A stretch of DNA of 51,074 bases from a virus. The number at the start of each line of letters is the position of its first letter. The first letter of the stretch is position 1. The stretch lies in the IMG/VR virus record IMGVR_UViG_3300039239_000007, positions 1 through 51,074 of that record; one strand, written 5' to 3'. The notes below the pieces were generated by a model. It saw only the letters and a list, made by a program, of their open reading frames with translations. It was not told where the DNA came from and did no database searches. Of this stretch, positions 1 to 51,074 are shown in pieces. Position numbers and translations under genes: made by a program.

Positions 1-127
1 CCAGCAACTTCTCGAAAGCGGGACGGTATCTGAAGACCAGATCGAACGGTCGTGGGACGCGACCGGCGATAAGCGCACGCGGCCGGATCATATGGCGATG
101 GAAGGCCAGAAGGTAATCGGTCTGTCG
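1..127 (+). repeat. Terminal direct repeat, copy 1 (identical to 50948..51074)
   Basis: Read directly: ccagcaacttctcgaaagcggg...aaggtaatcggtctgtcg occurs at both ends of the window. Confidence 0.95.
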
Positions 128-253
128 GCGCCATTCGTCGCTCCTGACGGTTCTCGGATGATGTTCCCCGGCGACACCTCGCTTGGAGCGCCGGCAAAGC
201 AGACCATCAGATGCCGTTGCTTTGAACGGATCAGGATAAGGTACATCAGGTAA
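2..253 (+). CDS. Head morphogenesis protein (SPP1 gp7 / Mu F-like), C-terminal end; continuation of 50131..51074 across the circular junction
   Basis: The open frame entering at nt 2 reads ...SWDATGDKRTRPDHMAMEGQKVIGLSAPFVAPDG...CRCFERIRIRYIR*. The D-x-R-x-R-P-x-H...G pattern is typical of this family. The TAA stop at 251..253 overlaps the next ATG. Confidence 0.8.
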   Translation, partial: QQLLESGTVSEDQIERSWDATGDKRTRPDHMAMEGQKVIGLSAPFVAPDGSRMMFPGDTSLGAPAKQTIRCRCFERIRIRYIR

Positions 254-675
254 TGGTGAAGCAAACCCTCTCTGCATCGGTCCGGCAGTTCGCCAACATG
301 ACCAAGATGCAGATGCGGGACGTGTTTGCCGAGTCCGTGCAGGATGTTGTTGACGCTGCGCAGCTTCCCCGCGCCAAGGGCGGAAGGATACCGGTCGACA
401 CCGGAAACCTTCGGAACAGTCTGGCCAGCGGGTTGAATGGCACCATCGGCGCCCCAGATGCCAGCAGTTACGTTGTCACGCTCAGTCAGATGGAAATAGG
501 CGATATCGCGCAGTTCGCGTGGACGGCTCCCTATGCCCGAAGGATCGAGCTTGGGTTCTCCGGGACCGACAGCTTGGGCAGAACGTACGAACAGTCTGGC
601 GCGCACTTCCTGGGCTCGGCTGTGGCGCAGTGGCCGCAGTTCGTGACGGCCAACGCAGCAAGGCTGAAAAAATGA
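253..675 (+). CDS. Head-tail connector / tail completion protein, HK97 gp10 family-like
   Basis: 140 aa with VDTGNLRNS and YARRIELG motifs. TAATG start overlap. Lies just upstream of the tail terminator and tube genes. Confidence 0.7.
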   Translation: MVKQTLSASVRQFANMTKMQMRDVFAESVQDVVDAAQLPRAKGGRIPVDTGNLRNSLASGLNGTIGAPDASSYVVTLSQMEIGDIAQFAWTAPYARRIELGFSGTDSLGRTYEQSGAHFLGSAVAQWPQFVTANAARLKK

Positions 676-1064
676 ACCAGACGAATATCGAGTTGACCCT
701 CGCAACTGATTTTGTTGCGGCCGCGGGGACGTGGAAGGTCGCAATTCCGAACGTCTCTTTCGATGGGACAAAGCCCTATCTCAGGTTCGAGATTGTGCGT
801 GTGTCCAGTCGAGACGACACCCTCGAAGGGCAAGCGACCATCAACAAAGGCCGGATCGTCGCGACCGTTGTCACCGAGCAGGGCAAGAAGAGCAAAGACG
901 GAAACATGAAGGCCGATGAGATAGCGGTTCACTACCCTATGGGACGGCGCATACCGATAATCGACGGTGAGATAGTCATCATCGCGCCGCCGAACATTCA
1001 AGAGGGCTTCCCTCAAGACGCGGATTGGCGAACGCCAGTCATCATCGACTACGAAGCTTCCTAA
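672..1064 (+). CDS. Tail terminator protein (gpU position, DUF4128-like)
   Basis: Internal Met of ORF 519..1064 (MNQTNIELT...) forms an ATGA overlap with the upstream stop. 130 aa, directly before the major tail gene. Confidence 0.6.
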   Translation: MNQTNIELTLATDFVAAAGTWKVAIPNVSFDGTKPYLRFEIVRVSSRDDTLEGQATINKGRIVATVVTEQGKKSKDGNMKADEIAVHYPMGRRIPIIDGEIVIIAPPNIQEGFPQDADWRTPVIIDYEAS

Positions 1065-1082
1065 CTCTGAAAGGATAAGGGC

Positions 1083-1547
1083 ATGTCTACTTCTGACATC
1101 GGCCACCAGTTGTTCTTCAAAGCTGGTGCGCCAGCGACTTTTGACGAAGCTGGCTATGAGGCGCTGTTCACCACGGGCGCAATCAAGGTCAACGGCATCC
1201 AGTCCATCGGCCCGGTCGGCGGCACGAACGCCATCATCGACGTGCCGGATCTGGAAAGCGGCTGGATCATGGGCGCCAAGGGTGCCAAGACCGGATCTGC
1301 TACCGCTATCTCCATGCGCGAGATCAAAGGCGATGCAGGCCAGGCGGCTGTGAAGGCGGCGGCCAAGGAAGGCCCGCATAACCTCTATTCGTTCAAGATC
1401 GTGGAGCCTGGCGCCAGCGGCGATGTCGAATACATCACGGGCATTTGCCACGACTGGCAGCGCAACGAGCGTTCCACGACCAGTTATGCCGGGTACACGT
1501 TCAGCATCCGTGCGAACTATGACAGCGTTGTCGCAGAGGCTCCCTGA
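1083..1547 (+). CDS. Major tail (tube) protein
   Basis: 154 aa, lying between the terminator-like gene and the G/GT chaperone pair. Assigned by gene order and size. Confidence 0.65.
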   Translation: MSTSDIGHQLFFKAGAPATFDEAGYEALFTTGAIKVNGIQSIGPVGGTNAIIDVPDLESGWIMGAKGAKTGSATAISMREIKGDAGQAAVKAAAKEGPHNLYSFKIVEPGASGDVEYITGICHDWQRNERSTTSYAGYTFSIRANYDSVVAEAP

Positions 1548-1993
1548 TGGATTTCACACAGTTCGATAGCCGCAAGGCATCTGAGAAGCCCCGCGCGCTT
1601 CACCTGAAGCACCCCGGCACTGGCAAGCTGCTCTATGACGAGGACGACAAGGCGAAGCCCTGCCGGGTTCTTGTTCTCGGCATCGAAGGGGCAACAGGCC
1701 AGACGTCCATCCTCGAAAGCCAGCGCGCCCGCATGAAGGAAGATCGATCGGCCGGCGAGCCTGTAACGGTTGAATCCATCCATGCCAATCTCGTGAAGGA
1801 CTTCGCGCCCCTAGTCGTCGGCTTCGAGAATATCAGCCGCGGCAACAAGGCAGCGAAAGCGCCTGATGACGTTGAGTGGTTCCTGAACCTGCAGGTGGTC
1901 AACGGGAACCGGGCGCAGAAATCCTTTGTCGAGCAGGTGAGGGACTTCGCCACCGATCGGGCGGCTATCCTGGGAAACGAGAGCGCCAGCTAG
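1547..1993 (+). CDS. Tail assembly chaperone (lambda gpG analogue)
   Basis: 148 aa, immediately upstream of the tape measure region. Carries a slippery heptamer near its 3' end, and the -1 frame stays open for 117 further codons. Confidence 0.8.
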   Translation: MDFTQFDSRKASEKPRALHLKHPGTGKLLYDEDDKAKPCRVLVLGIEGATGQTSILESQRARMKEDRSAGEPVTVESIHANLVKDFAPLVVGFENISRGNKAAKAPDDVEWFLNLQVVNGNRAQKSFVEQVRDFATDRAAILGNESAS

Positions 1994-2343
1994 TCTTAGC
2001 TGCCCAGCAACTCGGCTGGCTGGCGTCCACGATCACCAATGAGAAGATGAGCCGGGGGCAAAAGTACCTCGTCTCAGGCGTTATTCCGCCGATGCCTGAA
2101 CTGGAGGCCGGCGATTATCTTCTTGATGCCCTCAAGGAACTCGGCCCGATCCGCTCGAATGGAATGGGTCTTGGAACACCGGACTGGCAAGAGCTGGTGG
2201 CCTTCGCGTCAGCAAATGACCTTGCACTCCAGCCTTGGGAGTTTCGACTGATACGAAAGATGGCTTCGGCTTACTTGTCTGGTTTCAACTCGGGCAAAGA
2301 GCCTTTGAGCATTCCGCCGATGGAACGCGAAACTGACCGGTGA
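1547..2343 (+). CDS. Tail assembly chaperone -1 frameshift fusion (gpGT analogue)
   Basis: A -1 shift at G GGA AAC (1972..1978) joins ...AAILG to KRERQLVLAAQQLGW... (the frame of ORF 1876..2343), ending with TGA at 2341..2343. Confidence 0.75.
1972..1978 (+). other. -1 programmed frameshift slippery heptamer G GGA AAC
   Basis: An X XXY YYZ heptamer in the zero frame of the chaperone gene, 13 nt before its stop. Same class as the lambda G/T site GGGAAAG. Confidence 0.75.
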
Positions 2344-2373
2344 AAAGGCGGCTCCGGCCGCCTCAACTGTTTT
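2343..2373. terminator. GC hairpin GGCGGC-tccg-GCCGCC with an A4 tract on one side and a T-rich tract on the other (candidate bidirectional terminator)
   Basis: Perfect 6-bp stem at 2347..2352 / 2357..2362. On the minus strand the hairpin is followed directly by TTTT. On the plus strand it is followed by tcaactgtttt. Confidence 0.45.
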
Positions 2374-2385
2374 AGGAGACGCAAA

Positions 2386-2673
2386 TTGCCAATAGCAAAA
2401 GAGATTTGGATAGAACAGATCAGGCCTACGGAAGAGGCTTCGATTGTGGCGTCATTCGATCTTTATGAGCAGGCGCAAGGCGATCCGGCAGGAGTTGGTA
2501 AGCCTTTCGCTATGCCCGTCCAGGGTATCGGCGAAGTCTGGTTTCAGTTCGTCTGCTGCCTCAAAGGCCAAGCCATTTACTCAGCGAGGCTACCAGATCC
2601 GGAAGCTGATCAAGCCCAGAGTCCAGAGCCTTCTCAGCTAATTTACCGAGAACTTCTGCGGGGGCCTCTTTGA
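2386..2673 (+). CDS. Hypothetical protein (TTG start)
   Basis: AGGAG at 2374..2378 lies 7 nt before the TTG. The last 113 nt run antisense through the 3' end of the minus-strand gene 2561..3046, so the true C-terminus is doubtful. Confidence 0.3.
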   Translation: MPIAKEIWIEQIRPTEEASIVASFDLYEQAQGDPAGVGKPFAMPVQGIGEVWFQFVCCLKGQAIYSARLPDPEADQAQSPEPSQLIYRELLRGPL

Positions 2674-3046
2674 TCTTGGCTATCAACGAGGCTTTGACCG
2701 TATCGTTTGCTCCGGATTCCTTCACCTTTTGAATGAGGAGGGCCTTGATGGTTTCCTCGTGAAGCTTAACGGTCACAACGCCAAGGATGGCGGATAGCCC
2801 GCCATCATCTGTGATAAAATCAATGCCCTTCGCCGTGATCTGTGGATTGATGACGTGCACCTCGCCATCCATAAATGTTTGCCACTTCGCGGTAATCAGT
2901 CCATGTTCGCACAGGTAGTAAAGGTTGTACTTAACCTGCCTTTCATCCCTGTCTTTGAAAGAACTCCGCATATCTGCAGGTTTCGGATATATCTCCGAAA
3001 GCTCACGCAAAATCTGCCGTTGAAAGTCACGATCAAGCAACTCCAT
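2561..3046 (-). CDS. Winged-helix-like protein (DUF2513-like N-terminal half), opposite-strand insert
   Basis: 161 aa. The pattern MELLDRDFQRQILRELSEIY...VKYNLYYLCEHGLI...ITAKGIDFI resembles DUF2513-type wHTH, followed by a helical C-terminal half. Locally AT-richer than the flanking tail genes. Confidence 0.55.
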   Translation of the reverse strand: MELLDRDFQRQILRELSEIYPKPADMRSSFKDRDERQVKYNLYYLCEHGLITAKWQTFMDGEVHVINPQITAKGIDFITDDGGLSAILGVVTVKLHEETIKALLIQKVKESGANDTVKASLIAKIKEAPAEVLGKLAEKALDSGLDQLPDLVASLSKWLGL

Positions 3047-3105
3047 GCATTACTCCTTTAGCTAGGCGCTAGAAAAGGAGCATGGATGCAATCGGGAGTC
3101 GAGTC

Positions 3106-3357
3106 TTAGTCTAGAAGGCCGTTAGCAATACACCACTTTCGGTTACGCTCTTCTCGTTCTGTAAGGTTCGGGCCGAACGGCTCCTTACAGCGTTCACGCA
3201 TGATCTGTTCGTCTTTGATTTGCAGTGCTTGAAAACTTTGTTCAGCCTTTTGCCGCTCGGTAAGCGGCTCTTGGCTGATAAGGGCCCAGGCGCCGATGGC
3301 GGTCAAAATAGCAGCGCCGCCTAAACCTGCGGCTACCATCCTCATCTTTGTATTCAT
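3106..3357 (-). CDS. Small membrane-anchored or secreted protein
   Basis: 83 aa with an N-terminal hydrophobic segment (MVAAGLGGAAILTAIGAWALI) and a charged C-terminal part with 2 Cys. GGAGGAGAG lies upstream of the ATG. Confidence 0.6.
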   Translation of the reverse strand: MNTKMRMVAAGLGGAAILTAIGAWALISQEPLTERQKAEQSFQALQIKDEQIMRERCKEPFGPNLTEREERNRKWCIANGLLD

Positions 3358-3407
3358 ACTCTCCTCCGGTGCGGCTCAAATTCTGCCCACAAGACAGGTA
3401 AAACCGA

Positions 3408-5405
3408 ATGGCTGATTTCGCAACGCTAGTCCTTGCCGCGGATTCCCGTAGCCTTAAGGCTGGCGAAAGGGATCTCGATAGCATCGGGTCGACGGCTGAA
3501 CGCGCGGAACGCCGCGTGAACAAGGCCACCGACAATATGGTCAAGGGCTTTACTGCTGTGGGTAGGCAGTCAACGTTTGCCGGCCAGCAGATGCGGATGA
3601 CGTCCATGCAGTTGAGCCAAGTCGCACAGCAGGCTTCTATGACCGGCGATTGGCTGCAAGCTATCGCAATTCAACTTCCTGATTTGGCTTTGGCCCTCGG
3701 GCCGGTTGGCATTCTTGCTGGCGCTGCGGCGGGTGCCCTCCTGCCGTTGGTTGCGAATCTAGCGATGACTCAGGAAGAGTCCGCCGATCTTGCTGAAAAA
3801 ATTAAGGCTCTTGAAGTCGCTACGCAAGCCTACGAAGAGGCGGTCTCGAATGCCTCATTGTCAGCCAAGGATCTGGTTGACCGGTTTGGAGAGCAGGCAG
3901 AGGGTGCACAACGCGCATATCAAGCTCTTCGGCAGCTTCGTGAACTTGAATATGGGGACAAGCTACGCCAGGCCAGTGATGCTATCCAATCCAGTCTGCA
4001 GGACATTGAGGCGTCTGTGGATCGCTTCCAGACGGCAACACTGAATTTCCTTCCACGAGAGGCCATCATGGCTGCCCAGCAGGAAACTCAGTACCTTGCT
4101 CGTGAATTTGGGCTAACAGCAATTCAAGCTCATGAGATCACCAATGCCCTGAACGAACTTGAAAGAGCCAATGGTCCGCGCGAGGTGGCAGACGCAGCTT
4201 TGAACCTTTCGAACACGCTTAAGGATGCGGCAGATGAGGGCGCAAAGCTCCCCCCATCTCTTCGAGATGTCCAGAAAGAGGCATTGAGGACCTATCTTGA
4301 AGCTTCCCGTTTTGAAAAACTGCTAGGCACTGCCAACGACACTGCCGCTACCTTGGCCGGGACGATGGGTTCAGTCGCCAACGAGGCAAACAGGGCAGCA
4401 AATAACATCGCGGCGGCTATCGATGCCCAACGCACTAAGGCCGTTATCGACCAGCTCGGGCCGCTCAATACCCTGAATGCTTTCGAGCGGACTCCTTTCC
4501 AAGATGAAATGCAGCTGCAGAACGAGCGGGCAGAGAATACGAAGAGCCAGTATCAGCTTAATGCCGAGCGTGAGGCTCGCAGAGGAAGCCGATCTAGAAG
4601 CGCCGCCATCAGTCGTGCAGAGCGCGAGCGGCAAGCCGTCTCGGACCTCATTGACGAACTGAAGGAAGAACTGAGCCTCGTCGGCGCCACAGAGACCGCC
4701 AAGCGATCGGCAGCAGCCATTCGACAGGCTGGTGCCGCGGCGACTGATCAGGAGAGGGAAGCGATTGCCAGCCTCATCACCCAGATCGACGCCGAGCAAG
4801 AAGCCCGTGATCGACAGATCGACACCATGGATGAATACAAGGATAGCGTCGGGAGCGTTCTCGATGACGTTCGCTCGGCTATGGACGACGGCAAAATCAC
4901 TTGGGACGAGTGGGCCGATATTGCTCTTAACGCGCTCGATAAGGTGATCAGCCGCATTCAGGACGATCTGCTGGACGCGATGTTTAGCGTGAACAAAGCC
5001 TCCAGCGGGGGCGGCGGTGGTGGGTTCCTGAGCAGTCTGTTCGGCGGATTGTTCGGTGGTGGCACTGGCGGATTTGCGAAGCTACCATCGGTCGGTCCTG
5101 TTCCTATCGCTCGCCCCAGCTTCGATGGTGGCGGTTACACGGGCTCAGGCTCGCGTAGCGGTGGTCTCGATGGGAAGGGCGGCTTCTGGGCGATGATGCA
5201 CCCGGATGAAACTGTAATTGACCACACCAAAGGTCAGTCAGCGTCCAGTCAAACTGGTGGCACGTCTGAAGTGCTGGTTAACCTTTCACCAGAGCTTGTG
5301 GGTCAAATCCTCGAACAAGCGCAGGGCCAGACGGTCAAGATCGTGGGCCAGAACAACAAAAACCAGCGCAACCTCTATCAGAACGGACAGGCGCAAGATG
5401 GCTGA
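3408..5405 (+). CDS. Tail tape measure protein
   Basis: 665 aa. Long coiled-coil-like A/E/Q/R-rich sequence, hydrophobic segments (AIAIQLPDLALALGPVGILAGAAAGALLPLVANLAM) and a Gly-rich C-terminal part. Follows the G/GT pair. Confidence 0.9.
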   Translation: MADFATLVLAADSRSLKAGERDLDSIGSTAERAERRVNKATDNMVKGFTAVGRQSTFAGQQMRMTSMQLSQVAQQASMTGDWLQAIAIQLPDLALALGPVGILAGAAAGALLPLVANLAMTQEESADLAEKIKALEVATQAYEEAVSNASLSAKDLVDRFGEQAEGAQRAYQALRQLRELEYGDKLRQASDAIQSSLQDIEASVDRFQTATLNFLPREAIMAAQQETQYLAREFGLTAIQAHEITNALNELERANGPREVADAALNLSNTLKDAADEGAKLPPSLRDVQKEALRTYLEASRFEKLLGTANDTAATLAGTMGSVANEANRAANNIAAAIDAQRTKAVIDQLGPLNTLNAFERTPFQDEMQLQNERAENTKSQYQLNAEREARRGSRSRSAAISRAERERQAVSDLIDELKEELSLVGATETAKRSAAAIRQAGAAATDQEREAIASLITQIDAEQEARDRQIDTMDEYKDSVGSVLDDVRSAMDDGKITWDEWADIALNALDKVISRIQDDLLDAMFSVNKASSGGGGGGFLSSLFGGLFGGGTGGFAKLPSVGPVPIARPSFDGGGYTGSGSRSGGLDGKGGFWAMMHPDETVIDHTKGQSASSQTGGTSEVLVNLSPELVGQILEQAQGQTVKIVGQNNKNQRNLYQNGQAQDG

Positions 5406-6048
5406 TCCTATTTTGCTTCCGGTTATTCCTTGGAGCCAAGTCGATTTCACGCCCGTAAGCCCCGTTTCCGCCAACAGGATGGAGGGCAGACGGACGGAAG
5501 TTCAAGCATTCGGGACGCCTTACTGGACAGCGAAGTTTTCCACCGGAACTCTTCTGCCAGCCCAATCGGGTTTGTTTGACGCGTTCATGATGAAGGCCGA
5601 CGCCAGAGGTACGACGTTTCTGGGATATGACGTATGGCGGCCCCGGCCAATTGCCATGGATACGGGCGCACCTCTATCCGGCACAAAGGCTGGAGGCGGT
5701 GCGTTCAATGGTCAGGTCTTCTTTCAGTCGGTAAGCGCAAACACCCTTTATCTCGGCGGTCTACCGGCGGGATTCGTATTCTCTCCCGGCGATTACATTG
5801 AGGTTCGGAAAACCGTTCTCATCAGATCGTTGCATCGCATTGTTGAGCCTGCGGTAGCCGATGCAAACGGCTTCGTTGCCGTTCAGATCATGTATGCGCT
5901 CGACACCCAGAACTTCCCATCAACGTGCACTGGCCACCTCGAAAAGCCGGCGTGTTTGATGATGATCGATCCCGGCAGTGCGCAGGCTCCAAAGTCGCTG
6001 GGAAGCCGAGAAACGTCATTCACCGCAACTGAGGTGTTCCACTCATGA
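5398..6048 (+). CDS. Minor / distal tail protein (gpM position)
   Basis: Internal Met MADPILLPV... of ORF 5218..6048 overlaps the tape measure stop by 8 nt. First gene after the tape measure. Confidence 0.6.
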   Translation: MADPILLPVIPWSQVDFTPVSPVSANRMEGRRTEVQAFGTPYWTAKFSTGTLLPAQSGLFDAFMMKADARGTTFLGYDVWRPRPIAMDTGAPLSGTKAGGGAFNGQVFFQSVSANTLYLGGLPAGFVFSPGDYIEVRKTVLIRSLHRIVEPAVADANGFVAVQIMYALDTQNFPSTCTGHLEKPACLMMIDPGSAQAPKSLGSRETSFTATEVFHS

Positions 6049-6632
6049 GCCTTGATCCCGTCGTCGCAGCGCAGATCGAGAAGGGCAGGATTGCCCGCCT
6101 TGACCTGATCCGCTTCGATCTTCCCGGCAAGACGGTGGGTTATCATCGGGGCGGCCGATCCTATACCTATAACGGCCTCGTCTATCTGCCGAACCGATTT
6201 CTCGACATCGGCAGCATGACGTCTGCTGTCGGTACTGCGGTGACCACCCGCACCATCACGTTTTCGGATATCCCGGTGACTGACCCAGACGATGCGGTCG
6301 CGCGGATCGAGGAGTTCGACTACCAGAACTCACCGGTCATCATCGCCCATCTTTGCGGCGTACCCAACACGAACGAGGTCTTGGGTATCCTCGCGTCGTC
6401 TATCTATGAGATCGACCAGGTGCGTTACAACAAGGGTGCTGTATCGGGTTCTGAGCGCACGCTGACGATGGAAATTGATCTGCAGCCGCCGGGACGCTCG
6501 GCGCGCGGCTCCACGGGCGTCAAGCGCTCGATAGCAGAACAGCAGTTCGACAACAGCCCGACAGACACTGGCCTAGAATATGTGGCCACAAACGCCAGCA
6601 TTCCTGAGGAATGGGGCCAGAGGCAGGGCTGA
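6045..6632 (+). CDS. Minor tail protein (gpL position, DUF2163-like)
   Basis: 195 aa with an ATGA overlap. The pattern RLDLIRFDLPGKTVGYHRGGRSYTYNGLVYLP resembles hub/minor tail proteins of GTA- and lambda-like tails. Confidence 0.55.
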   Translation: MSLDPVVAAQIEKGRIARLDLIRFDLPGKTVGYHRGGRSYTYNGLVYLPNRFLDIGSMTSAVGTAVTTRTITFSDIPVTDPDDAVARIEEFDYQNSPVIIAHLCGVPNTNEVLGILASSIYEIDQVRYNKGAVSGSERTLTMEIDLQPPGRSARGSTGVKRSIAEQQFDNSPTDTGLEYVATNASIPEEWGQRQG

Positions 6633-6655
6633 TAGCCAAACATCGGAGAACATCC

Positions 6656-6892
6656 ATGAACCGCAGATCGTTTCTCGCGGCGCTTTGTGCTGCCTCGATT
6701 CTTCCGGCGGCCAAACTGATAGCTGACAATCAGGAGGTTATGCCATTCCCGTTCAAGAAGGGGCCACTCATTTGTCAATTCACTGAGTGCGGCGCGCTTT
6801 CCGATCTTTCGGCGAAACTCGGCAACGTCGACATCTCGAATGCTTACATTGGCACGCTGGTCGTCAGCCAGTCAAATATCGAGATGGGCTGA
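6656..6892 (+). CDS. Small protein with a twin-arginine-type signal peptide and a C-terminus homologous to a gpJ segment
   Basis: MNRRSFLAALCAASILPAAK... shows the RRxFL motif followed by a hydrophobic region. GGAGA lies 7 nt upstream. The C-terminal LSAKLGNVDISNAYIGTLVVSQSNI matches LSGVLGNVDISSAYIGTLTVGTSNI in the gpJ-like protein. Confidence 0.55.
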   Translation: MNRRSFLAALCAASILPAAKLIADNQEVMPFPFKKGPLICQFTECGALSDLSAKLGNVDISNAYIGTLVVSQSNIEMG

Positions 6893-6896
6893 CCAA

Positions 6897-7301
6897 ATGA
6901 ACCGATTCCGAATTGTTGAAGCTACGCTCACCGCGGAGCTTGCGAAGCCGTATGCCTATGGCACAGCCGATTGCTTCTTCTTAGGCTGCGCGATGATCGA
7001 CGCGCTCACTGGTGCTGAGACGGCAAAGAAGTATCTCGGCTCCTACAAGACCCTTGCAGGCGCTCAGAGAGCGCTCAGGAAGCGCAAGCACAAGTCGCTG
7101 GTGACATTCTTCGAGGCCGAACTGGATCAAGCTCCCAAGGGTGCTGCTGAAGCAAGGCTGGGTGATCTGGTCATTCTCCGGCTCGCGGATGGCGCCGAAC
7201 ACGTCGGTATTTGCCTCGGTCTTCGATTTGTCACGAAAACACCTGCTGGCCGTGAGGACTACGGCCTCGGGGACGTCGTCGCCGCTTTTCACATCGGATA
7301 A
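6897..7301 (+). CDS. Tail-tip associated NlpC/P60-like protein (gpK position)
   Basis: MNRFRIVEATL... The YGTADCFFLGC (Cys) and GAEHVGICLG (His) patterns resemble papain-like NlpC/P60 peptidases. Lies directly upstream of the gpJ-like gene. Confidence 0.5.
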   Translation: MNRFRIVEATLTAELAKPYAYGTADCFFLGCAMIDALTGAETAKKYLGSYKTLAGAQRALRKRKHKSLVTFFEAELDQAPKGAAEARLGDLVILRLADGAEHVGICLGLRFVTKTPAGREDYGLGDVVAAFHIG

Positions 7302-7307
7302 TCACCA

Positions 7308-10139
7308 ATGATTTTTACAGCTATCGGCACGCTGCTTGCGGGCACGGCGACGATATCGTTATTCGGTGCGACTGTCTCCCTCGCATCGGTCATTGGTGGC
7401 GCGCTGGCCTTCGGCACTAGTCTCGCATTCAGTTACCTCAAGCGCCCGAAGAAGCGCACCTACACGGCTGTCCAAGGTGAGACGCAATACGGCGGCGATA
7501 TCGATGTTCAGGCGCTCTACGGCCACGGCAAGACCAAAGGCCAGCGCACCTATTATGCGAAGTGGGGGCAGGGCAACAAATACAACGCCGAGGTTTTCGT
7601 GCTGGCCAACGGCTGGTGCGATGGCCTTTTCGATTACTGCTTCGTCTACGGTGAGCGCCGCGCGCTGATCCAGGTTGGCAACATCGGCGGCGAAGCTGCA
7701 CATTATCGTGTCGACGGGTTCAGCGACAAGATATCGATCCGGTTCTACGATGGACGTCCCGGCCAGCCGGTTGACGCCAAGCTGGTTGCGGACACGGCGG
7801 CTCTCGGCAACACGTGGAAGAGCACGAGCGTCAATGCTGGCCAGTGCTATGTGATTGTCGAGCGACTTTATGACAGCGCGCTATTCGAGAAGGGCAAGCC
7901 CGATTTCGAGTTCGTCATGCGTGGTCTGCGCGAGTATGACCCCCGCAAGGATTCGACGGTTGCCGGCGGCTCCGGCCCACAGCGCATCAATGATCCCGCG
8001 ACGTGGGTGTTCACGCGCAATCCTGCCGTCCATCGCCTGAACTATCAGCTCGGCCTTCGAGCATTGAACTCTGGCCGCACGCTTATTGGTGAGGGCAAGT
8101 CGCTCGGGCAACTGGATCTGGCAACTTACTTCGTCGCCATGAACGTGTGCGACACCATCAAAGCCGGCAAGCCGACATATGAATGCGGCCTCTGGGTAAC
8201 AGGCGCTGACGATCATACGGAAATCCTCAAGGAGTTTGAGGACGCGATGGCTGGCTACGGCCTCAATCGTCGTGGCCTGTCTGGCGTGATCGCAGGTGCG
8301 CCGCAAATTCCGGTTCTGGAAATCACCAAGGATGATCTCGATACCGGCCGGTCGAGCGAATACCAGTTCAAGAAGTCGGCTTTCGAGCGCTATAACCATA
8401 TCTCTGGTCAGTTCCTTTCGATTGTGGACCTCTGGAACCCGCAGAGCCTGAAGCCAGTATATTCGAATGCAGACGTGGCCGCCGATGGGCGCAACAGGCA
8501 GACGAGCAATGACTTCCTCCAGGTCACAGATCCTGATATTGCGCAGTACCTTCTGACGATCCGATATCGTCAGAACCGCATGGGCGGCACGGCCACTTTG
8601 CCTGTCAGTCTTCGCGTTGGCCTGAAGGTTCAGGAAGGCGAGTGGATCGTCTGGAATGGCCGTACATGGATGATCTCCGAGTGGCTGTGCGATGAGAGCT
8701 TCAACATCACGCTGAGGCTTTCCGAGACCAGCGCCGATATCTACGATGACGGCGGCATTGATCCGGGCCCGGTGGTTATTCCACCGACGCCGCCGATCAA
8801 TCCTTCTATCCTGACGACCGTGCAAGACTTTGCGGTCGAAACGGGCATGATTGAGGGCGCGGAAGGCTTCCAAACGCCGGTTCTCCGGTTCTCCTGGGAC
8901 CCGCCGCAAGACCCGTCTATCATCGAGGTTATCCTTGAATATCGGATCAGCGGCCAGACGACGATCTATACCGATGTCTGCAAAGACCCGGAGACCGTGA
9001 ATGAGTTTGGGCGGGTTGAGTATCAGACCTCGAAGGATGTGATCTCGGGTGTTTTCTATAACGCCCGCGCCACAATCCGCACGGTCCCTGACCGGTTCAA
9101 AACCTACACGCCGTGGGTAACATCGGCCAATGTCACCGGCAATCAGACGGTGTTCGCAGAGGTTGATCTGTCGAACATCGAAGATGCCCTTGGCTGGCTC
9201 CGCAACAGCACAAGAACGGCGCAGGACGCCATTGACGGCCTCATTGCGGGCATGATGGAACTTTCCGTTGTCGCCTACAAGGATACCCGCAATCTCGCCA
9301 GAGAACTGTCTGTAGAGCTTGGTGCGGCCCGTGCTGAATATCGCGAGGATATCCAGCTTGCCGTGAACGAGACGATGGCTGTCGCCGGCAAGGTCGAAAC
9401 ACTGACGGCTGCGCTCGGCGGCAACACGGCGTCGATCAATATCGCCTGGGCTGCGGTTGCTGCCCCATCTGGTTATGCTGCTCGATATGGCATCACCGCG
9501 GCTGTCAATGACGAGCAGTATCGCTCTGCTTCATTCCTCATGGATGTGCCGTCGAACCCGGCCAGCCCGACGCGCATCATTCTGAAGGCGCAGCAGGTCA
9601 TTATCGGGAATGATGACGCATCGATCCTCCGTAACCCGTTCACATATCAGGGCAACGTTCTTTATCTGGACGACGTCAGGGTCAACCAGCTATCAGCGCT
9701 GTCGGGTGTTCTCGGTAACGTCGATATTTCGAGTGCTTACATCGGCACACTGACTGTGGGAACGTCGAACATCTCACCTGGAGCGATCACCGTAGCGGCC
9801 GTGGTGAACGGCGAAAGCTTCACTGTTACCCATGGCGACGGCGCTCCCAATGTACTCCTTATTTGGAAAACCAGAGGGACCATGAGCACAACGGTAGACC
9901 CGCCAGGATTGGCCACCGCTACCATGAGGCTCCTGGAGAACGGAAACGTCATCGATGTTGCACACAGTTCGTCGGTTCAGAGTGGCGCTACGGCCTATCT
10001 AAACTCGAGTGTCAACTTCCGCCCTCCCTCTGGCCGCACGCAGACGACGTTCAGCATGGATAGCATTGCTGGCCCATCGGGTGCGCTAACAAGCGGTAGT
10101 CGCGTTTCCGAAATAACGGCGTTGGTCTTTAAGCGCTAA
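7308..10139 (+). CDS. Host specificity / central tail fibre protein (gpJ-like)
   Basis: 943 aa with an N-terminal hydrophobic segment. The pattern FEFVMRGLREYDPRKD...TRNPAVHRLNYQLG is typical of the phage-tail_3/gpJ family. It is the largest tail gene after the tape measure. Confidence 0.85.
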   Translation: MIFTAIGTLLAGTATISLFGATVSLASVIGGALAFGTSLAFSYLKRPKKRTYTAVQGETQYGGDIDVQALYGHGKTKGQRTYYAKWGQGNKYNAEVFVLANGWCDGLFDYCFVYGERRALIQVGNIGGEAAHYRVDGFSDKISIRFYDGRPGQPVDAKLVADTAALGNTWKSTSVNAGQCYVIVERLYDSALFEKGKPDFEFVMRGLREYDPRKDSTVAGGSGPQRINDPATWVFTRNPAVHRLNYQLGLRALNSGRTLIGEGKSLGQLDLATYFVAMNVCDTIKAGKPTYECGLWVTGADDHTEILKEFEDAMAGYGLNRRGLSGVIAGAPQIPVLEITKDDLDTGRSSEYQFKKSAFERYNHISGQFLSIVDLWNPQSLKPVYSNADVAADGRNRQTSNDFLQVTDPDIAQYLLTIRYRQNRMGGTATLPVSLRVGLKVQEGEWIVWNGRTWMISEWLCDESFNITLRLSETSADIYDDGGIDPGPVVIPPTPPINPSILTTVQDFAVETGMIEGAEGFQTPVLRFSWDPPQDPSIIEVILEYRISGQTTIYTDVCKDPETVNEFGRVEYQTSKDVISGVFYNARATIRTVPDRFKTYTPWVTSANVTGNQTVFAEVDLSNIEDALGWLRNSTRTAQDAIDGLIAGMMELSVVAYKDTRNLARELSVELGAARAEYREDIQLAVNETMAVAGKVETLTAALGGNTASINIAWAAVAAPSGYAARYGITAAVNDEQYRSASFLMDVPSNPASPTRIILKAQQVIIGNDDASILRNPFTYQGNVLYLDDVRVNQLSALSGVLGNVDISSAYIGTLTVGTSNISPGAITVAAVVNGESFTVTHGDGAPNVLLIWKTRGTMSTTVDPPGLATATMRLLENGNVIDVAHSSSVQSGATAYLNSSVNFRPPSGRTQTTFSMDSIAGPSGALTSGSRVSEITALVFKR

Positions 10140-10157
10140 CCTCAAAATGGGTGTAAA

Positions 10158-10391
10158 ATGACAACTGGAAACCAGATGCAGGTTGACGCTTCGTTCATCC
10201 TGCAAGAGGCGGAAGTGCGCGAAGCCTTCTTGGTGAATCGCACGCTTCTGCTCTCCCATCAGCTTCTCATGCAGAAGCAGGAAAACAAGATCCTTCTCGA
10301 CAAGATCAACGGCCTTGAAGCCGATTTACGCCTCGCGCGTGGCGAGGGCGATCCCGTCGATAGCGTTAACGGAGCATCCGATAATGGCTAA
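10158..10391 (+). CDS. Hypothetical coiled-coil protein
   Basis: 77 aa. The stop overlaps the start of the tail fibre gene. Confidence 0.5.
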   Translation: MTTGNQMQVDASFILQEAEVREAFLVNRTLLLSHQLLMQKQENKILLDKINGLEADLRLARGEGDPVDSVNGASDNG

Positions 10392-11967
10392 CACCACATG
10401 GTACGGCGACGGCACGGCAACTGTCGCTGTCGGCTCTCGCACTGTGACCGGCACGGATACCGGCTGGCTGACGGAAGTTGCCGGGCTGACGCCGATCAAG
10501 GCGGGTGACAAGTACGGCATTCACGTTGGGCGCCCGATCGTCATCGAGCAGATCATCAGCGATACGGAGCTGTTGCTTGCCGATGATTGGCCCGGTCCTG
10601 CCCAGACTGATGCTCCGTACAAGATCGAGCTGACGAACCCAACCATCGTTGCCGTCGAAACCATGCGGCGGTTGATGCTCAGCCTGAGTGGCGGCAATCT
10701 GTCCAGCATCGCTGAAACCTCTGTTGGTACTGATGACCTGCTAATTGGCATCGGTCCCGGCGTCTTCAGCACGATCAACAAGGCGGCTCTCGTCCAAGGC
10801 GTGCAGTATGATGCGTGGGCGGCGAACCTCGCAGATCGTGCGGCCTTCGACGGACAGCCGGCAGGGTATTCAGTTCTGGTTGTTAACGTAGGTGACGGAC
10901 GAGCCGCACTCTACATCAAGATATCTTCTACGGCTGGAGACTGGAGCGCACCGTCTTATATCACAGGCCCTGTCGGTCCCGCTGGCGTCAACCAGCGCGG
11001 CAACTACAGCGCGGGCACGGCCTACGCGATCCGCGATATCGTGCAGTTTGGTGGGTCAACGTGGATCGCCAAGGTAGCGACGACCGGCAACGCGCCACCG
11101 ACACTCCCGACGACCGAGAACACACAGTGGCTTCTGTTTGCTCGCTCCGGCACTCCCGGTGTTGTGGATCGCGGCACTTACAGCGGCGCGACTGCCTACG
11201 AGACAAATGACATCGTTCTCAACAACGGCTCGACGTGGATCGCGCTTCAGCCTACCACGGGCAATGCGCCGCCTGTTTTGCCGACCGAGAGTAATGCCTA
11301 CTGGCGGCTGCTGGCCCGCAAGGGAACTGATGGCTCGGGTACGGGTGATGTAACCGGCGCTGCGTCTTCGGTCGACGGGCAGTTTGCAGCGGCCAATGGC
11401 ACTTCCGGTAAAAGCCTCAAGTTCCTAACGACGGCGCAGGCGCGGCAAGCGATTGGCGGTTGGGAGCCGATTGGAAACCCGGTAAGCCTGATCGGCGTAG
11501 GGCAGGCGATATGGACTGATCTTTCGCCGTTCGTCTCCCTCATGCTGTCCGTTGAGGGGCGAGCTAATACAGGGGCGACGTCAGGGATATTGCTGGCGCA
11601 AGTCAGTACGGATAATGGAGCCAGTTGGGCGGCGGGTGCGAGCGATTACCCATACTTCTCGCTGTCTCAAGAGGATACGTCCGTAAACGGGCAGGCAACT
11701 TTGTCTAACCCGTATATGGTTCTAAGCCGCGAGAGTTTAGCGGTCGCAAGTCTATTCATGCTCACATTCAGAATCGGGAATTTCAACAAGGCTTCTGCTT
11801 CGATGTTCGAGAGCAAGGCTGCATACGCACGCCTTTCTGGTTCGAACAGGCAAGACCTGAATTCCGGTTACTTCGGCGGAGCAGCAGTGAAGAACGCATT
11901 CAGGTTTGCCTGTTCCGGAGGCGCATTCGTCACTGGATCGGCGGAACTTTTTGGCATTAGGGGTTGA
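10384..11967 (+). CDS. Tail fibre protein with two CBM5/12-like repeats
   Basis: Internal Met MANTTWYGDG... overlaps the upstream stop. Contains a short GPVGPAG segment and two tandem ~50-aa repeats with the Y..G..Y...D.V...GS.WIA....GN.PP.LP......W pattern. Confidence 0.75.
   Translation: MANTTWYGDGTATVAVGSRTVTGTDTGWLTEVAGLTPIKAGDKYGIHVGRPIVIEQIISDTELLLADDWPGPAQTDAPYKIELTNPTIVAVETMRRLMLSLSGGNLSSIAETSVGTDDLLIGIGPGVFSTINKAALVQGVQYDAWAANLADRAAFDGQPAGYSVLVVNVGDGRAALYIKISSTAGDWSAPSYITGPVGPAGVNQRGNYSAGTAYAIRDIVQFGGSTWIAKVATTGNAPPTLPTTENTQWLLFARSGTPGVVDRGTYSGATAYETNDIVLNNGSTWIALQPTTGNAPPVLPTESNAYWRLLARKGTDGSGTGDVTGAASSVDGQFAAANGTSGKSLKFLTTAQARQAIGGWEPIGNPVSLIGVGQAIWTDLSPFVSLMLSVEGRANTGATSGILLAQVSTDNGASWAAGASDYPYFSLSQEDTSVNGQATLSNPYMVLSRESLAVASLFMLTFRIGNFNKASASMFESKAAYARLSGSNRQDLNSGYFGGAAVKNAFRFACSGGAFVTGSAELFGIRG
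10999..11322 (+). repeat. Tandem in-frame repeat inside the tail fibre gene (2 x ~50 aa)
   Basis: GNYSAGTAYAIRDIVQFGGSTWIAKVATTGNAPPTLPTTENTQWLLFARSG versus GTYSGATAYETNDIVLNNGSTWIALQPTTGNAPPVLPTESNAYWRLLARKG. Confidence 0.85.
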
Positions 11968-12329
11968 TCATGAAGAAAGTCGTGAATGGCGAAATGATAG
12001 AAATGACGCAGGATGAGATCGATGAACTGCGATCACTTGTAACGCCTGCTTCCCCAACAATTACCGACTATGAGGACGCCGTCCAAGATATGATTGATGC
12101 AACGGCGAGGGAGAGAAGCTACAGAAGTGGCGACTCTCTTGCCTCTTTTGCCCTGTCAACAAATGGCAAATGGGCCGCGGAAGCGCAGGCCTTCATCGCG
12201 TGGCGAGATAATGTCTGGCGGTATGTTTTCAGCGAGAGAGAAAAGTTCCTCTCAGGTCAGCGACCCCAGCCAACTATCGAGGGGTTCCTATCGGAAATAG
12301 CCAGAATCGCGTGGCCTGTTTCATTGTAA
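11964..12329 (+). CDS. Putative tail fibre assembly / chaperone-like protein (DUF4376-like C-terminus)
   Basis: 121 aa with an ATGA overlap with the tail fibre gene. The ending ...AEAQAFIAWRDNVWRYVFSEREKFLSGQRPQPTIEGFLSEI... resembles fibre-associated chaperone domains. Confidence 0.4.
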   Translation: MIMKKVVNGEMIEMTQDEIDELRSLVTPASPTITDYEDAVQDMIDATARERSYRSGDSLASFALSTNGKWAAEAQAFIAWRDNVWRYVFSEREKFLSGQRPQPTIEGFLSEIARIAWPVSL

Positions 12330-12343
12330 CTAACGCCGCCCAG

Positions 12344-13570
12344 TCACCCGCGCCGGGGCTCATCAGACCATGCTTGAACATAGGCCGCCTGACAAAGTTT
12401 CTGCAGTGGCTTCTCGATGTAAATGAATGAGACGTGAGATAGCGCGACCATCGCGACCACCCACACGATGAGGGTGATACCGCTTTCAAATATGGACGTG
12501 CCGATCCCGAAATAAGAAAGTCCGATCAGGATCGCCACTTGGATAGGGAAATGCCATAGGTACGACGAATACGTTGTGTCGCCGAACCACTTGAGTGGCT
12601 TAAGCCGAGCTTGCACTGACGGGCTGAAATCCAGCCATCCAACCAGCAGGACAATTGGCGGGAAAAGGAAAAACTGGACGTTAAAGAACGGCATATGCGG
12701 TAGCTTGCCAGCGCCAACGTAGTAAGTGAACGTTGCCAAGCTCAATATCGCAGGCGCGAAGAGGACAATCGGACTGTCTCTGAATTTTACGAGCCAGTAA
12801 TAGAGGATGCAGCCTGAGAAGAAGAAGAATGCGCAGATATGGAAATTGTTTATCGGAGACTGCTCATTCAGGAGCAGAGACATCGAAACAACGATGAACG
12901 CCGACGTCAGCAGTCCAAATGCAAAGATGCGGCGGGCCAGGAGGAAGAAGACAGCGTAGATCGCCAATTCCACCGAGACTGACCAGATCGGGCCGTTGAA
13001 GTTGACAGCCTCCGTGAAGCCCCATCCGGCAATGAAGAAGAGGTGCCGCACGAAGTCGGTCCCCGAGTTGCCGGCGACCATCGTGTAATGCCCCAAGAGA
13101 TTGAAGCTGACCATCTGTAACAGGCCAATCGTAATCAGCGTGATGAAATGAAGCGGGTAGAGGCGCGCGAAACGCGCGGCGATGAAATCTGAGGCTTTCA
13201 CGCTTTTCCCGCTATACACATGCGAGAACACGAACCCGGAAATAACCCAGAAGCCCCCAACTGCCCAATATCCATATTCGTAAAATGGCATGAGAAGCCA
13301 GTAGAGCGGCTGGTCTGTGCGGACGAATGCGGGATTGTTGTTGAAGAAGTGGTTGTAATGCCAGACGAGAATTACGACCGCTGCGAAGGATCGCAGGACA
13401 TCCATTCCGTAAAAGTGGCGCACTTTCGCGACCGCCGCGTAGTCGGCGGCAGATAGCGGGCGCAGCAAAGAATAATCGGCAGCTAACCCACGCGGCTTTT
13501 GAAAATCCACAGCCTCAACGGACATCGACACCCCCTCCGCATCTGAGTTTATTCGAAAAATCAGATGCAA
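12344..13570 (-). CDS. Acyltransferase family 3 membrane protein (O-antigen/polysaccharide O-acetyltransferase-like)
   Basis: About 10 hydrophobic segments. The N-terminal YGMDVLRSFAAVVILVWHYNHFF matches the acyltransferase_3 signature (R..A...V...H). The longest ORF starts with TTG at 13570; an ATG alternative lies at 13525. Confidence 0.85.
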   Translation of the reverse strand: MHLIFRINSDAEGVSMSVEAVDFQKPRGLAADYSLLRPLSAADYAAVAKVRHFYGMDVLRSFAAVVILVWHYNHFFNNNPAFVRTDQPLYWLLMPFYEYGYWAVGGFWVISGFVFSHVYSGKSVKASDFIAARFARLYPLHFITLITIGLLQMVSFNLLGHYTMVAGNSGTDFVRHLFFIAGWGFTEAVNFNGPIWSVSVELAIYAVFFLLARRIFAFGLLTSAFIVVSMSLLLNEQSPINNFHICAFFFFSGCILYYWLVKFRDSPIVLFAPAILSLATFTYYVGAGKLPHMPFFNVQFFLFPPIVLLVGWLDFSPSVQARLKPLKWFGDTTYSSYLWHFPIQVAILIGLSYFGIGTSIFESGITLIVWVVAMVALSHVSFIYIEKPLQKLCQAAYVQAWSDEPRRG

Positions 13571-13683
13571 CTGCTAATGTCAATTATTTTGCTTTGCTAA
13601 TGCAATGCTAAGGCGAGAATTTCCGCCTTTACGCGGCCGGTAGCGTAACCCGGCACCAATAACCCACAATCAGGAGAAGCCTC

Positions 13684-14763
13684 ATGTTGAAGGCTGATGT
13701 CGCGCGCTCGATTGAGCGAGTTGCGAGCGTGCACGGTATTGACCCGGCGGCGCTGAAGGCTGTTGTCGAGGTCGAGAGCGACGGCGTTGTCTTTGCCGAT
13801 ATCGACGGCAAGGAAATGCCAGTGATCCGCTTCGAAGGCCATTACTTCGACCGGCTGGTGACTGCGTCTCGTCGGGAGGAAACTCGGCGGCTCGGTCTTG
13901 CGTCTCCGACTGTCGGCGGCGTGAAGAACCCGGCCTCGCAGAAAGACCGCTGGCAGCTTCTTGGGCGAGCGATGATGATCGACAAGCAGGCCGCACTGGA
14001 AAGCACGTCCTTTGGCGTTGGGCAGGTCATGGGGAGCCACTGGAAGGCTCTCGGGTATCCGTCGGTTATCGATCTGTTTGAAGCTGCTCGCAGCGGTGTT
14101 GAGGGCCAGGTCGACCTGATGGTTCGGTTCATCAAGGCGAACAACCTTCTGGGCGCTCTGAACCGGAAGGATTGGGCAGGGTTCGCCCGCGGCTATAATG
14201 GCCCTGCCTACAAGAAGAACGCCTACGACACGAAGATGGCCGCCGCCTATGAGCGCTATTCGAGGAAAGGACCGGCCGCATCTGGTGCGACGGGTATGCT
14301 CCGTATTGGCTCCAAGGGGGCAGGGGTTCGGGAAATCCAGGTGCTGCTTACGCGCGCCGGCTATCCGGTTACAGCCGATGGTGACTTTGGACCGGCGACG
14401 GATCGCATTCTCCGACGGTTTCAAGATGAGAACGGGCTTGCCGCCGACGGTGTGGCCGGTCCGCAGACCATGCGTAAGCTGAAAGAGTTTCAGGTCTCGC
14501 CGGATGAAAAGCCCGGCAATCTTGGGATCGCTCAGGTTCCAGAGGTCAAGAACGCCGCTCGCAACTTCGGCCCTCTCGCTTTGGTCACCGCAGCCCGTGA
14601 TCAGATCGCGGAACTCGCCACCTATGTCACCGGCATCAACTCGGATCTGGCGAACACCATCGCGAACGGGATGCTGGCCGTCTCTGGAGCCATTGGCCTC
14701 GGCCTTACGATCTGGGGCGTCTACGGCTGGTGGAAGAGCAAGCAGACGGTGGAACAGGCATGA
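13684..14763 (+). CDS. Endolysin: N-acetylmuramidase (DUF3380-type) + PG_binding_1 domain + C-terminal TM helix
   Basis: Muramidase motifs: IRFEGHYFDRLV, SFGVGQVMGSHWKALGY, ARGYNGPAYKKNAYDTKMAAAYERY. PG-binding motif: GAGVREIQVLLTRAGYPVTADGDFGPATDRILRRFQ. C-terminal helix: MLAVSGAIGLGLTIWGVYGWWKSKQ. AGGAG lies upstream. Confidence 0.9.
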   Translation: MLKADVARSIERVASVHGIDPAALKAVVEVESDGVVFADIDGKEMPVIRFEGHYFDRLVTASRREETRRLGLASPTVGGVKNPASQKDRWQLLGRAMMIDKQAALESTSFGVGQVMGSHWKALGYPSVIDLFEAARSGVEGQVDLMVRFIKANNLLGALNRKDWAGFARGYNGPAYKKNAYDTKMAAAYERYSRKGPAASGATGMLRIGSKGAGVREIQVLLTRAGYPVTADGDFGPATDRILRRFQDENGLAADGVAGPQTMRKLKEFQVSPDEKPGNLGIAQVPEVKNAARNFGPLALVTAARDQIAELATYVTGINSDLANTIANGMLAVSGAIGLGLTIWGVYGWWKSKQTVEQA

Positions 14764-15023
14764 TCACAGACAAGATCAGTTTCGCCGTAGGAGCGGCTGC
14801 AGGCGCGATTGTGGCCTGTCTGCTGTTCACCACCATCAACGCAGTCTGGTGGCTTCCCAGAGCCAAGGAAGAGGCTCGCATCATCGAGCGTGCGGAACTC
14901 GACGCCGCAACCAACAAGGCAATCGGAGAACTCAGGAATGAAGCTGACAAGGCTCGCGTCAATCGTCGCCTGTGCCGTGAGCGTGGCGGCGTGTACCTCA
15001 ACGCAACAGGTCGCTGCCAGTAA
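14760..15023 (+). CDS. i-spanin (Rz-like)
   Basis: 87 aa with an ATGA overlap with the endolysin. N-terminal TM (AVGAAAGAIVACLLFTTINAVWW), then a charged helical periplasmic part. Confidence 0.7.
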   Translation: MITDKISFAVGAAAGAIVACLLFTTINAVWWLPRAKEEARIIERAELDAATNKAIGELRNEADKARVNRRLCRERGGVYLNATGRCQ

Positions 15024-15198
15024 GGAACGGCTAAACCAGTCCGCGAGGTCGATCTTCGGAACGTCTCTGGTGGGCTCTCGTGGAGCGTCTCCCAAGGATC
15101 AGGATGCAATTGACGAAACGGTTGCCGGTATTTGCGGCGCCAAGGTGTGGACCGTTGGCGAGTGCGCGCGCCATGATGAATTGACGAGGGCTCGGTAA
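14938..15198 (+). CDS. o-spanin (Rz1-like lipoprotein), overlapped architecture
   Basis: MKLTRLASIVACAVSVAAC|TSTQ shows a signal peptide plus a VAAC lipobox. It starts in the +1 frame inside the i-spanin gene and extends beyond it. GGAGA lies 8 nt upstream. Confidence 0.7.
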   Translation: MKLTRLASIVACAVSVAACTSTQQVAASKERLNQSARSIFGTSLVGSRGASPKDQDAIDETVAGICGAKVWTVGECARHDELTRAR

Positions 15199-16571
15199 TG
15201 ACGGGATTGAGCTTGATGACCGGCCTGTCTCTCGTTGGGTCGGGCATGTCGGGGAAGCGTGCCAACGCATTCAGCCCATTCAAAACGAAGCTTGAGGCCG
15301 GTCAAGACGTTAATATCTTCGTCAATGGAGACAGCACTGCATGGGCTGATTTTAGCCCTTACTTTCTGTTCCCTAAGATGCTGGGCGACAAGTACAACGC
15401 TACCGTCGTTATGCGCCGCTGGGCCGAATATGACGGTGTGGCCGGCACATGGACCGGCCCGAAGGATTATGCTGCCCCCGTAACGCTGCGGTCGGGCACA
15501 TCCCAGACCATCAACGTGTATCTCGCGGCGATCCCTGAAAAGGTTGCTGGCACGATTTTCGACGGCACCCGCAAGGCCAATGCCATAGACGCCATTCCGA
15601 CGCCGGATGTTTGCATTACTCATCACGGCCACAACATGTTCTCGTATCCCACCATTGCGGGGTCTACCGGTATTGGCTTCTATTCCAACGGGATCGGCAA
15701 ATGGCTCGGCCCCATCGGCATGCAGGAGCTGCAATGGCCAGGCGTACCGCAGGTAATCACCGCGCAGAACCCGAAGAAGGACTACAGCGATAATTACAAA
15801 ACGTACTATGCGGCCAAGTATGCCGCGCAAGTGCATGGCGGTATAACTTTCGTTGACACCTACATGCCGTTTATCCTGCGGGATAACGCTTCAAATCTGT
15901 TCCGCGGCGGCGATAATGTCCACCCAAGCGATGCAGAGGCAAATTATGCCGGTGCGCAGTTGCAAGCCGACACCATCATGTCATCGTTCAATGCTGCTGC
16001 GCTGAAACCTTTTTCAACTCCGGTCTGGCCGCTGCAATCCGGGGCGAACCTGATCGACAACGGCGATTTCTCCAACTGGTCTGGAGCGCTGCCGGTGGGC
16101 TGGACGACTAACGGCACTGGGCTAACCGTAACCAAAGAGACCACTATCAAGTACGGCGCATCGGCTTACTCATGCAGAATCGCCCCCGGCACGGGCGTCT
16201 CCGGTCAAACCTCGTATTTGCAGAAATACCTGTCCAGCACTGAAATGGCGCGCATCGCCGGCAAGACCGTTTGCTTTGCCGCCCTCTGCTATTCGGTAAG
16301 GCCGCAGGTAAACCCCGCCACTTACTTCTCTGTCAAAAACGCTTTCGGCAATGTCCGCGATTATGTCACGGGGGCCGTCATTGACTGCCAGGACGGCTGG
16401 ATGTGGTACATTTCAGTCGGCATACCGATCGTCAACGATCCTAACGAGGCGTGGCGATACCTTCGCCTTATCCCGTCGCAGCAGGTTCCAAACCCCGCGA
16501 CCAGTGATCCTCTTATCGTCCAGCGGGTGCTTATCACGGAAGGGTTGCCTCCTAGGGGCGTGATTGCGTGA
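15198..16571 (+). CDS. SGNH/GDSL hydrolase with a C-terminal carbohydrate-binding-like domain
   Basis: Block I FVNGDSTAW, block III HHGHNMF, block V GGDNVHPSD. The C-terminal half starts NLIDNGDFSNWSGALPVGWTTNG (CBM4/9-like jelly-roll start). TAATG overlap with the o-spanin stop. Confidence 0.8.
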   Translation: MTGLSLMTGLSLVGSGMSGKRANAFSPFKTKLEAGQDVNIFVNGDSTAWADFSPYFLFPKMLGDKYNATVVMRRWAEYDGVAGTWTGPKDYAAPVTLRSGTSQTINVYLAAIPEKVAGTIFDGTRKANAIDAIPTPDVCITHHGHNMFSYPTIAGSTGIGFYSNGIGKWLGPIGMQELQWPGVPQVITAQNPKKDYSDNYKTYYAAKYAAQVHGGITFVDTYMPFILRDNASNLFRGGDNVHPSDAEANYAGAQLQADTIMSSFNAAALKPFSTPVWPLQSGANLIDNGDFSNWSGALPVGWTTNGTGLTVTKETTIKYGASAYSCRIAPGTGVSGQTSYLQKYLSSTEMARIAGKTVCFAALCYSVRPQVNPATYFSVKNAFGNVRDYVTGAVIDCQDGWMWYISVGIPIVNDPNEAWRYLRLIPSQQVPNPATSDPLIVQRVLITEGLPPRGVIA

Positions 16572-16637
16572 TAACGACAAACCTCTGTATTCGTTTTTGT
16601 CTATAATTATATCGCCAATACTTTAGGAGATTTGATT

Positions 16638-16790
16638 ATGGATAGACCAACGCTACGGGCGATCGAAGATCACCTGATTGCTGCTCTTCGGTTGGCTGAA
16701 AAGGCAGACATCGGACTGGTAATATACTTGATAAATGTGATCCTGATGGACGTACGGGATAGGATATCAGGCAAGATAAAAGAAAACTAA
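16638..16790 (+). CDS. Small hypothetical protein (50 aa)
   Basis: Not in the ORF track because it is under 60 aa. Reads MDRPTLRAIEDHLIAALRLAEKADIGLVIYLINVILMDVRDRISGKIKEN. AGGAG lies 7 nt before the ATG. AT-rich locus. Confidence 0.4.
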   Translation: MDRPTLRAIEDHLIAALRLAEKADIGLVIYLINVILMDVRDRISGKIKEN

Positions 16791-16851
16791 CCGGACCATA
16801 TTCATCGACGCATCGCCCTCGACCTATGGCCGGGGGCTTTTCTTTACTCGC

Positions 16852-17439
16852 ATGCAGGCTGGGATAATGGCAGGAAACCAAGAGATGAGCAGCAACGGCT
16901 TCGATCCGATGGCCCAATATGCCCGATTATCCGAGCGGGTAGAGAACCAGGGCAAGGACATTGTCGATCTCCGGTCGAACATGAACACCGGGTTCCAGAC
17001 GATCAACACCAGCATTTCGCAGTTATCGAATGAGCTTCGGAACTCAAGCAAGACGCAGTGGCCGGTGATCTGGGCTGCCGCCGGCGTTTGCTTTACCGTT
17101 CTCGCCACCGGCGGTGCATTCTTCTACAACAGCCTCAGCAAGGGGCAGGATCGGCTTGACCTGATCGTGGCGAAAAATGCCGAGACATCACAGACGGCAA
17201 TCACCGCTGTTGTCGACAAGATGGTCACGCAGAAGGAAATGGAGTGGCGCACTGCTCGCGGCGCAGAGGACAGAGCCAGAATGGAAACCTCCATTAAAGA
17301 GGTCCGCGAAGCGCTTCAGAAGCAGATAGATGAGCAAAAGGCCAACTCCGCATCGGTCTACACGCCCCGTGATATTCTTCTGGATAATCGGGAGAGAATT
17401 GACCGGTTGGAGCGTCAACGGCTGTCACCGGGGGGCTGA
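16852..17439 (+). CDS. Membrane protein with coiled-coil flanks (single central TM)
   Basis: 195 aa with TM WPVIWAAAGVCFTVLATGGAFFY at about aa 70-92 and heptad-like charged helices on both sides. The exact start is uncertain. Confidence 0.5.
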   Translation: MQAGIMAGNQEMSSNGFDPMAQYARLSERVENQGKDIVDLRSNMNTGFQTINTSISQLSNELRNSSKTQWPVIWAAAGVCFTVLATGGAFFYNSLSKGQDRLDLIVAKNAETSQTAITAVVDKMVTQKEMEWRTARGAEDRARMETSIKEVREALQKQIDEQKANSASVYTPRDILLDNRERIDRLERQRLSPGG

Positions 17440-17607
17440 CGTGTCTTTGAACATATCCCAATAAGGATAATGTTCAGCGCACCACCAGTGCGGCTTTTCC
17501 ACCTTTGACTTGCTGTAGCCAAGGCCGCCCCAAACCTTGCAGCCTGGATGCTCGCAATAGTGCTCCTCGATCACCCCGTCGCCGGCCTTATTGGTCTGGT
17601 CGCTCAT
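17425..17607 (-). CDS. Small Cys/His-rich (zinc-binding-like) protein
   Basis: 60 aa, MSDQTNKAGDGVIEEHYCEHPGCKVWGG...HWWCAEHYPYW. AGGAG lies 7 nt upstream. Internal Met of ORF 17425..17649. Confidence 0.6.
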   Translation of the reverse strand: MSDQTNKAGDGVIEEHYCEHPGCKVWGGLGYSKSKVEKPHWWCAEHYPYWDMFKDTSAPR

Positions 17608-17608
17608 A

Positions 17609-18034
17609 TCAAGTCTCCTGATCCGATCTCTGCACCACGCGGATCCCATGCCGAATCCTGATAATCCGGTTGGTGGTGCGCTTTAGAACATCATAGGCCG
17701 CCAGCGCCACCGAAACATTGTTGGCTCCAGCCAGCCGGTTATACCGGCAACCGTCGTCATCGACCTCTTCCAGCGAATAATTGAACTGGTCGTCAAAGAA
17801 CGGCGTCTCGTCTGGCAAAGGCAGATTGGCCAGATAATCCTCTGTCCCCACCTCACAGAAGAATCGGCTCTCCGGGCCATAGACCCATGCCGCGGTCTTG
17901 CGATCCTCTATCTTCCCTCGCGCCTGATAACACACCTGCCACCGTCCGCCGGCGCAGACCAGCATTTCACCGCTGATGGGCTTTCTCGATATTGGAAGCT
18001 GTATTCTGATTCTTGGCGGGTACTTTTCACGCAC
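17609..18034 (-). CDS. Hypothetical protein (GTG start)
   Basis: 141 aa. GGAGGG lies 8 nt upstream of the GTG. The stop is 1 nt before the next minus-strand ATG. First gene reading away from the attP region. Confidence 0.55.
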   Translation of the reverse strand: MREKYPPRIRIQLPISRKPISGEMLVCAGGRWQVCYQARGKIEDRKTAAWVYGPESRFFCEVGTEDYLANLPLPDETPFFDDQFNYSLEEVDDDGCRYNRLAGANNVSVALAAYDVLKRTTNRIIRIRHGIRVVQRSDQET

Positions 18035-18360
18035 GGGCTTTCCCTCCGGTGACAGAGTTTCGTTTTCCCTTGATATCTTGATGCGCGCCGCCCAGCGCTG
18101 GTGCTGATTATGGGATAGGCGGGGAGGGAGTCAACAAAAAGAGAACGCTATCGGAACTCTCTATTCCCTCACCTCTATTCTGGTGAGGGGTTGATGCAAT
18201 ATTTGATTGGAAAATCAAAGGCTTAAAAAGTGAGTGGCGACCCCTGCAGAACTGGCAGTTTTGCCGCAATATATATGTATTTCAGATATTTAGACAAAAG
18301 GTGAGGGGAGTTTCGTGACGATTGATTTCGTTATCGAATTTTAGCCACTCCCCTCACCAT
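18035..18360. promoter_or_regulatory. Candidate attP region with repeated GGTGAGGGG-type motifs
   Basis: AT-rich, ORF-free stretch next to int. Motif copies lie at 18121..18130 (GGGGAGGGAG), 18166..18173 (CCCTCACC), 18182..18190 (GGTGAGGGG), 18300..18311 (GGTGAGGGGAGT) and 18347..18358 (ACTCCCCTCACC). A palindrome TTTGATT-ggaa-AATCAAA lies at 18202..18219. Confidence 0.5.
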
Positions 18361-19390
18361 AGTCTCTCGAAACCGAGAGCTTTTCCGCAGCAGCCTGCGC
18401 CAGCCTTCGCTTGTCCGCACCCTTCGTGTAAAGTGCAGCCATGGCATCCGAGTTCCATCCGAACAGCGCCTTCAGCTCTGCATTACTTCCCCCAGCTTCT
18501 GCCAGCTTTTGAGCTACCTGCTTGCGTATGCCATGCGCTCTACCCGACACGCCAGCGGCTGTGCACGCTTCCCCAAACCAGTTCCCGAATGATGCTGCGC
18601 TTTTGAACGGTCGACCCTGTTTTGGCGTCACAATATACGCCAGATGGCCGGATTTTACGCTCTGAAGCGTTGCCGAAAGAATAGGGTGAAGCGGGATAAA
18701 CAAATCTTCCCCGTTCTTCGTCGCCTTAATCTCGATCACGTCGTTCCTGATATGCTGCGGGCCAAGCCGATAAGCATCCGATCGCCGGAGGCCAGTGAAC
18801 AGCATGATCTCGAGCGCGAGCCGCTCCTGCGTGCCTGCCTCGTGCTTACGGTAAAACGCAATGACGTCTTCCTCCGTCCAGGGCGTAAAGCCGGAGGATT
18901 TGACCTTTGGCCGCTTCACGTCCTTGACGGGGTTGCTCTTGGCATATCCGGCGTCAACGGCCCACTCGAAGAGATATCCCATAACCTTCATGAAATTGAT
19001 TGCCGCGTGAGGCGTGTCTGCTCGTCGGTCGCGGCCAGCGGCGATGGTGGCTCTGGTGATTGCCGAGATCAGCATCTTCCCGCCGTTCTCGCATGCCTTC
19101 TTCATGATGTTGCGGCGGTTTGCCTGCGTGGACGGCTTCAGGCCGCGGAAGGCGGCGCTCTGTTGGTATTTATCGACCAGCCATTGCAGCGTGTGTTTGC
19201 CCGCTGGCTGCTGCGCTATTGTCTCGCCAGCTATCAGGGATTTCCAAGCTTTCACAAACTCGTCGGAGCCGTATTCACCCGGCAGGCGCGTTCTTTGCCC
19301 ATCACCAATGCGAAAATACCAGACGACCTTTCCGTGCCTGGTAATCTGTCGCTGAACATATTGGTATCTTGGCTTCGGCATAACCTCCAT
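18341..19390 (-). CDS. int: Tyrosine integrase
   Basis: 349 aa. N-terminal arm-binding-like KPRYQYVQRQITRHGKVVWYFRIG. Catalytic region with R (TGLRRSD), H-x-x-R (HGIRKQ) and Y (AALYTKG). Confidence 0.92.
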   Translation of the reverse strand: MEVMPKPRYQYVQRQITRHGKVVWYFRIGDGQRTRLPGEYGSDEFVKAWKSLIAGETIAQQPAGKHTLQWLVDKYQQSAAFRGLKPSTQANRRNIMKKACENGGKMLISAITRATIAAGRDRRADTPHAAINFMKVMGYLFEWAVDAGYAKSNPVKDVKRPKVKSSGFTPWTEEDVIAFYRKHEAGTQERLALEIMLFTGLRRSDAYRLGPQHIRNDVIEIKATKNGEDLFIPLHPILSATLQSVKSGHLAYIVTPKQGRPFKSAASFGNWFGEACTAAGVSGRAHGIRKQVAQKLAEAGGSNAELKALFGWNSDAMAALYTKGADKRRLAQAAAEKLSVSRDYGEGSG

Positions 19391-19572
19391 CAGAGATACC
19401 CCGAAGCGCTTTCTTCAAAGTCCTTTTCTGAATAACCCCCACTATCCCCGTTAATCACAACCGATCCATCAGGCTCGACGCGGATAGACTTGACTTCCAC
19501 GCCGGCCTTCTTCACGGCGCGAATAGCTCGCGACACGGAATCCTCAGTGAAGGCAACGGCACGTCTTCCCAT
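19390..19572 (-). CDS. Hypothetical protein upstream of int (possible directionality factor, unproven)
   Basis: 60 aa. Its TGA shares an A with the int ATG (TGATG). Confidence 0.45.
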   Translation of the reverse strand: MGRRAVAFTEDSVSRAIRAVKKAGVEVKSIRVEPDGSVVINGDSGGYSEKDFEESASGYL

Positions 19573-19724
19573 TATCCCTCGCTCCTTTCAAGCGCCGCTC
19601 GGCCGGCAGACAAAGCAGCATTGATCGCTTCCACAAAGGCAGGTCCGGGACCAAGTTTGCCGCCGTGGCGCTTATGCCAAGTGGCCCAAGCAGCGGCGAT
19701 CATCTCGGGGCTGGCTCTTTCCAT
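19572..19724 (-). CDS. Small hypothetical protein (50 aa)
   Basis: MERASPEMIAAAWATWHKRHGGKLGPGPAFVEAINAALSAGRAALERSEG. Both ends share a nucleotide with the neighbouring genes (TGATG and TAATG). Confidence 0.45.
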   Translation of the reverse strand: MERASPEMIAAAWATWHKRHGGKLGPGPAFVEAINAALSAGRAALERSEG

Positions 19725-20074
19725 CACCGCTCCTCCGATTGCAGGGCGCGGAGGCAGTGCGATAGGGCCAACAATGCATCCACCTCAGAAACCAATTGAG
19801 CCGCACGCGTATAGTCTTTGACGTTCCGCAGCTCGTCTGCTTCTTTCCTTGCCATACCGGCGTGGTGGTCTGCCAAGATAGCAGCCTCCTCCAGCGCCTT
19901 CGCCCTTGCCTCCTTCTCTCGCTTTCCTGCTTCGGATAGGAGTTGGCGGGAACGTTCGCGCTCGGTAAGAATGGCGCGGGCGACAAACATGTGCCAGCGA
20001 TTGTCGTTGTTCCAACGGAATTCAGACACGCATTCGTTTGCAGCCTGCATGATGTCGTCGGGGATATCAGTCAT
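19724..20074 (-). CDS. Hypothetical protein
   Basis: Internal Met MTDIPDDIMQAANE... of ORF 19724..20212. The start overlaps the stop of the upstream DUF551 gene. Confidence 0.55.
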   Translation of the reverse strand: MTDIPDDIMQAANECVSEFRWNNDNRWHMFVARAILTERERSRQLLSEAGKREKEARAKALEEAAILADHHAGMARKEADELRNVKDYTRAAQLVSEVDALLALSHCLRALQSEER

Positions 20075-20858
20075 TGCCGCCCTCCTGCTTTGCGGGTGCT
20101 GCGGGCAGAGGCATCCAGTGGGTTGGTGGATTTTCCCGATACCATCGGATTCCCAAAGACCGCTCATGAGGTCCACCCCAATACGGCTTAGGATTTCTCG
20201 CGAACCTGTCATTCTTAAAGTAGCCGGTGCTTATTGAGGCCCAGTGCTTTTCATCGGCGCGGAAAAGCATAATTATGCTTTCATCCTTCGGCGCTGTCTC
20301 AATCGGCCTCCACCCCGCCACGTCCTGCACCTGTGCGGAGAGCGCGGAGCGAATGCGTGACCGGCACGAAGCCACGTCTTTTGCATCGGCGATACGCCGG
20401 ATTTGCTCGTCCGATAGATTTTCAATCGCAACCGATATCGTTGGCGGAGTGGTGTATAGAGGCTGGATGGCGCAACCCGTATTGCTCTGGTACTCTCGCG
20501 CTGACCGTTCGCTGTGGTCCAATATCCAGCCGCCCGCAAAATCTTTGCACCGCCATGCAACTGGTCCCGCTTCCTTCACTGCCACGGATGGCGCGGGAGG
20601 GGCTGCGTACAGCGGTTCGATCCAGATTTCGTACTCGCTCATGTCATCGTCGGATATCGATGGCTTATGCTTGAAATAACGTCCATCGGGATTGTCTTTA
20701 TCGTGAATAAGGTAGCCTCGCGGCTCCGCAGCGGACAGGGCGGCTTCGAGGGCGGCGCGGATTGCAGGCTCGATCCAGCCCTCAAGCTGAAAACCTTCTG
20801 CGCCTGTGTCCTTCGCGTAAGCTTCAATGGCCCGCTTCATCATCTCATCAGTTACCAT
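20067..20858 (-). CDS. DUF551-domain protein (paralogue 1)
   Basis: The C-terminal GWRPIETAPKDESIIML...NPPTHWMPLPAAP matches the DUF551 signature. Confidence 0.7.
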   Translation of the reverse strand: MVTDEMMKRAIEAYAKDTGAEGFQLEGWIEPAIRAALEAALSAAEPRGYLIHDKDNPDGRYFKHKPSISDDDMSEYEIWIEPLYAAPPAPSVAVKEAGPVAWRCKDFAGGWILDHSERSAREYQSNTGCAIQPLYTTPPTISVAIENLSDEQIRRIADAKDVASCRSRIRSALSAQVQDVAGWRPIETAPKDESIIMLFRADEKHWASISTGYFKNDRFARNPKPYWGGPHERSLGIRWYRENPPTHWMPLPAAPAKQEGGND

Positions 20859-21366
20859 GGTGTTCGCCTCCTGTGCTGGCGAGGGCGGTGCGGGCGCGTC
20901 GGAAGTCTGCGTGCGTCAGGTAAATCCAGCCGACGCCTAGATCATCAGGCAGAGGGTTGCCGTGGTTGTCCTTGTCGAAATGGTCGCCCATGTATTCGGC
21001 GAAAGGCTTCAATGCCTCTTCAAGAGACTTCACGCGCTCCTCAATCTGTCGGCGGGAATATACGGGCTTGGACAGCGCCAATTCTGTCTCGAGGCGCATG
21101 ATTTCGCCCTTGGCTGCGTCGACGTATTCCCGGACGGGCTTGGAGCCACGCCAGTTTCCCGGCTCTCCTTTGCCCCCGCTGATGATCTGGTATATTTCGG
21201 CAACCGTGGAGTTGGCGCTGCGCGCCTCCATAGCGTGCGTCTGCGCTTGGAGCTTCAAATCCGATGTCAGGGTGAGCAAGCGGTCATTCTCGCTCTCTAA
21301 GGCGCCGATGCGCTCAGTGAGCGCCACGATTACGTCTGCGACCTTCTTTTCCTCGTCATATGTCAT
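20848..21366 (-). CDS. Hypothetical coiled-coil protein
   Basis: 172 aa. Both ends overlap neighbouring genes. Confidence 0.6.
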   Translation of the reverse strand: MTYDEEKKVADVIVALTERIGALESENDRLLTLTSDLKLQAQTHAMEARSANSTVAEIYQIISGGKGEPGNWRGSKPVREYVDAAKGEIMRLETELALSKPVYSRRQIEERVKSLEEALKPFAEYMGDHFDKDNHGNPLPDDLGVGWIYLTHADFRRARTALASTGGEHHGN

Positions 21367-21758
21367 GGCGTATCCTCGCGATAGAACGTGACGGGCCGGT
21401 AGACGACGGCCTTTTTGGGCTTTTCGGATTTTTGGAACCCCGGCGATTTGATCTTGCCCGCCGGACGGATGACGCCAGACGCCTTATCGCGCTGCCGGTT
21501 CGACTTAGCGATCTGCTTCACATCGTTCTTCGTCTTGAAGCGATGGCACTGGACGCAAATCGCCAAGCAATTCTCCAGGCTGTTATCGCCGCCCAAAGCA
21601 TCCGGCACGGCGTGGTCGTACTGGACGCCGAGTGATAGGCTGCAATTACAACGCTGGCCTTCCTCGAAGCCGTAGCGGGTGCCTGTGGCCTCGCAGCGAA
21701 TGCCGGAACGCTGCAATGCTTCCTGCTTGGTCTTGCGGGTAAACTCGGTCCGGCTCAT
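21363..21758 (-). CDS. HNH endonuclease
   Basis: C..C pair, then YDHAVPDALGGDNSLENCLAICVQCHRFKT (the H-N-H beta-beta-alpha metal finger). Confidence 0.85.
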   Translation of the reverse strand: MSRTEFTRKTKQEALQRSGIRCEATGTRYGFEEGQRCNCSLSLGVQYDHAVPDALGGDNSLENCLAICVQCHRFKTKNDVKQIAKSNRQRDKASGVIRPAGKIKSPGFQKSEKPKKAVVYRPVTFYREDTP

Positions 21759-21931
21759 GACACCACCTGCAAAGTAGCTGCCATCACGAAAAAGATCGCC
21801 GTTAAGCTGGCAACAAACCTGCCGTGAAATTTGGTGACTTGGCCACGTTTATCCATCTCGGCCATCGTGCCAAACATAGCCGCGAAGCAAAGAGAGATGG
21901 CGTACAGGACGATTGATATTGCACTGACCAT
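21755..21931 (-). CDS. Small 2-TM membrane protein (58 aa)
   Basis: MVSAISIVLYAISLCFAAMFGTMAEMDKRGQVTKFHGRFVASLTAIFFVMAATLQVVS. ATGA/TGATG overlaps at both ends. Not in the ORF track. Confidence 0.5.
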   Translation of the reverse strand: MVSAISIVLYAISLCFAAMFGTMAEMDKRGQVTKFHGRFVASLTAIFFVMAATLQVVS

Positions 21932-22134
21932 CACCTCTGCCCTCCCAGCGCGCGTGTCATCATGTCCCGCTTGCGGCGCTCCAGATCGCGTACTCGTCCT
22001 GTCTTTCCGTGGGATTGCTTTGCCTGTCGGATCTCGGCGTCGATCTCTGTTTGCCAGTTGTATTCACGGGCAAGGTTCTGTCTCGACTTCCAAGTGAGCC
22101 AGTGGTGGATGGCGCGGCGGATAAAGCGGTTCAT
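21931..22134 (-). CDS. Hypothetical basic protein
   Basis: 67 aa, translationally coupled on both sides. Confidence 0.5.
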   Translation of the reverse strand: MNRFIRRAIHHWLTWKSRQNLAREYNWQTEIDAEIRQAKQSHGKTGRVRDLERRKRDMMTRALGGQR

Positions 22135-22346
22135 GGTTTTTCTCCTTTGCCTGCCGCTGCGGCTTTGAAGAAGTTCAGCACGTCCTTCGGCTTTTCAAAG
22201 CTGATGCCTGTCTCGACAAGCCGCGTGGTCGAGTCCTGGCCGAACGGAGCCCATCGGCCATTTGCAAGCTCAATAGCAAAGCCGATTATTCCTCCGTCAT
22301 CGTTGACGATGGCCTTCGAGTGGCGATCCGCTGCGCGCATCTTCAT
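22131..22346 (-). CDS. Hypothetical protein
   Basis: 71 aa with 4-nt overlaps. Confidence 0.55.
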   Translation of the reverse strand: MKMRAADRHSKAIVNDDGGIIGFAIELANGRWAPFGQDSTTRLVETGISFEKPKDVLNFFKAAAAGKGEKP

Positions 22347-22540
22347 GCCGCACCTGTCTTTTCACACGCCGCTGGCGCCGTCCACTTCGTGTAGGCCATT
22401 GCCGCCACAGTGCCGGGCCAGACCATTATGGCCATGTAGAGATTGCGATCATCGGTTCGCCTGCCGCTTCGCGCTTCTGCCGCAGCAGTGATGCCAATGC
22501 CGATGGTGACGTAGAAGAGGCCGAAGATGACGTGTCTCAT
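22343..22540 (-). CDS. Small membrane protein
   Basis: 65 aa with two hydrophobic segments (VIFGLFYVTIGIGITAAA and YMAIMVWPGTVAAMAY). Confidence 0.5.
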   Translation of the reverse strand: MRHVIFGLFYVTIGIGITAAAEARSGRRTDDRNLYMAIMVWPGTVAAMAYTKWTAPAACEKTGAA

Positions 22541-23760
22541 TCGACGGCCCCCAAGATTTTCGACACCTCACAGCCAAGACCTTCCGCATGGAACTCGGCG
22601 GCGGATTCCAGACTGGTCTGGTTGTTGGCAATAGCGCGGATGGACATGCTGATCGATCGCGCCTTCTCCTTGCCGGCGGGCGACAGGTGCTTGATCTCAG
22701 CCTCAGCCCAGCCGCTTTCGATCTCTTTCAGAACAGACGGCGACACGCTGGTATTGGCAGCCATCGGCAGCATCTCGCGAGCGAACCGGATCAGCACGTC
22801 GCGCTCTGGATCGGTAGAGGCCGGAGCGTCGGAGGGGGATTCCGCTCCGGCCTCATCTACTGGCGTCATGCCAGCGTTATCCGACGACGGGGCAGGGAGT
22901 TCATCGTCGGAATTGGTGTTGGGCAGTATCTCTCCCGTGAGAGCGTCGTGGTCCTCGTCGGCGGTGATAGAGGCCGTGAATCCTTCGCGCTCGTCACTCG
23001 GCTGCTGTGTGGCTTCCCGCGATACTGCAAGCCGTTCAGACAGTGATGGCTTCGGCGTTATGTCACGCGCCGCTCGGGATCGGGTCGTATCTTCCATGTC
23101 GACCATCTCGTCATCGGTATAGACGCCGAGCATGGTGGCTGGTTCATAGATGCGGCACCAGTCGCGAGTTCCGCGGTAGATGAGCATGCGGGGGAAATTC
23201 TTTGGTGACCAAGGCGAATTGGTGCCGGTTGTCTTCCACTCGCCTACGGACCCGTCGAAGAGACGAACGCCGGGGATGCGAATGCCTGGCTTCAGAAACG
23301 AGACGAGCGGGCCGGTGCTGTCACCAACGGTGAATTCTTCATTGAAAGGCCTGTCGCTCATGTAGATGCGGGTATCGTCACCAGAGCCGGTAATGTGGTG
23401 ATGGAGGTTCATGCCGAGCTTGGCTTGGAGAACGGCGGCGACCAACTTCCCTTCGTAGCAGAGCTTTCCATGAACAACAGAAACGCACTGCGCGACCGCG
23501 AAAGGATCGAGCCCCCAGCGAACGGCTTGGTTCACAACCAGAAAGCAGTTCGAAATGATCGTGTCGTAGGGAAGAAGCTTCTTATCGTTCGCCTTGCCTT
23601 CCATGTAGAGGCTTTCCGGCATCAGCGTGGACCGCGCCATAACAGTCGCTACGCGCTGCATGTGCTCGAAACGAGAGGTATCAAACAGAGGAACAGCGTC
23701 GATCACCTCAATGCGCTCACGGACTGCGGTAGGCTGTTTCTGGTCAATGATGGCATTCAT
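22537..23760 (-). CDS. recT: RecT-like single-strand annealing protein with a long acidic C-terminal extension
   Basis: The N-terminal ~240 aa (AVRWGLDPFAVAQCVSVVHGKLCYEGKLVAAV...) resemble RecT. Lies directly downstream of a PD-(D/E)XK exonuclease gene. The C-terminal ~165 aa are D/E/S/P-rich. Confidence 0.6.
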   Translation of the reverse strand: MNAIIDQKQPTAVRERIEVIDAVPLFDTSRFEHMQRVATVMARSTLMPESLYMEGKANDKKLLPYDTIISNCFLVVNQAVRWGLDPFAVAQCVSVVHGKLCYEGKLVAAVLQAKLGMNLHHHITGSGDDTRIYMSDRPFNEEFTVGDSTGPLVSFLKPGIRIPGVRLFDGSVGEWKTTGTNSPWSPKNFPRMLIYRGTRDWCRIYEPATMLGVYTDDEMVDMEDTTRSRAARDITPKPSLSERLAVSREATQQPSDEREGFTASITADEDHDALTGEILPNTNSDDELPAPSSDNAGMTPVDEAGAESPSDAPASTDPERDVLIRFAREMLPMAANTSVSPSVLKEIESGWAEAEIKHLSPAGKEKARSISMSIRAIANNQTSLESAAEFHAEGLGCEVSKILGAVE

Positions 23761-23762
23761 GG

Positions 23763-24866
23763 TTATGCGGCCTCCTGCTCATCTGACGGAGGAGGAACAT
23801 CGCCCTCGATGCCGTTCAGGAATCTGGTGATTTTGCTCTTTTGGAAAGGGAGCATGGTGATCTTGCGCTCGCCGCCTTGGAACGGTTCGCGTCCGGGCCA
23901 ATGGCCATCATCGAGGCACTTGCGGATCGTGCGCAGCGCCCAGCGGATCATCGCCTCGCCGTGGTCAAGCTCGCTCGGGATCTCCTCGCCGCCGGGAAGA
24001 AGGATCGACTGATCGTTCATCTCGACATGCGCCGTGTCGGGAATGTCGTCGTTCAGGACATAGACGAGCACGAAGGTTTCGAATGGGATTTTCAGGAGCC
24101 GGCAGACCATGCGTGTCATCGCCGCCTGCAGGTAATATCCCGCGTCGAAAATCTGGCGCTGCATGAAGTCTTCATCCAGACTGCCAATCGTTTTCAGGTC
24201 GGCAAACACGCCATCGGCGTTCGGCATCGCGTCGGGGCGAACCTTCAGCCAAATCCCCGTCTCCGGGTCTTTAGCTGCCAGTGTGCGCTCTACGCGGCCA
24301 TTAAGGATGCCTTGCTGAACGAGCGGGTATGTGGCGGCGTCGGCACGAATGCGCTGGATCGTCTCCATCTGCTTGCTCGTGAGGACCATCAGGCGCTTGT
24401 CCTTCTGCTCCTTCATGTAGTCGCGGCAGACATTGGCGTTGTTGTTCCAAACCTTCACCACGCCTTTTTCATCCTGATATTTTTCAGGACGCACGACGAA
24501 GTTCTCTTCAAACACCTCATCTCCCAGCAGCAGGCAGTGAGCGGCCTTGCCGAAGATCAGCGCCTCAGTAGGGTCTTTAGGGTCGATACGATCCTTGTTC
24601 CAGTTCCACCGGCCCCAGAATTGCTTTGGGCTGCCGCCGTGGACCGGCAGAATTTCCTTGATGATGGACTTCGATACGGCCGGACCGTCAAACAGATCGC
24701 GGTCGTGGTGGTAGCGCTCAATCGGAACATTCCGGTATGCGCCAGGCTGGGAGATAACGCCGCCGTCATACTGCACTTCGCCCTTGACCGGCTTTACGCG
24801 CTTCAGGATCGCATCGATCGGGCTGGTGATATGCTCGAACTGGTCTTTGTCGATTATCTTTTCCAC
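23763..24866 (-). CDS. PD-(D/E)XK exonuclease (RecE/DUF3799-like)
   Basis: Motifs GKAAHCLLLGDEVFEENF, RPDAMPNADGVFADLKT and AGYYLQAAM. Paired with the RecT-like gene. Confidence 0.65.
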   Translation of the reverse strand: MEKIIDKDQFEHITSPIDAILKRVKPVKGEVQYDGGVISQPGAYRNVPIERYHHDRDLFDGPAVSKSIIKEILPVHGGSPKQFWGRWNWNKDRIDPKDPTEALIFGKAAHCLLLGDEVFEENFVVRPEKYQDEKGVVKVWNNNANVCRDYMKEQKDKRLMVLTSKQMETIQRIRADAATYPLVQQGILNGRVERTLAAKDPETGIWLKVRPDAMPNADGVFADLKTIGSLDEDFMQRQIFDAGYYLQAAMTRMVCRLLKIPFETFVLVYVLNDDIPDTAHVEMNDQSILLPGGEEIPSELDHGEAMIRWALRTIRKCLDDGHWPGREPFQGGERKITMLPFQKSKITRFLNGIEGDVPPPSDEQEAA

Positions 24867-25087
24867 GCGATGATCTCCTGATTTTCGAGCGCATCCGCCT
24901 TGAGGTAGCTTTCCGAAGCCAGCGAGATGGCGAGCATGAGCGTGCAGGTCACGAGAACCAGCGTTACAAACTCGATGAATTTGATTTTGCGGAAGTTCGA
25001 TGCAGCTCGCTTGTTGAGCGCTTCGAGGTAAGCTTCCCGATCATCCACTTCTTGTGTATTGGTGGTGGAGAAAGCGGAGGGCATCAC
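24854..25087 (-). CDS. Small membrane protein
   Basis: 77 aa with one TM (FIEFVTLVLVTCTLMLAISLA). Confidence 0.5.
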   Translation of the reverse strand: MMPSAFSTTNTQEVDDREAYLEALNKRAASNFRKIKFIEFVTLVLVTCTLMLAISLASESYLKADALENQEIIAWKR

Positions 25088-25350
25088 GCACCTGCCTTCA
25101 GACCGGCGATGAGCAAGTCTGCGTAGCTGATTGCTTCGCGAACCACTTCGTCAGGAGCATTGGTCGGAGAACCGTAAGCGATTGCATATCCCTGGATTAG
25201 AGCGGCCAAAGCTTGGCTTGCATAATGCTCTCGCTTCGTAAGCCCTGTGAACACATCGTTTTCGATTACATTGCCACGACCGTCCAATTTCTTAGGGAGG
25301 ATCAGCGGCGATGCTGGGCCGGTATCATCAATTCTGCGATCTGCGGTCAT
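25084..25350 (-). CDS. Hypothetical protein
   Basis: 88 aa with a 4-nt overlap downstream. Confidence 0.55.
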   Translation of the reverse strand: MTADRRIDDTGPASPLILPKKLDGRGNVIENDVFTGLTKREHYASQALAALIQGYAIAYGSPTNAPDEVVREAISYADLLIAGLKAGA

Positions 25351-25373
25351 TTCCTGCCCCTTTATATCTCGGG

Positions 25374-25631
25374 TTACTCTGACAAAGCCGGTGGGTTGGT
25401 GGGATTGCGGAGGTCTTGACCAAATCCGGGGCCAATGAAGTCTATGGCCCTCTGCGTATCTCCGCTAAGCATGATCCGCTCGCCTTTCATGGCGCGCTTG
25501 TGGAGATACTGGTATGTCCTGAGCGCTTGCCGAACGACGGCTGTTTTCGACATCTGATGCTCAAGGCAAAGTTGCTCAAGCGCCTGCATCTCTACTGGCG
25601 AAAGGTTAAGCGTCATGGTTCCGGCGCTCAT
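25374..25631 (-). CDS. Ribbon-helix-helix (CopG/Arc-like) DNA-binding protein
   Basis: Internal Met of ORF 25374..25835. MSAGTMTLNLSPVEMQALEQLCLEHQMSKTAVVRQALRTY fits a beta-strand/helix/helix pattern. The start lies 1 nt after the upstream stop. Confidence 0.6.
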   Translation of the reverse strand: MSAGTMTLNLSPVEMQALEQLCLEHQMSKTAVVRQALRTYQYLHKRAMKGERIMLSGDTQRAIDFIGPGFGQDLRNPTNPPALSE

Positions 25632-25632
25632 C

Positions 25633-25971
25633 TTATTCTTCCTGCTCTGAGGCTGACGGTGTGGGCCGATAAGCGGAGGGAGCTTCTGGTAAATGCATCC
25701 AGTGGGTCGGATTAAGACGATCAGAATCGTCACGATCCCGCCAACCTCCGAAGCTCCAACACCCAACGAGGACATCTCCGAACCAGCCTGTGGATGATAG
25801 TAAGATATCGGTGCCATCTCTTGGTGCGGTTTCAATAGGCTGCCACTGCGTCAAGCTAGCGGTTCTGTCGGAAGACGGATCGATTTGTCGGTTTTCAATC
25901 GCTCGCTCAAGAACGCGATCTACTTCGTCCAACAGACCATTTTGCGTTCCATGCTTTTGCATATCGCTCAT
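25633..25971 (-). CDS. DUF551-domain protein (paralogue 2)
   Basis: QWQPIETAPRDGTDILL...NPTHWMHLPEAP. Confidence 0.7.
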   Translation of the reverse strand: MSDMQKHGTQNGLLDEVDRVLERAIENRQIDPSSDRTASLTQWQPIETAPRDGTDILLSSTGWFGDVLVGCWSFGGWRDRDDSDRLNPTHWMHLPEAPSAYRPTPSASEQEE

Positions 25972-25994
25972 CTTCTTCTCCCGCTGTGCTGTGG

Positions 25995-26732
25995 TTACTT
26001 GGTGGGGGTGGCGGAGGAGGCCTCAAGTGCGAGACGCAACATTTCGGCGCATTCTTTGAACGCTTTGTTGCGTGCGCTCCACGTCGGGCCGAAGCCGTTT
26101 CCTTCATCGACAGCATCTTTTTGCTTGCTTTTCAGGATGGCTAGAACGCGCTCCATGCCTCGCTTTTCGTTCTCGCTCTGAGGCGTCAGAGCGGCCCATG
26201 CGGTTCGAAACTGTCGGTAGAAGTGGTCGCGCTGCTTAGTAACTTCCTTCAAGGTGTCTCGAAGGTATGTCACCTCGTCTCCCTCATAGAATTCTTCCAC
26301 GCTTCCAGTTGGACCAAATGGTTCTTTATGACGCGTATTGATCAGAAGCGGATCGGAACCGTGGCGGGCTATATGCCGTTCCTTGGCGATGTCGTCGTAG
26401 ACAACGTAGCCAATGCCCTCATGCCAATCGCAAATGGGGTTTCCGTCACCGCCGAGTTCTCGCCACTCATCAATGCTGACCTGCCGGAAAGCCCCGCCGT
26501 TGATGTGCTGTGCAGTGTAGCCCAAATCAGGAAGGAAGCGCTGAAACCGACTTACAAGTTCACGGATGAAGGTTTCCGAACGCTGGCAGCAAACCTCGCT
26601 GTCACTGTCAAAATCCATGCTGCCGAAGGCTGATAGTTCTTTGTCACAAAATTCCAGAGATTCCTTCACCAACTCGGCGTCAGAAATCCCACTTGCGTAT
26701 TCTGGGTGTTTAAGGACCATTTCCCTATCCAT
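25995..26732 (-). CDS. Hypothetical protein
   Basis: Chosen start is MDREMVLKHPEY..., Met60 of ORF 25995..26909. The upstream part of that ORF is S/T/A-rich and overlaps the neighbouring gene. Confidence 0.5.
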   Translation of the reverse strand: MDREMVLKHPEYASGISDAELVKESLEFCDKELSAFGSMDFDSDSEVCCQRSETFIRELVSRFQRFLPDLGYTAQHINGGAFRQVSIDEWRELGGDGNPICDWHEGIGYVVYDDIAKERHIARHGSDPLLINTRHKEPFGPTGSVEEFYEGDEVTYLRDTLKEVTKQRDHFYRQFRTAWAALTPQSENEKRGMERVLAILKSKQKDAVDEGNGFGPTWSARNKAFKECAEMLRLALEASSATPTK

Positions 26733-26757
26733 TGTCTGAAGCCCTATGCGGGGCGGC

Positions 26758-26949
26758 TCAAAATGGCCGATCGTCAAAATACGGGTCGAAATCATCGTCA
26801 TAGCTGGCATCAATCCAGCCTTCGCCGCCGCACTCGAAACACGGCTCCTCGTCGTGACCGCAGATGCAGTCACCGGGCCAGAAGTCGCAGCGGAAGTATC
26901 CAAGTCCACTGCAAGCTGGGCATGGTTTGATTTCTGGATCAGCGCTCAT
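26758..26949 (-). CDS. Mini-protein with two DnaJ-type CxxCxGxG zinc-finger motifs
   Basis: MSADPEIKPCPACSGLGYFRC...CFECGGEGWID plus an acidic tail. Internal Met of ORF 26758..27129. Confidence 0.6.
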   Translation of the reverse strand: MSADPEIKPCPACSGLGYFRCDFWPGDCICGHDEEPCFECGGEGWIDASYDDDFDPYFDDRPF

Positions 26950-26953
26950 CGCC

Positions 26954-27232
26954 TTACTCCGCGGCTTCCAGACGACCGATGACGGCGCCGTGGACGATGG
27001 GGTTGCGATCAAACCGGGGAAGAACAATCTCGCCGGGACGGGCATGGCGCTTGAACTCAAACACCTCGCCGCCGTAGCGCTGGGCGTCTGCGTCAGCCTC
27101 ATCAACATCGTCGTACTCAAAGGCGTCATCGCCGTTCGATGTCCACTCCATCCCGTCGCCGTACTGGCAAAGGTAGATGGACCTGCCGCTGCGGGTATGC
27201 ATTTCGACGTTGAAGCGCGTTACCTGTGGCAT
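26954..27232 (-). CDS. Hypothetical acidic protein
   Basis: MPQVTRFNVEMH... with GAGGA upstream. Internal Met of ORF 26954..27370. Confidence 0.5.
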   Translation of the reverse strand: MPQVTRFNVEMHTRSGRSIYLCQYGDGMEWTSNGDDAFEYDDVDEADADAQRYGGEVFEFKRHARPGEIVLPRFDRNPIVHGAVIGRLEAAE

Positions 27233-27288
27233 TTGCTCATCCTCAGTGGTTGAGATCGAATTGGAGATCCGCCCGGAGACGGATGCGG

Positions 27289-27804
27289 TCAGTTGTCGAA
27301 CCAGAAAATCAATCGAGCTTTGTCGCCGTTGCCATCGATGGCTTTCATCGAAGCGAGTATCGCGACCCACTCAGCCGGGGCCTTTCCATCGAAAAGCTCT
27401 TTGTACCTCTCGACGCACTGCTCAAGCTCATTGGAGCTAAGCCAACTGTGGCTGTGGTGATCCGGGTTTGTTACGCGCTCCAGAACGTCGTCTTTGAATT
27501 CCGGCGTGGAGTAACCATCAGCAACCCAGCGCTCCGCCGAGCCTTTTGATGTCCAGCCATCGCTGTCTGCCCACTCTGGATGATTCTCAGGGACGATCCT
27601 CAGCCAATGGTCTTTTTCGACGGCGAAGCTAACCGGGCCTTCCGGCATTCCCTTCGCTTCGAAAAGCTTGATGCCGTCGTAGTCGCGAACACCTGCCATT
27701 ATGGCAAACATGCGGTAATTGCGGTTGCCGCCGTTTTCTACGAGATCGAACCAGTGCGTTCCGTTTGTTGAGTATTCGACGTAGGCGTGGATATCGCATC
27801 CCAT
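27289..27804 (-). CDS. Hypothetical protein, first gene of the leftward early operon
   Basis: 171 aa starting MGCDIHAYVEY. Preceded on its own strand by an ORF-free region that contains an operator-like palindrome. Confidence 0.65.
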   Translation of the reverse strand: MGCDIHAYVEYSTNGTHWFDLVENGGNRNYRMFAIMAGVRDYDGIKLFEAKGMPEGPVSFAVEKDHWLRIVPENHPEWADSDGWTSKGSAERWVADGYSTPEFKDDVLERVTNPDHHSHSWLSSNELEQCVERYKELFDGKAPAEWVAILASMKAIDGNGDKARLIFWFDN

Positions 27805-27878
27805 GCTGGCTCATCTCCGGTTCTTGTGGTGGCAGCGAGATCGGCGGGTGTGCTTCTTCGTCGCTGCTGATGACTTCT

Positions 27879-27897
27879 TGTACAGTTAAACTATACA
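27879..27897. promoter_or_regulatory. Operator-like near-palindrome TGTACAGTT-A-AACTATACA (candidate OL) overlapping a candidate leftward promoter
   Basis: 8 of 9 positions are symmetric. On the minus strand it overlaps TATAGT, which is preceded at 17 nt by TTCTCA. It lies about 75-95 nt upstream of the ATG at 27804. A 15-nt block recurs at 29236..29250. Confidence 0.55.
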
Positions 27898-28156
27898 TAG
27901 CGCAAGTGGGGCTGAGAAAAAAGTTTAGGCGGACTAGACAGTATAGGCGAGCACAGGATATCTCTGTCGCCAGATGACGGGCGACCGGGTGCAATTCCCG
28001 AGCTGGTGAAGCCCGAAGCGCGGGGAGCGTAAGTCCTACTGTGCTGCCAGAAAATGAGGACGGATTAGCCGAGAGGCGTCCTGCAAATCGACCGACCGAC
28101 CTGACGGTTCAAGTCGAGCAAACGCTCTCCCTGCCTTTTGGGATCGATTCGGTCCT

Positions 28157-28193
28157 GAGGGGTAGGGGGAGCTTTGCTGTCTCCCTCCCTCTC
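28157..28193 (-). terminator. Long GC hairpin downstream of the immunity operon (no clear U-tract)
   Basis: GAGGGG-ta-GGGGGAG / ctttgctgt / CTCCCTC-CCTCTC forms a 13-bp stem including G-U pairs. It lies 32 nt beyond the stop of the gene 28225..28452. Confidence 0.4.
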
Positions 28194-28224
28194 ATCAAGT
28201 TCAATATCGAAGAAAACCAGATAT

Positions 28225-28452
28225 CTAATGTTTCTCTGGTGAATGGAATCTGTCGAGAATGTCTCCGACAAGAGCAGCTATCTCGTGATTGTTACGCTTA
28301 TGCATCGCGTTGATGCTAGTTTCCATGACGTGAACGAAATCTTCGCGTTTCAAGGCGCCTGACATCTCAAGAGATTTCACGAGCGCCATCAGCGAGACGA
28401 CGTGAGCCATATGCACATGGGCAACTAATTCACTCACTTCCTCGCGCTTCAT
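28225..28452 (-). CDS. Hypothetical helical protein co-transcribed with the repressor
   Basis: 75 aa. The AGGAG overlaps the repressor stop codon and lies 6 nt before the ATG. Confidence 0.6.
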   Translation of the reverse strand: MKREEVSELVAHVHMAHVVSLMALVKSLEMSGALKREDFVHVMETSINAMHKRNNHEIAALVGDILDRFHSPEKH

Positions 28453-28461
28453 AGCGAACTC

Positions 28462-29250
28462 CTATCGGAATGGATCCCGGTCTCGTGGCACCAAGCTACG
28501 CCGAGGGATGGGCGACCACTTCGCTATAACGATGTCCGTCACCTTGATCTCGGTATCGTCGTCACCGTCGAGTTCTATATCGTCCTGCCAGTTTTCGTTG
28601 TCGCTCAATGGGCGCAATACCCAGCGGCCGTCTTTCCAGATCATCTGCTTCGCTGTGTATTCAGCCAGCCCGTGCTGCATCCGCTGGACGATAACCAAAT
28701 CACCGTGTTCAGGCTGCATGCCGCCGGCGTGCAATTCGACGCAGTGCAGATACTCGCCATTGTCAGCAATCCGGTTGATGCTGTCTCCCGCGACTCGGTA
28801 GAGACGTTGGCCGTATCCGGGATATTCCGGGGAAGCTGCGACGGGTTCATATTTGCGTTCATAGCGGAATGACCCTTCGCGCCAGACGCCTGCAGAAACC
28901 TCACCGACGACCGGAAGGCCGGCAAGCGGCCTTGATTCCTGCGGCCCCAGATCAGCAAAAGCTTCATCCCCGCCGCGCTCCAGCCAGAAGATACTGACCT
29001 TTGTCGCCTTGGCGATTGCCTCAAGCGTCGATCTCCTTGGAACAACATCGCCTTTTTCCCACTGGGCAACGGCTCCGCGCGTCTTCCCGACGGCGTCGGC
29101 AAGCTGTTGCTGGGTCATCTTCGCTTTGTCGCGAGCGGTGAAAATTCGCTGATTCAGTTCCATGGCGGCAACATATTCCGTCCCGCTATACAAATCTTCG
29201 ATAGTCTCACTATCAGGGGTGCTTGACGGAATGTTAGTTAAACTGTACAT
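28462..29250 (-). CDS. CI-like repressor (XRE HTH + S24/LexA-type peptidase domain)
   Basis: HTH: MTQQQLADAVGKTRGAVAQWEKG. Linker: PLAGLPVVGEVSAG. S24 motifs: AGDSINRI ... AKQM. The longest ORF starts at 29250, inside the operator block. An alternative start MELNQRIF lies at 29163. Confidence 0.9.
   Translation of the reverse strand: MYSLTNIPSSTPDSETIEDLYSGTEYVAAMELNQRIFTARDKAKMTQQQLADAVGKTRGAVAQWEKGDVVPRRSTLEAIAKATKVSIFWLERGGDEAFADLGPQESRPLAGLPVVGEVSAGVWREGSFRYERKYEPVAASPEYPGYGQRLYRVAGDSINRIADNGEYLHCVELHAGGMQPEHGDLVIVQRMQHGLAEYTAKQMIWKDGRWVLRPLSDNENWQDDIELDGDDDTEIKVTDIVIAKWSPIPRRSLVPRDRDPFR
29200..29250. promoter_or_regulatory. Divergent CI/Cro control region: palindrome GATAGT-ctc-ACTATC (29200..29214), CTTGAC -35-like box (29222..29227), operator block AGTTAAACTGTACAT (29236..29250)
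   Basis: The block at 29236..29250 is 14/15 identical to 27884..27898. All three sites share an AGT-N3-ACT core. They lie between the repressor gene and the Cro-like gene. Confidence 0.5.
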
Positions 29251-29283
29251 GTTGCATATTCTCGCTAAACAGGGAGTGCGGAA

Positions 29284-29487
29284 GTGCAGAAGCTGACTGG
29301 AATGGATGCAGTACGAGACAGGATGCCGCTGGCACGCCTGGCGCGCGAACTTGGCATCACCCGCGGCGCTGTAGCGCAGTGGGACAAGGTTCCTGCCGAG
29401 CGCCTCGGTGCTGTTAACCGAGTGACGGGCATTCCGCAGGATGTCCTTCGCCCCGATCTGTTCGCGAGTGCGGAGGCAGCTGAGTGA
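29284..29487 (+). CDS. Cro/YdaS-like HTH regulator (GTG start)
   Basis: 67 aa, LARLARELGITRGAVAQWDKVPAERL. AGGGAG lies 7 nt upstream. Divergent from the repressor. Confidence 0.75.
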   Translation: MQKLTGMDAVRDRMPLARLARELGITRGAVAQWDKVPAERLGAVNRVTGIPQDVLRPDLFASAEAAE

Positions 29488-30440
29488 TGCTCAAAGTAAT
29501 CGAAAACGAACAGATGTCGTTCAATTACGACGCAGTGCCGGCTCCGGTAGCAATTCAAGCGCGTGAAGCAGCCGAGCGTATTAAGCTCCGGCTTCGCCGT
29601 TCCGCAGAAGACATCATCGAGATTGGTCGTGATCTCAACGCGGTAAAGGCGTCGATTGGCCACGGAAAATTTCTGCCATGGATCGAAGCCGAATTTGGAA
29701 TGGGGCGAACAACCGCTTGGAAGTTCATGGCGGTGGCAGATGCATATGGAGCAAAAGTTCACCAAGTGAACAAGTTGGACCCGTCTGCCCTCTATGAACT
29801 CGCAGCGCCAAAAACACCGATCGAAGTCCGCGAAGAAATCGAGAAGATGATTGAGGCCGGTGAGGTTGTCACCAAAGCTACCGTCGCAAAACTCACCGCT
29901 GAGATCGAGTCCGCAAAAAAAGGCCGCGACCTTGCAGACCATGATGCGACTGTCGCGGAGGAAAAGGCAGAGGCGCTTAAGACAGGTCTCGACACTCTCA
30001 ACAAGTCGATTGACGAGAGAGTTTCTGCTGAGGTCGCCAAGGCGTCTGAAAACATCCGTTCCGGTTATGAAGATGAGATCGAGAGGCTCAAGGCCCAGAT
30101 TGAAGACCTTCGGAAGCCGAAGAATATCACCACTATTGATAACGAGACCGGCAACATCATCCAGTTCCATCGCGAGCTGTCCGAAGATGAAGCGGTAGAA
30201 ATAGACGCCTCCGGCGATGAAATGATTGGTGCCGACTTCAATGAGGTCGCTACCGATACCGAGCGGGCTGTTGCCTTCTTTGGTTCTGTTCGCGCCATGG
30301 CAAGCGCGAAAGCCGACCCCTCTGCCGTCTACGCTTACATCGTGAAGCGATCCTCCAAAACTCTCATCGCTGAATACATGGGCATGGTCGATGCCGTGAT
30401 GTCTCAGCTCAAATCTGTGAAGGACATGCACAATGGCTAA
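29484..30440 (+). CDS. DUF3102-domain protein
   Basis: The pattern IIEIGRDLNAVKASIGHGKFLPWIEAEFGMGRTTAWKFMAVA is followed by a long coiled-coil region. Confidence 0.65.
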   Translation: MMLKVIENEQMSFNYDAVPAPVAIQAREAAERIKLRLRRSAEDIIEIGRDLNAVKASIGHGKFLPWIEAEFGMGRTTAWKFMAVADAYGAKVHQVNKLDPSALYELAAPKTPIEVREEIEKMIEAGEVVTKATVAKLTAEIESAKKGRDLADHDATVAEEKAEALKTGLDTLNKSIDERVSAEVAKASENIRSGYEDEIERLKAQIEDLRKPKNITTIDNETGNIIQFHRELSEDEAVEIDASGDEMIGADFNEVATDTERAVAFFGSVRAMASAKADPSAVYAYIVKRSSKTLIAEYMGMVDAVMSQLKSVKDMHNG

Positions 30441-31008
30441 TCGCATAGTGAGTGAGAAAGAGTTCCGTTCTGCTTTCCGGTCTGAGGCAATCGGCATGGC
30501 CGATTTCTCGCAGAAGAAGAACAAGCACGTTTTGGGCATCGGCCCGAGACAGGTGAGCGTCAGCGTTGGCGCCCAGATCGTCAAGGCTTTGATCGACCGA
30601 TTTGCTGCTGACGGACGCACGCTCGACAAGGACATGGTCCACGTCATGAACCCGAAGGGAGCGAGAGCGTACAGCTCGCTGCAATTCAACCAGATCGGCA
30701 AAATGAAACTGGTCCATGGGGCGAATGCCATCGAGACAGTTTGGAAGTCTCTCGGGGATCTCATTCCTGTTGCGCGCAAGGGCGTCACCAATGTCTACGT
30801 CTCCAAAAACGGCGCAACGGACATGGAGCTCGCCGCAATGCGCGATCTGCGCACCGGAAAGCTCAATGCCCGCGTTCTTGCGAATGAACAGCTTGTAGAA
30901 GCGATCGATGAAGCTCGATCAGTACTCGACGGCCGCAACCTGGGAGAAATGTACGCTGCTTCTTGCACGGAGTATTTCCACACCCTGCCGCTAGAAGCTG
31001 CTGAGTAA
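30433..31008 (+). CDS. Hypothetical protein
   Basis: 191 aa with an 8-nt overlap with the upstream gene. Confidence 0.6.
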   Translation: MANRIVSEKEFRSAFRSEAIGMADFSQKKNKHVLGIGPRQVSVSVGAQIVKALIDRFAADGRTLDKDMVHVMNPKGARAYSSLQFNQIGKMKLVHGANAIETVWKSLGDLIPVARKGVTNVYVSKNGATDMELAAMRDLRTGKLNARVLANEQLVEAIDEARSVLDGRNLGEMYAASCTEYFHTLPLEAAE

Positions 31009-31013
31009 GCGAT

Positions 31014-31235
31014 ATGATGGCCGTTCTCCCCATCAATCATGTTCCTCTCACCAGAGCAAAAGGCGCGTTCAAGCCTTGCCTTTGGTGTGGTGGGGAGACG
31101 GCGACCTTTGAAGAAGCGCCAGAAATCAAGCCAGCCAATCATGCCGCTCGCGTTAAGTGCGAAGGCTGCGGTCGCCAGATCGCTTGGGCTTCGGCTCGGC
31201 AGGTGCGCAAGGCTGAAAGGCTCGTAGCAGCATGA
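31014..31235 (+). CDS. Zinc-ribbon protein
   Basis: 73 aa with CLWC ... CEGC pairs. Confidence 0.55.
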   Translation: MMAVLPINHVPLTRAKGAFKPCLWCGGETATFEEAPEIKPANHAARVKCEGCGRQIAWASARQVRKAERLVAA

Positions 31236-31552
31236 TGGACACATTACTCCAATCCCCCAACCGATTCATCCCCGACCGCAGCGCGATCAACGCAATGCAG
31301 GAAGACTGGATTGCCAAGAACGGCGAGCCTCGGAAATTCGAGCGCGGATTCTCCAGCGACTGGGGATTTCTTCAAAACCTCATGGCTCGATACGGCTTCA
31401 AGCTGACCTATCACGGTCGATGCCTCTACTCGATGCACAAGGAAGACTTCCGGGGCGTGCCGAAGCGCATCAGCCGGGAAGAACTCATCAGGCATGTTGA
31501 CGCCGTGCTGATCGAGAATGGCAAGCAGCCTTTCGGATGGAGGAAACCATGA
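31232..31552 (+). CDS. Hypothetical protein
   Basis: 106 aa with an ATGA overlap. Confidence 0.6.
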   Translation: MMDTLLQSPNRFIPDRSAINAMQEDWIAKNGEPRKFERGFSSDWGFLQNLMARYGFKLTYHGRCLYSMHKEDFRGVPKRISREELIRHVDAVLIENGKQPFGWRKP

Positions 31553-31716
31553 CCTCCGCCCGCCTCGAAGCGGCCATACAATCGCACCGCGCTGAATATC
31601 GCCCAGCAATCCGCTGTGACGAGTGCGATCACGTCCTGTCGATTGCCGAGCAGATCGAACACTTCTGCGACCGCTGCAAGAAGCGGCCGGTCGAAATTCG
31701 TGAGGGGAAGCAATGA
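31549..31716 (+). CDS. Small zinc-ribbon protein (55 aa)
   Basis: MTSARLEAAIQSHRAEYRPAIRCDECDHVLSIAEQIEHFCDRCKKRPVEIREGKQ. ATGA overlaps at both ends. Not in the ORF track. Confidence 0.5.
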   Translation: MTSARLEAAIQSHRAEYRPAIRCDECDHVLSIAEQIEHFCDRCKKRPVEIREGKQ

Positions 31717-31949
31717 CTATGATTTTCGACAGGTTTGCCACGATCATTTCTGACTGCTTGGGAGTGCCGCTTGACAGCATAACCATGGCGTCAAACCTCG
31801 AAGCGGATTTGGATGCGGACAGCTTGGACAGCATCGAAATCCTTATGGCTGTTGAGGATGAGTTTTCCATCCAGCTTGAGGATGAAGAAGCTGAGAAAGT
31901 TGAAACCGTTGCGGACGCCGTTCTCCTCATTGAGAGGGCGCTGGCATGA
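31713..31949 (+). CDS. Acyl carrier protein (PP-binding)
   Basis: 78 aa. LEADLDADSLDSIEILMAVEDEFSIQLEDEEAEKVETVADAVLLIE carries the DSL serine attachment motif and the canonical ACP helix pattern. Confidence 0.85.
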   Translation: MTMIFDRFATIISDCLGVPLDSITMASNLEADLDADSLDSIEILMAVEDEFSIQLEDEEAEKVETVADAVLLIERALA

Positions 31950-32062
31950 TCGCCTCCATGCACGCTGATCAGCAACAGTTCCTCGTCTATGTGGCATGGT
32001 TCTTCTCGGCATTCATCGTGTCGGCGGTGCTGGCGCACCTGGCTTTCTCGGGGCGGAAGTGA
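31946..32062 (+). CDS. Hydrophobic mini-peptide (38 aa)
   Basis: MIASMHADQQQFLVYVAWFFSAFIVSAVLAHLAFSGRK. ATGA overlap with the ACP stop; its TGA shares an A with the next ATG. Confidence 0.4.
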   Translation: MIASMHADQQQFLVYVAWFFSAFIVSAVLAHLAFSGRK

Positions 32063-32355
32063 TGGCAGCTCTCAAGCAATATCCACTCCCGGCACTGGTC
32101 ACTCATACGACGGACACCCGCGCCGGCTCTGTCTTCAAAGCCTTATGCGCGGTTTATCCGGGTCAAATTTCTGCAGAGCATCTTATGGCAAGAGCGGGTC
32201 TGTCTTGGCGGGCCGAACCGATCTGGTCTTTCGTGTCGCTCTGCAACGACTTCATCAAAATCAACGAGGCAATCGAACCTTTCGGCTGGCGGGCTGAACG
32301 GTCGGGCGGAACGCCTCGTGACAACTACTGGCTTTCGCCAATCGCGGGTCAGTGA
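32062..32355 (+). CDS. Winged-helix (OmpR/PhoB C-terminal-like) protein
   Basis: Internal Met MAALKQYPLP... of ORF 31996..32355. The ending ...NEAIEPFGWRAERSGGTPRDNYWLSPI parallels that of ORF 33533..33892. Confidence 0.5.
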   Translation: MAALKQYPLPALVTHTTDTRAGSVFKALCAVYPGQISAEHLMARAGLSWRAEPIWSFVSLCNDFIKINEAIEPFGWRAERSGGTPRDNYWLSPIAGQ

Positions 32356-32415
32356 ACCTTTCGTTTCAATCATCACCCTGTCGACACCGGATTAATCGCA
32401 CAGGGAAAATCGAAA

Positions 32416-32790
32416 ATGTCCGAAAATCAGTTGGGAAAATCCGAAATGTCTAGCGTCGATTTTGCGTCAACAGCTTTGCAACGATACGTCGCGCCGAAGG
32501 GCAGCGGCCACAATGTCAAGGACAGGATCACTCGCGCGGCAAGGCGTCTCGGATGGTCTGTCTCTCGCACAAAGGATGTTTGGTACGCGGACCCGCGCGT
32601 GTCGATCTCTGCCGAAGAACTGCGGGTCATCGAGGAGGCAGCAGGTGTCAAATACGGCCGAGCAGAAGCCAGAACTATCGAAGAGCTCATTTCCAAAGCG
32701 GACGCCCTCTTGGCTGGACCTGAGGCGGATTTCTATCGCCCGCTGGTCGATGGCTTCCGCGCATTCATTCGCGCGCTGGATCGCTCCTGA
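32416..32790 (+). CDS. Hypothetical protein
   Basis: 124 aa. A second in-frame ATG at 32446 is preceded by a near copy of the same leader. Confidence 0.6.
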   Translation: MSENQLGKSEMSSVDFASTALQRYVAPKGSGHNVKDRITRAARRLGWSVSRTKDVWYADPRVSISAEELRVIEEAAGVKYGRAEARTIEELISKADALLAGPEADFYRPLVDGFRAFIRALDRS

Positions 32791-32802
32791 ATTGTTCGAC
32801 TG

Positions 32803-32836
32803 ACCGGCGGCGCTTCGGCGTCTCCGGTTTTTATTT
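32803..32836 (+). terminator. Rho-independent terminator
   Basis: ACCGGCGGCGC-ttcg-GCGTCTCCGGT forms an 11-position stem (1 mismatch, 1 G-U) with a UUCG loop, followed by TTTTTATTT. It lies 13 nt after the stop at 32790. Confidence 0.7.
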
Positions 32837-32882
32837 GCCTGAAACCTTCGGAAAAATCCGACGATCGAGAGGAAAATTCAGA

Positions 32883-33437
32883 ATGGCAGCAGCAGTAGGA
32901 CACAACACCGAAAAGGCTGAACGCGAGCGCCGCGTTCTCTTCGCCTTCTACCACAAGAAGGACCGCGATGTCGCGGCCCAGATCAAGGCTCTGCAGGCCG
33001 AGAAGTCATCGAACCGGCAGAACGCCAAGGCTTCCGGCTTCCCGGCGCAGAAGCTCGACCACTACCTCAAATCCTTCAATGCCGAGGATCACCAGAAGCC
33101 GGTCGACAAGCTCAAGAGCGAGCGCGAGAACCTTGAATGGCTCGGCTACATCCCGGCGACGTCCGGCGGCGACTTGCTGGCCCAGATCGACCGTGTCGAC
33201 AATGAGCAGATGATCCAGGCCAAAGGCTTCCATGCTGGTTTGACTGGCCTCGATCGCGTCTCGGGCTACGACGGCGGCTCGGTTGACGACAAGCTCTGGC
33301 TCGAATCCTACGACGCCGGCAAGGCCGAATACGACACTGAAATTCCCGACATCATGGCGCGCATCACTGCGGCGCAGTCGAAGGAGGAAGCGCCGGCGAC
33401 TGGCGATGATCCCTTCGAGCTCGATCAGACGAACTGA
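32883..33437 (+). CDS. Protein with a GapR/DUF2312-like N-terminal region
   Basis: Internal Met MAAAVGHN... of ORF 32835..33437. ...QNAKASGFPAQKLDHYLKSFNAEDHQKPVDKLKSERENLEWLGY parallels the GapR pattern AEAKGNGFDVKVLKKVV...ILDLYLSAIG. Motif-level similarity only. Confidence 0.45.
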   Translation: MAAAVGHNTEKAERERRVLFAFYHKKDRDVAAQIKALQAEKSSNRQNAKASGFPAQKLDHYLKSFNAEDHQKPVDKLKSERENLEWLGYIPATSGGDLLAQIDRVDNEQMIQAKGFHAGLTGLDRVSGYDGGSVDDKLWLESYDAGKAEYDTEIPDIMARITAAQSKEEAPATGDDPFELDQTN

Positions 33438-33477
33438 GTTCCCCCGGCCAGCAGACCTCCCAAGCGCTGGCCCAACT

Positions 33478-33524
33478 AACCCGGTGCGAGAATGTAAAGC
33501 GGACCCCGCACCGGGTTCTTTCTT
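33478..33524 (+). terminator. Rho-independent terminator
   Basis: Perfect 11-bp stem AACCCGGTGCG (33478..33488) / CGCACCGGGTT (33507..33517) with an 18-nt loop, followed by TTCTTTCTT. Confidence 0.65.
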
Positions 33525-33532
33525 CCACGAGG

Positions 33533-33892
33533 ATGGCAATGAACCACATACCTCAGACAAGCCAGTTCTCTTGCCCGTGCTGCGGAAACACCATCGCTAC
33601 GGCGGCTCCCGTCGACATGGTCAAGGACAAGATTTCCCGCGGGCATAACGAACGCATCTTCTCCCTGCTTGCTTCACGCCTAGGTCGCTTCGTTTCCAAG
33701 GATGCGATTGTCGAGCACATCTATGGTGACGACCCCGACGGCGGCCCAGATCGCGCGGACCACGTTGTCTCGGTGCTGGTCAACAAGCTGAAAAACTCCA
33801 TCGAGCCTTACGGCTGGACGATCAAGAGCATCGGTCGTGGTTCTGGCAACAAGGCGCATTACAGCCTGGCGCCGATCGAGGTGACGCCATGA
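33533..33892 (+). CDS. Zinc-ribbon + winged-helix (OmpR/PhoB C-terminal-like) DNA-binding protein
   Basis: CPCC near the N-terminus. The pattern FVSKDAIVEHIYGDDPDGGPDRADHVVSVLVNKLKNSIEPYGWTIKSIGRGSG resembles trans_reg_C domains. Confidence 0.6.
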   Translation: MAMNHIPQTSQFSCPCCGNTIATAAPVDMVKDKISRGHNERIFSLLASRLGRFVSKDAIVEHIYGDDPDGGPDRADHVVSVLVNKLKNSIEPYGWTIKSIGRGSGNKAHYSLAPIEVTP

Positions 33893-34488
33893 GGGTTCTC
33901 GGTCTCGACGTTTCAAAACACGCTGGCTGGGCTCTTTGGGAAACAAAGAATGCTCTCGCATCGATCCGCTGCGACGTGATGGAATTCCCGGCAAAGGCAT
34001 CCATCGAATACTGTGCCGATCAGATGGGGCTTAAGGTGACGAAGCTCATCAAGGACGAGAAGCCGGATTTCATCGTTCTCGAAACCGCGCTCAAGATGAG
34101 CCCCAAGGGTTCGGCCGCAACGGTATCCTCCTGCATGCTGCACGGCGCGGTCTATGCCACGCTCGGAAATTGGGGGAAGCCATGGGGAACGATCAGTGCG
34201 GCTACCTGGCGCAAGATGTTCTTCGGCGCTGGCTACAAGCCGCCACTCGACAATCACGGCAAGAACGACTGGAAGCGCGCCGCTATTGAGCAGTGCGAAC
34301 TGGAAGGCATCATCTTGCCGGCGAAGAAGGCCACCCGAGACAATGCGGCAGAAGCTGCTGCGCTCGCTGTGTGCTGGCGCGGCGTCGAGATCCATGCGGG
34401 CCGGTACCGTCCGGCATTCCAAGACTTCCTGCAGCAGCGCAACGAGCGCGCTCCGTCTGGAGATCTGTTCGCGGGAGTGGGCGCATGA
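33889..34488 (+). CDS. RuvC-like Holliday junction resolvase
   Basis: MRVLGLDVSKHAGWALWE (first acidic motif), FIVLETA, and RDNAAEAAALAVCW (C-terminal Asp motif). Confidence 0.65.
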   Translation: MRVLGLDVSKHAGWALWETKNALASIRCDVMEFPAKASIEYCADQMGLKVTKLIKDEKPDFIVLETALKMSPKGSAATVSSCMLHGAVYATLGNWGKPWGTISAATWRKMFFGAGYKPPLDNHGKNDWKRAAIEQCELEGIILPAKKATRDNAAEAAALAVCWRGVEIHAGRYRPAFQDFLQQRNERAPSGDLFAGVGA

Positions 34489-34490
34489 CC

Positions 34491-34742
34491 TCACTTGTCG
34501 CGAACAAACACATGCGCCTCTTCTGCAGCCTTCAGGAAGGCATTGCGGGCCTTATCGGGTTCCTCTCGGCCTTCCAGCACAGCAAGGCAAATCATCTTCG
34601 CGCGGGTCAGTTTCTCCCCGCTGTCCGTCGGCCATTGGTTCATCAGCGTAAATGCGGCCTCGCTGGTGCTATCAATCGTACGGTACTGGCCGATCTTGCC
34701 GGTCTGAAATGTAACCGGCTTGTTCCATCGTTTCGGGTCCAT
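34491..34742 (-). CDS. DUF982-domain protein (opposite-strand insert)
   Basis: Internal Met of ORF 34491..34883. MDPKRWNKPVTFQTGKIGQYRTIDSTSEAAFTLMNQWPTDSGEKLTRAKMICLAVLEGREEPDKARNAFLKAAEEAHV matches the DUF982 pattern (W..PV...., WP, AR.AF..AA). Confidence 0.7.
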   Translation of the reverse strand: MDPKRWNKPVTFQTGKIGQYRTIDSTSEAAFTLMNQWPTDSGEKLTRAKMICLAVLEGREEPDKARNAFLKAAEEAHVFVRDK

Positions 34743-34806
34743 GACGCGATACCTCCCGGTGCGATTCAACTGATTTCCAATCTCGTTGTTCCAGGAGGTG
34801 CGCATA

Positions 34807-35328
34807 GTGGGCAAGCGATCTGATTTCGAGCGTCGGAAAAACGACGCGTACCAGACACCATCGCCAGCAGTCCTTCCGCTCATCCCTCATCTTCGCGGCA
34901 TCAAGACCTTTGCAGAGCCTTGCTCCGGAGAAGGAAAGCTTGTGAGGGCGCTGGAGAGCTATGGCCTCGTCTGCAATTTCTTCGATGACATCGAGAACGG
35001 TTTTGATGCTCTTACTGACGACAGTCTGGAGCTTGCCCGCTTCGATGCTATTATCACTAACCCGCCATGGACGCGCGAAATACTGCACCCAATGATTCTA
35101 CGCTTCCAGTCAATCGCGCCGACGTGGTTGCTCTTTGACGCCGATTGGGTTCATACGCGCCAAGCTCTGCCGTTCCTCGACCAGTGCAGCCACATCGTCA
35201 GCGTTGGACGGGTGAAATGGATCGAGGACTCTAAGTTCACCGGCAAAGACAATGCAGCATGGCACCGTTTCCATAGCCAGCATGTCGGCGGCCCTCGGTT
35301 CTTCGCCAGAGAGGCGGTGGCAGCATGA
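34807..35328 (+). CDS. N6-adenine (amino) DNA methyltransferase, small gamma-type
   Basis: GTG start 8 nt after AGGAGG. Motifs YQTP, FAEPCSGEG (SAM-binding motif I) and IITNPPW (motif IV). Confidence 0.7.
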   Translation: MGKRSDFERRKNDAYQTPSPAVLPLIPHLRGIKTFAEPCSGEGKLVRALESYGLVCNFFDDIENGFDALTDDSLELARFDAIITNPPWTREILHPMILRFQSIAPTWLLFDADWVHTRQALPFLDQCSHIVSVGRVKWIEDSKFTGKDNAAWHRFHSQHVGGPRFFAREAVAA

Positions 35329-36773
35329 ACGCCATGCCACAAGAATTCGCTGCCATACCGGCGAACATCGACGCTGAACAGCAATTGATCGGAGCCTTGC
35401 TGATCAACAACGAAGCGCTGGAAGCTCTTCCGAGCTCGTTTGACGATCGGCATTTCTTCGAGCCGTTTCACCAGTCTGTGTTTCGGGAAATAAAGCGCCT
35501 TGTGGAATTGGGGAAGAGCGCAAACCCTGTGACGGTGAAGGCGGGCGTTGATACCGGCGCCATGATCGGAGACCTCACAACTTCTCAATATCTGGCGCGC
35601 ATGGCGTCCGAGGCCGTTTCCATCATCAACGTTCCCGGATTTGCCCAAGCGATCACATTCGATGCCATGCGCCGCGGTCTCATTTCCGTTGGTGAGCAGG
35701 CGGGGGAGCTTGGCTTTCAATGCGGCGACGAACTGACGTTCATCGAACAGGCAGACGCTCTTAGAGAACAATTTGAGCGCATCGTGCGCGGTCTGGAATC
35801 GGATGATGAACTGACCTTGGCGGATGCGGCCGATCGCGCCCTGAGCGCTACCAACAACGCTTTCCGTGGCAATGGGCATACAGGTGTCGATTATGGCTTC
35901 TCGCCTCTGTCGGGCCTGATCGGGCCAGCAATGCCAGGACAGCTTATCGTGATCGGCGGCGGCACCAAGCAGGGCAAGTCAACGCTCATCGAGCAGATCG
36001 TCATGGGTGCCGCGATGAACGGCCACCCGGTCTGGGTTTATTCCGGGGAAATGCAGGGTGAAGAGCTTGCCCACCGCGCGCTGTCCCGCATCACCGACAT
36101 TCAGGCGTGGCGCCAGATACGCGGAAAGGTTTCGGAATCCGAAGTCGAGAAGCTCATGATCGCCAAGACCAACGCCATGACATGGCAGGAGCGGGTAATC
36201 ATCCGCGACAAACCGATGACGCTGACACAGATAGAGCGATCCGTCACCAACTTCACCGCCCGTCATCCCGGGGGCATGGCTATAGTCGACCATATCGGCC
36301 TCGTGGAGCGCGACAAGAGCAACATGCGGCTCACCGATCAGGATTTCGGCCCGCTCGTCACACGCACGCTCAAGATGCTGGCGAACAAGGCCTCGCTACC
36401 GATCTTCGCGGCGGCACAGCTAAAGAAGAACACCTTCGCGATCGAGGACCGCACCATCACCCGCAAGACCTTCGAGCAGGCCATCAACCGCCGGCCGAAA
36501 TATGCGGACATCCTTGGTTCCGTCGAGAAAGACGCCAACCACGTCATCATTCCATTCCGAGCCGAGCCGATCCTGCAGGAGCTTGAGCCGGTCGAAGGCT
36601 CCATCAACTACGGAGATTGGGAAGCCGTCATGAGCCAAGTGAAAGACAAGGCAGAAATTATCCTAGCCCTGTCCCGCCATACCCGCTGGCCACAGCGAAA
36701 GGAGGTTGGCTGGAACGGCGGCAAGACCATGTTCACCGAACTCAATCCCCACGATCAGGGGAGGATGTTCTGA
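35325..36773 (+). CDS. dnaB: Replicative DNA helicase DnaB
   Basis: 482 aa. N-terminal PANIDAEQQLIGALLINNEAL, Walker A GGGTKQGKST, RecA-like C-terminal domain. Confidence 0.92.
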   Translation: MNAMPQEFAAIPANIDAEQQLIGALLINNEALEALPSSFDDRHFFEPFHQSVFREIKRLVELGKSANPVTVKAGVDTGAMIGDLTTSQYLARMASEAVSIINVPGFAQAITFDAMRRGLISVGEQAGELGFQCGDELTFIEQADALREQFERIVRGLESDDELTLADAADRALSATNNAFRGNGHTGVDYGFSPLSGLIGPAMPGQLIVIGGGTKQGKSTLIEQIVMGAAMNGHPVWVYSGEMQGEELAHRALSRITDIQAWRQIRGKVSESEVEKLMIAKTNAMTWQERVIIRDKPMTLTQIERSVTNFTARHPGGMAIVDHIGLVERDKSNMRLTDQDFGPLVTRTLKMLANKASLPIFAAAQLKKNTFAIEDRTITRKTFEQAINRRPKYADILGSVEKDANHVIIPFRAEPILQELEPVEGSINYGDWEAVMSQVKDKAEIILALSRHTRWPQRKEVGWNGGKTMFTELNPHDQGRMF

Positions 36774-37822
36774 TGGAAGTCCTAGACCTTTTCAGCGCGG
36801 CGGCCGGTGGCTGGTCGCTCGGAATGCACAGGGCCGGGTTCAAAACCATTGCGGCCTGCGAAAACGTCGCGTGGCGCCGCGCAATCTATCAGGAGAACAA
36901 CCCGGATGTCCTTATCTATGACGATGTCTGCACACTCACAGCAGATCGAATTATTCGAGATACCGGACGTTTCCCACCCATCGTCGTCGGAAGCCCCCCG
37001 TGCCAGGACATCTCCAGCGCCAACACAAAAGGCAAAGGCGTCGAAGGGGAAAGAAGCGGCCTCTACTTTGAAGCCATCCGCATCATCGGAGAGGGCCGAC
37101 CTCGTTGGTTCGCTCTTGAAAACAGCTCTAATCTCCGAACTCGGGGAGCTGACGCCGTCCTCGCTGCACTGGAAGCACTCGGCTACACCTGCTGGACGTT
37201 CGTGGTACGTGCTGGGGACATCGGAGCCAATCACGAGCGGCCCAGAAGTTGGATCATTGGCTGCGATCCAGAGCAAGTTGCCGACGCCGATGGCTTCAGA
37301 CGGGATGAAGGATGGAGCCGGGGGTGGTGCGGGTTTGACTTATCCATTTCGAATGATTCTTTCCACGCCGCGGGCCTCAGACATGAAAGCTGGCGGTCAC
37401 GGAGCGCCAGGACGGACCGGTACAGTGAGACACATGTTGCACGAATCGTACCTACCGACTCCTCGGGCTTCGGAGGCCTACCACGGGCCAGATATGACGT
37501 CGCACAGCCCGAACATCAAGGCGCGTCTCCAGAACAACGATCCGAGGTGGCTGGGAGCAATGGCTTTGGCCGAAATTCTTCAGAACCATGGGCTTCGTGG
37601 AACGGCGGCATTACCAATCACATACGGCTGGATGATGGGCTTTCCACCTGGCTGGCTGGCACGCGCATTGCAGTCGGCGGTCCGCGCGGGACATCTGCAG
37701 CAAGTCTTATCGTTGAAGCGTTCGGTGACGCAGTCGTCCCGCAAATCCCGGAAGCAATAGGGAAAGCCATCTTGCGCACGGAAAGAGCCTTGGCGGCAAT
37801 TTATGAAAGGGCGTCGGCATGA
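36773..37822 (+). CDS. DNA (cytosine-5) methyltransferase; central part possibly encoded in the overlapping +1 frame
   Basis: Frame 2 carries DLFSAAAGGWSLG (I), GSPPCQDIS (IV), FALENS (VI), HERPRSWIIG (VIII) and FGDAVVPQIPEAIG (X). TGATG coupling to the dnaB stop. See the finding on frame 3 (36807..37760). Confidence 0.8.
   Translation: MEVLDLFSAAAGGWSLGMHRAGFKTIAACENVAWRRAIYQENNPDVLIYDDVCTLTADRIIRDTGRFPPIVVGSPPCQDISSANTKGKGVEGERSGLYFEAIRIIGEGRPRWFALENSSNLRTRGADAVLAALEALGYTCWTFVVRAGDIGANHERPRSWIIGCDPEQVADADGFRRDEGWSRGWCGFDLSISNDSFHAAGLRHESWRSRSARTDRYSETHVARIVPTDSSGFGGLPRARYDVAQPEHQGASPEQRSEVAGSNGFGRNSSEPWASWNGGITNHIRLDDGLSTWLAGTRIAVGGPRGTSAASLIVEAFGDAVVPQIPEAIGKAILRTERALAAIYERASA
37648..37660 (+). 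repeat. Tetranucleotide tract CTGGCTGGCTGGC, (TGGC)3, inside the C5-MTase gene
   Basis: Read directly from ...tttccacCTGGCTGGCTGGCacgc... Confidence 0.9.
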
Positions 37823-38172
37823 CCAACCAGTACGCGGCATACGTTCAAGAAGTGCCAGGCGGATATAGAGCCATGATCCGGGTATGCCGGGAAGCCAAGC
37901 CGAACCCCGTGATGGACAAGGGCGACAAGCCGAAGATCTATCCAACCAGAGCCGCCGCCCTGACAGAACTGCTGTCTCACGTCGTCGGCTTCATGAACGG
38001 CCGTCCGATCCGCGGCGAGCATTTCAACGATGAACCAGCCACCAGCACTGCCGACGCCCATTTCAACCTCAAGCCATTCGTCAAAGCCAAGGGCAGCAAT
38101 AAGCGAACCATTGTCGAGAAGGCACGACGCAAGGGCAAAGAGACCAGCGTGGAAAGGAGGGAAATGGCATGA
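37819..38172 (+). CDS. Hypothetical protein
   Basis: 117 aa with an ATGA overlap. Confidence 0.6.
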   Translation: MTNQYAAYVQEVPGGYRAMIRVCREAKPNPVMDKGDKPKIYPTRAAALTELLSHVVGFMNGRPIRGEHFNDEPATSTADAHFNLKPFVKAKGSNKRTIVEKARRKGKETSVERREMA

Positions 38173-38507
38173 AGAAGTACGCCACTATCCATTTCGCTTG
38201 CAACGATGGCGACGACGGTTCTTTCGCTGGGAAAGTGTGTGCGGCCTCCTACGGGGAGAATGAACTTGAGACGATCGGCATGGGCGACATCAAGTTCACC
38301 GCCGGCGAAGACTTCATCCGCATTCATCGTCGGACCTTCAAGGTTATTGGCCGGTCGTATTGGGTTGGCAACTGGTGCTGGGACTCGTTCCGCATGACGC
38401 GCAGCGAGGCGAAGAAGCTTTTGGCTTGTCTTCGCAAGAACGGATGGAGGTGTACGCACGGCCGTGTCCACTTCGGCAGATGGATGGATAAGGAACAAGC
38501 AGCATGA
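38169..38507 (+). CDS. Hypothetical Cys/Trp-rich protein
   Basis: 112 aa with an ATGA overlap. Confidence 0.6.
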   Translation: MKKYATIHFACNDGDDGSFAGKVCAASYGENELETIGMGDIKFTAGEDFIRIHRRTFKVIGRSYWVGNWCWDSFRMTRSEAKKLLACLRKNGWRCTHGRVHFGRWMDKEQAA

Positions 38508-38992
38508 AGCGACCAAACGTATACCTCGACCTTGACGGCGTCATGGCTGACTTCGACGCTCACTTTCCGGCCCTGTTCGGTGTCGATCACCGTACGATGC
38601 TTGATGACGACATGTGGGCGACAATCAATGCCCACCCTTCGTATTTCCGAGACATGCCGCAGTGCCCCGGCGCAAAAGAGTTCTTCGACCGGATATCCTG
38701 GCTGAACCCGATCATCCTGACGGCGTGCCCAAAGTCCAATTACGCCCACGTAGCGCGGCAGAAGCGCGAATGGGTGAGGGAACACCTTTCCAGCACCTGC
38801 CATATCCTCCCGGTCATGGGTGGGCGCAATAAGCCTCTCTTCATGCACTCGCGTGGTGACATCCTCATCGATGACTTTGAGCGCAATATCAAGGCTTGGC
38901 GCGAGGAGGGCGGCTTTGGCATCCTTCACACGGATTTTGCAACGTCTCGCGATATGCTGGAGCGTGAAATGGTGCGGAGCGCCGCAGCATGA
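38504..38992 (+). CDS. HAD-family 5'(3')-deoxyribonucleotidase-like protein
   Basis: N-terminal YLDLDGVMADF (DxDxV nucleophile motif) and a later ILIDDF motif. 162 aa, the typical NT5C size. Confidence 0.75.
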   Translation: MKRPNVYLDLDGVMADFDAHFPALFGVDHRTMLDDDMWATINAHPSYFRDMPQCPGAKEFFDRISWLNPIILTACPKSNYAHVARQKREWVREHLSSTCHILPVMGGRNKPLFMHSRGDILIDDFERNIKAWREEGGFGILHTDFATSRDMLEREMVRSAAA

Positions 38993-39321
38993 CCCACCAC
39001 CGCTCCCTATACACCAAGGAACAGATAGCCGCTGCTGCTGCGCTATGGCGTGACGGCTACACGATGTACGACATGGCGGAAAAGCTCGGCATGACCTGGA
39101 GCGCGGTCAAGAACATGACCAGCACGCGCCGCGGCACATTCCCGTACCGCAAGAGGAATACCCGACGCGCAGACCCGATCGTCAAACAGGTGGATGAAGC
39201 GCCGGCGCCAGCGCCTCTCAAGGCTGGCTGCGTGGTCAGAACCACATTCACCGGTGCCAAGGTCACTTTGCCGCGTGTCGCGTTCATCGACGGCCCAGAG
39301 CCGGAAAGCGAGGCAGCATGA
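38989..39321 (+). CDS. GcrA-like N-terminal HTH protein
   Basis: YTKEQIAAAAALWRDGYTMYDMAEKLGMTWSAVKNMTSTRR parallels GcrA W.DE....L..LW..G.SA..IA..LG..SRNAVIGK..R. Motif-level similarity only. Confidence 0.45.
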   Translation: MTHHRSLYTKEQIAAAAALWRDGYTMYDMAEKLGMTWSAVKNMTSTRRGTFPYRKRNTRRADPIVKQVDEAPAPAPLKAGCVVRTTFTGAKVTLPRVAFIDGPEPESEAA

Positions 39322-39827
39322 ACCAGATGGTGACAATCTCCTATGAGGAGCAGTTGAAAGCGAAAGCCAAGGCTGTCCGTCAACGATTGATGGGCAAGGG
39401 GAAGATCGTCAACATTCTGACCGAGGTTCACTCATCCGAGGTTGATGGTGACATCAAACACCTTCCTCCAACAGCATTGATGAGAATGCGAGAGCCGCGA
39501 GAGCACGTTAACACCTGGTTTCTCCACCAGCGCGCTATACGAGATGCAGAGCGCGACCCTAATCAGGTTCGGAAGTTCATTAAACTCCGCTGCATCGCCT
39601 ATGGGATGACATATGAACGGTTCCAGTCCGATAAACGTGACCGGGAAACCTCTATGACCAGCCGGCAGATCATTCTCGACACGGATGCGCAATTCCCCGG
39701 TCTGGAAGCAACTCTCCTCGGTCGATTGGCTCGCAAGAACCACACCACGATCCTTTACATGCGAGGCACGGTCAAAAAGGGCTTTGTCTCAAAGTGGAGG
39801 AAGCAGCAAGAGGCGAGGGCACAATGA
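39318..39827 (+). CDS. DnaA domain IV-like HTH protein
   Basis: RDRETSMTSRQIILDTDAQFPGLEATLLGRLARKNHTTILYM resembles the Bac_DnaA_C pattern (R....R...M.L.......IG..F.R.HTT). Confidence 0.5.
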   Translation: MNQMVTISYEEQLKAKAKAVRQRLMGKGKIVNILTEVHSSEVDGDIKHLPPTALMRMREPREHVNTWFLHQRAIRDAERDPNQVRKFIKLRCIAYGMTYERFQSDKRDRETSMTSRQIILDTDAQFPGLEATLLGRLARKNHTTILYMRGTVKKGFVSKWRKQQEARAQ

Positions 39828-40273
39828 AGCACCACGCCCACCGATGCGACATCTATAAGATTGCCCGTCAGTGTGGCGTGAAGCTCTTTGACGGGCATCT
39901 GCATAGCCCAACCAGCCGGAAGCCATTCGAGTGCTACTGCAAGCCCACTGTGAGGGAAATCGGCACGGTGCATGGTGAAGAACACCTGAAGCTCGTCTTC
40001 ATGCTGATGACCGGCAACAGAAACAATGCGGCCGAGCTGTATTCCGACATGATCAAGGCCGTTTCATCGGTCATAATTCGGAACCCTGATCTGGAAAAGC
40101 GTTCAACATTACTGAACGACTTTGATAAAATAGACCTCGGCAGCCTGCGCCGGAAGGCAAGGGCAATGAACTGCGGAATACCGACGAGCCATGTGCTGCG
40201 CGTACTCATCGGGATCAAGTTTTTTCAGCCCGTGCAGGGCGATCTAATCGACATGATAGGAGATGCGGCGTGA
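39824..40273 (+). CDS. Hypothetical protein
   Basis: Internal Met MKHHAHRCDIY... forms an ATGA overlap. 149 aa. Confidence 0.6.
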   Translation: MKHHAHRCDIYKIARQCGVKLFDGHLHSPTSRKPFECYCKPTVREIGTVHGEEHLKLVFMLMTGNRNNAAELYSDMIKAVSSVIIRNPDLEKRSTLLNDFDKIDLGSLRRKARAMNCGIPTSHVLRVLIGIKFFQPVQGDLIDMIGDAA

Positions 40274-40896
40274 GCTATCAGGCATGGACATATGAGGCGG
40301 TGCGAGATCGGGTCATAGAGGCCGCACAGACGCTTTTGGCATCTCCTGCGGCACTTGGGCCACGGATGAGCCAAGGTGCATTCAGCGAGATGGTATCCGC
40401 CGTTATCGCGACTGAATACGACAGGGCACCATCCTATCGGCGGGTCATCTCGGCAGGCGCACTCAGCCGGATGGAACAGACCTGGACGTGGATCAATTCC
40501 TACCTCGATGAAGCAGATCGCAAGCTGGTCTACGATTATGGCTTCATCAAAAGCCGGAAAGGTGTTTACCTTGAGCGGTATCTTGAGAAAAACGACATGG
40601 TACGCCGAACTTTCGAACGGAAAATTCAGCGGGCTTGTCAACTAATTGCGAACAATCTCAACCGATTGTATTCGGTTCGGTTAACAATGACGCTGGACGA
40701 CGTGTCGCAAAACGAGGTAGATATCGCGTCAACAACGGTATCGTCCGAAAGTCGCGACCGCAGGGAAACACACTGGATCGCACCGGACGGCAAGCCGCTC
40801 ATCGATACCGCTCTTCCAGAAAAGAGATACATCGATCACCGGGATATCCGGGCGCGGCATTCTGAACGAAACAGGAGCCTTGGCGCAAAGGTGTAA
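40270..40896 (+). CDS. Hypothetical protein, candidate late-gene regulator by position
   Basis: 208 aa with a GTG start. Last gene before the gene-poor stretch upstream of the packaging genes. A helix-rich segment (RTFERKIQRACQLIANNLN) suggests DNA binding. Confidence 0.5.
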   Translation: MSYQAWTYEAVRDRVIEAAQTLLASPAALGPRMSQGAFSEMVSAVIATEYDRAPSYRRVISAGALSRMEQTWTWINSYLDEADRKLVYDYGFIKSRKGVYLERYLEKNDMVRRTFERKIQRACQLIANNLNRLYSVRLTMTLDDVSQNEVDIASTTVSSESRDRRETHWIAPDGKPLIDTALPEKRYIDHRDIRARHSERNRSLGAKV

Positions 40897-41350
40897 TTCG
40901 CCCAACAGGGCAACGGAATGCGAGGCGGCGCTGAAACGCAGAAGCGCATCAAGGTGTGATCGTAGGCCCGGGTCTCGGATGGGCAATTCATCTTGAATTC
41001 ACCAGCCTAATTCCGATCAAGGGGGCGAGACCTCCTCGGTAGGCAGATGAACGGACGATCAAGCCACGGTAGCGTGGCCGGCATCCAGAAAAGCACGGCG
41101 GCCGGGTAGGGTGCAATAGCCATGACACCGACGACGCCCGCGAGCAAGCTTGCACCCGGTTCCTTGAACCAACCAACGCGGCATACATCGGCAAGATAAA
41201 CGACAACGGCGATATCAGGTCAGCACTGTTTGACGATGAGGGCGAGCCACTCGCGATCGGTCCAGAAATGACGCTTCGCCAGGTCGCAATGACAAACGGC
41301 TTCGTGGTCGTATCCAGACATTGACCGTATTCGCCCACAGGAGCCCGCTG

Positions 41351-41605
41351 ATGCGCTGGATCGTCAATCTTGGTCTACTGGCTGCTGTTGTTCTCTTTGC
41401 GCTGTGGCGGCCGTCTGACGCAAAGCAGGTCGCATATCTGCCGAGGCTCGATAGACCGGCGGAAGCGGAAGCCATCGCGATCCGACCGAACCGCCCGTGC
41501 ATCGTGGATCGAGCGCCAGTCGTCATTCAATGGCAGGTGGTCGACCAGAGCGGCAAGCGAAAGACTGCGGGTGAGACGATAATCCGGCGCGGGTGTGTAA
41601 GGTAA
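41351..41605 (+). CDS. Small protein with an N-terminal signal/anchor
   Basis: MRWIVNLGLLAAVVLFALWRPSDAKQ... AGGAG lies 7 nt upstream. Internal Met of ORF 41321..41605. Confidence 0.55.
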   Translation: MRWIVNLGLLAAVVLFALWRPSDAKQVAYLPRLDRPAEAEAIAIRPNRPCIVDRAPVVIQWQVVDQSGKRKTAGETIIRRGCVR

Positions 41606-41614
41606 AGAGGCATC

Positions 41615-42109
41615 ATGCCAGTTCTGAAAAACCCAAGGCACGAGAGGATGGCGCAAGGTCTCGCCAAGGGTCTGTCGGCAGAGAAGGCGCACGTCGAAGC
41701 CGGGTTCAAGCAGAACAGGCACAACGCGGCCGCTTTAGCACGTGAGGAACACATTTCAACACGCGTGACCGAACTGCAGTCCAAGGCCGTCAAGAAGGTC
41801 GAGATCACCGTAGACAGCCTCGCACAGGAGCTTGAAGAGGCTCGCGCTATTGCCCTAGCCGAGAAGCAGTCGAGCGCGGCTGTGAGCGCCACAATGGGCA
41901 AGGCGAAGCTCTTTGGTTTGGGGGTAGAGAAGCGGCACCTTAGTGGGACTCTGCAGGTCATCAACATAACGGCAAAGCAACTGGAAGCGCTGAACGACGA
42001 TGAACTTGCCGCTCTCGAAACAGCATATCCAGTTCTCCAGAAGCTCGGGCTTATCGCTGCAGGCGATCCGGGCGGAGAGACAGGCGAGGGAAGCGAACAA
42101 GAGGATTGA
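41615..42109 (+). CDS. terS: Terminase small subunit (P27/Terminase_2-like)
   Basis: MPVLKNPRHERMAQGLAKGLSAEKAHVEAGFKQNRHNAAALAREEHISTRVTELQ is the typical N-terminal HTH pattern. Lies directly upstream of terL. Confidence 0.8.
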   Translation: MPVLKNPRHERMAQGLAKGLSAEKAHVEAGFKQNRHNAAALAREEHISTRVTELQSKAVKKVEITVDSLAQELEEARAIALAEKQSSAAVSATMGKAKLFGLGVEKRHLSGTLQVINITAKQLEALNDDELAALETAYPVLQKLGLIAAGDPGGETGEGSEQED

Positions 42110-43667
42110 AGAAGAGGCGGCGCAGGCTGGCGTCTCCCTTGCATCCTTCATCCGCGGTGGCTGGCATGTACTGGAGCCGGGTAGGGCATTCGTCCACGGC
42201 TGGCACATCGACGCAATATCGGATCATCTGAAGTCGATCACTGATGGCGGGCTAAGCCGCCTCATCATCAACGTTCCGCCCGGCACGATGAAGTCTCTGA
42301 CCGTCGGTGTGTTCTGGCCGGCGTGGGAGTGGGGGCCGCTGAACAAGCCTTGGCTTCGCACGATTGCGACGGCCTATAAGGAAGGTCTGGCCAAGCGAGA
42401 CAACATCAAGGCTCGGCGCCTGGTGCAGTCGCAGTGGTTCAGGGATAGGTGGGGTAGCCAGTTCAGCCTCATGCCGGATCAGAACTCGACGCTCAAGTTT
42501 GAGAATGATCTGGCTGGGTTCAGAGCGGCCATGTCTTTCCAGTCTCTGACTGGCGAGCGCGGTGACCGGGTGATCATTGATGACCCTCTATCCGTCGACA
42601 TGGCAAAATCTGACGCTGACAGGATCACAGCAAAGGAAACCTTTCTAGAGGCTGTGCCGTCTCGTCTGAGCGACCCTGAGACTTCGGCTATTGTCATTGT
42701 CATGCAGCGCCTGCACGAAGAAGACACGACCGGCGTAGCACTGTCAAAGAACCTTGGGTACGAGCACCTGATGCTCCCCATGGAATTCGAGCCAGAGCGG
42801 CGCTGTTACACTGTGGTGAAGCCTTCATTCCATGACGAGAAGCCGCGCTTGGGCCGGTACGACGCTGGAAAGCAGGTCTGGTACTTCGAAGGCGACGACA
42901 TCCCCGAGAACCGGAGAGAGTATGTCGAAAAGTCGGAACGGAAAGCGGTTTACTCTCAAGATATTCGGACGGAAGAGGGCGAGCTTCTATTCACCAAGCG
43001 CTTCTCTCGTGAAGTGGTGGAGCGCGATAAGATATCGCTCGGCTCGGTAGGGCACGCGGGACAAAACCAGCAGCGACCGGCGCCACGCGGTGGTGGCATG
43101 TTCAAGCGGGCATACTTCAGCATCGTGAAGGCTATCCCGGCGGGGACGGAGTTTGTCCGAGGCTGGGACTTGGCGGCAACACAAGGCGGAGATGGCGCAA
43201 GAACGGCAGGTGTTAAGATCGGTCGCATGCCAGATGGCAGGTTCGTCATCGCCCACTGTGTGGCCGATAGACTTAGCCCTGCTGGAGTCAGGGCGCTGAT
43301 AAAGAACACAGCTGAGCAAGATGACGCTGCGCATTCTGACGGGTGCAGGGTCTCCCTACCAAAAGACCCAGGGCAGGCAGGTAAGGACCAATCGCAGCAG
43401 ATGATTGCCATGCTGGCCGGTCACAGCGCCTCCGCTACGCCTGAAAGCGGAGACAAGGTGACCAGAGCAGAGCCGTTCGCTGCACAGGCAGAGGCGGGCA
43501 ACGTGGTTATGCTCGAAGGTCCGTGGAACGGAGACTACCTCGATGAGGTCGAAGTGTTCCCGGCTGGTAAGCAGAAAGACATCGTGGACGCATCGTCCCG
43601 AGCATTCAATGAACTGGTGCAGCCAACGGCGCAGGTCGCCATGTTCCTGACATCACGTCACCGATAA
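42000..43667 (+). CDS. terL: Terminase large subunit
   Basis: 555 aa with WHIDAISDHLKSITDGGLSRLIINVPPGTMKS (ATPase P-loop region) and a C-terminal nuclease-like domain. The only ATG upstream of the conserved N-terminus is at 42000, 110 nt inside terS. Confidence 0.88.
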   Translation: MNLPLSKQHIQFSRSSGLSLQAIRAERQAREANKRIEEEAAQAGVSLASFIRGGWHVLEPGRAFVHGWHIDAISDHLKSITDGGLSRLIINVPPGTMKSLTVGVFWPAWEWGPLNKPWLRTIATAYKEGLAKRDNIKARRLVQSQWFRDRWGSQFSLMPDQNSTLKFENDLAGFRAAMSFQSLTGERGDRVIIDDPLSVDMAKSDADRITAKETFLEAVPSRLSDPETSAIVIVMQRLHEEDTTGVALSKNLGYEHLMLPMEFEPERRCYTVVKPSFHDEKPRLGRYDAGKQVWYFEGDDIPENRREYVEKSERKAVYSQDIRTEEGELLFTKRFSREVVERDKISLGSVGHAGQNQQRPAPRGGGMFKRAYFSIVKAIPAGTEFVRGWDLAATQGGDGARTAGVKIGRMPDGRFVIAHCVADRLSPAGVRALIKNTAEQDDAAHSDGCRVSLPKDPGQAGKDQSQQMIAMLAGHSASATPESGDKVTRAEPFAAQAEAGNVVMLEGPWNGDYLDEVEVFPAGKQKDIVDASSRAFNELVQPTAQVAMFLTSRHR

Positions 43668-43676
43668 GAGGCACCG

Positions 43677-45047
43677 ATGAACAATGTTGTGACGCTGGCG
43701 AACCGAGCAGTGCGCCAGCTGGGCGCTATGTTCCCCGGATTCTTTCCAGGTCAGAAGCACGATTACAACAAGGATTTCGGTTATCCCGACGCCATCACGT
43801 TCGATCTGCTCTACCGGATGTACCGCCGCAACGGCATCGCGACGGCAGCAGTAGACAAGACCGCGCTCAAGACATGGCAGGACACGCCATACCTGCTTGA
43901 ACAGGAGCGTGACGGCTCACAGAAGGGCAAGAGCAAGGAAACGAAGCTTGAGAAGGAAATCCGTCTCAAATTCGCTTCCATGCGCCTGTGGGCCAAGCTG
44001 GCTGAGGCGGACCGCAAGTCGATGGTGGGCGGCTACTCAGGGGTTATTCTGAGGCTCCGCGACGGGAAGGGCTTTGACAAACCTGTCGATCGGGTCGGAG
44101 GTGGGCTCAAAGGTCTCTATCGCATCGATCCTGTATGGGCTGGACAGTTGAAGGTTTCCGATTGGAATACGGACACGACGTCGGAAACCTATGGCGAGCC
44201 GACGATGTACGAGTTCAACGAGGCGAATGTAGCCGACGAGAACCCGAACAAGCGCAGCCTTCGCATTCATCCTGACCGGGTATTGATCTGGTCTGATGAT
44301 GGCACGGTGAACGGTCGCTCACTGCTGGAGCCGGGTTATAACGATCTGATCGACCTTGAGAAGATCAAGGGCGCAGGCGGTGAGGGGTTCTGGAAGAACG
44401 CCAAGAGCGCACCGGTGCTGGAAATGCCGGCCGATGTGCGTATCGCGGAAATGGCCAAGGCGATGGGCGTGACGGTTCAGGACATTGCCGACAAGATGAA
44501 CGAGCAGGTGGAGGACTTCCAGAAGGGCTTCGACCAGATGCTGATGCTGCAGGGTATGCAGGCGAAGACGCTCGGTGTCACGCTGCCCAGCCCGGAACAT
44601 TTCTTTGCGGCACCGCTTCAATCGTTCGCAGCCTCTGTAACCATGCCGGTGAAAATACTGGTGGGAATGCAGACAGGGGAGCGCGCCTCGACTGAGGACG
44701 CAGACGAATGGAACCAGACCAACATGGCACGCCGGGTGAATATCACACACCCGAACGTCATGGAGTTTGTCACCAGACTGGTGACATGGGGCATCTTGCC
44801 GGAGAAGGACTGGTTTCTCGATCAGGCGGATCTTACCGAAAGCTCGATGTCCGAGAAGGTGGACCGCGCCAACAAGATGGCGGACACCAACCAGAAGATG
44901 GGCAATCAGACCTACGTCTTCACGGATGACGAAATCCGCGCCGCCGTCGGTTACGAACCGTTGACCGACGCAGAAAAATATCGCGACGAGGCCGACGACG
45001 AGACGCAAGCCGCGCTCGGAAAGCCGGCCCCAACACAAGAGGAATAG
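43677..45047 (+). CDS. Portal protein (DUF1073/HI1409-like)
   Basis: 456 aa immediately after terL, with an acidic C-terminus. Confidence 0.75.
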   Translation: MNNVVTLANRAVRQLGAMFPGFFPGQKHDYNKDFGYPDAITFDLLYRMYRRNGIATAAVDKTALKTWQDTPYLLEQERDGSQKGKSKETKLEKEIRLKFASMRLWAKLAEADRKSMVGGYSGVILRLRDGKGFDKPVDRVGGGLKGLYRIDPVWAGQLKVSDWNTDTTSETYGEPTMYEFNEANVADENPNKRSLRIHPDRVLIWSDDGTVNGRSLLEPGYNDLIDLEKIKGAGGEGFWKNAKSAPVLEMPADVRIAEMAKAMGVTVQDIADKMNEQVEDFQKGFDQMLMLQGMQAKTLGVTLPSPEHFFAAPLQSFAASVTMPVKILVGMQTGERASTEDADEWNQTNMARRVNITHPNVMEFVTRLVTWGILPEKDWFLDQADLTESSMSEKVDRANKMADTNQKMGNQTYVFTDDEIRAAVGYEPLTDAEKYRDEADDETQAALGKPAPTQEE

Positions 45048-45049
45048 TC

Positions 45050-45310
45050 ATGGCTCCGCGGAACCAGTTTCCGTCGCGTGGTTCGCTTGACAGCGCCACC
45101 GATGCGTTTTCGATCGCGCCCAGCGATACCGTCGACCTTACCGACGTCCCGCGCGCTATCTGGGTGGGAACGGGCGGCAATATCGCCCTGGCAATGGCAT
45201 CTGGGAATGTGACGCTTATGAACGTCGCTGACGGGACTTTGCTTCCTGTCCGCCCAAGCAGAGTTCGGGCGACCGGCACGACTGCCTCCAATATAGTGGG
45301 GCTGCTGTGA
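45050..45310 (+). CDS. Hypothetical small head-module protein
   Basis: 86 aa between the portal and scaffold/protease genes. GAGGAA lies upstream. Confidence 0.6.
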   Translation: MAPRNQFPSRGSLDSATDAFSIAPSDTVDLTDVPRAIWVGTGGNIALAMASGNVTLMNVADGTLLPVRPSRVRATGTTASNIVGLL

Positions 45311-46431
45311 TGGGTAAAACAGTTCGCATCAACATTCGCTCGGTTGCCAATACAACGGCCATTCGGAAAGAAAAGCGAAACGGCCGTGACGTAGTTATCG
45401 TGCCCAGCGCCACGCTGCCGGACAACATCGTGATGAACGGCATCATGTATCCCGCCGACGAGATCGAGAAGAGTTTCGCCGGTCTCGAGCGCACGCCGGC
45501 GCCGCTAGGTCACCCGACCATCAACGGCAAGTTTGTTTCCGCGAAAGACCCTGAAGGCATCAATCTCGGCTGGATCGGCGCATGGAATGAGAACCTGCGC
45601 CGGGAGAACGGTCGGGTGTTTCTCGACAAGGTGATCGACGTGGAGACGGCAAGTCGCTCGGAAGGCGGTAAGCGTGTCCTGAACGCGATCGAGAAAGGCG
45701 AGCCTGTTCATACCTCGACGGGCCTCTTTGCTCTCCTTGAGGCTGCAAACGGCGATGTGCCGTACAAGAATATCGCTCGCGAGATCGAGTTCGACCATGA
45801 CGCTATCCTTCTTGATGAGGATGGTGCGGCCACGCCTGCTGATGGCGTCGGCATGATGGTCAACTCCAAAGGCGAGCAAGAAGAAATCGAGGTCATCAAC
45901 TCTGCCGTCGAAGACGCGGATCGTGACCTGGATTGGGCAGTGGAACATCTCGCCCGTGCTCTGGACCGTCGGCAAAAGGCTGGCGTTCTGGATCGAATGA
46001 AAGCCGCGATACTGGAAGCCCTAGGCTTTTCCGAGCGGGAATCCTCAACCAATCGAAAGGAAGACGAAATGTCTGTCTCTGATGAGCAGTTCAAGGCGCT
46101 TTCCGATGAGGTCAAGACCCTCTCGGAAGGCATGGCCAAGATCGGCGACACGATCGGAAATGCGGTGACGGCGGCATTGAAGCCCGTACTCGACGCACAG
46201 GCCGATCTGGTGGCCAACCAGAAAGCCAAGGATGACGCCGAAAAGGCTGAACTGGTCGAGAAGGTCGTGAAGGCGAACCTGCTCACCGAACCCGTTGCCA
46301 AGGAACTGACGCTGAATGCGCTCAAGGAACTGGCGTCAAAGGCTGAAGTCGGCAAGGCAACCGGCCTCAACTCGGCATTCAAGGGCAATGGCGATGACAA
46401 GCCTGCCTTCAAGCTTCCGAAGGGAGAGTAA
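45307..46431 (+). CDS. Putative prohead scaffold/protease (DUF2213-like N-terminus + coiled-coil C-terminus)
   Basis: The pattern LPDNIVMNGIMYPADEIEKSFAGLERTPAPLGHP is followed by a K/E/A-rich helical C-terminal 130 aa. Confidence 0.6.
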   Translation: MMGKTVRINIRSVANTTAIRKEKRNGRDVVIVPSATLPDNIVMNGIMYPADEIEKSFAGLERTPAPLGHPTINGKFVSAKDPEGINLGWIGAWNENLRRENGRVFLDKVIDVETASRSEGGKRVLNAIEKGEPVHTSTGLFALLEAANGDVPYKNIAREIEFDHDAILLDEDGAATPADGVGMMVNSKGEQEEIEVINSAVEDADRDLDWAVEHLARALDRRQKAGVLDRMKAAILEALGFSERESSTNRKEDEMSVSDEQFKALSDEVKTLSEGMAKIGDTIGNAVTAALKPVLDAQADLVANQKAKDDAEKAELVEKVVKANLLTEPVAKELTLNALKELASKAEVGKATGLNSAFKGNGDDKPAFKLPKGE

Positions 46432-46434
46432 ACG

Positions 46435-46884
46435 ATGGCTCGCTACAACAAGATCTATGCCGGTCCTGTTTCCGAGGTTCTGCCGCAGGTTCAGGAGCGC
46501 ATCTGCGCTGCTGCAATCCTCCCTGGCACGGCCCTCGTGGAATCTGGTTCCAGCTTCGCCCAGGCCGGCGCAAACGCTGCCGGCAAAATCTACATCGCGC
46601 AGGATAACTACCTCGCGATGAAAGGTGTCGATGACGCAACGCTCGCCAATGACCGTATCGTCGGCATGGAACCGCTCGATGAGCAGTTCTTCAACGTCCG
46701 CGTCCCGACCGGCACCAACGTCACCCGCGGGGCCAACCTGACTACCAACGGCTCTGGCAAGTTCGTCCTCGCGACGACTGGTCAGAACGTCAAGATGGTG
46801 GCCGAAGAGGCCTACAACAACACGTCTGGCGCAGACCAGCTGGTGCGAGCCCGCAAGGCTCAGCCCGGCACGGTCCAGGCATAA
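46435..46884 (+). CDS. Head structural protein (decoration-like, by position)
   Basis: 149 aa between the scaffold and major capsid genes. Confidence 0.5.
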   Translation: MARYNKIYAGPVSEVLPQVQERICAAAILPGTALVESGSSFAQAGANAAGKIYIAQDNYLAMKGVDDATLANDRIVGMEPLDEQFFNVRVPTGTNVTRGANLTTNGSGKFVLATTGQNVKMVAEEAYNNTSGADQLVRARKAQPGTVQA

Positions 46885-46896
46885 GGAGAAGTCGAC

Positions 46897-47940
46897 ATGC
46901 GCTACTTTGACGAACAGCTCGTCGCCAACTCCCGACCGCATGCGGAATGGTGGGCTGACGTTTCCATGAACCGTGAGCACTTCCATCAGGTGGAAGAGCA
47001 TATGGCATCGCTCTCGAATGCCGCCGCTATCCTCCCGCGCGATGCGTGGATCGATATCGACAGCATCACCCGCCGCGTTCTGCGCGACGATGAGGGTGAG
47101 GTCTATATGCGCGACCTGATGGCTCTGGCTCGCCCGATCAATATCGGCAAGCTCGTCAGCATGACCCGCGTGGCCTCCGATTCCTCCAACCCGGTCATCC
47201 GCTCCATGTCGGGGCAGGTGCCGGTTCCGATGGACAAGGTGGTCTATGCCTTCCGCGGCACGCCGATCCCGATCTTTCAGGACGGTTACGGCCGTGAATG
47301 GCGCGAGTGGAATACGCTCCAGTCGGAAAACTTCGACGCCATCGCAGATGACGAAGAAGCGGCAAACGCCAAGATCAAGAAGGATCAGGCCGATTATGTC
47401 CTCAACGGCGATACCTCCATCGTCTTCCAGGGCTATTCCGGCACGGGCATCCGCAGCAACCCGCTGGCGAAGGCGATCAACATCGGCGCGTCCGGTGCGA
47501 ATATCGACCTGACGTCGACTGCCACCACATCGGATGCCATCGACAACTTCTTCACCCAGACGCTGGGTGCGATGCTCGATGCCAATCTGATCACGGGCAA
47601 GGTGAACATTTACGTCTCGCCCGAGATCGGTCGCAACCTCGACCGCTCCTACTCCGGCTCGGCCGGCTTCAAGGGCGGCTCGCTGCTGCAGTATCTGCTC
47701 ACCAATCGTCGCATCAACAAGATCGAAGTTACCTTCAAGCTCTCGGGCAACGAGTTCTTCGGGTTCGTTCCTTCGGCTGAGTTCATCCGCCCGCTGGTCG
47801 GCATGGCGGTGAACACCACGGCGATGCCCCGTCTTTACCCGACGGCGAACTATCAGTTCCTCAAGATGGGTGCGATGGGCCTCGAAATCCGGGCCGATTA
47901 CAACGGCAAGAGCGGCGTCTTCTACAGCACGTCCACCTGA
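46897..47940 (+). CDS. Major capsid protein (DUF2184/HK97-fold-like, by position)
   Basis: 347 aa. AAGGAG lies 8 nt upstream. Followed by a stable hairpin. An alternative start MASLSNAAA lies at 47002. Confidence 0.7.
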   Translation: MRYFDEQLVANSRPHAEWWADVSMNREHFHQVEEHMASLSNAAAILPRDAWIDIDSITRRVLRDDEGEVYMRDLMALARPINIGKLVSMTRVASDSSNPVIRSMSGQVPVPMDKVVYAFRGTPIPIFQDGYGREWREWNTLQSENFDAIADDEEAANAKIKKDQADYVLNGDTSIVFQGYSGTGIRSNPLAKAINIGASGANIDLTSTATTSDAIDNFFTQTLGAMLDANLITGKVNIYVSPEIGRNLDRSYSGSAGFKGGSLLQYLLTNRRINKIEVTFKLSGNEFFGFVPSAEFIRPLVGMAVNTTAMPRLYPTANYQFLKMGAMGLEIRADYNGKSGVFYSTST

Positions 47941-47946
47941 TCATGA

Positions 47947-47966
47947 GCCTCGCCTTCGGGCGGGGC
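47947..47966 (+). terminator. GC hairpin with a UUCG loop just after the capsid gene (no U-tract; attenuator/stabiliser candidate)
   Basis: GCCTCGCC-ttcg-GGCGGGGC forms an 8-bp stem (one G-U), starting 7 nt after the stop. Confidence 0.45.
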
Positions 47967-48000
47967 CACCATCATCAACGGCTGTAAGGAGGCCGAACCA

Positions 48001-48378
48001 ATGAAGATTCGTTTGAAAGCGCCGGCTGGTCTCAGCTCCACCGGCATTTACGGCAAAGACGGCAAGGAAATGGAAGTCGGCGCCGTGCTTGACCTGAAGG
48101 AAGAGCCGCAGGGCTGGGCTGGTCGTTATGACATCCTCGAAGGCGACGGCGCCGGCGAAGACAAGGCCAAGGACAAGGGCGGCGCGAAGACGGCCATCAT
48201 CAATCCCGCTGAAGCCAAGGCTCCATTCCAGGCCAAGGACAAGGGCGGCGGCTGGTGGGCCATCTATGACGCCGACGGCAAGGAAGTGAAGTCTCTCCGC
48301 AAGGATGACGCGGAAATCTTCAATGCCCTGTCCGACGAAGACAAGGCCGCGCACGTCGCGAACCTGAAAACGGAGTAA
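48001..48378 (+). CDS. Hypothetical head-module protein
   Basis: 125 aa. AAGGAGG lies upstream. K/D/G-rich. Confidence 0.6.
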   Translation: MKIRLKAPAGLSSTGIYGKDGKEMEVGAVLDLKEEPQGWAGRYDILEGDGAGEDKAKDKGGAKTAIINPAEAKAPFQAKDKGGGWWAIYDADGKEVKSLRKDDAEIFNALSDEDKAAHVANLKTE

Positions 48379-48384
48379 CGAGAC

Positions 48385-48876
48385 ATGGCAGGCTATGGTG
48401 ATGACGGCGGTTTCACGGCGTGGCTATCCGATAACGGGTATGTTCTCCCCGCCGATGCGCCAGCGCCTGCCGTTCTCCGCAACCGTGGGAGCCAGTACAT
48501 CGATGCGGTGTATGGCTCTCGGTTTGTCGGTTCCGTTGTAGACGCCACGCAGGAACGCCAATGGCCGCGTGAAGGCGCTATCGTGAATGGCAAGCTTTTG
48601 CCTTCCGATGTGGTGCCGATCGCCGTCATAAACGCCTCATATCAGGCGGCATGGCAGGAAGCGACGAACCCCGGCAGCCTCAGCGTGGTCGGCTCGGCGT
48701 CAGGCGCTGTTGTGCGTGAAAAGGTCGGGTCGCTTGAGGTTCAGTATGCCAACGCCCAGAGCGACGGCACGGCTACCTCGATCACCCCGTTGATTTCCAT
48801 TGTCGATGGGATGCTGGCGCCGTTCCTCAAGGACGAAGACTTGCCCTATATCGGTATCTGGTCTGTGGGGTGCTGA
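48385..48876 (+). CDS. Head-tail adaptor (DnaT-like/gp6-like connector)
   Basis: YIDAVYGSRFVGSVVDATQERQWPREGA...VVPIAVINASYQAAW is a pattern typical of head completion adaptors. Confidence 0.55.
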   Translation: MAGYGDDGGFTAWLSDNGYVLPADAPAPAVLRNRGSQYIDAVYGSRFVGSVVDATQERQWPREGAIVNGKLLPSDVVPIAVINASYQAAWQEATNPGSLSVVGSASGAVVREKVGSLEVQYANAQSDGTATSITPLISIVDGMLAPFLKDEDLPYIGIWSVGC

Positions 48877-49233
48877 ATGGCAACCTTCGACTACGCCCGC
48901 GCAAGGGCCACGGCTGAAAGGCTGATCGCCAAGTTCGGAATGCCTGGCGCCATCCGCCGCATGGTCAAGACCGGCCCAGACTACGACCCCGAGATCACCG
49001 AGACTGATTATCCGTGCACGCTGGTCACGCTGGAATATGACGACGCCAAGTTAGACGGCACGCTGATCCGCAAGACGGACAAGCTGATCTACGTTTCGAC
49101 TGCTGGGCTTAGCATCGCGCTGGCAGAGAGCGACAAGGTCGTTGCGGCTGGCGAAGTGTACGCCATCGAGAACCTGAAGCCGCTGTCACCGGCCGGTATT
49201 GTGGTCTATTACGAGGTTCAGGGCAGGCGATAA
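48877..49233 (+). CDS. Putative head closure / head-tail joining protein
   Basis: 118 aa, abutting the adaptor gene stop. Confidence 0.5.
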   Translation: MATFDYARARATAERLIAKFGMPGAIRRMVKTGPDYDPEITETDYPCTLVTLEYDDAKLDGTLIRKTDKLIYVSTAGLSIALAESDKVVAAGEVYAIENLKPLSPAGIVVYYEVQGRR

Positions 49234-49243
49234 GGGTAAGGCG

Positions 49244-49522
49244 ATGACAGAGACGATGATTGAACGAGTGGCTAGGGCAATCTGCGTTGCCTCCGGGCTC
49301 GACCCTGACAGGCCGTTCTCATCCTCAAACTACAGCAAGGAAACCGAGCCGCAGGAGTTCGCGTGGCATGAGTATCTGCCAGAGGCTCGTGCGGCTATCA
49401 ACGCGATGCGCGAGCCTACAGAGGCGATGGAGGATGCAGGTAACTCTGCGACCTACATTTGGATCGATGAAACCTCTGCCGATGTTTGGCCGAGGATGAT
49501 CGATGCGGCGCTAAAGGAGTGA
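49244..49522 (+). CDS. Hypothetical protein, tandem paralogue A
   Basis: MTETMIERVARAI...AAINAMREPTEAMEDAG...MIDAALKE. Internal Met of ORF 49199..49522. Confidence 0.55.
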   Translation: MTETMIERVARAICVASGLDPDRPFSSSNYSKETEPQEFAWHEYLPEARAAINAMREPTEAMEDAGNSATYIWIDETSADVWPRMIDAALKE

Positions 49523-49525
49523 CCA

Positions 49526-49828
49526 GTGGCTGAAACGATGATCGACAGGGTGGCAAAGGCCATCAAGGCCGAAACTGACAAGTTCGATATGCCGGTCAAT
49601 CTCTACATCGATCCGGAAGCTGGCGCCCGATTTGAGCGTGAGAACCCCGGCAAAGACCGCTTTCTTGATGCTGAACTTGACGAACTAGAAAGCTACAGGA
49701 TCATCGCGCGAGCAGCTTTGACAGCCATGAGCGATCCCACTCCACAGATGAAAGAGGCGGCGAACTTTTCGTTCGGCTCCGGCGAAGAATCGTACCAAGA
49801 CGCCATCAAGGCGGCCCTCAAGGAATAA
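49526..49828 (+). CDS. Hypothetical protein, tandem paralogue B (GTG start)
   Basis: MAETMIDRVAKAI...AALTAMSDPTPQMKEAA...AIKAALKE. Confidence 0.55.
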   Translation: MAETMIDRVAKAIKAETDKFDMPVNLYIDPEAGARFERENPGKDRFLDAELDELESYRIIARAALTAMSDPTPQMKEAANFSFGSGEESYQDAIKAALKE

Positions 49829-49957
49829 CCATTGAACGACAACGTGCCGCCATCGATCGCAGCCCGCATTCTCGTGCGCGGCGTGATCATCGGCTTCCTT
49901 ATTGCATGCGCCGCAAGGCTTGGCTGGGCCGCTGGTGGCTGGTTGATGGGATGAGGC

Positions 49958-50092
49958 ATGAAAACAGAGCACAATGGCGCAAAGAATGGCGACAAGCGCG
50001 GCAAGCGCCATGAGGTGAAGGCCATCTCGAAGAAAACGCGGCGACAAAACGACAAGGCAGAGATTATGAACCGTTGTCACCGGGCGGTTTGA
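49958..50092 (+). CDS. Possible very basic mini-ORF (44 aa)
   Basis: MKTEHNGAKNGDKRGKRHEVKAISKKTRRQNDKAEIMNRCHRAV. Weak ribosome-binding context. It fills an otherwise ORF-free 300 nt. Confidence 0.2.
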   Translation: MKTEHNGAKNGDKRGKRHEVKAISKKTRRQNDKAEIMNRCHRAV

Positions 50093-50130
50093 CCGATTAA
50101 GTACACCATCATCAAGAGCTAGAGGGCCTA

Positions 50131-51074
50131 ATGGCTTTTCCATCAGAAGTTCAGGCCATCCTCGATGCGATGGAGCCCGAGGTCCGTAAGGCGTTTCTTG
50201 ACGCCATTGGCCGGATCACCTCGCAAGCACAGTTGCAAACGGTGATCGGCCATGTCCAGAACGGCAACATAGAGGCCGCTATCGCGGCGCTACGCGTCGA
50301 TCCGGTATTCTTCCAGCCATTGGACCGGGCTCTATCTGACGCCTACTACAGGGGAGGAGTGGCGGCGCTGGCTGCACTCCCGAAGATACCAGACCCTTTT
50401 CGGGCGGTTCAGCGGTTTTTGGCTTCAATGGAAGACATGACCGCGCCGGCCTGTGGGCAAGATCACATGTCGCAAACCTCATCACCTCCATTACCGAAGG
50501 AGTGAGGCAGGCCGTTCGCGAGACCATCGTGGAAGGCATTTCGCAGAATAGGACGCCGCAGGCCATCGCGCTTGATCTGGTCGGTCGGAAAAGCAAAGTC
50601 ACTGGCCTTCGCGAGAATGGGTTGATTGGCCTCACACCAGCCCAAGCACAAACGACGCTCAAGATACGCAATGCGCTGCTCACAGGAGACCGTGAGGGGC
50701 TTTCTGACTATCTCGGCATGAAGCTGCGCGACAAGCGCTATACGGCTCTCGTTGAGGCTGTGCGGCGGAATGGCTGGGACGCGGCGCTTGAGTCTTACAA
50801 CAAGCGGCGCACGGTCAAGGTCACAAAGGCCGAATTGATCGCCACGCTGATGGCGGATCACAAGTCTCGCGCCTTGCGCTTTCGTGCTGACCTGATCGCA
50901 GAAACAGAGACGCTGACCGCGCTTCGTGCAGGACGGCATGAGGGATACCAGCAACTTCTCGAAAGCGGGACGGTATCTGAAGACCAGATCGAACGGTCGT
51001 GGGACGCGACCGGCGATAAGCGCACGCGGCCGGATCATATGGCGATGGAAGGCCAGAAGGTAATCGGTCTGTCG
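50131..51074 (+). CDS. Head morphogenesis protein (SPP1 gp7/Mu F-like); needs a -1 shift at 50394..50400; continues at 2..253
   Basis: The zero frame (50131..50505) gives the N-terminal 90 aa, then unrelated sequence and a stop. The -1 frame, open from 50340 to the window end, reads ...FGFNGRHDRAGLWARSHVANLITSITEGVRQAVRETIVEGISQNRTPQAIALDL..., typical of the family core. Confidence 0.75.
50394..50400 (+). other. Slippery heptamer C CCT TTT at the frame junction of the head morphogenesis gene
   Basis: X XXY YYZ in the zero frame (gaC CCT TTT cgg). A -1 slip gives ...KIPDPF-SGGSAVFGFNGRHD... Confidence 0.55.
50948..51074 (+). repeat. Terminal direct repeat, copy 2 (identical to 1..127)
   Basis: Same 127-nt string as at 1..127. 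Confidence 0.95.

Follow-up and report, generated by a model that had tools for sequence, protein, structure and literature searches.

In the window, the whole 51,074-nt stretch of viral DNA analysed here, the gene at 31713..31949 encodes a genuine AcpP-type acyl carrier protein (ACP). Orphan phage ACPs are already catalogued (PHROG 5934), and the gene described here is a new, rare clade among them. Comparison of its codons with those of its relatives indicates that it is kept under purifying selection. The favoured role, to which about an even chance is given, is that of a second, divergent carrier modulating the acyl-ACP network of the host at an early stage of lytic growth. The gene and its signals are as follows.

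31713..31949, plus strand: orphan AcpP-type acyl carrier protein gene (ORF with ATG start, 78 aa)
31821..31823, plus strand: predicted 4'-phosphopantetheine attachment codon AGC (Ser37), in D36-S37-L38-D39 (sequence)
31702..31707, plus strand: Shine-Dalgarno-like GAGGGG, inside the upstream ORF and 5 nt before the ACP ATG (sequence)

An earlier note on this DNA had described the 78-aa frame on the plus strand at these coordinates, locked by ATGA overlaps to both of its neighbours. The frame translates to the very sequence quoted there, and both overlaps are found. The stop codon TGA of the zinc-ribbon ORF upstream (31714-31716) falls within the ACP start, and the ACP stop (31947-31949) is overlapped by the ATG at 31946 of a 38-aa hydrophobic ORF. 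The first ATG is supported as the ACP start, since the aligned relatives share the N-terminus M-S/T-x-I-F-D-R-F. The protein is strongly acidic, with 20 acidic and three basic residues and a net charge of about -17; 20 acidic residues are also counted in the AcpP of E. coli and of Sinorhizobium.

The attachment serine that had been recognized in a DSL motif is Ser37 in D-S-L-D, and the matched profiles are of the AcpP type. The PF00550 search proposed along with that reading gives a match to the Pfam PP-binding family over residues 7-70 (E = 1.2e-9, 38.7 bits for a cut-off of 20.8). NCBIfam ACP models reach E-values of 1e-20 to 1e-22. TIGR00517 (acyl_carrier) is passed with 73.4 bits (cut-off 70.45), as are two PRK00982 subfamily models (79.4 versus 71 and 79.1 versus 66); three stricter AcpP equivalogs score below their cut-offs (65.3 versus 92, 63 versus 106 and 51.7 versus 84). 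The ACP models outside the AcpP set stay well below theirs, including PRK06508 (37.8 versus 83), PRK05350 (32.8 versus 65), PRK08172 (46.7 versus 76), AcpM and others. PHROG 5934, 'acyl carrier protein', is matched at E = 1.3e-16, and ACPs in the PDB at E = 8e-16. The best solved relatives are ACPs of type II FAS with 41-51% identity, the closest structures being those from Thermus (1x3o), Toxoplasma (2qnw), S. aureus (4dxe), E. coli and Brucella (2n57). The E-values of the Pfam, NCBIfam and PDB matches place the ACP identity beyond chance.

The predicted fold agrees with that of solved ACPs. An AlphaFold2 model, built on a shallow four-sequence alignment (pLDDT 76.8), has helices at residues 4-16, 40-51, 57-61 and 66-77 and a short turn at 29-32. 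Helix II starts at residue 40, with D36-S37-L38-D39 directly before it. A Foldseek search aligns the model with solved FAS ACPs at a TM score of 0.85 and an rmsd of 1.6-2.0 Å. Residues D36, S37, L38, D39, M45, A46, E48, E50, D57, T65 and V66 are the same in all seven clade members and in E. coli AcpP, where they lie around the attachment serine and the partner-recognition surface of helix II.

No enzyme that would prime, load or unload such a carrier appears beside it. In a Pfam scan of the genome (74 predicted proteins plus extra frames, E ≤ 1e-3), no ACPS/PPTase, ketosynthase, AMP-binding ligase, FabD/malonyl transferase or thioesterase was found, which, within the limits of profile searches, confirms the absence of partner enzymes claimed in the earlier note. 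The only acyl-transfer enzyme in the genome is the following.

12344..13570, minus strand: Acyl_transf_3 (AT3) membrane O-acetyltransferase (PF01757; PHROG 3333/6705, O-acetyltransferase, O-antigen-acetylase)

The AT3 gene sits between tail-fibre genes and the muramidase gene, on the opposite strand, and resembles a lysogenic-conversion gene. The suggestion that the ACP serves the phage acyltransferase has lost most of its appeal. As the sole acyl-transfer enzyme in the genome, the AT3 protein is the one candidate to which the ACP could act as a dedicated acyl donor, for modification of host surface polysaccharide. This role is, however, very improbable. The enzyme matches O-acetyltransferase and O-antigen-acetylase families, and AT3 O-acetyltransferases use acetyl-CoA rather than acyl-ACP. 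The enzyme is encoded on the other strand, among late genes for tail and lysis, whereas the ACP gene belongs to the early lytic operon. Furthermore, the two do not co-occur in two IMG/VR relatives: contig L024, with the only close AT3 relative in IMG/VR (84% identical), has no match in the ACP scan, and the contig with the 78% identical ACP gave no AT3 match, in what was an exact-peptide-pattern scan and hence weak evidence.

The two ends of the window (1-127 and 50948-51074) are identical, as in a circular assembly, leaving 50,947 unique bp, which matches the 50.9 kb given in the earlier note. The window start is permuted into the late structural region, so that the run of genes at 42000-48000 (terminase, portal, capsid) continues across the start into the tail genes. 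The structural and lysis set comprises a large terminase, portal, major capsid protein (DUF6260), tail genes, muramidase and the AT3 O-acetyltransferase. Also encoded are a tyrosine integrase, a RecT-like protein, a PDDEXK protein, CI, Cro, DnaB, a RuvC-like resolvase and two DNA methyltransferases. The same integrase and early region are found integrated in a 1.04-Mb contig (L016), where NCBI assigns the flanking host proteins to Agrobacterium sp. CCNWLW32 or A. tumefaciens. The integrase, the CI/Cro pair and this integrated copy with its Agrobacterium flanks identify the window, by its sequence, as a temperate Agrobacterium phage. Its nearest isolated phages, as judged by the large terminase (41-47% identity), infect Sinorhizobium, Rhizobium and Erythrobacter.

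Several other features of the phage and its integration site deserve mention. In L016, at 11050-20715, the prophage integrase gene borders directly on IMS (UmuC/DinB-like) and S24 (UmuD-like) gene fragments. Beyond these fragments are genes for a DUF2971 protein, a RelA/SpoT-domain protein and an FtsH-like AAA-M41 protein, a stretch that is possibly a defence or stress island. No tRNA was found at the L016 prophage junction. Within the early-right operon of the window, a DUF982 gene (34491-34742, minus strand) lies on the opposite strand, a position that is kept in L001; the DUF982 family is largely confined to Rhizobiales. Features of the replication region (34786-35328, 36773-37822 and 38504-38992, plus strand) include an NPPW-motif DNA methyltransferase (PHROG 799), a second methyltransferase, which begins at the DnaB stop codon and is identified by synteny with a Pfam DNA_methylase gene in L001, and an NT5C-type deoxynucleotidase.

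The surroundings of the ACP gene are those of a lytic early operon next to the lysogeny switch.

28462..29250, minus strand: CI-type S24 repressor, divergent from cro (Pfam)
29284..32355, plus strand: cro-proximal run of nine early genes, tightly packed or overlapping (ORF map)
29284..29487, plus strand: cro (Cro/P22_Cro; Pfam)
31549..31716, plus strand: zinc-ribbon ORF, CxxC...CxxC, 55 aa, with an alternative start at 31537 (ORF; 55 aa also in L001)
31946..32062, plus strand: 38-aa single-pass hydrophobic peptide, ATGA-joined to the ACP gene (maximal 17-residue hydropathy 2.29)

The chain runs in the order cro, DUF3102, a 191-aa protein, a Lar-like zinc ribbon, a 106-aa protein, the zinc ribbon, the ACP, the transmembrane (TM) peptide and a 97-aa protein. 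The zinc-ribbon ORF at 31549..31716 has weak zinc-ribbon and HypA-like Pfam matches, below the cut-offs. Around the ACP gene, no promoter- or terminator-like site rises above shuffle expectation, and a moron architecture with signals of its own was rejected. A place in a cro-proximal overlapping chain with no private promoter or terminator suggests early expression. PADLOC gave no meaningful match for the ACP and nine neighbours, and a link to defence or anti-defence was rejected. Megablast of 29000-35000 against 50,697 phage records returned no DNA relative. Natural variants without the ACP were not found either, all nine contigs that carry the same DUF3102 protein sharing the neighbourhood.

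Other members of the operon have features of their own. Three genes 5' of the ACP gene, at 31014-31235 on the plus strand, a 73-aa CxxC...CxxC protein has a weak match to the Lar-like restriction-alleviation PHROG 599 (E = 6e-5). Small early proteins encoded at 32062-32355 and 33533-33892, and possibly at 31232-31552, carry a C-terminal 'EP(F/Y)GW' wing motif. Pairwise similarity among them is weak (E = 1e-4 over 31 residues), and one has a weak OmpR-type Trans_reg_C match; the proteins are possibly paralogues, each a free-standing winged-helix DNA binder, encoded on either side of the ACP gene.

Relatives of the ACP were sought by word-indexed and exhaustive searches of billions of proteins. 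Besides the window protein, the clade comprises P0003 (78%), an IMG/VR copy (78%), P0004 (74%), P0023 (60%), P0143 (49-51%) and P0005 (47%). The family is very rare, with seven sequence clusters among 5.8 billion. Its profile sets it apart, with members scoring 122-144 bits and all cellular ACPs at most 104 bits. Flanking DNA is available for five relatives (L007, L008, L009, L010 and L012); P0143 lies on a 681-bp contig with no flanks. In all five, the ACP gene is part of a temperate-phage early operon and, wherever the contig reaches these genes, it is found a few genes 3' of a cro-like gene and ahead of DnaB. The upstream neighbour changes with the lineage, from the zinc ribbon to a 161-aa protein, GapR (L012), an 82-aa protein and a 45-aa protein. 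The zinc-ribbon ORF, absent upstream of the ACP gene in L007, L009, L010 and L012, was accordingly rejected as an obligate ACP partner. The upstream gene differs in every lineage, and no neighbour qualifies as such a partner.

Purifying selection is read from a dN/dS of 0.10-0.31 versus the five relatives (0.10-0.19 in 11 of the 13 computable pairs), at a dS of about 0.3 to above 1. A ratio of at most 0.31 with synonymous sites near saturation implies that the gene is translated and constrained. The attachment serine is unchanged in all seven clade members. That the ORF is a non-functional passenger, or is untranslated, is scarcely credible. The great rarity of the clade would fit such a gene, but the dN/dS values over that range of dS would not, nor would the invariance of the functional residues, the good Shine-Dalgarno motif and overlap coupling to the upstream gene, or the retention of its place in the operon in five more lineages with flanking DNA.

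A non-metabolic use of the protein is suggested by some of its structural matches, which include ACP bound in MukBEF (9gm6), in NFS1-ISD11 (8tvt and 5wlw) and in the Ycf2-FtsHi motor (8xks). Here the acidic ACP fold would act as a binding subunit or cofactor of a phage or host complex, for example in replication, recombination or counter-defence, much as cellular ACP does in several complexes. Such a role agrees with the position of the gene between cro and the replication genes, close to proteins that bind DNA, namely GapR in L012 and, in the window, zinc ribbons and winged-helix-like proteins. It is nevertheless unlikely: no neighbour is conserved across lineages as a partner, PADLOC gave no matches, and a serine motif so strictly conserved is explained at least equally well by a carrier.

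The gene downstream invites another proposal. The 38-aa peptide has no Pfam or PHROG family match, and a 39-aa homologue is present in L008. More generally, a single-TM ORF of 29-62 aa is found at most three ORFs 3' of the ACP gene in six of six lineages with context, the window being joined by these.

L008, 330-627: single-TM ORF
L007, 1836-2017: single-TM ORF
L010, 3794-3913: single-TM ORF
L012, 2469-2657: single-TM ORF
L009, 1512-1661: single-TM ORF

As background, such small single-TM ORFs account for about 3 of the 81 genes at other positions in three of the loci. It is tempting to propose that the ACP works with the small downstream membrane peptide, for example tethered beside acyltransferases, and the contrast between six of six lineages and that background speaks for it. 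Yet the membrane peptides represent three or more unrelated families, and adjacency is not constant, with one non-membrane ORF in between in L007 and L010 and two ORFs in L009. Of five other phage ACPs, four have no small membrane ORF nearby, and early operons are rich in small ORFs generally. The pattern was spotted post hoc and serves as a lead only; a joint function of ACP and peptide is improbable. Equally a long shot is the corollary that the ACP is not a metabolic helper at all but forms a small early-infection module with the peptide, in which a membrane-held, host-primed carrier intercepts host acyl-ACP-dependent acyltransferases or delivers an acyl group to a phage-specified target. 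Such a membrane arrangement, if true, would mean that phages can take over envelope lipid synthesis in a novel way.

The favoured reading, a second carrier acting in the host network, follows the canonical features of the protein. The ACP would be made as the lytic programme starts. Host AcpS would convert it to the holo form, as expected from a serine and a helix-II recognition surface that are canonical. Host FabD and the type II FAS enzymes would then load it; dependence on host AcpS and FAS is suggested by a genome with no recognisable priming or loading enzyme. Strict conservation of both the serine and the enzyme-recognition surface argues for a holo form that engages enzymes. Once loaded, the protein would work as an additional, divergent carrier within the acyl-ACP network of the host, and acyl flow would be shifted during infection, with effects on membrane lipid, lipid A and other acyl-ACP-dependent products, instead of merely being served by extra AcpP. 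Simple supplementation fits poorly with a sequence only 41% identical to that of a host protein so abundant. This abundance of host AcpP also counts against the favoured view, since the benefit of a second carrier becomes doubtful. The rarity of the clade further implies that most related phages dispense with the ACP.

Published work on ACP dosage gives a precedent for strong effects in the cell. Overproduced ACP halts growth of E. coli by inhibiting glycerol-3-phosphate acyltransferase, apo-ACP is the stronger growth inhibitor, and a foreign acpP alters the fatty-acid profile, according to the review PMC3896788 and to Keating et al. 1995, cited in PMC8557913. The phage ACP might likewise be an inhibitor for host takeover, exceeding the capacity of AcpS or binding host enzymes unproductively as a decoy. 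The sequestered AcpS, FAS or acyltransferase partners would leave membrane synthesis and growth arrested early in infection. The growth inhibition in E. coli, more marked with apo-ACP, is in line with this, as are a protein only 41% identical to host AcpP that keeps the recognition helix, and an early operon of small genes of the host-takeover type, including the weak Lar-like restriction-alleviation match. However, an active apo form would make the serine dispensable, and the serine is kept throughout, by all seven clade members and by five further phage ACPs. Moreover, the known target, PlsB, is not the acyltransferase of alpha-proteobacteria, which use PlsX/PlsY instead. The toxicity precedent acts via PlsB and, by this analogy, may not transfer to them. 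Inhibition is therefore a possible but rather doubtful role, and modulation by a loaded second carrier is preferred.

What is at stake reaches beyond one phage. Orphan ACPs recur in unrelated phages and are filed as auxiliary metabolic or host-takeover genes. The present case lends itself to study: the phage is compact and temperate, its lytic switch is clear, it occurs as a prophage in genetically tractable Agrobacterium, and the gene is one short ORF for which Ser37Ala is an obvious point mutant. If the ACP redirects or blocks host lipid synthesis, fatty-acid carrier mimicry joins the takeover strategies of phages; if it merely supplements AcpP, it is an ordinary auxiliary gene.

Among known systems, one of the nearest is housekeeping AcpP of type II FAS. 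The phage protein shares with it the length of 78 aa, the 20 acidic residues, the D-S-L serine, the helix II surface and the four-helix fold, with a TM score of 0.85 to the E. coli, Brucella, Thermus and apicoplast ACPs. It differs in sequence, being 41% identical to Sinorhizobium AcpP and 42% to that of E. coli, and in context, the host gene lying in a fabD-fabG-acpP-fabF cluster and the phage gene in an early operon. E. coli AcpP has Pro55 and helix-I lysines, and their absence from the phage clade could mean different partners. With respect to cellular ACPs at large, the phage protein is about equally far (45-56% identity) from those of many phyla, and a scan of genome contigs with it found only distant cellular ACPs (36-46% identity). 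The 41% identity to Rhizobiaceae AcpP and the roughly equal distance to many phyla indicate that the phage ACP is not a recent capture from the host. Among the closest matches in the representative library are three proteins (P0042, P0049 and P0095) in which an AcpP-like domain is fused to STAS or bacterial Ig-like (Big_3_5) domains. As a clue to function these fusions were rejected, being uninformative on the phage protein.

The dedicated ACPs of rhizobia, NodF, AcpXL and RkpF, had been brought in by the earlier note as pathways that the phage protein might divert. They resemble it as extra ACPs beside AcpP in Rhizobiaceae, primed by the host PPTase. In contrast, they sit beside dedicated partner enzymes (ketosynthase, dehydratase or acyltransferase), of which the phage ACP has none in the window, and the Agrobacterium host is not a nodulating rhizobium. 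Tblastn against rhizobial plasmids and mislabelled rhizobial chromosomes hit one place per record, which in the record inspected (Sinorhizobium sp. K101) is the AcpP gene of the fab cluster, at 41% identity. By the models tested, in which AcpP-type profiles score best and the others fall below cut-off, by tblastn and by gene context, the phage ACP appears not to be a specialised rhizobial ACP, and the proposed kinship with NodF, AcpXL and RkpF loses its ground.

Other phage ACPs provide the last comparison, and they lessen the novelty that the earlier note had implied, as PHROG 5934 and several isolated phages are already annotated. ACPs are annotated in Erythrobacter phages R6L and ZS04, Ralstonia phages phiRSL1 and RP13, Vibrio phages helene and eugene, and Olleya Harreka_1, Burkholderia BCSR5, Brevundimonas Bajun and Cronobacter GAP32 phages. 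No experimental study of any phage ACP was found in the searched literature, and their function is treated as unclear (PMC5463345 and PMC8224337). The R6L paper states that phage ACP homologues are known but that 'their function remains unclear' (PMC5463345), and a survey of Rhodobacteraceae prophages reports acpP in eight of them, as an auxiliary metabolic gene (PMC8224337). A 2026 preprint describes a predicted interface between a phage ACP and host FabZ, and another preprint describes ACP modules in jumbo phages.

The Rhodobacteraceae prophages are alpha-proteobacterial, like the phage in the window, and at least one has acpP as its only auxiliary metabolic gene (PMC8224337). Three of them carry fabG-acpP-fabF in host order, as if host DNA had been captured or the prophage boundaries misplaced, whereas the window phage has no fab genes and an ACP far from host AcpP. 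The examples of PHROG 5934 come closer: vB_EliS_R6L gp32, phiRSL1 ORF083 and the proteins of helene, Harreka_1 and Bajun are likewise stand-alone ACPs. In all five isolated phages inspected, the orphan ACP lies among hypothetical genes with no annotated partner enzyme, and its serine is intact. In sequence, by contrast, other phage ACPs are remote from the window protein, with 32-51% identity in tblastn at E-values of 4e-3 to 6, and R6L gp32 reaches 56% over only 43 residues. The clade also differs in lifestyle and gene position. Its members belong to temperate phages of alpha-proteobacteria, an assignment resting on Agrobacterium for the window and on GapR and DUF982 in the relatives, and lie in cro-proximal early operons, whereas several of the other phages with an ACP are large lytic or jumbo phages.

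What the first reader, a model, noticed from the sequence alone, without database searches (positions are those of the whole stretch)
36773..37822. C5-methyltransferase motifs are distributed over two overlapping open frames; the return junction lies on a (TGGC)3 tract
Seen: two same-strand ORFs stay open over the same ~950 nt. They are frame 2 (36773..37822) and frame 3 (36807..37760). Frame 2 carries motifs I (DLFSAAAGGWSLG), IV (GSPPCQDIS), VI (FALENS) and VIII (HERPRSWIIG) up to about 37260, and motif X (FGDAVVPQIPEAIG) after about 37700. Between those points frame 2 is R/S/W-rich with nothing recognisable. In exactly that interval frame 3 reads three spaced boxes, KLPTPMASDG, LSTPRASDM and LPTPRASEA, and then ITYGWMMGFPPGW. 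From memory, these resemble the variable region and motif IX (..EWLMGFP.GW..) of phage-type C5-MTases. The frame 3-to-2 junction coincides with CTGGCTGGCTGGC (37648..37660). One additional TGGC unit would give ...GWMMGFPPGWLAGTRIAVGGPRGTSAASLIVEAFGDAVVPQ... in a single frame. The frame 2-to-3 junction must lie within about 37260..37275, where no repeat is seen. Inference: there are three possibilities. The gene may be a decayed methyltransferase that still looks intact to ORF callers. It may be an on/off switch driven by repeat length. Or it may involve recoding.
Basis: partly seen in the sequence, partly recalled or inferred. Interest (0 to 1): 0.7.

Follow-up and report, generated by a model that had tools for sequence, protein, structure and literature searches.

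The report
Two-subunit methyltransferase from nested genes
What looked like a frameshifted DNA cytosine methyltransferase gene is most likely two overlapping genes on the same DNA, one nested inside the other in a different reading frame, which probably encode the catalytic and the DNA-recognition subunits of one enzyme; the layout is conserved in over a hundred phages and mobile elements and is routinely mis-annotated.

Summary
Frame 2 (36773..37822, "alpha", 349 aa) carries C5-methyltransferase motifs I-VIII and X. Frame 3 carries LPTPxASD-type boxes and a motif-IX-like GWMMGFPPGW.

It is not decay, a (TGGC)n switch or ribosomal recoding. The same layout (N-domain in frame f, box/IX region in f+1, motif X back in f) occurs in 139 of 148 related loci from phages, ICEs and prophages of Alphaproteobacteria, and in two distant relatives.

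- **Alpha stays open:** its frame has no stop across the middle in 102/102 non-redundant loci, against 3.4 expected.
- **Frame 3 is a gene ("beta", 36906..37760, 284 aa):** 99/100 loci have an in-frame ATG at alpha codons 45-51. Protein-level selection acts even where beta overlaps alpha's catalytic domain (alpha codons 110-147) and alpha's pre-motif-X segment (271-302).
- **Beta homologues:** about 950 clusters, all separate proteins.
- **Alpha's middle:** unconstrained and predicted disordered.

Best reading: a heterodimeric C5-methyltransferase built like M.EcoHK31I, the one characterised enzyme whose beta gene lies inside the alpha gene in another frame. Here the target-recognition part appears to sit in beta. 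Subunit assembly and activity are inferred, not shown. Confidence about 0.8.

The parts
36758..36764 (+). Shine-Dalgarno-like GGGGAGG, 8 nt upstream of the alpha start
   Evidence: Read from the sequence. The stop TGA of the upstream dnaB-like ORF (36771..36773) overlaps the alpha ATG.
36773..37822 (+). alpha ORF (349 aa, frame 2). It holds the catalytic N-domain, an unconstrained linker and a conserved C-terminal part with motif X.
   Evidence: PF00145 matches residues 1-168 at 109 bits. An identical 349-aa protein is present in public assemblies and 88%-identical relatives are named DNA cytosine methyltransferase. The alpha frame is open in 102/102 loci.
36773..37276 (+). alpha codons 1-168: large-domain part with motifs I (36785..36823), IV (36989..37015), VI (37109..37126) and VIII (37232..37261)
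   Evidence: Pfam. The AF2 model is confident over residues 1-170. Foldseek matches M.HaeIII, 3g7u and DNMT1. phmmer against PDB.
36891..36895 (+). AGGAG, 10 nt upstream of the first beta-frame ATG (candidate ribosome-binding site for beta)
   Evidence: A GGAG/GAGG lies 9-10 nt upstream of the beta ATG in about 60% of loci, and its position moves with the ATG (alpha codon 45 or 49).
36906..37760 (+). beta ORF (284 aa, frame 3 = alpha +1), wholly nested in alpha. Alternative in-frame ATGs lie at 36918 and 36924.
   Evidence: There are 160 homologues with E<=0.01, all 100-291 aa and none with PF00145. About 956 clusters at 50% identity match the beta profile. Beta matches phrog_1008 at E 7e-16.
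36939..36956 (+). beta residues 12-17, QQIELF: the conserved N-terminal Q-x-D/E-L-F motif
   Evidence: Unusual alpha codons are kept here (Ala57 GCA in 92/100, codon 60 CTT in 86/100). They fix the beta residues Q and L/F.
37100..37214 (+). Dual-coding segment 1. Alpha codons 110-147 (motif VI to just before motif VIII) overlap beta residues 66-103 (LVGSLLKTALISEL...W.xSATPAGRxWxVL).
   Evidence: alpha-synonymous sites are frozen on rare codons (CCT 97/100, GCT 100/100, ACT 96/100, GTG 99/99). Beta residues stay invariant where alpha varies (alpha codons 119, 139, 146). Synonymous heterozygosity is 0.24 against 0.41-0.45 elsewhere, p=4e-4. AF2 gives a helix plus hairpin with pLDDT 76-88.
37277..37582 (+). 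Region constrained only in the beta frame. Alpha codons 169-270 are an unconstrained R/S/W/G-rich linker. Beta here holds the modular xPTPxxxD boxes (37275..37304, 37359..37385, 37452..37478).
   Evidence: diversity is highest at alpha codon position 1, which is beta position 3. The length of this region ranges from 152 to 761 nt between loci. AF2 pLDDT for alpha is below 50 over residues 174-321. The alpha frame has 0 stops in 102/102 loci against 3.4 expected.
37583..37678 (+). Dual-coding segment 2. Alpha codons 271-302 (EPWxxWNGG..H.R.DDG.S.W.A..RIAVG) overlap the beta C-terminal conserved domain (beta 214-264 = 37545..37697).
   Evidence: Synonymous heterozygosity is 0.00 (p=5e-7). Alpha W276, H283, R298 and G302 are invariant while the overlapping beta residue varies. 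The beta string G-L-x-G-T-A-A-L-P-x-T-Y-G-W-M-M-G-F/Y-P-P-G-W-L is invariant or nearly so.
37617..37655 (+). beta ITYGWMMGFPPGW: the motif-IX-like element
   Evidence: Invariant in the beta alignments. Distant relatives read EWLMG(L/Y)PPGW or VEWMMGYPAGW. It is identified as motif IX by resemblance only; no HMM or fold match was obtained.
37649..37660 (+). (TGGC)3 tract: a by-product of the codons for G-W-L-A, not a switch
   Evidence: Of the related loci, 10 have 3 units, 73 have 2 and 59 have 1. The differences are always synonymous Gly-codon changes, never a change in length.
37721..37762 (+). alpha motif X (FGDAVVPQIPEAIG), read in the alpha frame only
   Evidence: diversity is highest at alpha codon position 3 again from codon 303 on. 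The motif is invariant in 66 alpha homologues. AF2 is confident over residues 322-349.

Best explanation
The locus holds two genes on the same strand, not one broken gene.

**The two products.** Alpha (36773..37822, frame 2) is translated straight through. It gives the catalytic large domain of a C5-cytosine methyltransferase (motifs I-VIII), then a roughly 100-aa unconstrained, disordered tether, then a conserved C-terminal part with motif X that completes the large domain. Beta (36906..37760, frame 3 = +1) starts at its own ATG inside alpha and ends 62 nt before alpha's stop. It has four parts:
- a short conserved N-terminus (Q-x-D/E-L-F);
- a conserved helix-hairpin element encoded over alpha's motif VI to VIII region;
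- a variable number of xPTPxxxD modules;
- a conserved C-terminal domain with a motif-IX-like (E/G)W(L/M)MG(F/Y)PxGW.

**Proposed mechanism.** Beta supplies the small domain (target recognition plus motif IX) that alpha lacks. The two chains would assemble into one active enzyme, as in M.EcoHK31I. The enzyme would methylate the DNA of the phage or mobile element, presumably to protect it from host restriction.

**Shown here:**
- both frames are open and under protein-level purifying selection in alternating and partly shared segments;
- beta has a conserved start codon;
- beta always occurs as a separate nested ORF.

**Inferred:**
- beta is initiated internally on the alpha mRNA;
- alpha and beta bind each other;
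- beta determines DNA specificity;
- both are needed for activity.
For: 1. **Conserved layout.** N-domain in frame f, box/IX region in f+1 and motif X in f, in 139/148 loci from Rhizobium phages, IMG/VR contigs, and ICEs and prophages of Paracoccus, Acetobacter, Sphingomonas, Methylosinus and others.
2. **Alpha is read through.** There are 0 alpha-frame stops in the 152-761 nt middle region in 102/102 non-redundant loci. Synonymous shuffling of the beta codons gives 3.4 per locus, and the mean probability of zero is 0.046 per locus. The third frame has 5-14 stops.
3. **Which frame is selected changes along the gene.** Alpha position 3 is the most variable in codons 1-105, 151-168 and 303-349. 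Alpha position 1 (= beta position 3) is the most variable in codons 171-270.
4. **True dual coding at alpha codons 110-147 and 271-302.** Alpha-synonymous sites are frozen on rare codons: Ala GCT 100/100 against a 10% background, Pro CCT 97/100 against 6%, Thr ACT 96% against 13%, Val GTG 99/99 against 11%. Beta residues are invariant where alpha varies, and the reverse holds for alpha W276, H283, R298 and G302.
5. **Beta start.** 99/100 loci have a beta-frame ATG at alpha codons 45-51. His45 is CAT in 46/47 (background 34%). Where there is no ATG at codon 45, Tyr49 is TAT in 41/49 (background 38%). Seventeen loci have a beta-frame stop at codon 46-47 followed by an ATG within 2-5 codons. A GGAG lies 9-10 nt upstream in about 60% of loci.
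6. **Beta is always a separate protein.** There are 160 close homologues and about 956 clusters, all 64-426 aa and starting at their own residue 1-10. None is a genuine in-frame fusion to PF00145; the only fusions are 1-nt indel products that destroy catalytic motifs.
7. **The nested layout recurs in distant relatives.** L148 has alpha 2320..3372 and beta 2501..3298. L150, from a gammaproteobacterial MAG, has alpha 1817..3049 and beta 2001..2957. In both, beta is in the +1 frame.
8. **Structure models.** Alpha is confident over residues 1-170 and 322-349 and has pLDDT below 50 over 174-321. Its large domain matches M.HaeIII and DNMT1.
[quoted passage not shown] The alpha and beta chains require association for methyltransferase activity (PMC2836561; PMC3404938).
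Against: - There is no direct evidence that beta is translated (no proteomics or ribosome profiling).
- There is no evidence that alpha and beta interact or that either is active.
- The motif-IX assignment rests on resemblance only. No HMM, PDB-sequence or fold search linked beta to the small domain of a solved methyltransferase, and the AF2 model of beta alone is poor (mean pLDDT 58.7).
- A canonical Shine-Dalgarno sequence upstream of the beta ATG is missing in about 40% of loci.
- The loci share ancestry, so the combined statistics overstate independence.
Confidence: 0.8

Rival explanations
1. Double programmed ribosomal frameshift. One polypeptide is made by a +1 shift after motif VIII (about 37262-37275) and a -1 shift after GFPPGW (about 37656-37700). 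This would restore the canonical order I-VIII, TRD, IX, X.
For: The composite reads like a canonical enzyme order. The two-frame layout is conserved, which any functional recoding model also predicts.
Against: - Nothing in this model requires the alpha frame to stay open through the middle, yet it has 0 stops in 102/102 loci against 3.4 expected.
- Beta has a conserved ATG and conserved N-terminal elements 120 codons upstream of the supposed shift site.
- Alpha-specific invariant residues W276 and H283 lie upstream of any possible return site and would not be translated.
- No X XXY YYZ or stop-codon-type shift site is seen, and both junction regions vary in sequence.
Confidence: 0.05
2. Beta is a real, translated overlapping gene, but its function is unrelated to methylation (for example another DNA-binding or anti-defence protein). 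In that case alpha is a self-sufficient methyltransferase with a minimal recognition element in its conserved 271-302 segment.
For: Beta has no detectable similarity to solved methyltransferase small domains. Alpha keeps a conserved 30-aa segment before motif X. Alpha aligns end to end with phrog_363.
Against: - In every locus examined, beta is nested in, or carried with, this type of methyltransferase gene.
- Alpha has no conserved or structured region where the recognition domain and motif IX should be.
- Beta carries a (E/G)W(L/M)MG(F/Y)PxGW motif at the position expected for motif IX, just before motif X.
- The M.EcoHK31I precedent (PMC2836561).
- phrog_1008, which beta matches, is labelled DNA methyltransferase.
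Confidence: 0.1
3. A decaying methyltransferase pseudogene carries two compensating frameshifts, and it still looks intact to ORF callers.
For: In the window taken alone, the middle of frame 2 has no recognisable motifs.
Against: The same two-frame layout occurs in 139/148 loci, with N-domain identity down to about 60%. Purifying selection acts in whichever frame is coding, and neither frame has a stop. Real indel-damaged copies (L101, L124, L146, P0422, P0448) look different and are rare.
Confidence: 0.01
4. A phase-variable on/off switch works through changes in the number of TGGC units at 37649..37660.
For: Three tandem TGGC units lie at the place where frame 3 could be joined to frame 2.
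Against: Three units are too few for efficient slippage (general knowledge of phase-variable mod genes, which carry many units). Across 142 related loci the tract has 1-3 units through synonymous Gly-codon substitutions only. There is no length change and never a fourth unit. Both overlapping frames are strongly conserved there.
Confidence: 0.01
5. Frame 3 is merely a GC-driven shadow ORF that is never translated.
For: Within the N-domain, the low number of beta-frame stops is largely explained by composition (0.68 observed against 1.27 expected).
Against: Diversity in the middle region peaks at beta codon position 3. Beta residues stay invariant where alpha residues vary. Homologues show conserved motifs at 38-60% identity. 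The ATG is conserved.
Confidence: 0.02

Closest known systems
M.EcoHK31I (E. coli HK31; Lee, Kam and Shaw 1995, as described in PMC2836561 and PMC3404938)
   Same: It is a C5-cytosine methyltransferase made of two polypeptides. The beta gene lies entirely inside the alpha gene in a different reading frame. [quoted passage not shown] The N-terminal part of beta is needed for association with alpha. Plasmid names in PMC2836561 (pET3a-M38, pET3a-C23) suggest sizes of about 38 and 23 kDa, similar in proportion to the 349 and 284 aa here; this size reading is my inference.
   Different: Sequence homology could not be tested. The literature assigns the predicted target-recognition domain of M.EcoHK31I to alpha. 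Here the alpha region between motifs VIII and X is unconstrained and predicted disordered, and the conserved recognition-like modules are in beta. Here beta starts as far upstream as the motif III/IV region of alpha, and about 70 codons are under selection in both frames. M.EcoHK31I belongs to a restriction-modification system, whereas this gene sits in a phage replication module with no adjacent endonuclease identified.
M.AquI (Agmenellum quadruplicatum; Karreman and de Waard 1990, via PMC3404938)
   Same: It is a natural two-polypeptide C5-methyltransferase split within the variable region.
   Different: In M.AquI, alpha has motifs I-VIII plus part of the variable region, and beta has the rest plus motifs IX and X. 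It is therefore a simple linear split between two consecutive chains, and motif X is on beta. Here motif X returns to alpha and beta is fully nested.
Nested same-strand phage gene pairs such as lambda Rz/Rz1 (from general knowledge)
   Same: One gene lies wholly within another in the +1 frame, and the two products form one functional complex.
   Different: The function is unrelated (spanin). There the embedded gene is short, whereas here beta covers 81% of alpha.
Single-chain C5-methyltransferases (M.HaeIII, M.HhaI, prophage CP-933R enzyme 3g7u)
   Same: The alpha N-domain matches them in sequence and fold. The catalytic motifs PPCQ, ENS/ENV and the R-x-R of motif VIII are present.
   Different: In those enzymes the recognition domain and motif IX lie in the same chain, between motifs VIII and X. 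Motif X here reads GD instead of GN.

Membership tests
Heterodimeric C5-methyltransferase with nested beta gene (M.EcoHK31I type) | Alpha carries motifs I-VIII and X in one continuous reading frame | tested here: met
   Motifs were read in frame 2. PF00145 matches residues 1-168. Motif X is invariant in 66 homologues. The alpha frame is open in 102/102 loci.
Heterodimeric C5-methyltransferase with nested beta gene (M.EcoHK31I type) | The beta ORF lies entirely within the alpha ORF in a different frame | tested here: met
   Beta 36906..37760 (frame 3) lies inside alpha 36773..37822 (frame 2). The same holds in related loci and in L148 and L150.
Heterodimeric C5-methyltransferase with nested beta gene (M.EcoHK31I type) | Beta carries conserved motif IX | tested here: inconclusive
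   GWMMGFPPGW / EWLMG(L/Y)PPGW is invariant and lies at the expected place. No HMM, PDB or fold match ties it to motif IX of solved enzymes.
Heterodimeric C5-methyltransferase with nested beta gene (M.EcoHK31I type) | Both polypeptides are made, and both are needed for methylation | not testable with these tools
   Only indirect evidence is available: protein-level selection in both frames and a conserved beta ATG.
Heterodimeric C5-methyltransferase with nested beta gene (M.EcoHK31I type) | Sequence homology to M.EcoHK31I alpha and beta | not tested
The 1995 paper is not held, no supplements are held, and there was no match in E. coli genomes at the DNA level.
C-5 cytosine DNA methylase (Pfam PF00145) | The whole-protein score exceeds the gathering threshold | tested here: met
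   Alpha scores 109.4 bits against a cut-off of 22, but only over profile positions 1-165 of 324. Beta has no Pfam match.
Programmed ribosomal frameshift gene | A conserved slippery or shift-prone site at the junction, with the zero frame closing soon after it | tested here: not met
   No slippery heptamer or in-frame stop is seen at either junction. The zero (alpha) frame stays open for 152-761 nt in 102/102 loci.
Phase-variable methyltransferase with a simple-sequence repeat | A repeat tract whose unit number varies between relatives or within populations and shifts the frame | tested here: not met
   The tract has 1-3 TGGC units, which differ only through synonymous substitutions. There is no length variation in 142 loci. 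Population reads are not available.
Pseudogene | Relaxed selection, with stops and indels accumulating in the former coding frame | tested here: not met
   Purifying selection follows the coding frame along the gene, and neither frame has stops.

The most novel reading that the evidence does not exclude
A large family of phage-, prophage- and ICE-borne C5-methyltransferases consists of obligate heterodimers encoded by fully nested same-strand genes. The family is at least about 950 beta clusters at 50% identity, spans Alpha- to Gammaproteobacteria, and is today annotated either as one ordinary methyltransferase gene or as a lone hypothetical protein. In these enzymes the whole small domain (target recognition plus motif IX) is read from the +1 frame. 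The 'variable region' of the annotated protein is only a tether that must stay free of stops. About 70 codons are under protein-level selection in two frames at once. If M.EcoHK31I belongs to this family, its recognition domain has been assigned to the wrong subunit since 1995.
Probability: 0.55. Interest if true: 0.75.

Novelty: new member of a known kind. Interest (0 to 1): 0.62.

Why it matters
- **Annotation.** Pipelines call either alpha only (this phage, RefSeq 'DNA cytosine methyltransferase') or beta only (L148, L150). One subunit is therefore missing from every record, and expressing the annotated gene alone would probably give an inactive or non-specific enzyme.
- **Specificity.** The part that is expected to set DNA specificity is invisible in the annotated protein. 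Predicting specificity, or engineering these enzymes, from the alpha sequence would fail.
- **Overlapping genes.** This is an unusually long (855 nt) and deeply conserved same-strand nested pair, with mapped segments of single-frame and dual-frame selection. It is a good natural model for how two proteins share one sequence.
- **A natural split enzyme.** A C5-methyltransferase split between large and small domains is the format sought for targeted-methylation tools (PMC2836561). A family with many modular beta subunits would widen that toolbox.

Tried and rejected
- **Pfam, NCBIfam:** nothing for the frame-3 product or for distant beta relatives. PHROGs gave only phrog_1008.
- **PDB sequence searches:** beta alone, a beta profile and a frame-2/3/2 composite gave either no hit or hits to the N-domain only.
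- **AF2 of beta alone:** low confidence, and Foldseek returned noise. The structure-prediction tool models one chain at a time, so alpha plus beta could not be modelled together.
- **Search for genuine single-chain relatives** with the beta modules in frame behind PF00145: only P0422, P0448 and P0277 turned up. All three are 1-nt indel fusions that delete catalytic motifs. The frame exceptions L101, L124 and L146 are likewise indel copies; L124 is 99.7% identical to the regular L121.
- **Attempts to obtain the M.EcoHK31I sequence or paper failed**. DNA search of E. coli genomes with a distant relative gave no match. The plasmid and phage collections gave only family members annotated as a single methyltransferase or not annotated at all.
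- **Openness of the beta frame across the first 45 alpha codons** is not significant (0.68 stops observed against 1.27 expected). The GTG at 36807 is therefore not taken as the start.
- **The repeat-switch idea** was rejected after counting TGGC units.


Full report
**1.

The window has a frame-2 ORF at 36773..37822 (349 aa) and a frame-3 ORF open over 36807..37760.

- Frame 2 reads motif I (DLFSAAAGGWSLG), IV (GSPPCQDIS), VI (FALENS), VIII (HERPRSWIIG) and X (FGDAVVPQIPEAIG).
- Between residues 169 and 270 frame 2 is R/S/W/G-rich with nothing recognisable.
- Frame 3 reads KLPTPMASDG, LSTPRASDM, LPTPRASEA and ITYGWMMGFPPGW at the stated places (coordinates).
- CTGGCTGGCTGGC is at 37648..37660.
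- Pfam PF00145 matches only residues 1-168 of the frame-2 protein. It finds nothing in frame 3 and is not improved by a frame-2/3/2 composite.
- This is the only pair of same-strand open stretches of at least 200 codons that overlap by at least 450 nt anywhere in the 51-kb window.

**2. The two-frame layout is conserved, so it is not damage**

The three related GenBank phages are Rhizobium phages RHph_N2, RHEph18 and RHph_X2_25, at 77-83% nucleotide identity. Each annotates one 'DNA-cytosine methyltransferase' ORF equivalent to frame 2. In those examined (RHph_N2 and RHph_X2_25) the +1 frame is open as well and reads the same kind of boxes plus Y(G/N)WMMG(F/Y)PPGWL.

I collected 147 further loci from species-representative genomes, IMG/VR and contigs that encode homologues. 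Using the window's N-domain (A), box/IX core (B) and motif-X part (C) as probes, 139 of 148 loci show A in frame f, B in f+1 and C back in f. The exceptions are of two kinds:
- IS110 insertions in A, in Paracoccus;
- a few 1-nt indel copies. L124 is 99.7% identical to the regular L121 apart from two gaps, and L101 and L146 have single indels.

**3. Alpha (frame 2) is read straight through**

In 102 non-redundant loci the alpha frame has no stop in the 152-761 nt between motif VIII and the motif-X part, and the beta frame has none either. The third frame has 5-14. Shuffling synonymous codons of the beta frame within each locus gives 3.4 alpha-frame stops on average. Only 4.6% of shuffles are free of stops.

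The loci are related, so the combined probability is not a true p-value. Even so, 102 of 102 cannot be explained by composition. A model in which ribosomes leave frame 2 after motif VIII and return before motif X gives no reason for this.

**4. Which frame is under selection changes along the gene**

I built a codon alignment of 101 alpha ORFs and numbered it by the window's alpha codons.

| Alpha codons | Diversity pattern | Reading |
|---|---|---|
| 1-105, 151-168, 303-349 | highest at alpha position 3 | ordinary alpha coding |
| 171-270 | highest at alpha position 1 (= beta position 3) | only beta is constrained |
| 110-147 | all positions similarly low | both frames constrained |
| 271-302 | all positions very low | both frames constrained |

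Codon-level detail shows real dual coding.
- Pro110 is CCT in 97/100.
- Ala114 is GCT in 100/100.
- Thr123 is ACT in 96/100.
- Val144 is GTG in 99/99.
- Ala147 is GCT in 94/100.
- In alpha-only parts of the same genes these codons make up 6%, 10%, 13%, 11% and 10% of their families.

The frozen bases fix the beta residues L.GSLL..AL.SEL...T..S..W..SATPA...W.VL. At alpha codons 119, 139 and 146 the alpha residue varies (A/S/P, A/T/S, G/R/S) while the beta residue is invariant.

Synonymous heterozygosity at conserved alpha residues is:
- 0.41-0.45 in alpha-only zones;
- 0.24 in codons 110-147 (p=4e-4);
- 0.00 in codons 271-302 (p=5e-7).

In codons 271-302 the reverse also occurs. Alpha W276, H283, R298 and G302 are invariant while the overlapping beta residue varies. 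Alpha is therefore translated and constrained upstream of any place where a shifted ribosome could come back.

**5. Beta has its own start**

- The beta frame carries an ATG at alpha codons 45-51 in 99 of 100 loci.
- Where alpha has His45 the codon is CAT in 46/47 (background 34%), which makes C-ATG-G.
- Where there is no ATG at codon 45, Tyr49 is TAT in 41/49 (background 38%). The remaining TAC loci have an ATG at codon 50 or 51 instead; L147 has none.
- Seventeen loci have a beta-frame stop at codon 46-47 and then an ATG within 2-5 codons. That pins the start.
- A GGAG/GAGG lies 9-10 nt upstream of whichever ATG is used in about 60% of loci.
- In the window, AGGAG at 36891..36895 precedes the ATG at 36906, and further ATGs lie at 36918 and 36924.
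- A conserved Q-x-D/E-L-F follows, again held by unusual alpha codons (GCA at codon 57 in 92/100, CTT at codon 60 in 86/100).

Beta is therefore 36906 (or 36918)..37760, 284 aa, entirely inside alpha. Its stop position is not conserved: it is a TGA at alpha codon 312 in 44 loci and lies later in the rest. The functional end of beta is therefore about ...GWLARAL.SAV..G.L.

**6. Beta is a widespread protein that is always separate**

- The frame-3 product has 160 homologues at E<=0.01 in 5.8 billion proteins. All are 100-291 aa 'hypothetical proteins', and none has PF00145.
- A profile search of 1.84 billion representatives finds 956 clusters at E<=1e-3 and 272 at E<=1e-10. The top 150 are 64-426 aa and mostly begin at their own N-terminus.
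- The only hits that combine PF00145 with beta modules (P0422, P0448, P0277) are indel fusions that delete motifs IV or VI-VIII, or the recognition region.
- Two distant relatives were opened. In L148, alpha is 2320..3372 (GGFPCQ, ENV, PHRRQRVW, LGNAVVPQ) and beta is 2501..3298, ending ...FVEWMMGYPAGWTD. In L150, from a gammaproteobacterial MAG, alpha is 1817..3049 and beta is 2001..2957. Both betas are in the +1 frame, and in both records only beta had been called.
- PHROGs places beta in phrog_1008 ('DNA methyltransferase', E 7e-16) and alpha in phrog_363.

**7. Structure**

The alpha model is confident for residues 1-170 and 322-349 and below pLDDT 50 for 174-321. The confident part matches the large domain of M.HaeIII, the CP-933R prophage enzyme and DNMT1.

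Beta alone models poorly (mean pLDDT 58.7). Two parts stand out:
- a helix plus hairpin at residues 59-105, which is the dual-coded segment (pLDDT 76-88);
- moderately confident C-terminal helices.

Foldseek gave nothing meaningful for beta.

**8. What it most likely is**

In C5-methyltransferases the large domain is built from motifs I-VIII and X. The small domain is the recognition domain plus motif IX, and all specific DNA contacts are made by the small domain (PMC3404938, background section).

Alpha here is a complete large domain with a passive tether where the small domain should be. Beta has the conserved, modular and motif-IX-like sequence that alpha lacks. The literature describes exactly one such arrangement. 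[quoted passage not shown] M.AquI is the only other natural two-chain enzyme, and it is split linearly (PMC3404938).

I conclude that this is a heterodimeric enzyme of the M.EcoHK31I type. Nested coding and selection in both frames are shown. Internal initiation, assembly, and recognition by beta are inferred.

One point differs from the published description of M.EcoHK31I. There the 'predicted TRD' is placed in alpha. In this family that region is demonstrably unconstrained, and the conserved modules are in beta.

**9. The repeat**

(TGGC)3 is simply CCT GGC TGG CTG GCA, which codes P-G-W-L-A in beta and T-W-L-A-G in alpha. Close relatives use GGT, GGA or GGG for the glycine, which leaves two units. 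Across 142 loci the counts are 10 with three units, 73 with two and 59 with one, and the length never changes.

**10. Context**

- The gene sits in a phage replication module. A dnaB-like helicase (35325..36773) ends with a TGA that overlaps the alpha ATG, and the next ORF starts at an ATGA that overlaps the alpha stop.
- An identical alpha protein occurs on eight public contigs; in the one locus inspected only alpha is called.
- The closest named relatives are 'DNA cytosine methyltransferase' of Agrobacterium (88% identity).

**11. Verdict**

The finding is real and interesting, but the mechanism is not the one proposed. It is a new member of a known but very rarely recognised kind, and probably the tip of a large, mis-annotated family. 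Interest 0.62. Confidence in the nested alpha/beta heterodimer reading is 0.8.

Noticed in passing
L003 830..2912, L004, L005, L019 (Paracoccus ICE-like loci): An IS110-family transposase gene (PF02371) is inserted inside the alpha N-terminal domain, splitting it into residues 1-119 and 118-163. Beta and the motif-X part downstream are still intact.
   Followed up: partly
L148 2320..3372; L150 1817..3049; L006 2445..3002; L007 2454..3029: Gene calling fails in several ways at these loci. In L148 and L150 only beta is called and the alpha methyltransferase ORF is missed. In L006 and L007 an antisense ORF is called over the alpha N-domain. In the window-like contig L149 only alpha is called.
   Followed up: partly
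window 37721..37732 (alpha residues 317-320): Motif X reads F-G-D-A instead of the canonical G-N. The Asp is invariant in 66 alpha homologues of the alphaproteobacterial family, whereas the distant relatives L148 and L150 have LGNAV and LGNGV.
   Followed up: no
window 36771..36775 and 37819..37822: Start and stop codons overlap on both sides of alpha: TGATG with the upstream dnaB-like helicase ORF (35325..36773), and ATGA with the downstream 117-aa ORF (37819..38172). This suggests translational coupling along the replication module.
   Followed up: no
window 37311..37330; L101 about 2480..2500: The G-rich run that encodes beta's GAGGGAG box (GGAGCCGGGGGTGGTGCGGG) coincides with the frameshift in the damaged copy L101. 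This is a possible indel hotspot, or a place prone to sequencing errors.
   Followed up: no
window 37277..37582 and equivalent regions of 102 loci: The number and type of xPTPxxxD modules in beta varies widely between loci; the middle region is 152-761 nt long. The modules look shuffled between lineages, for example LATPRKTDADRGGRGD, LPTPTKRDKRMDAWSPAYDKRKSPTMD and MGTPTANPAPRGS. This suggests modular exchange of specificity elements.
   Followed up: partly
window 38504..38992: The ORF downstream of the methyltransferase module corresponds to a 162-aa gene with a PF06941 (NT5C, 5'(3')-deoxyribonucleotidase) hit in the near-identical contig L149. It may be a nucleotide-pool function in the same module.
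   Followed up: no
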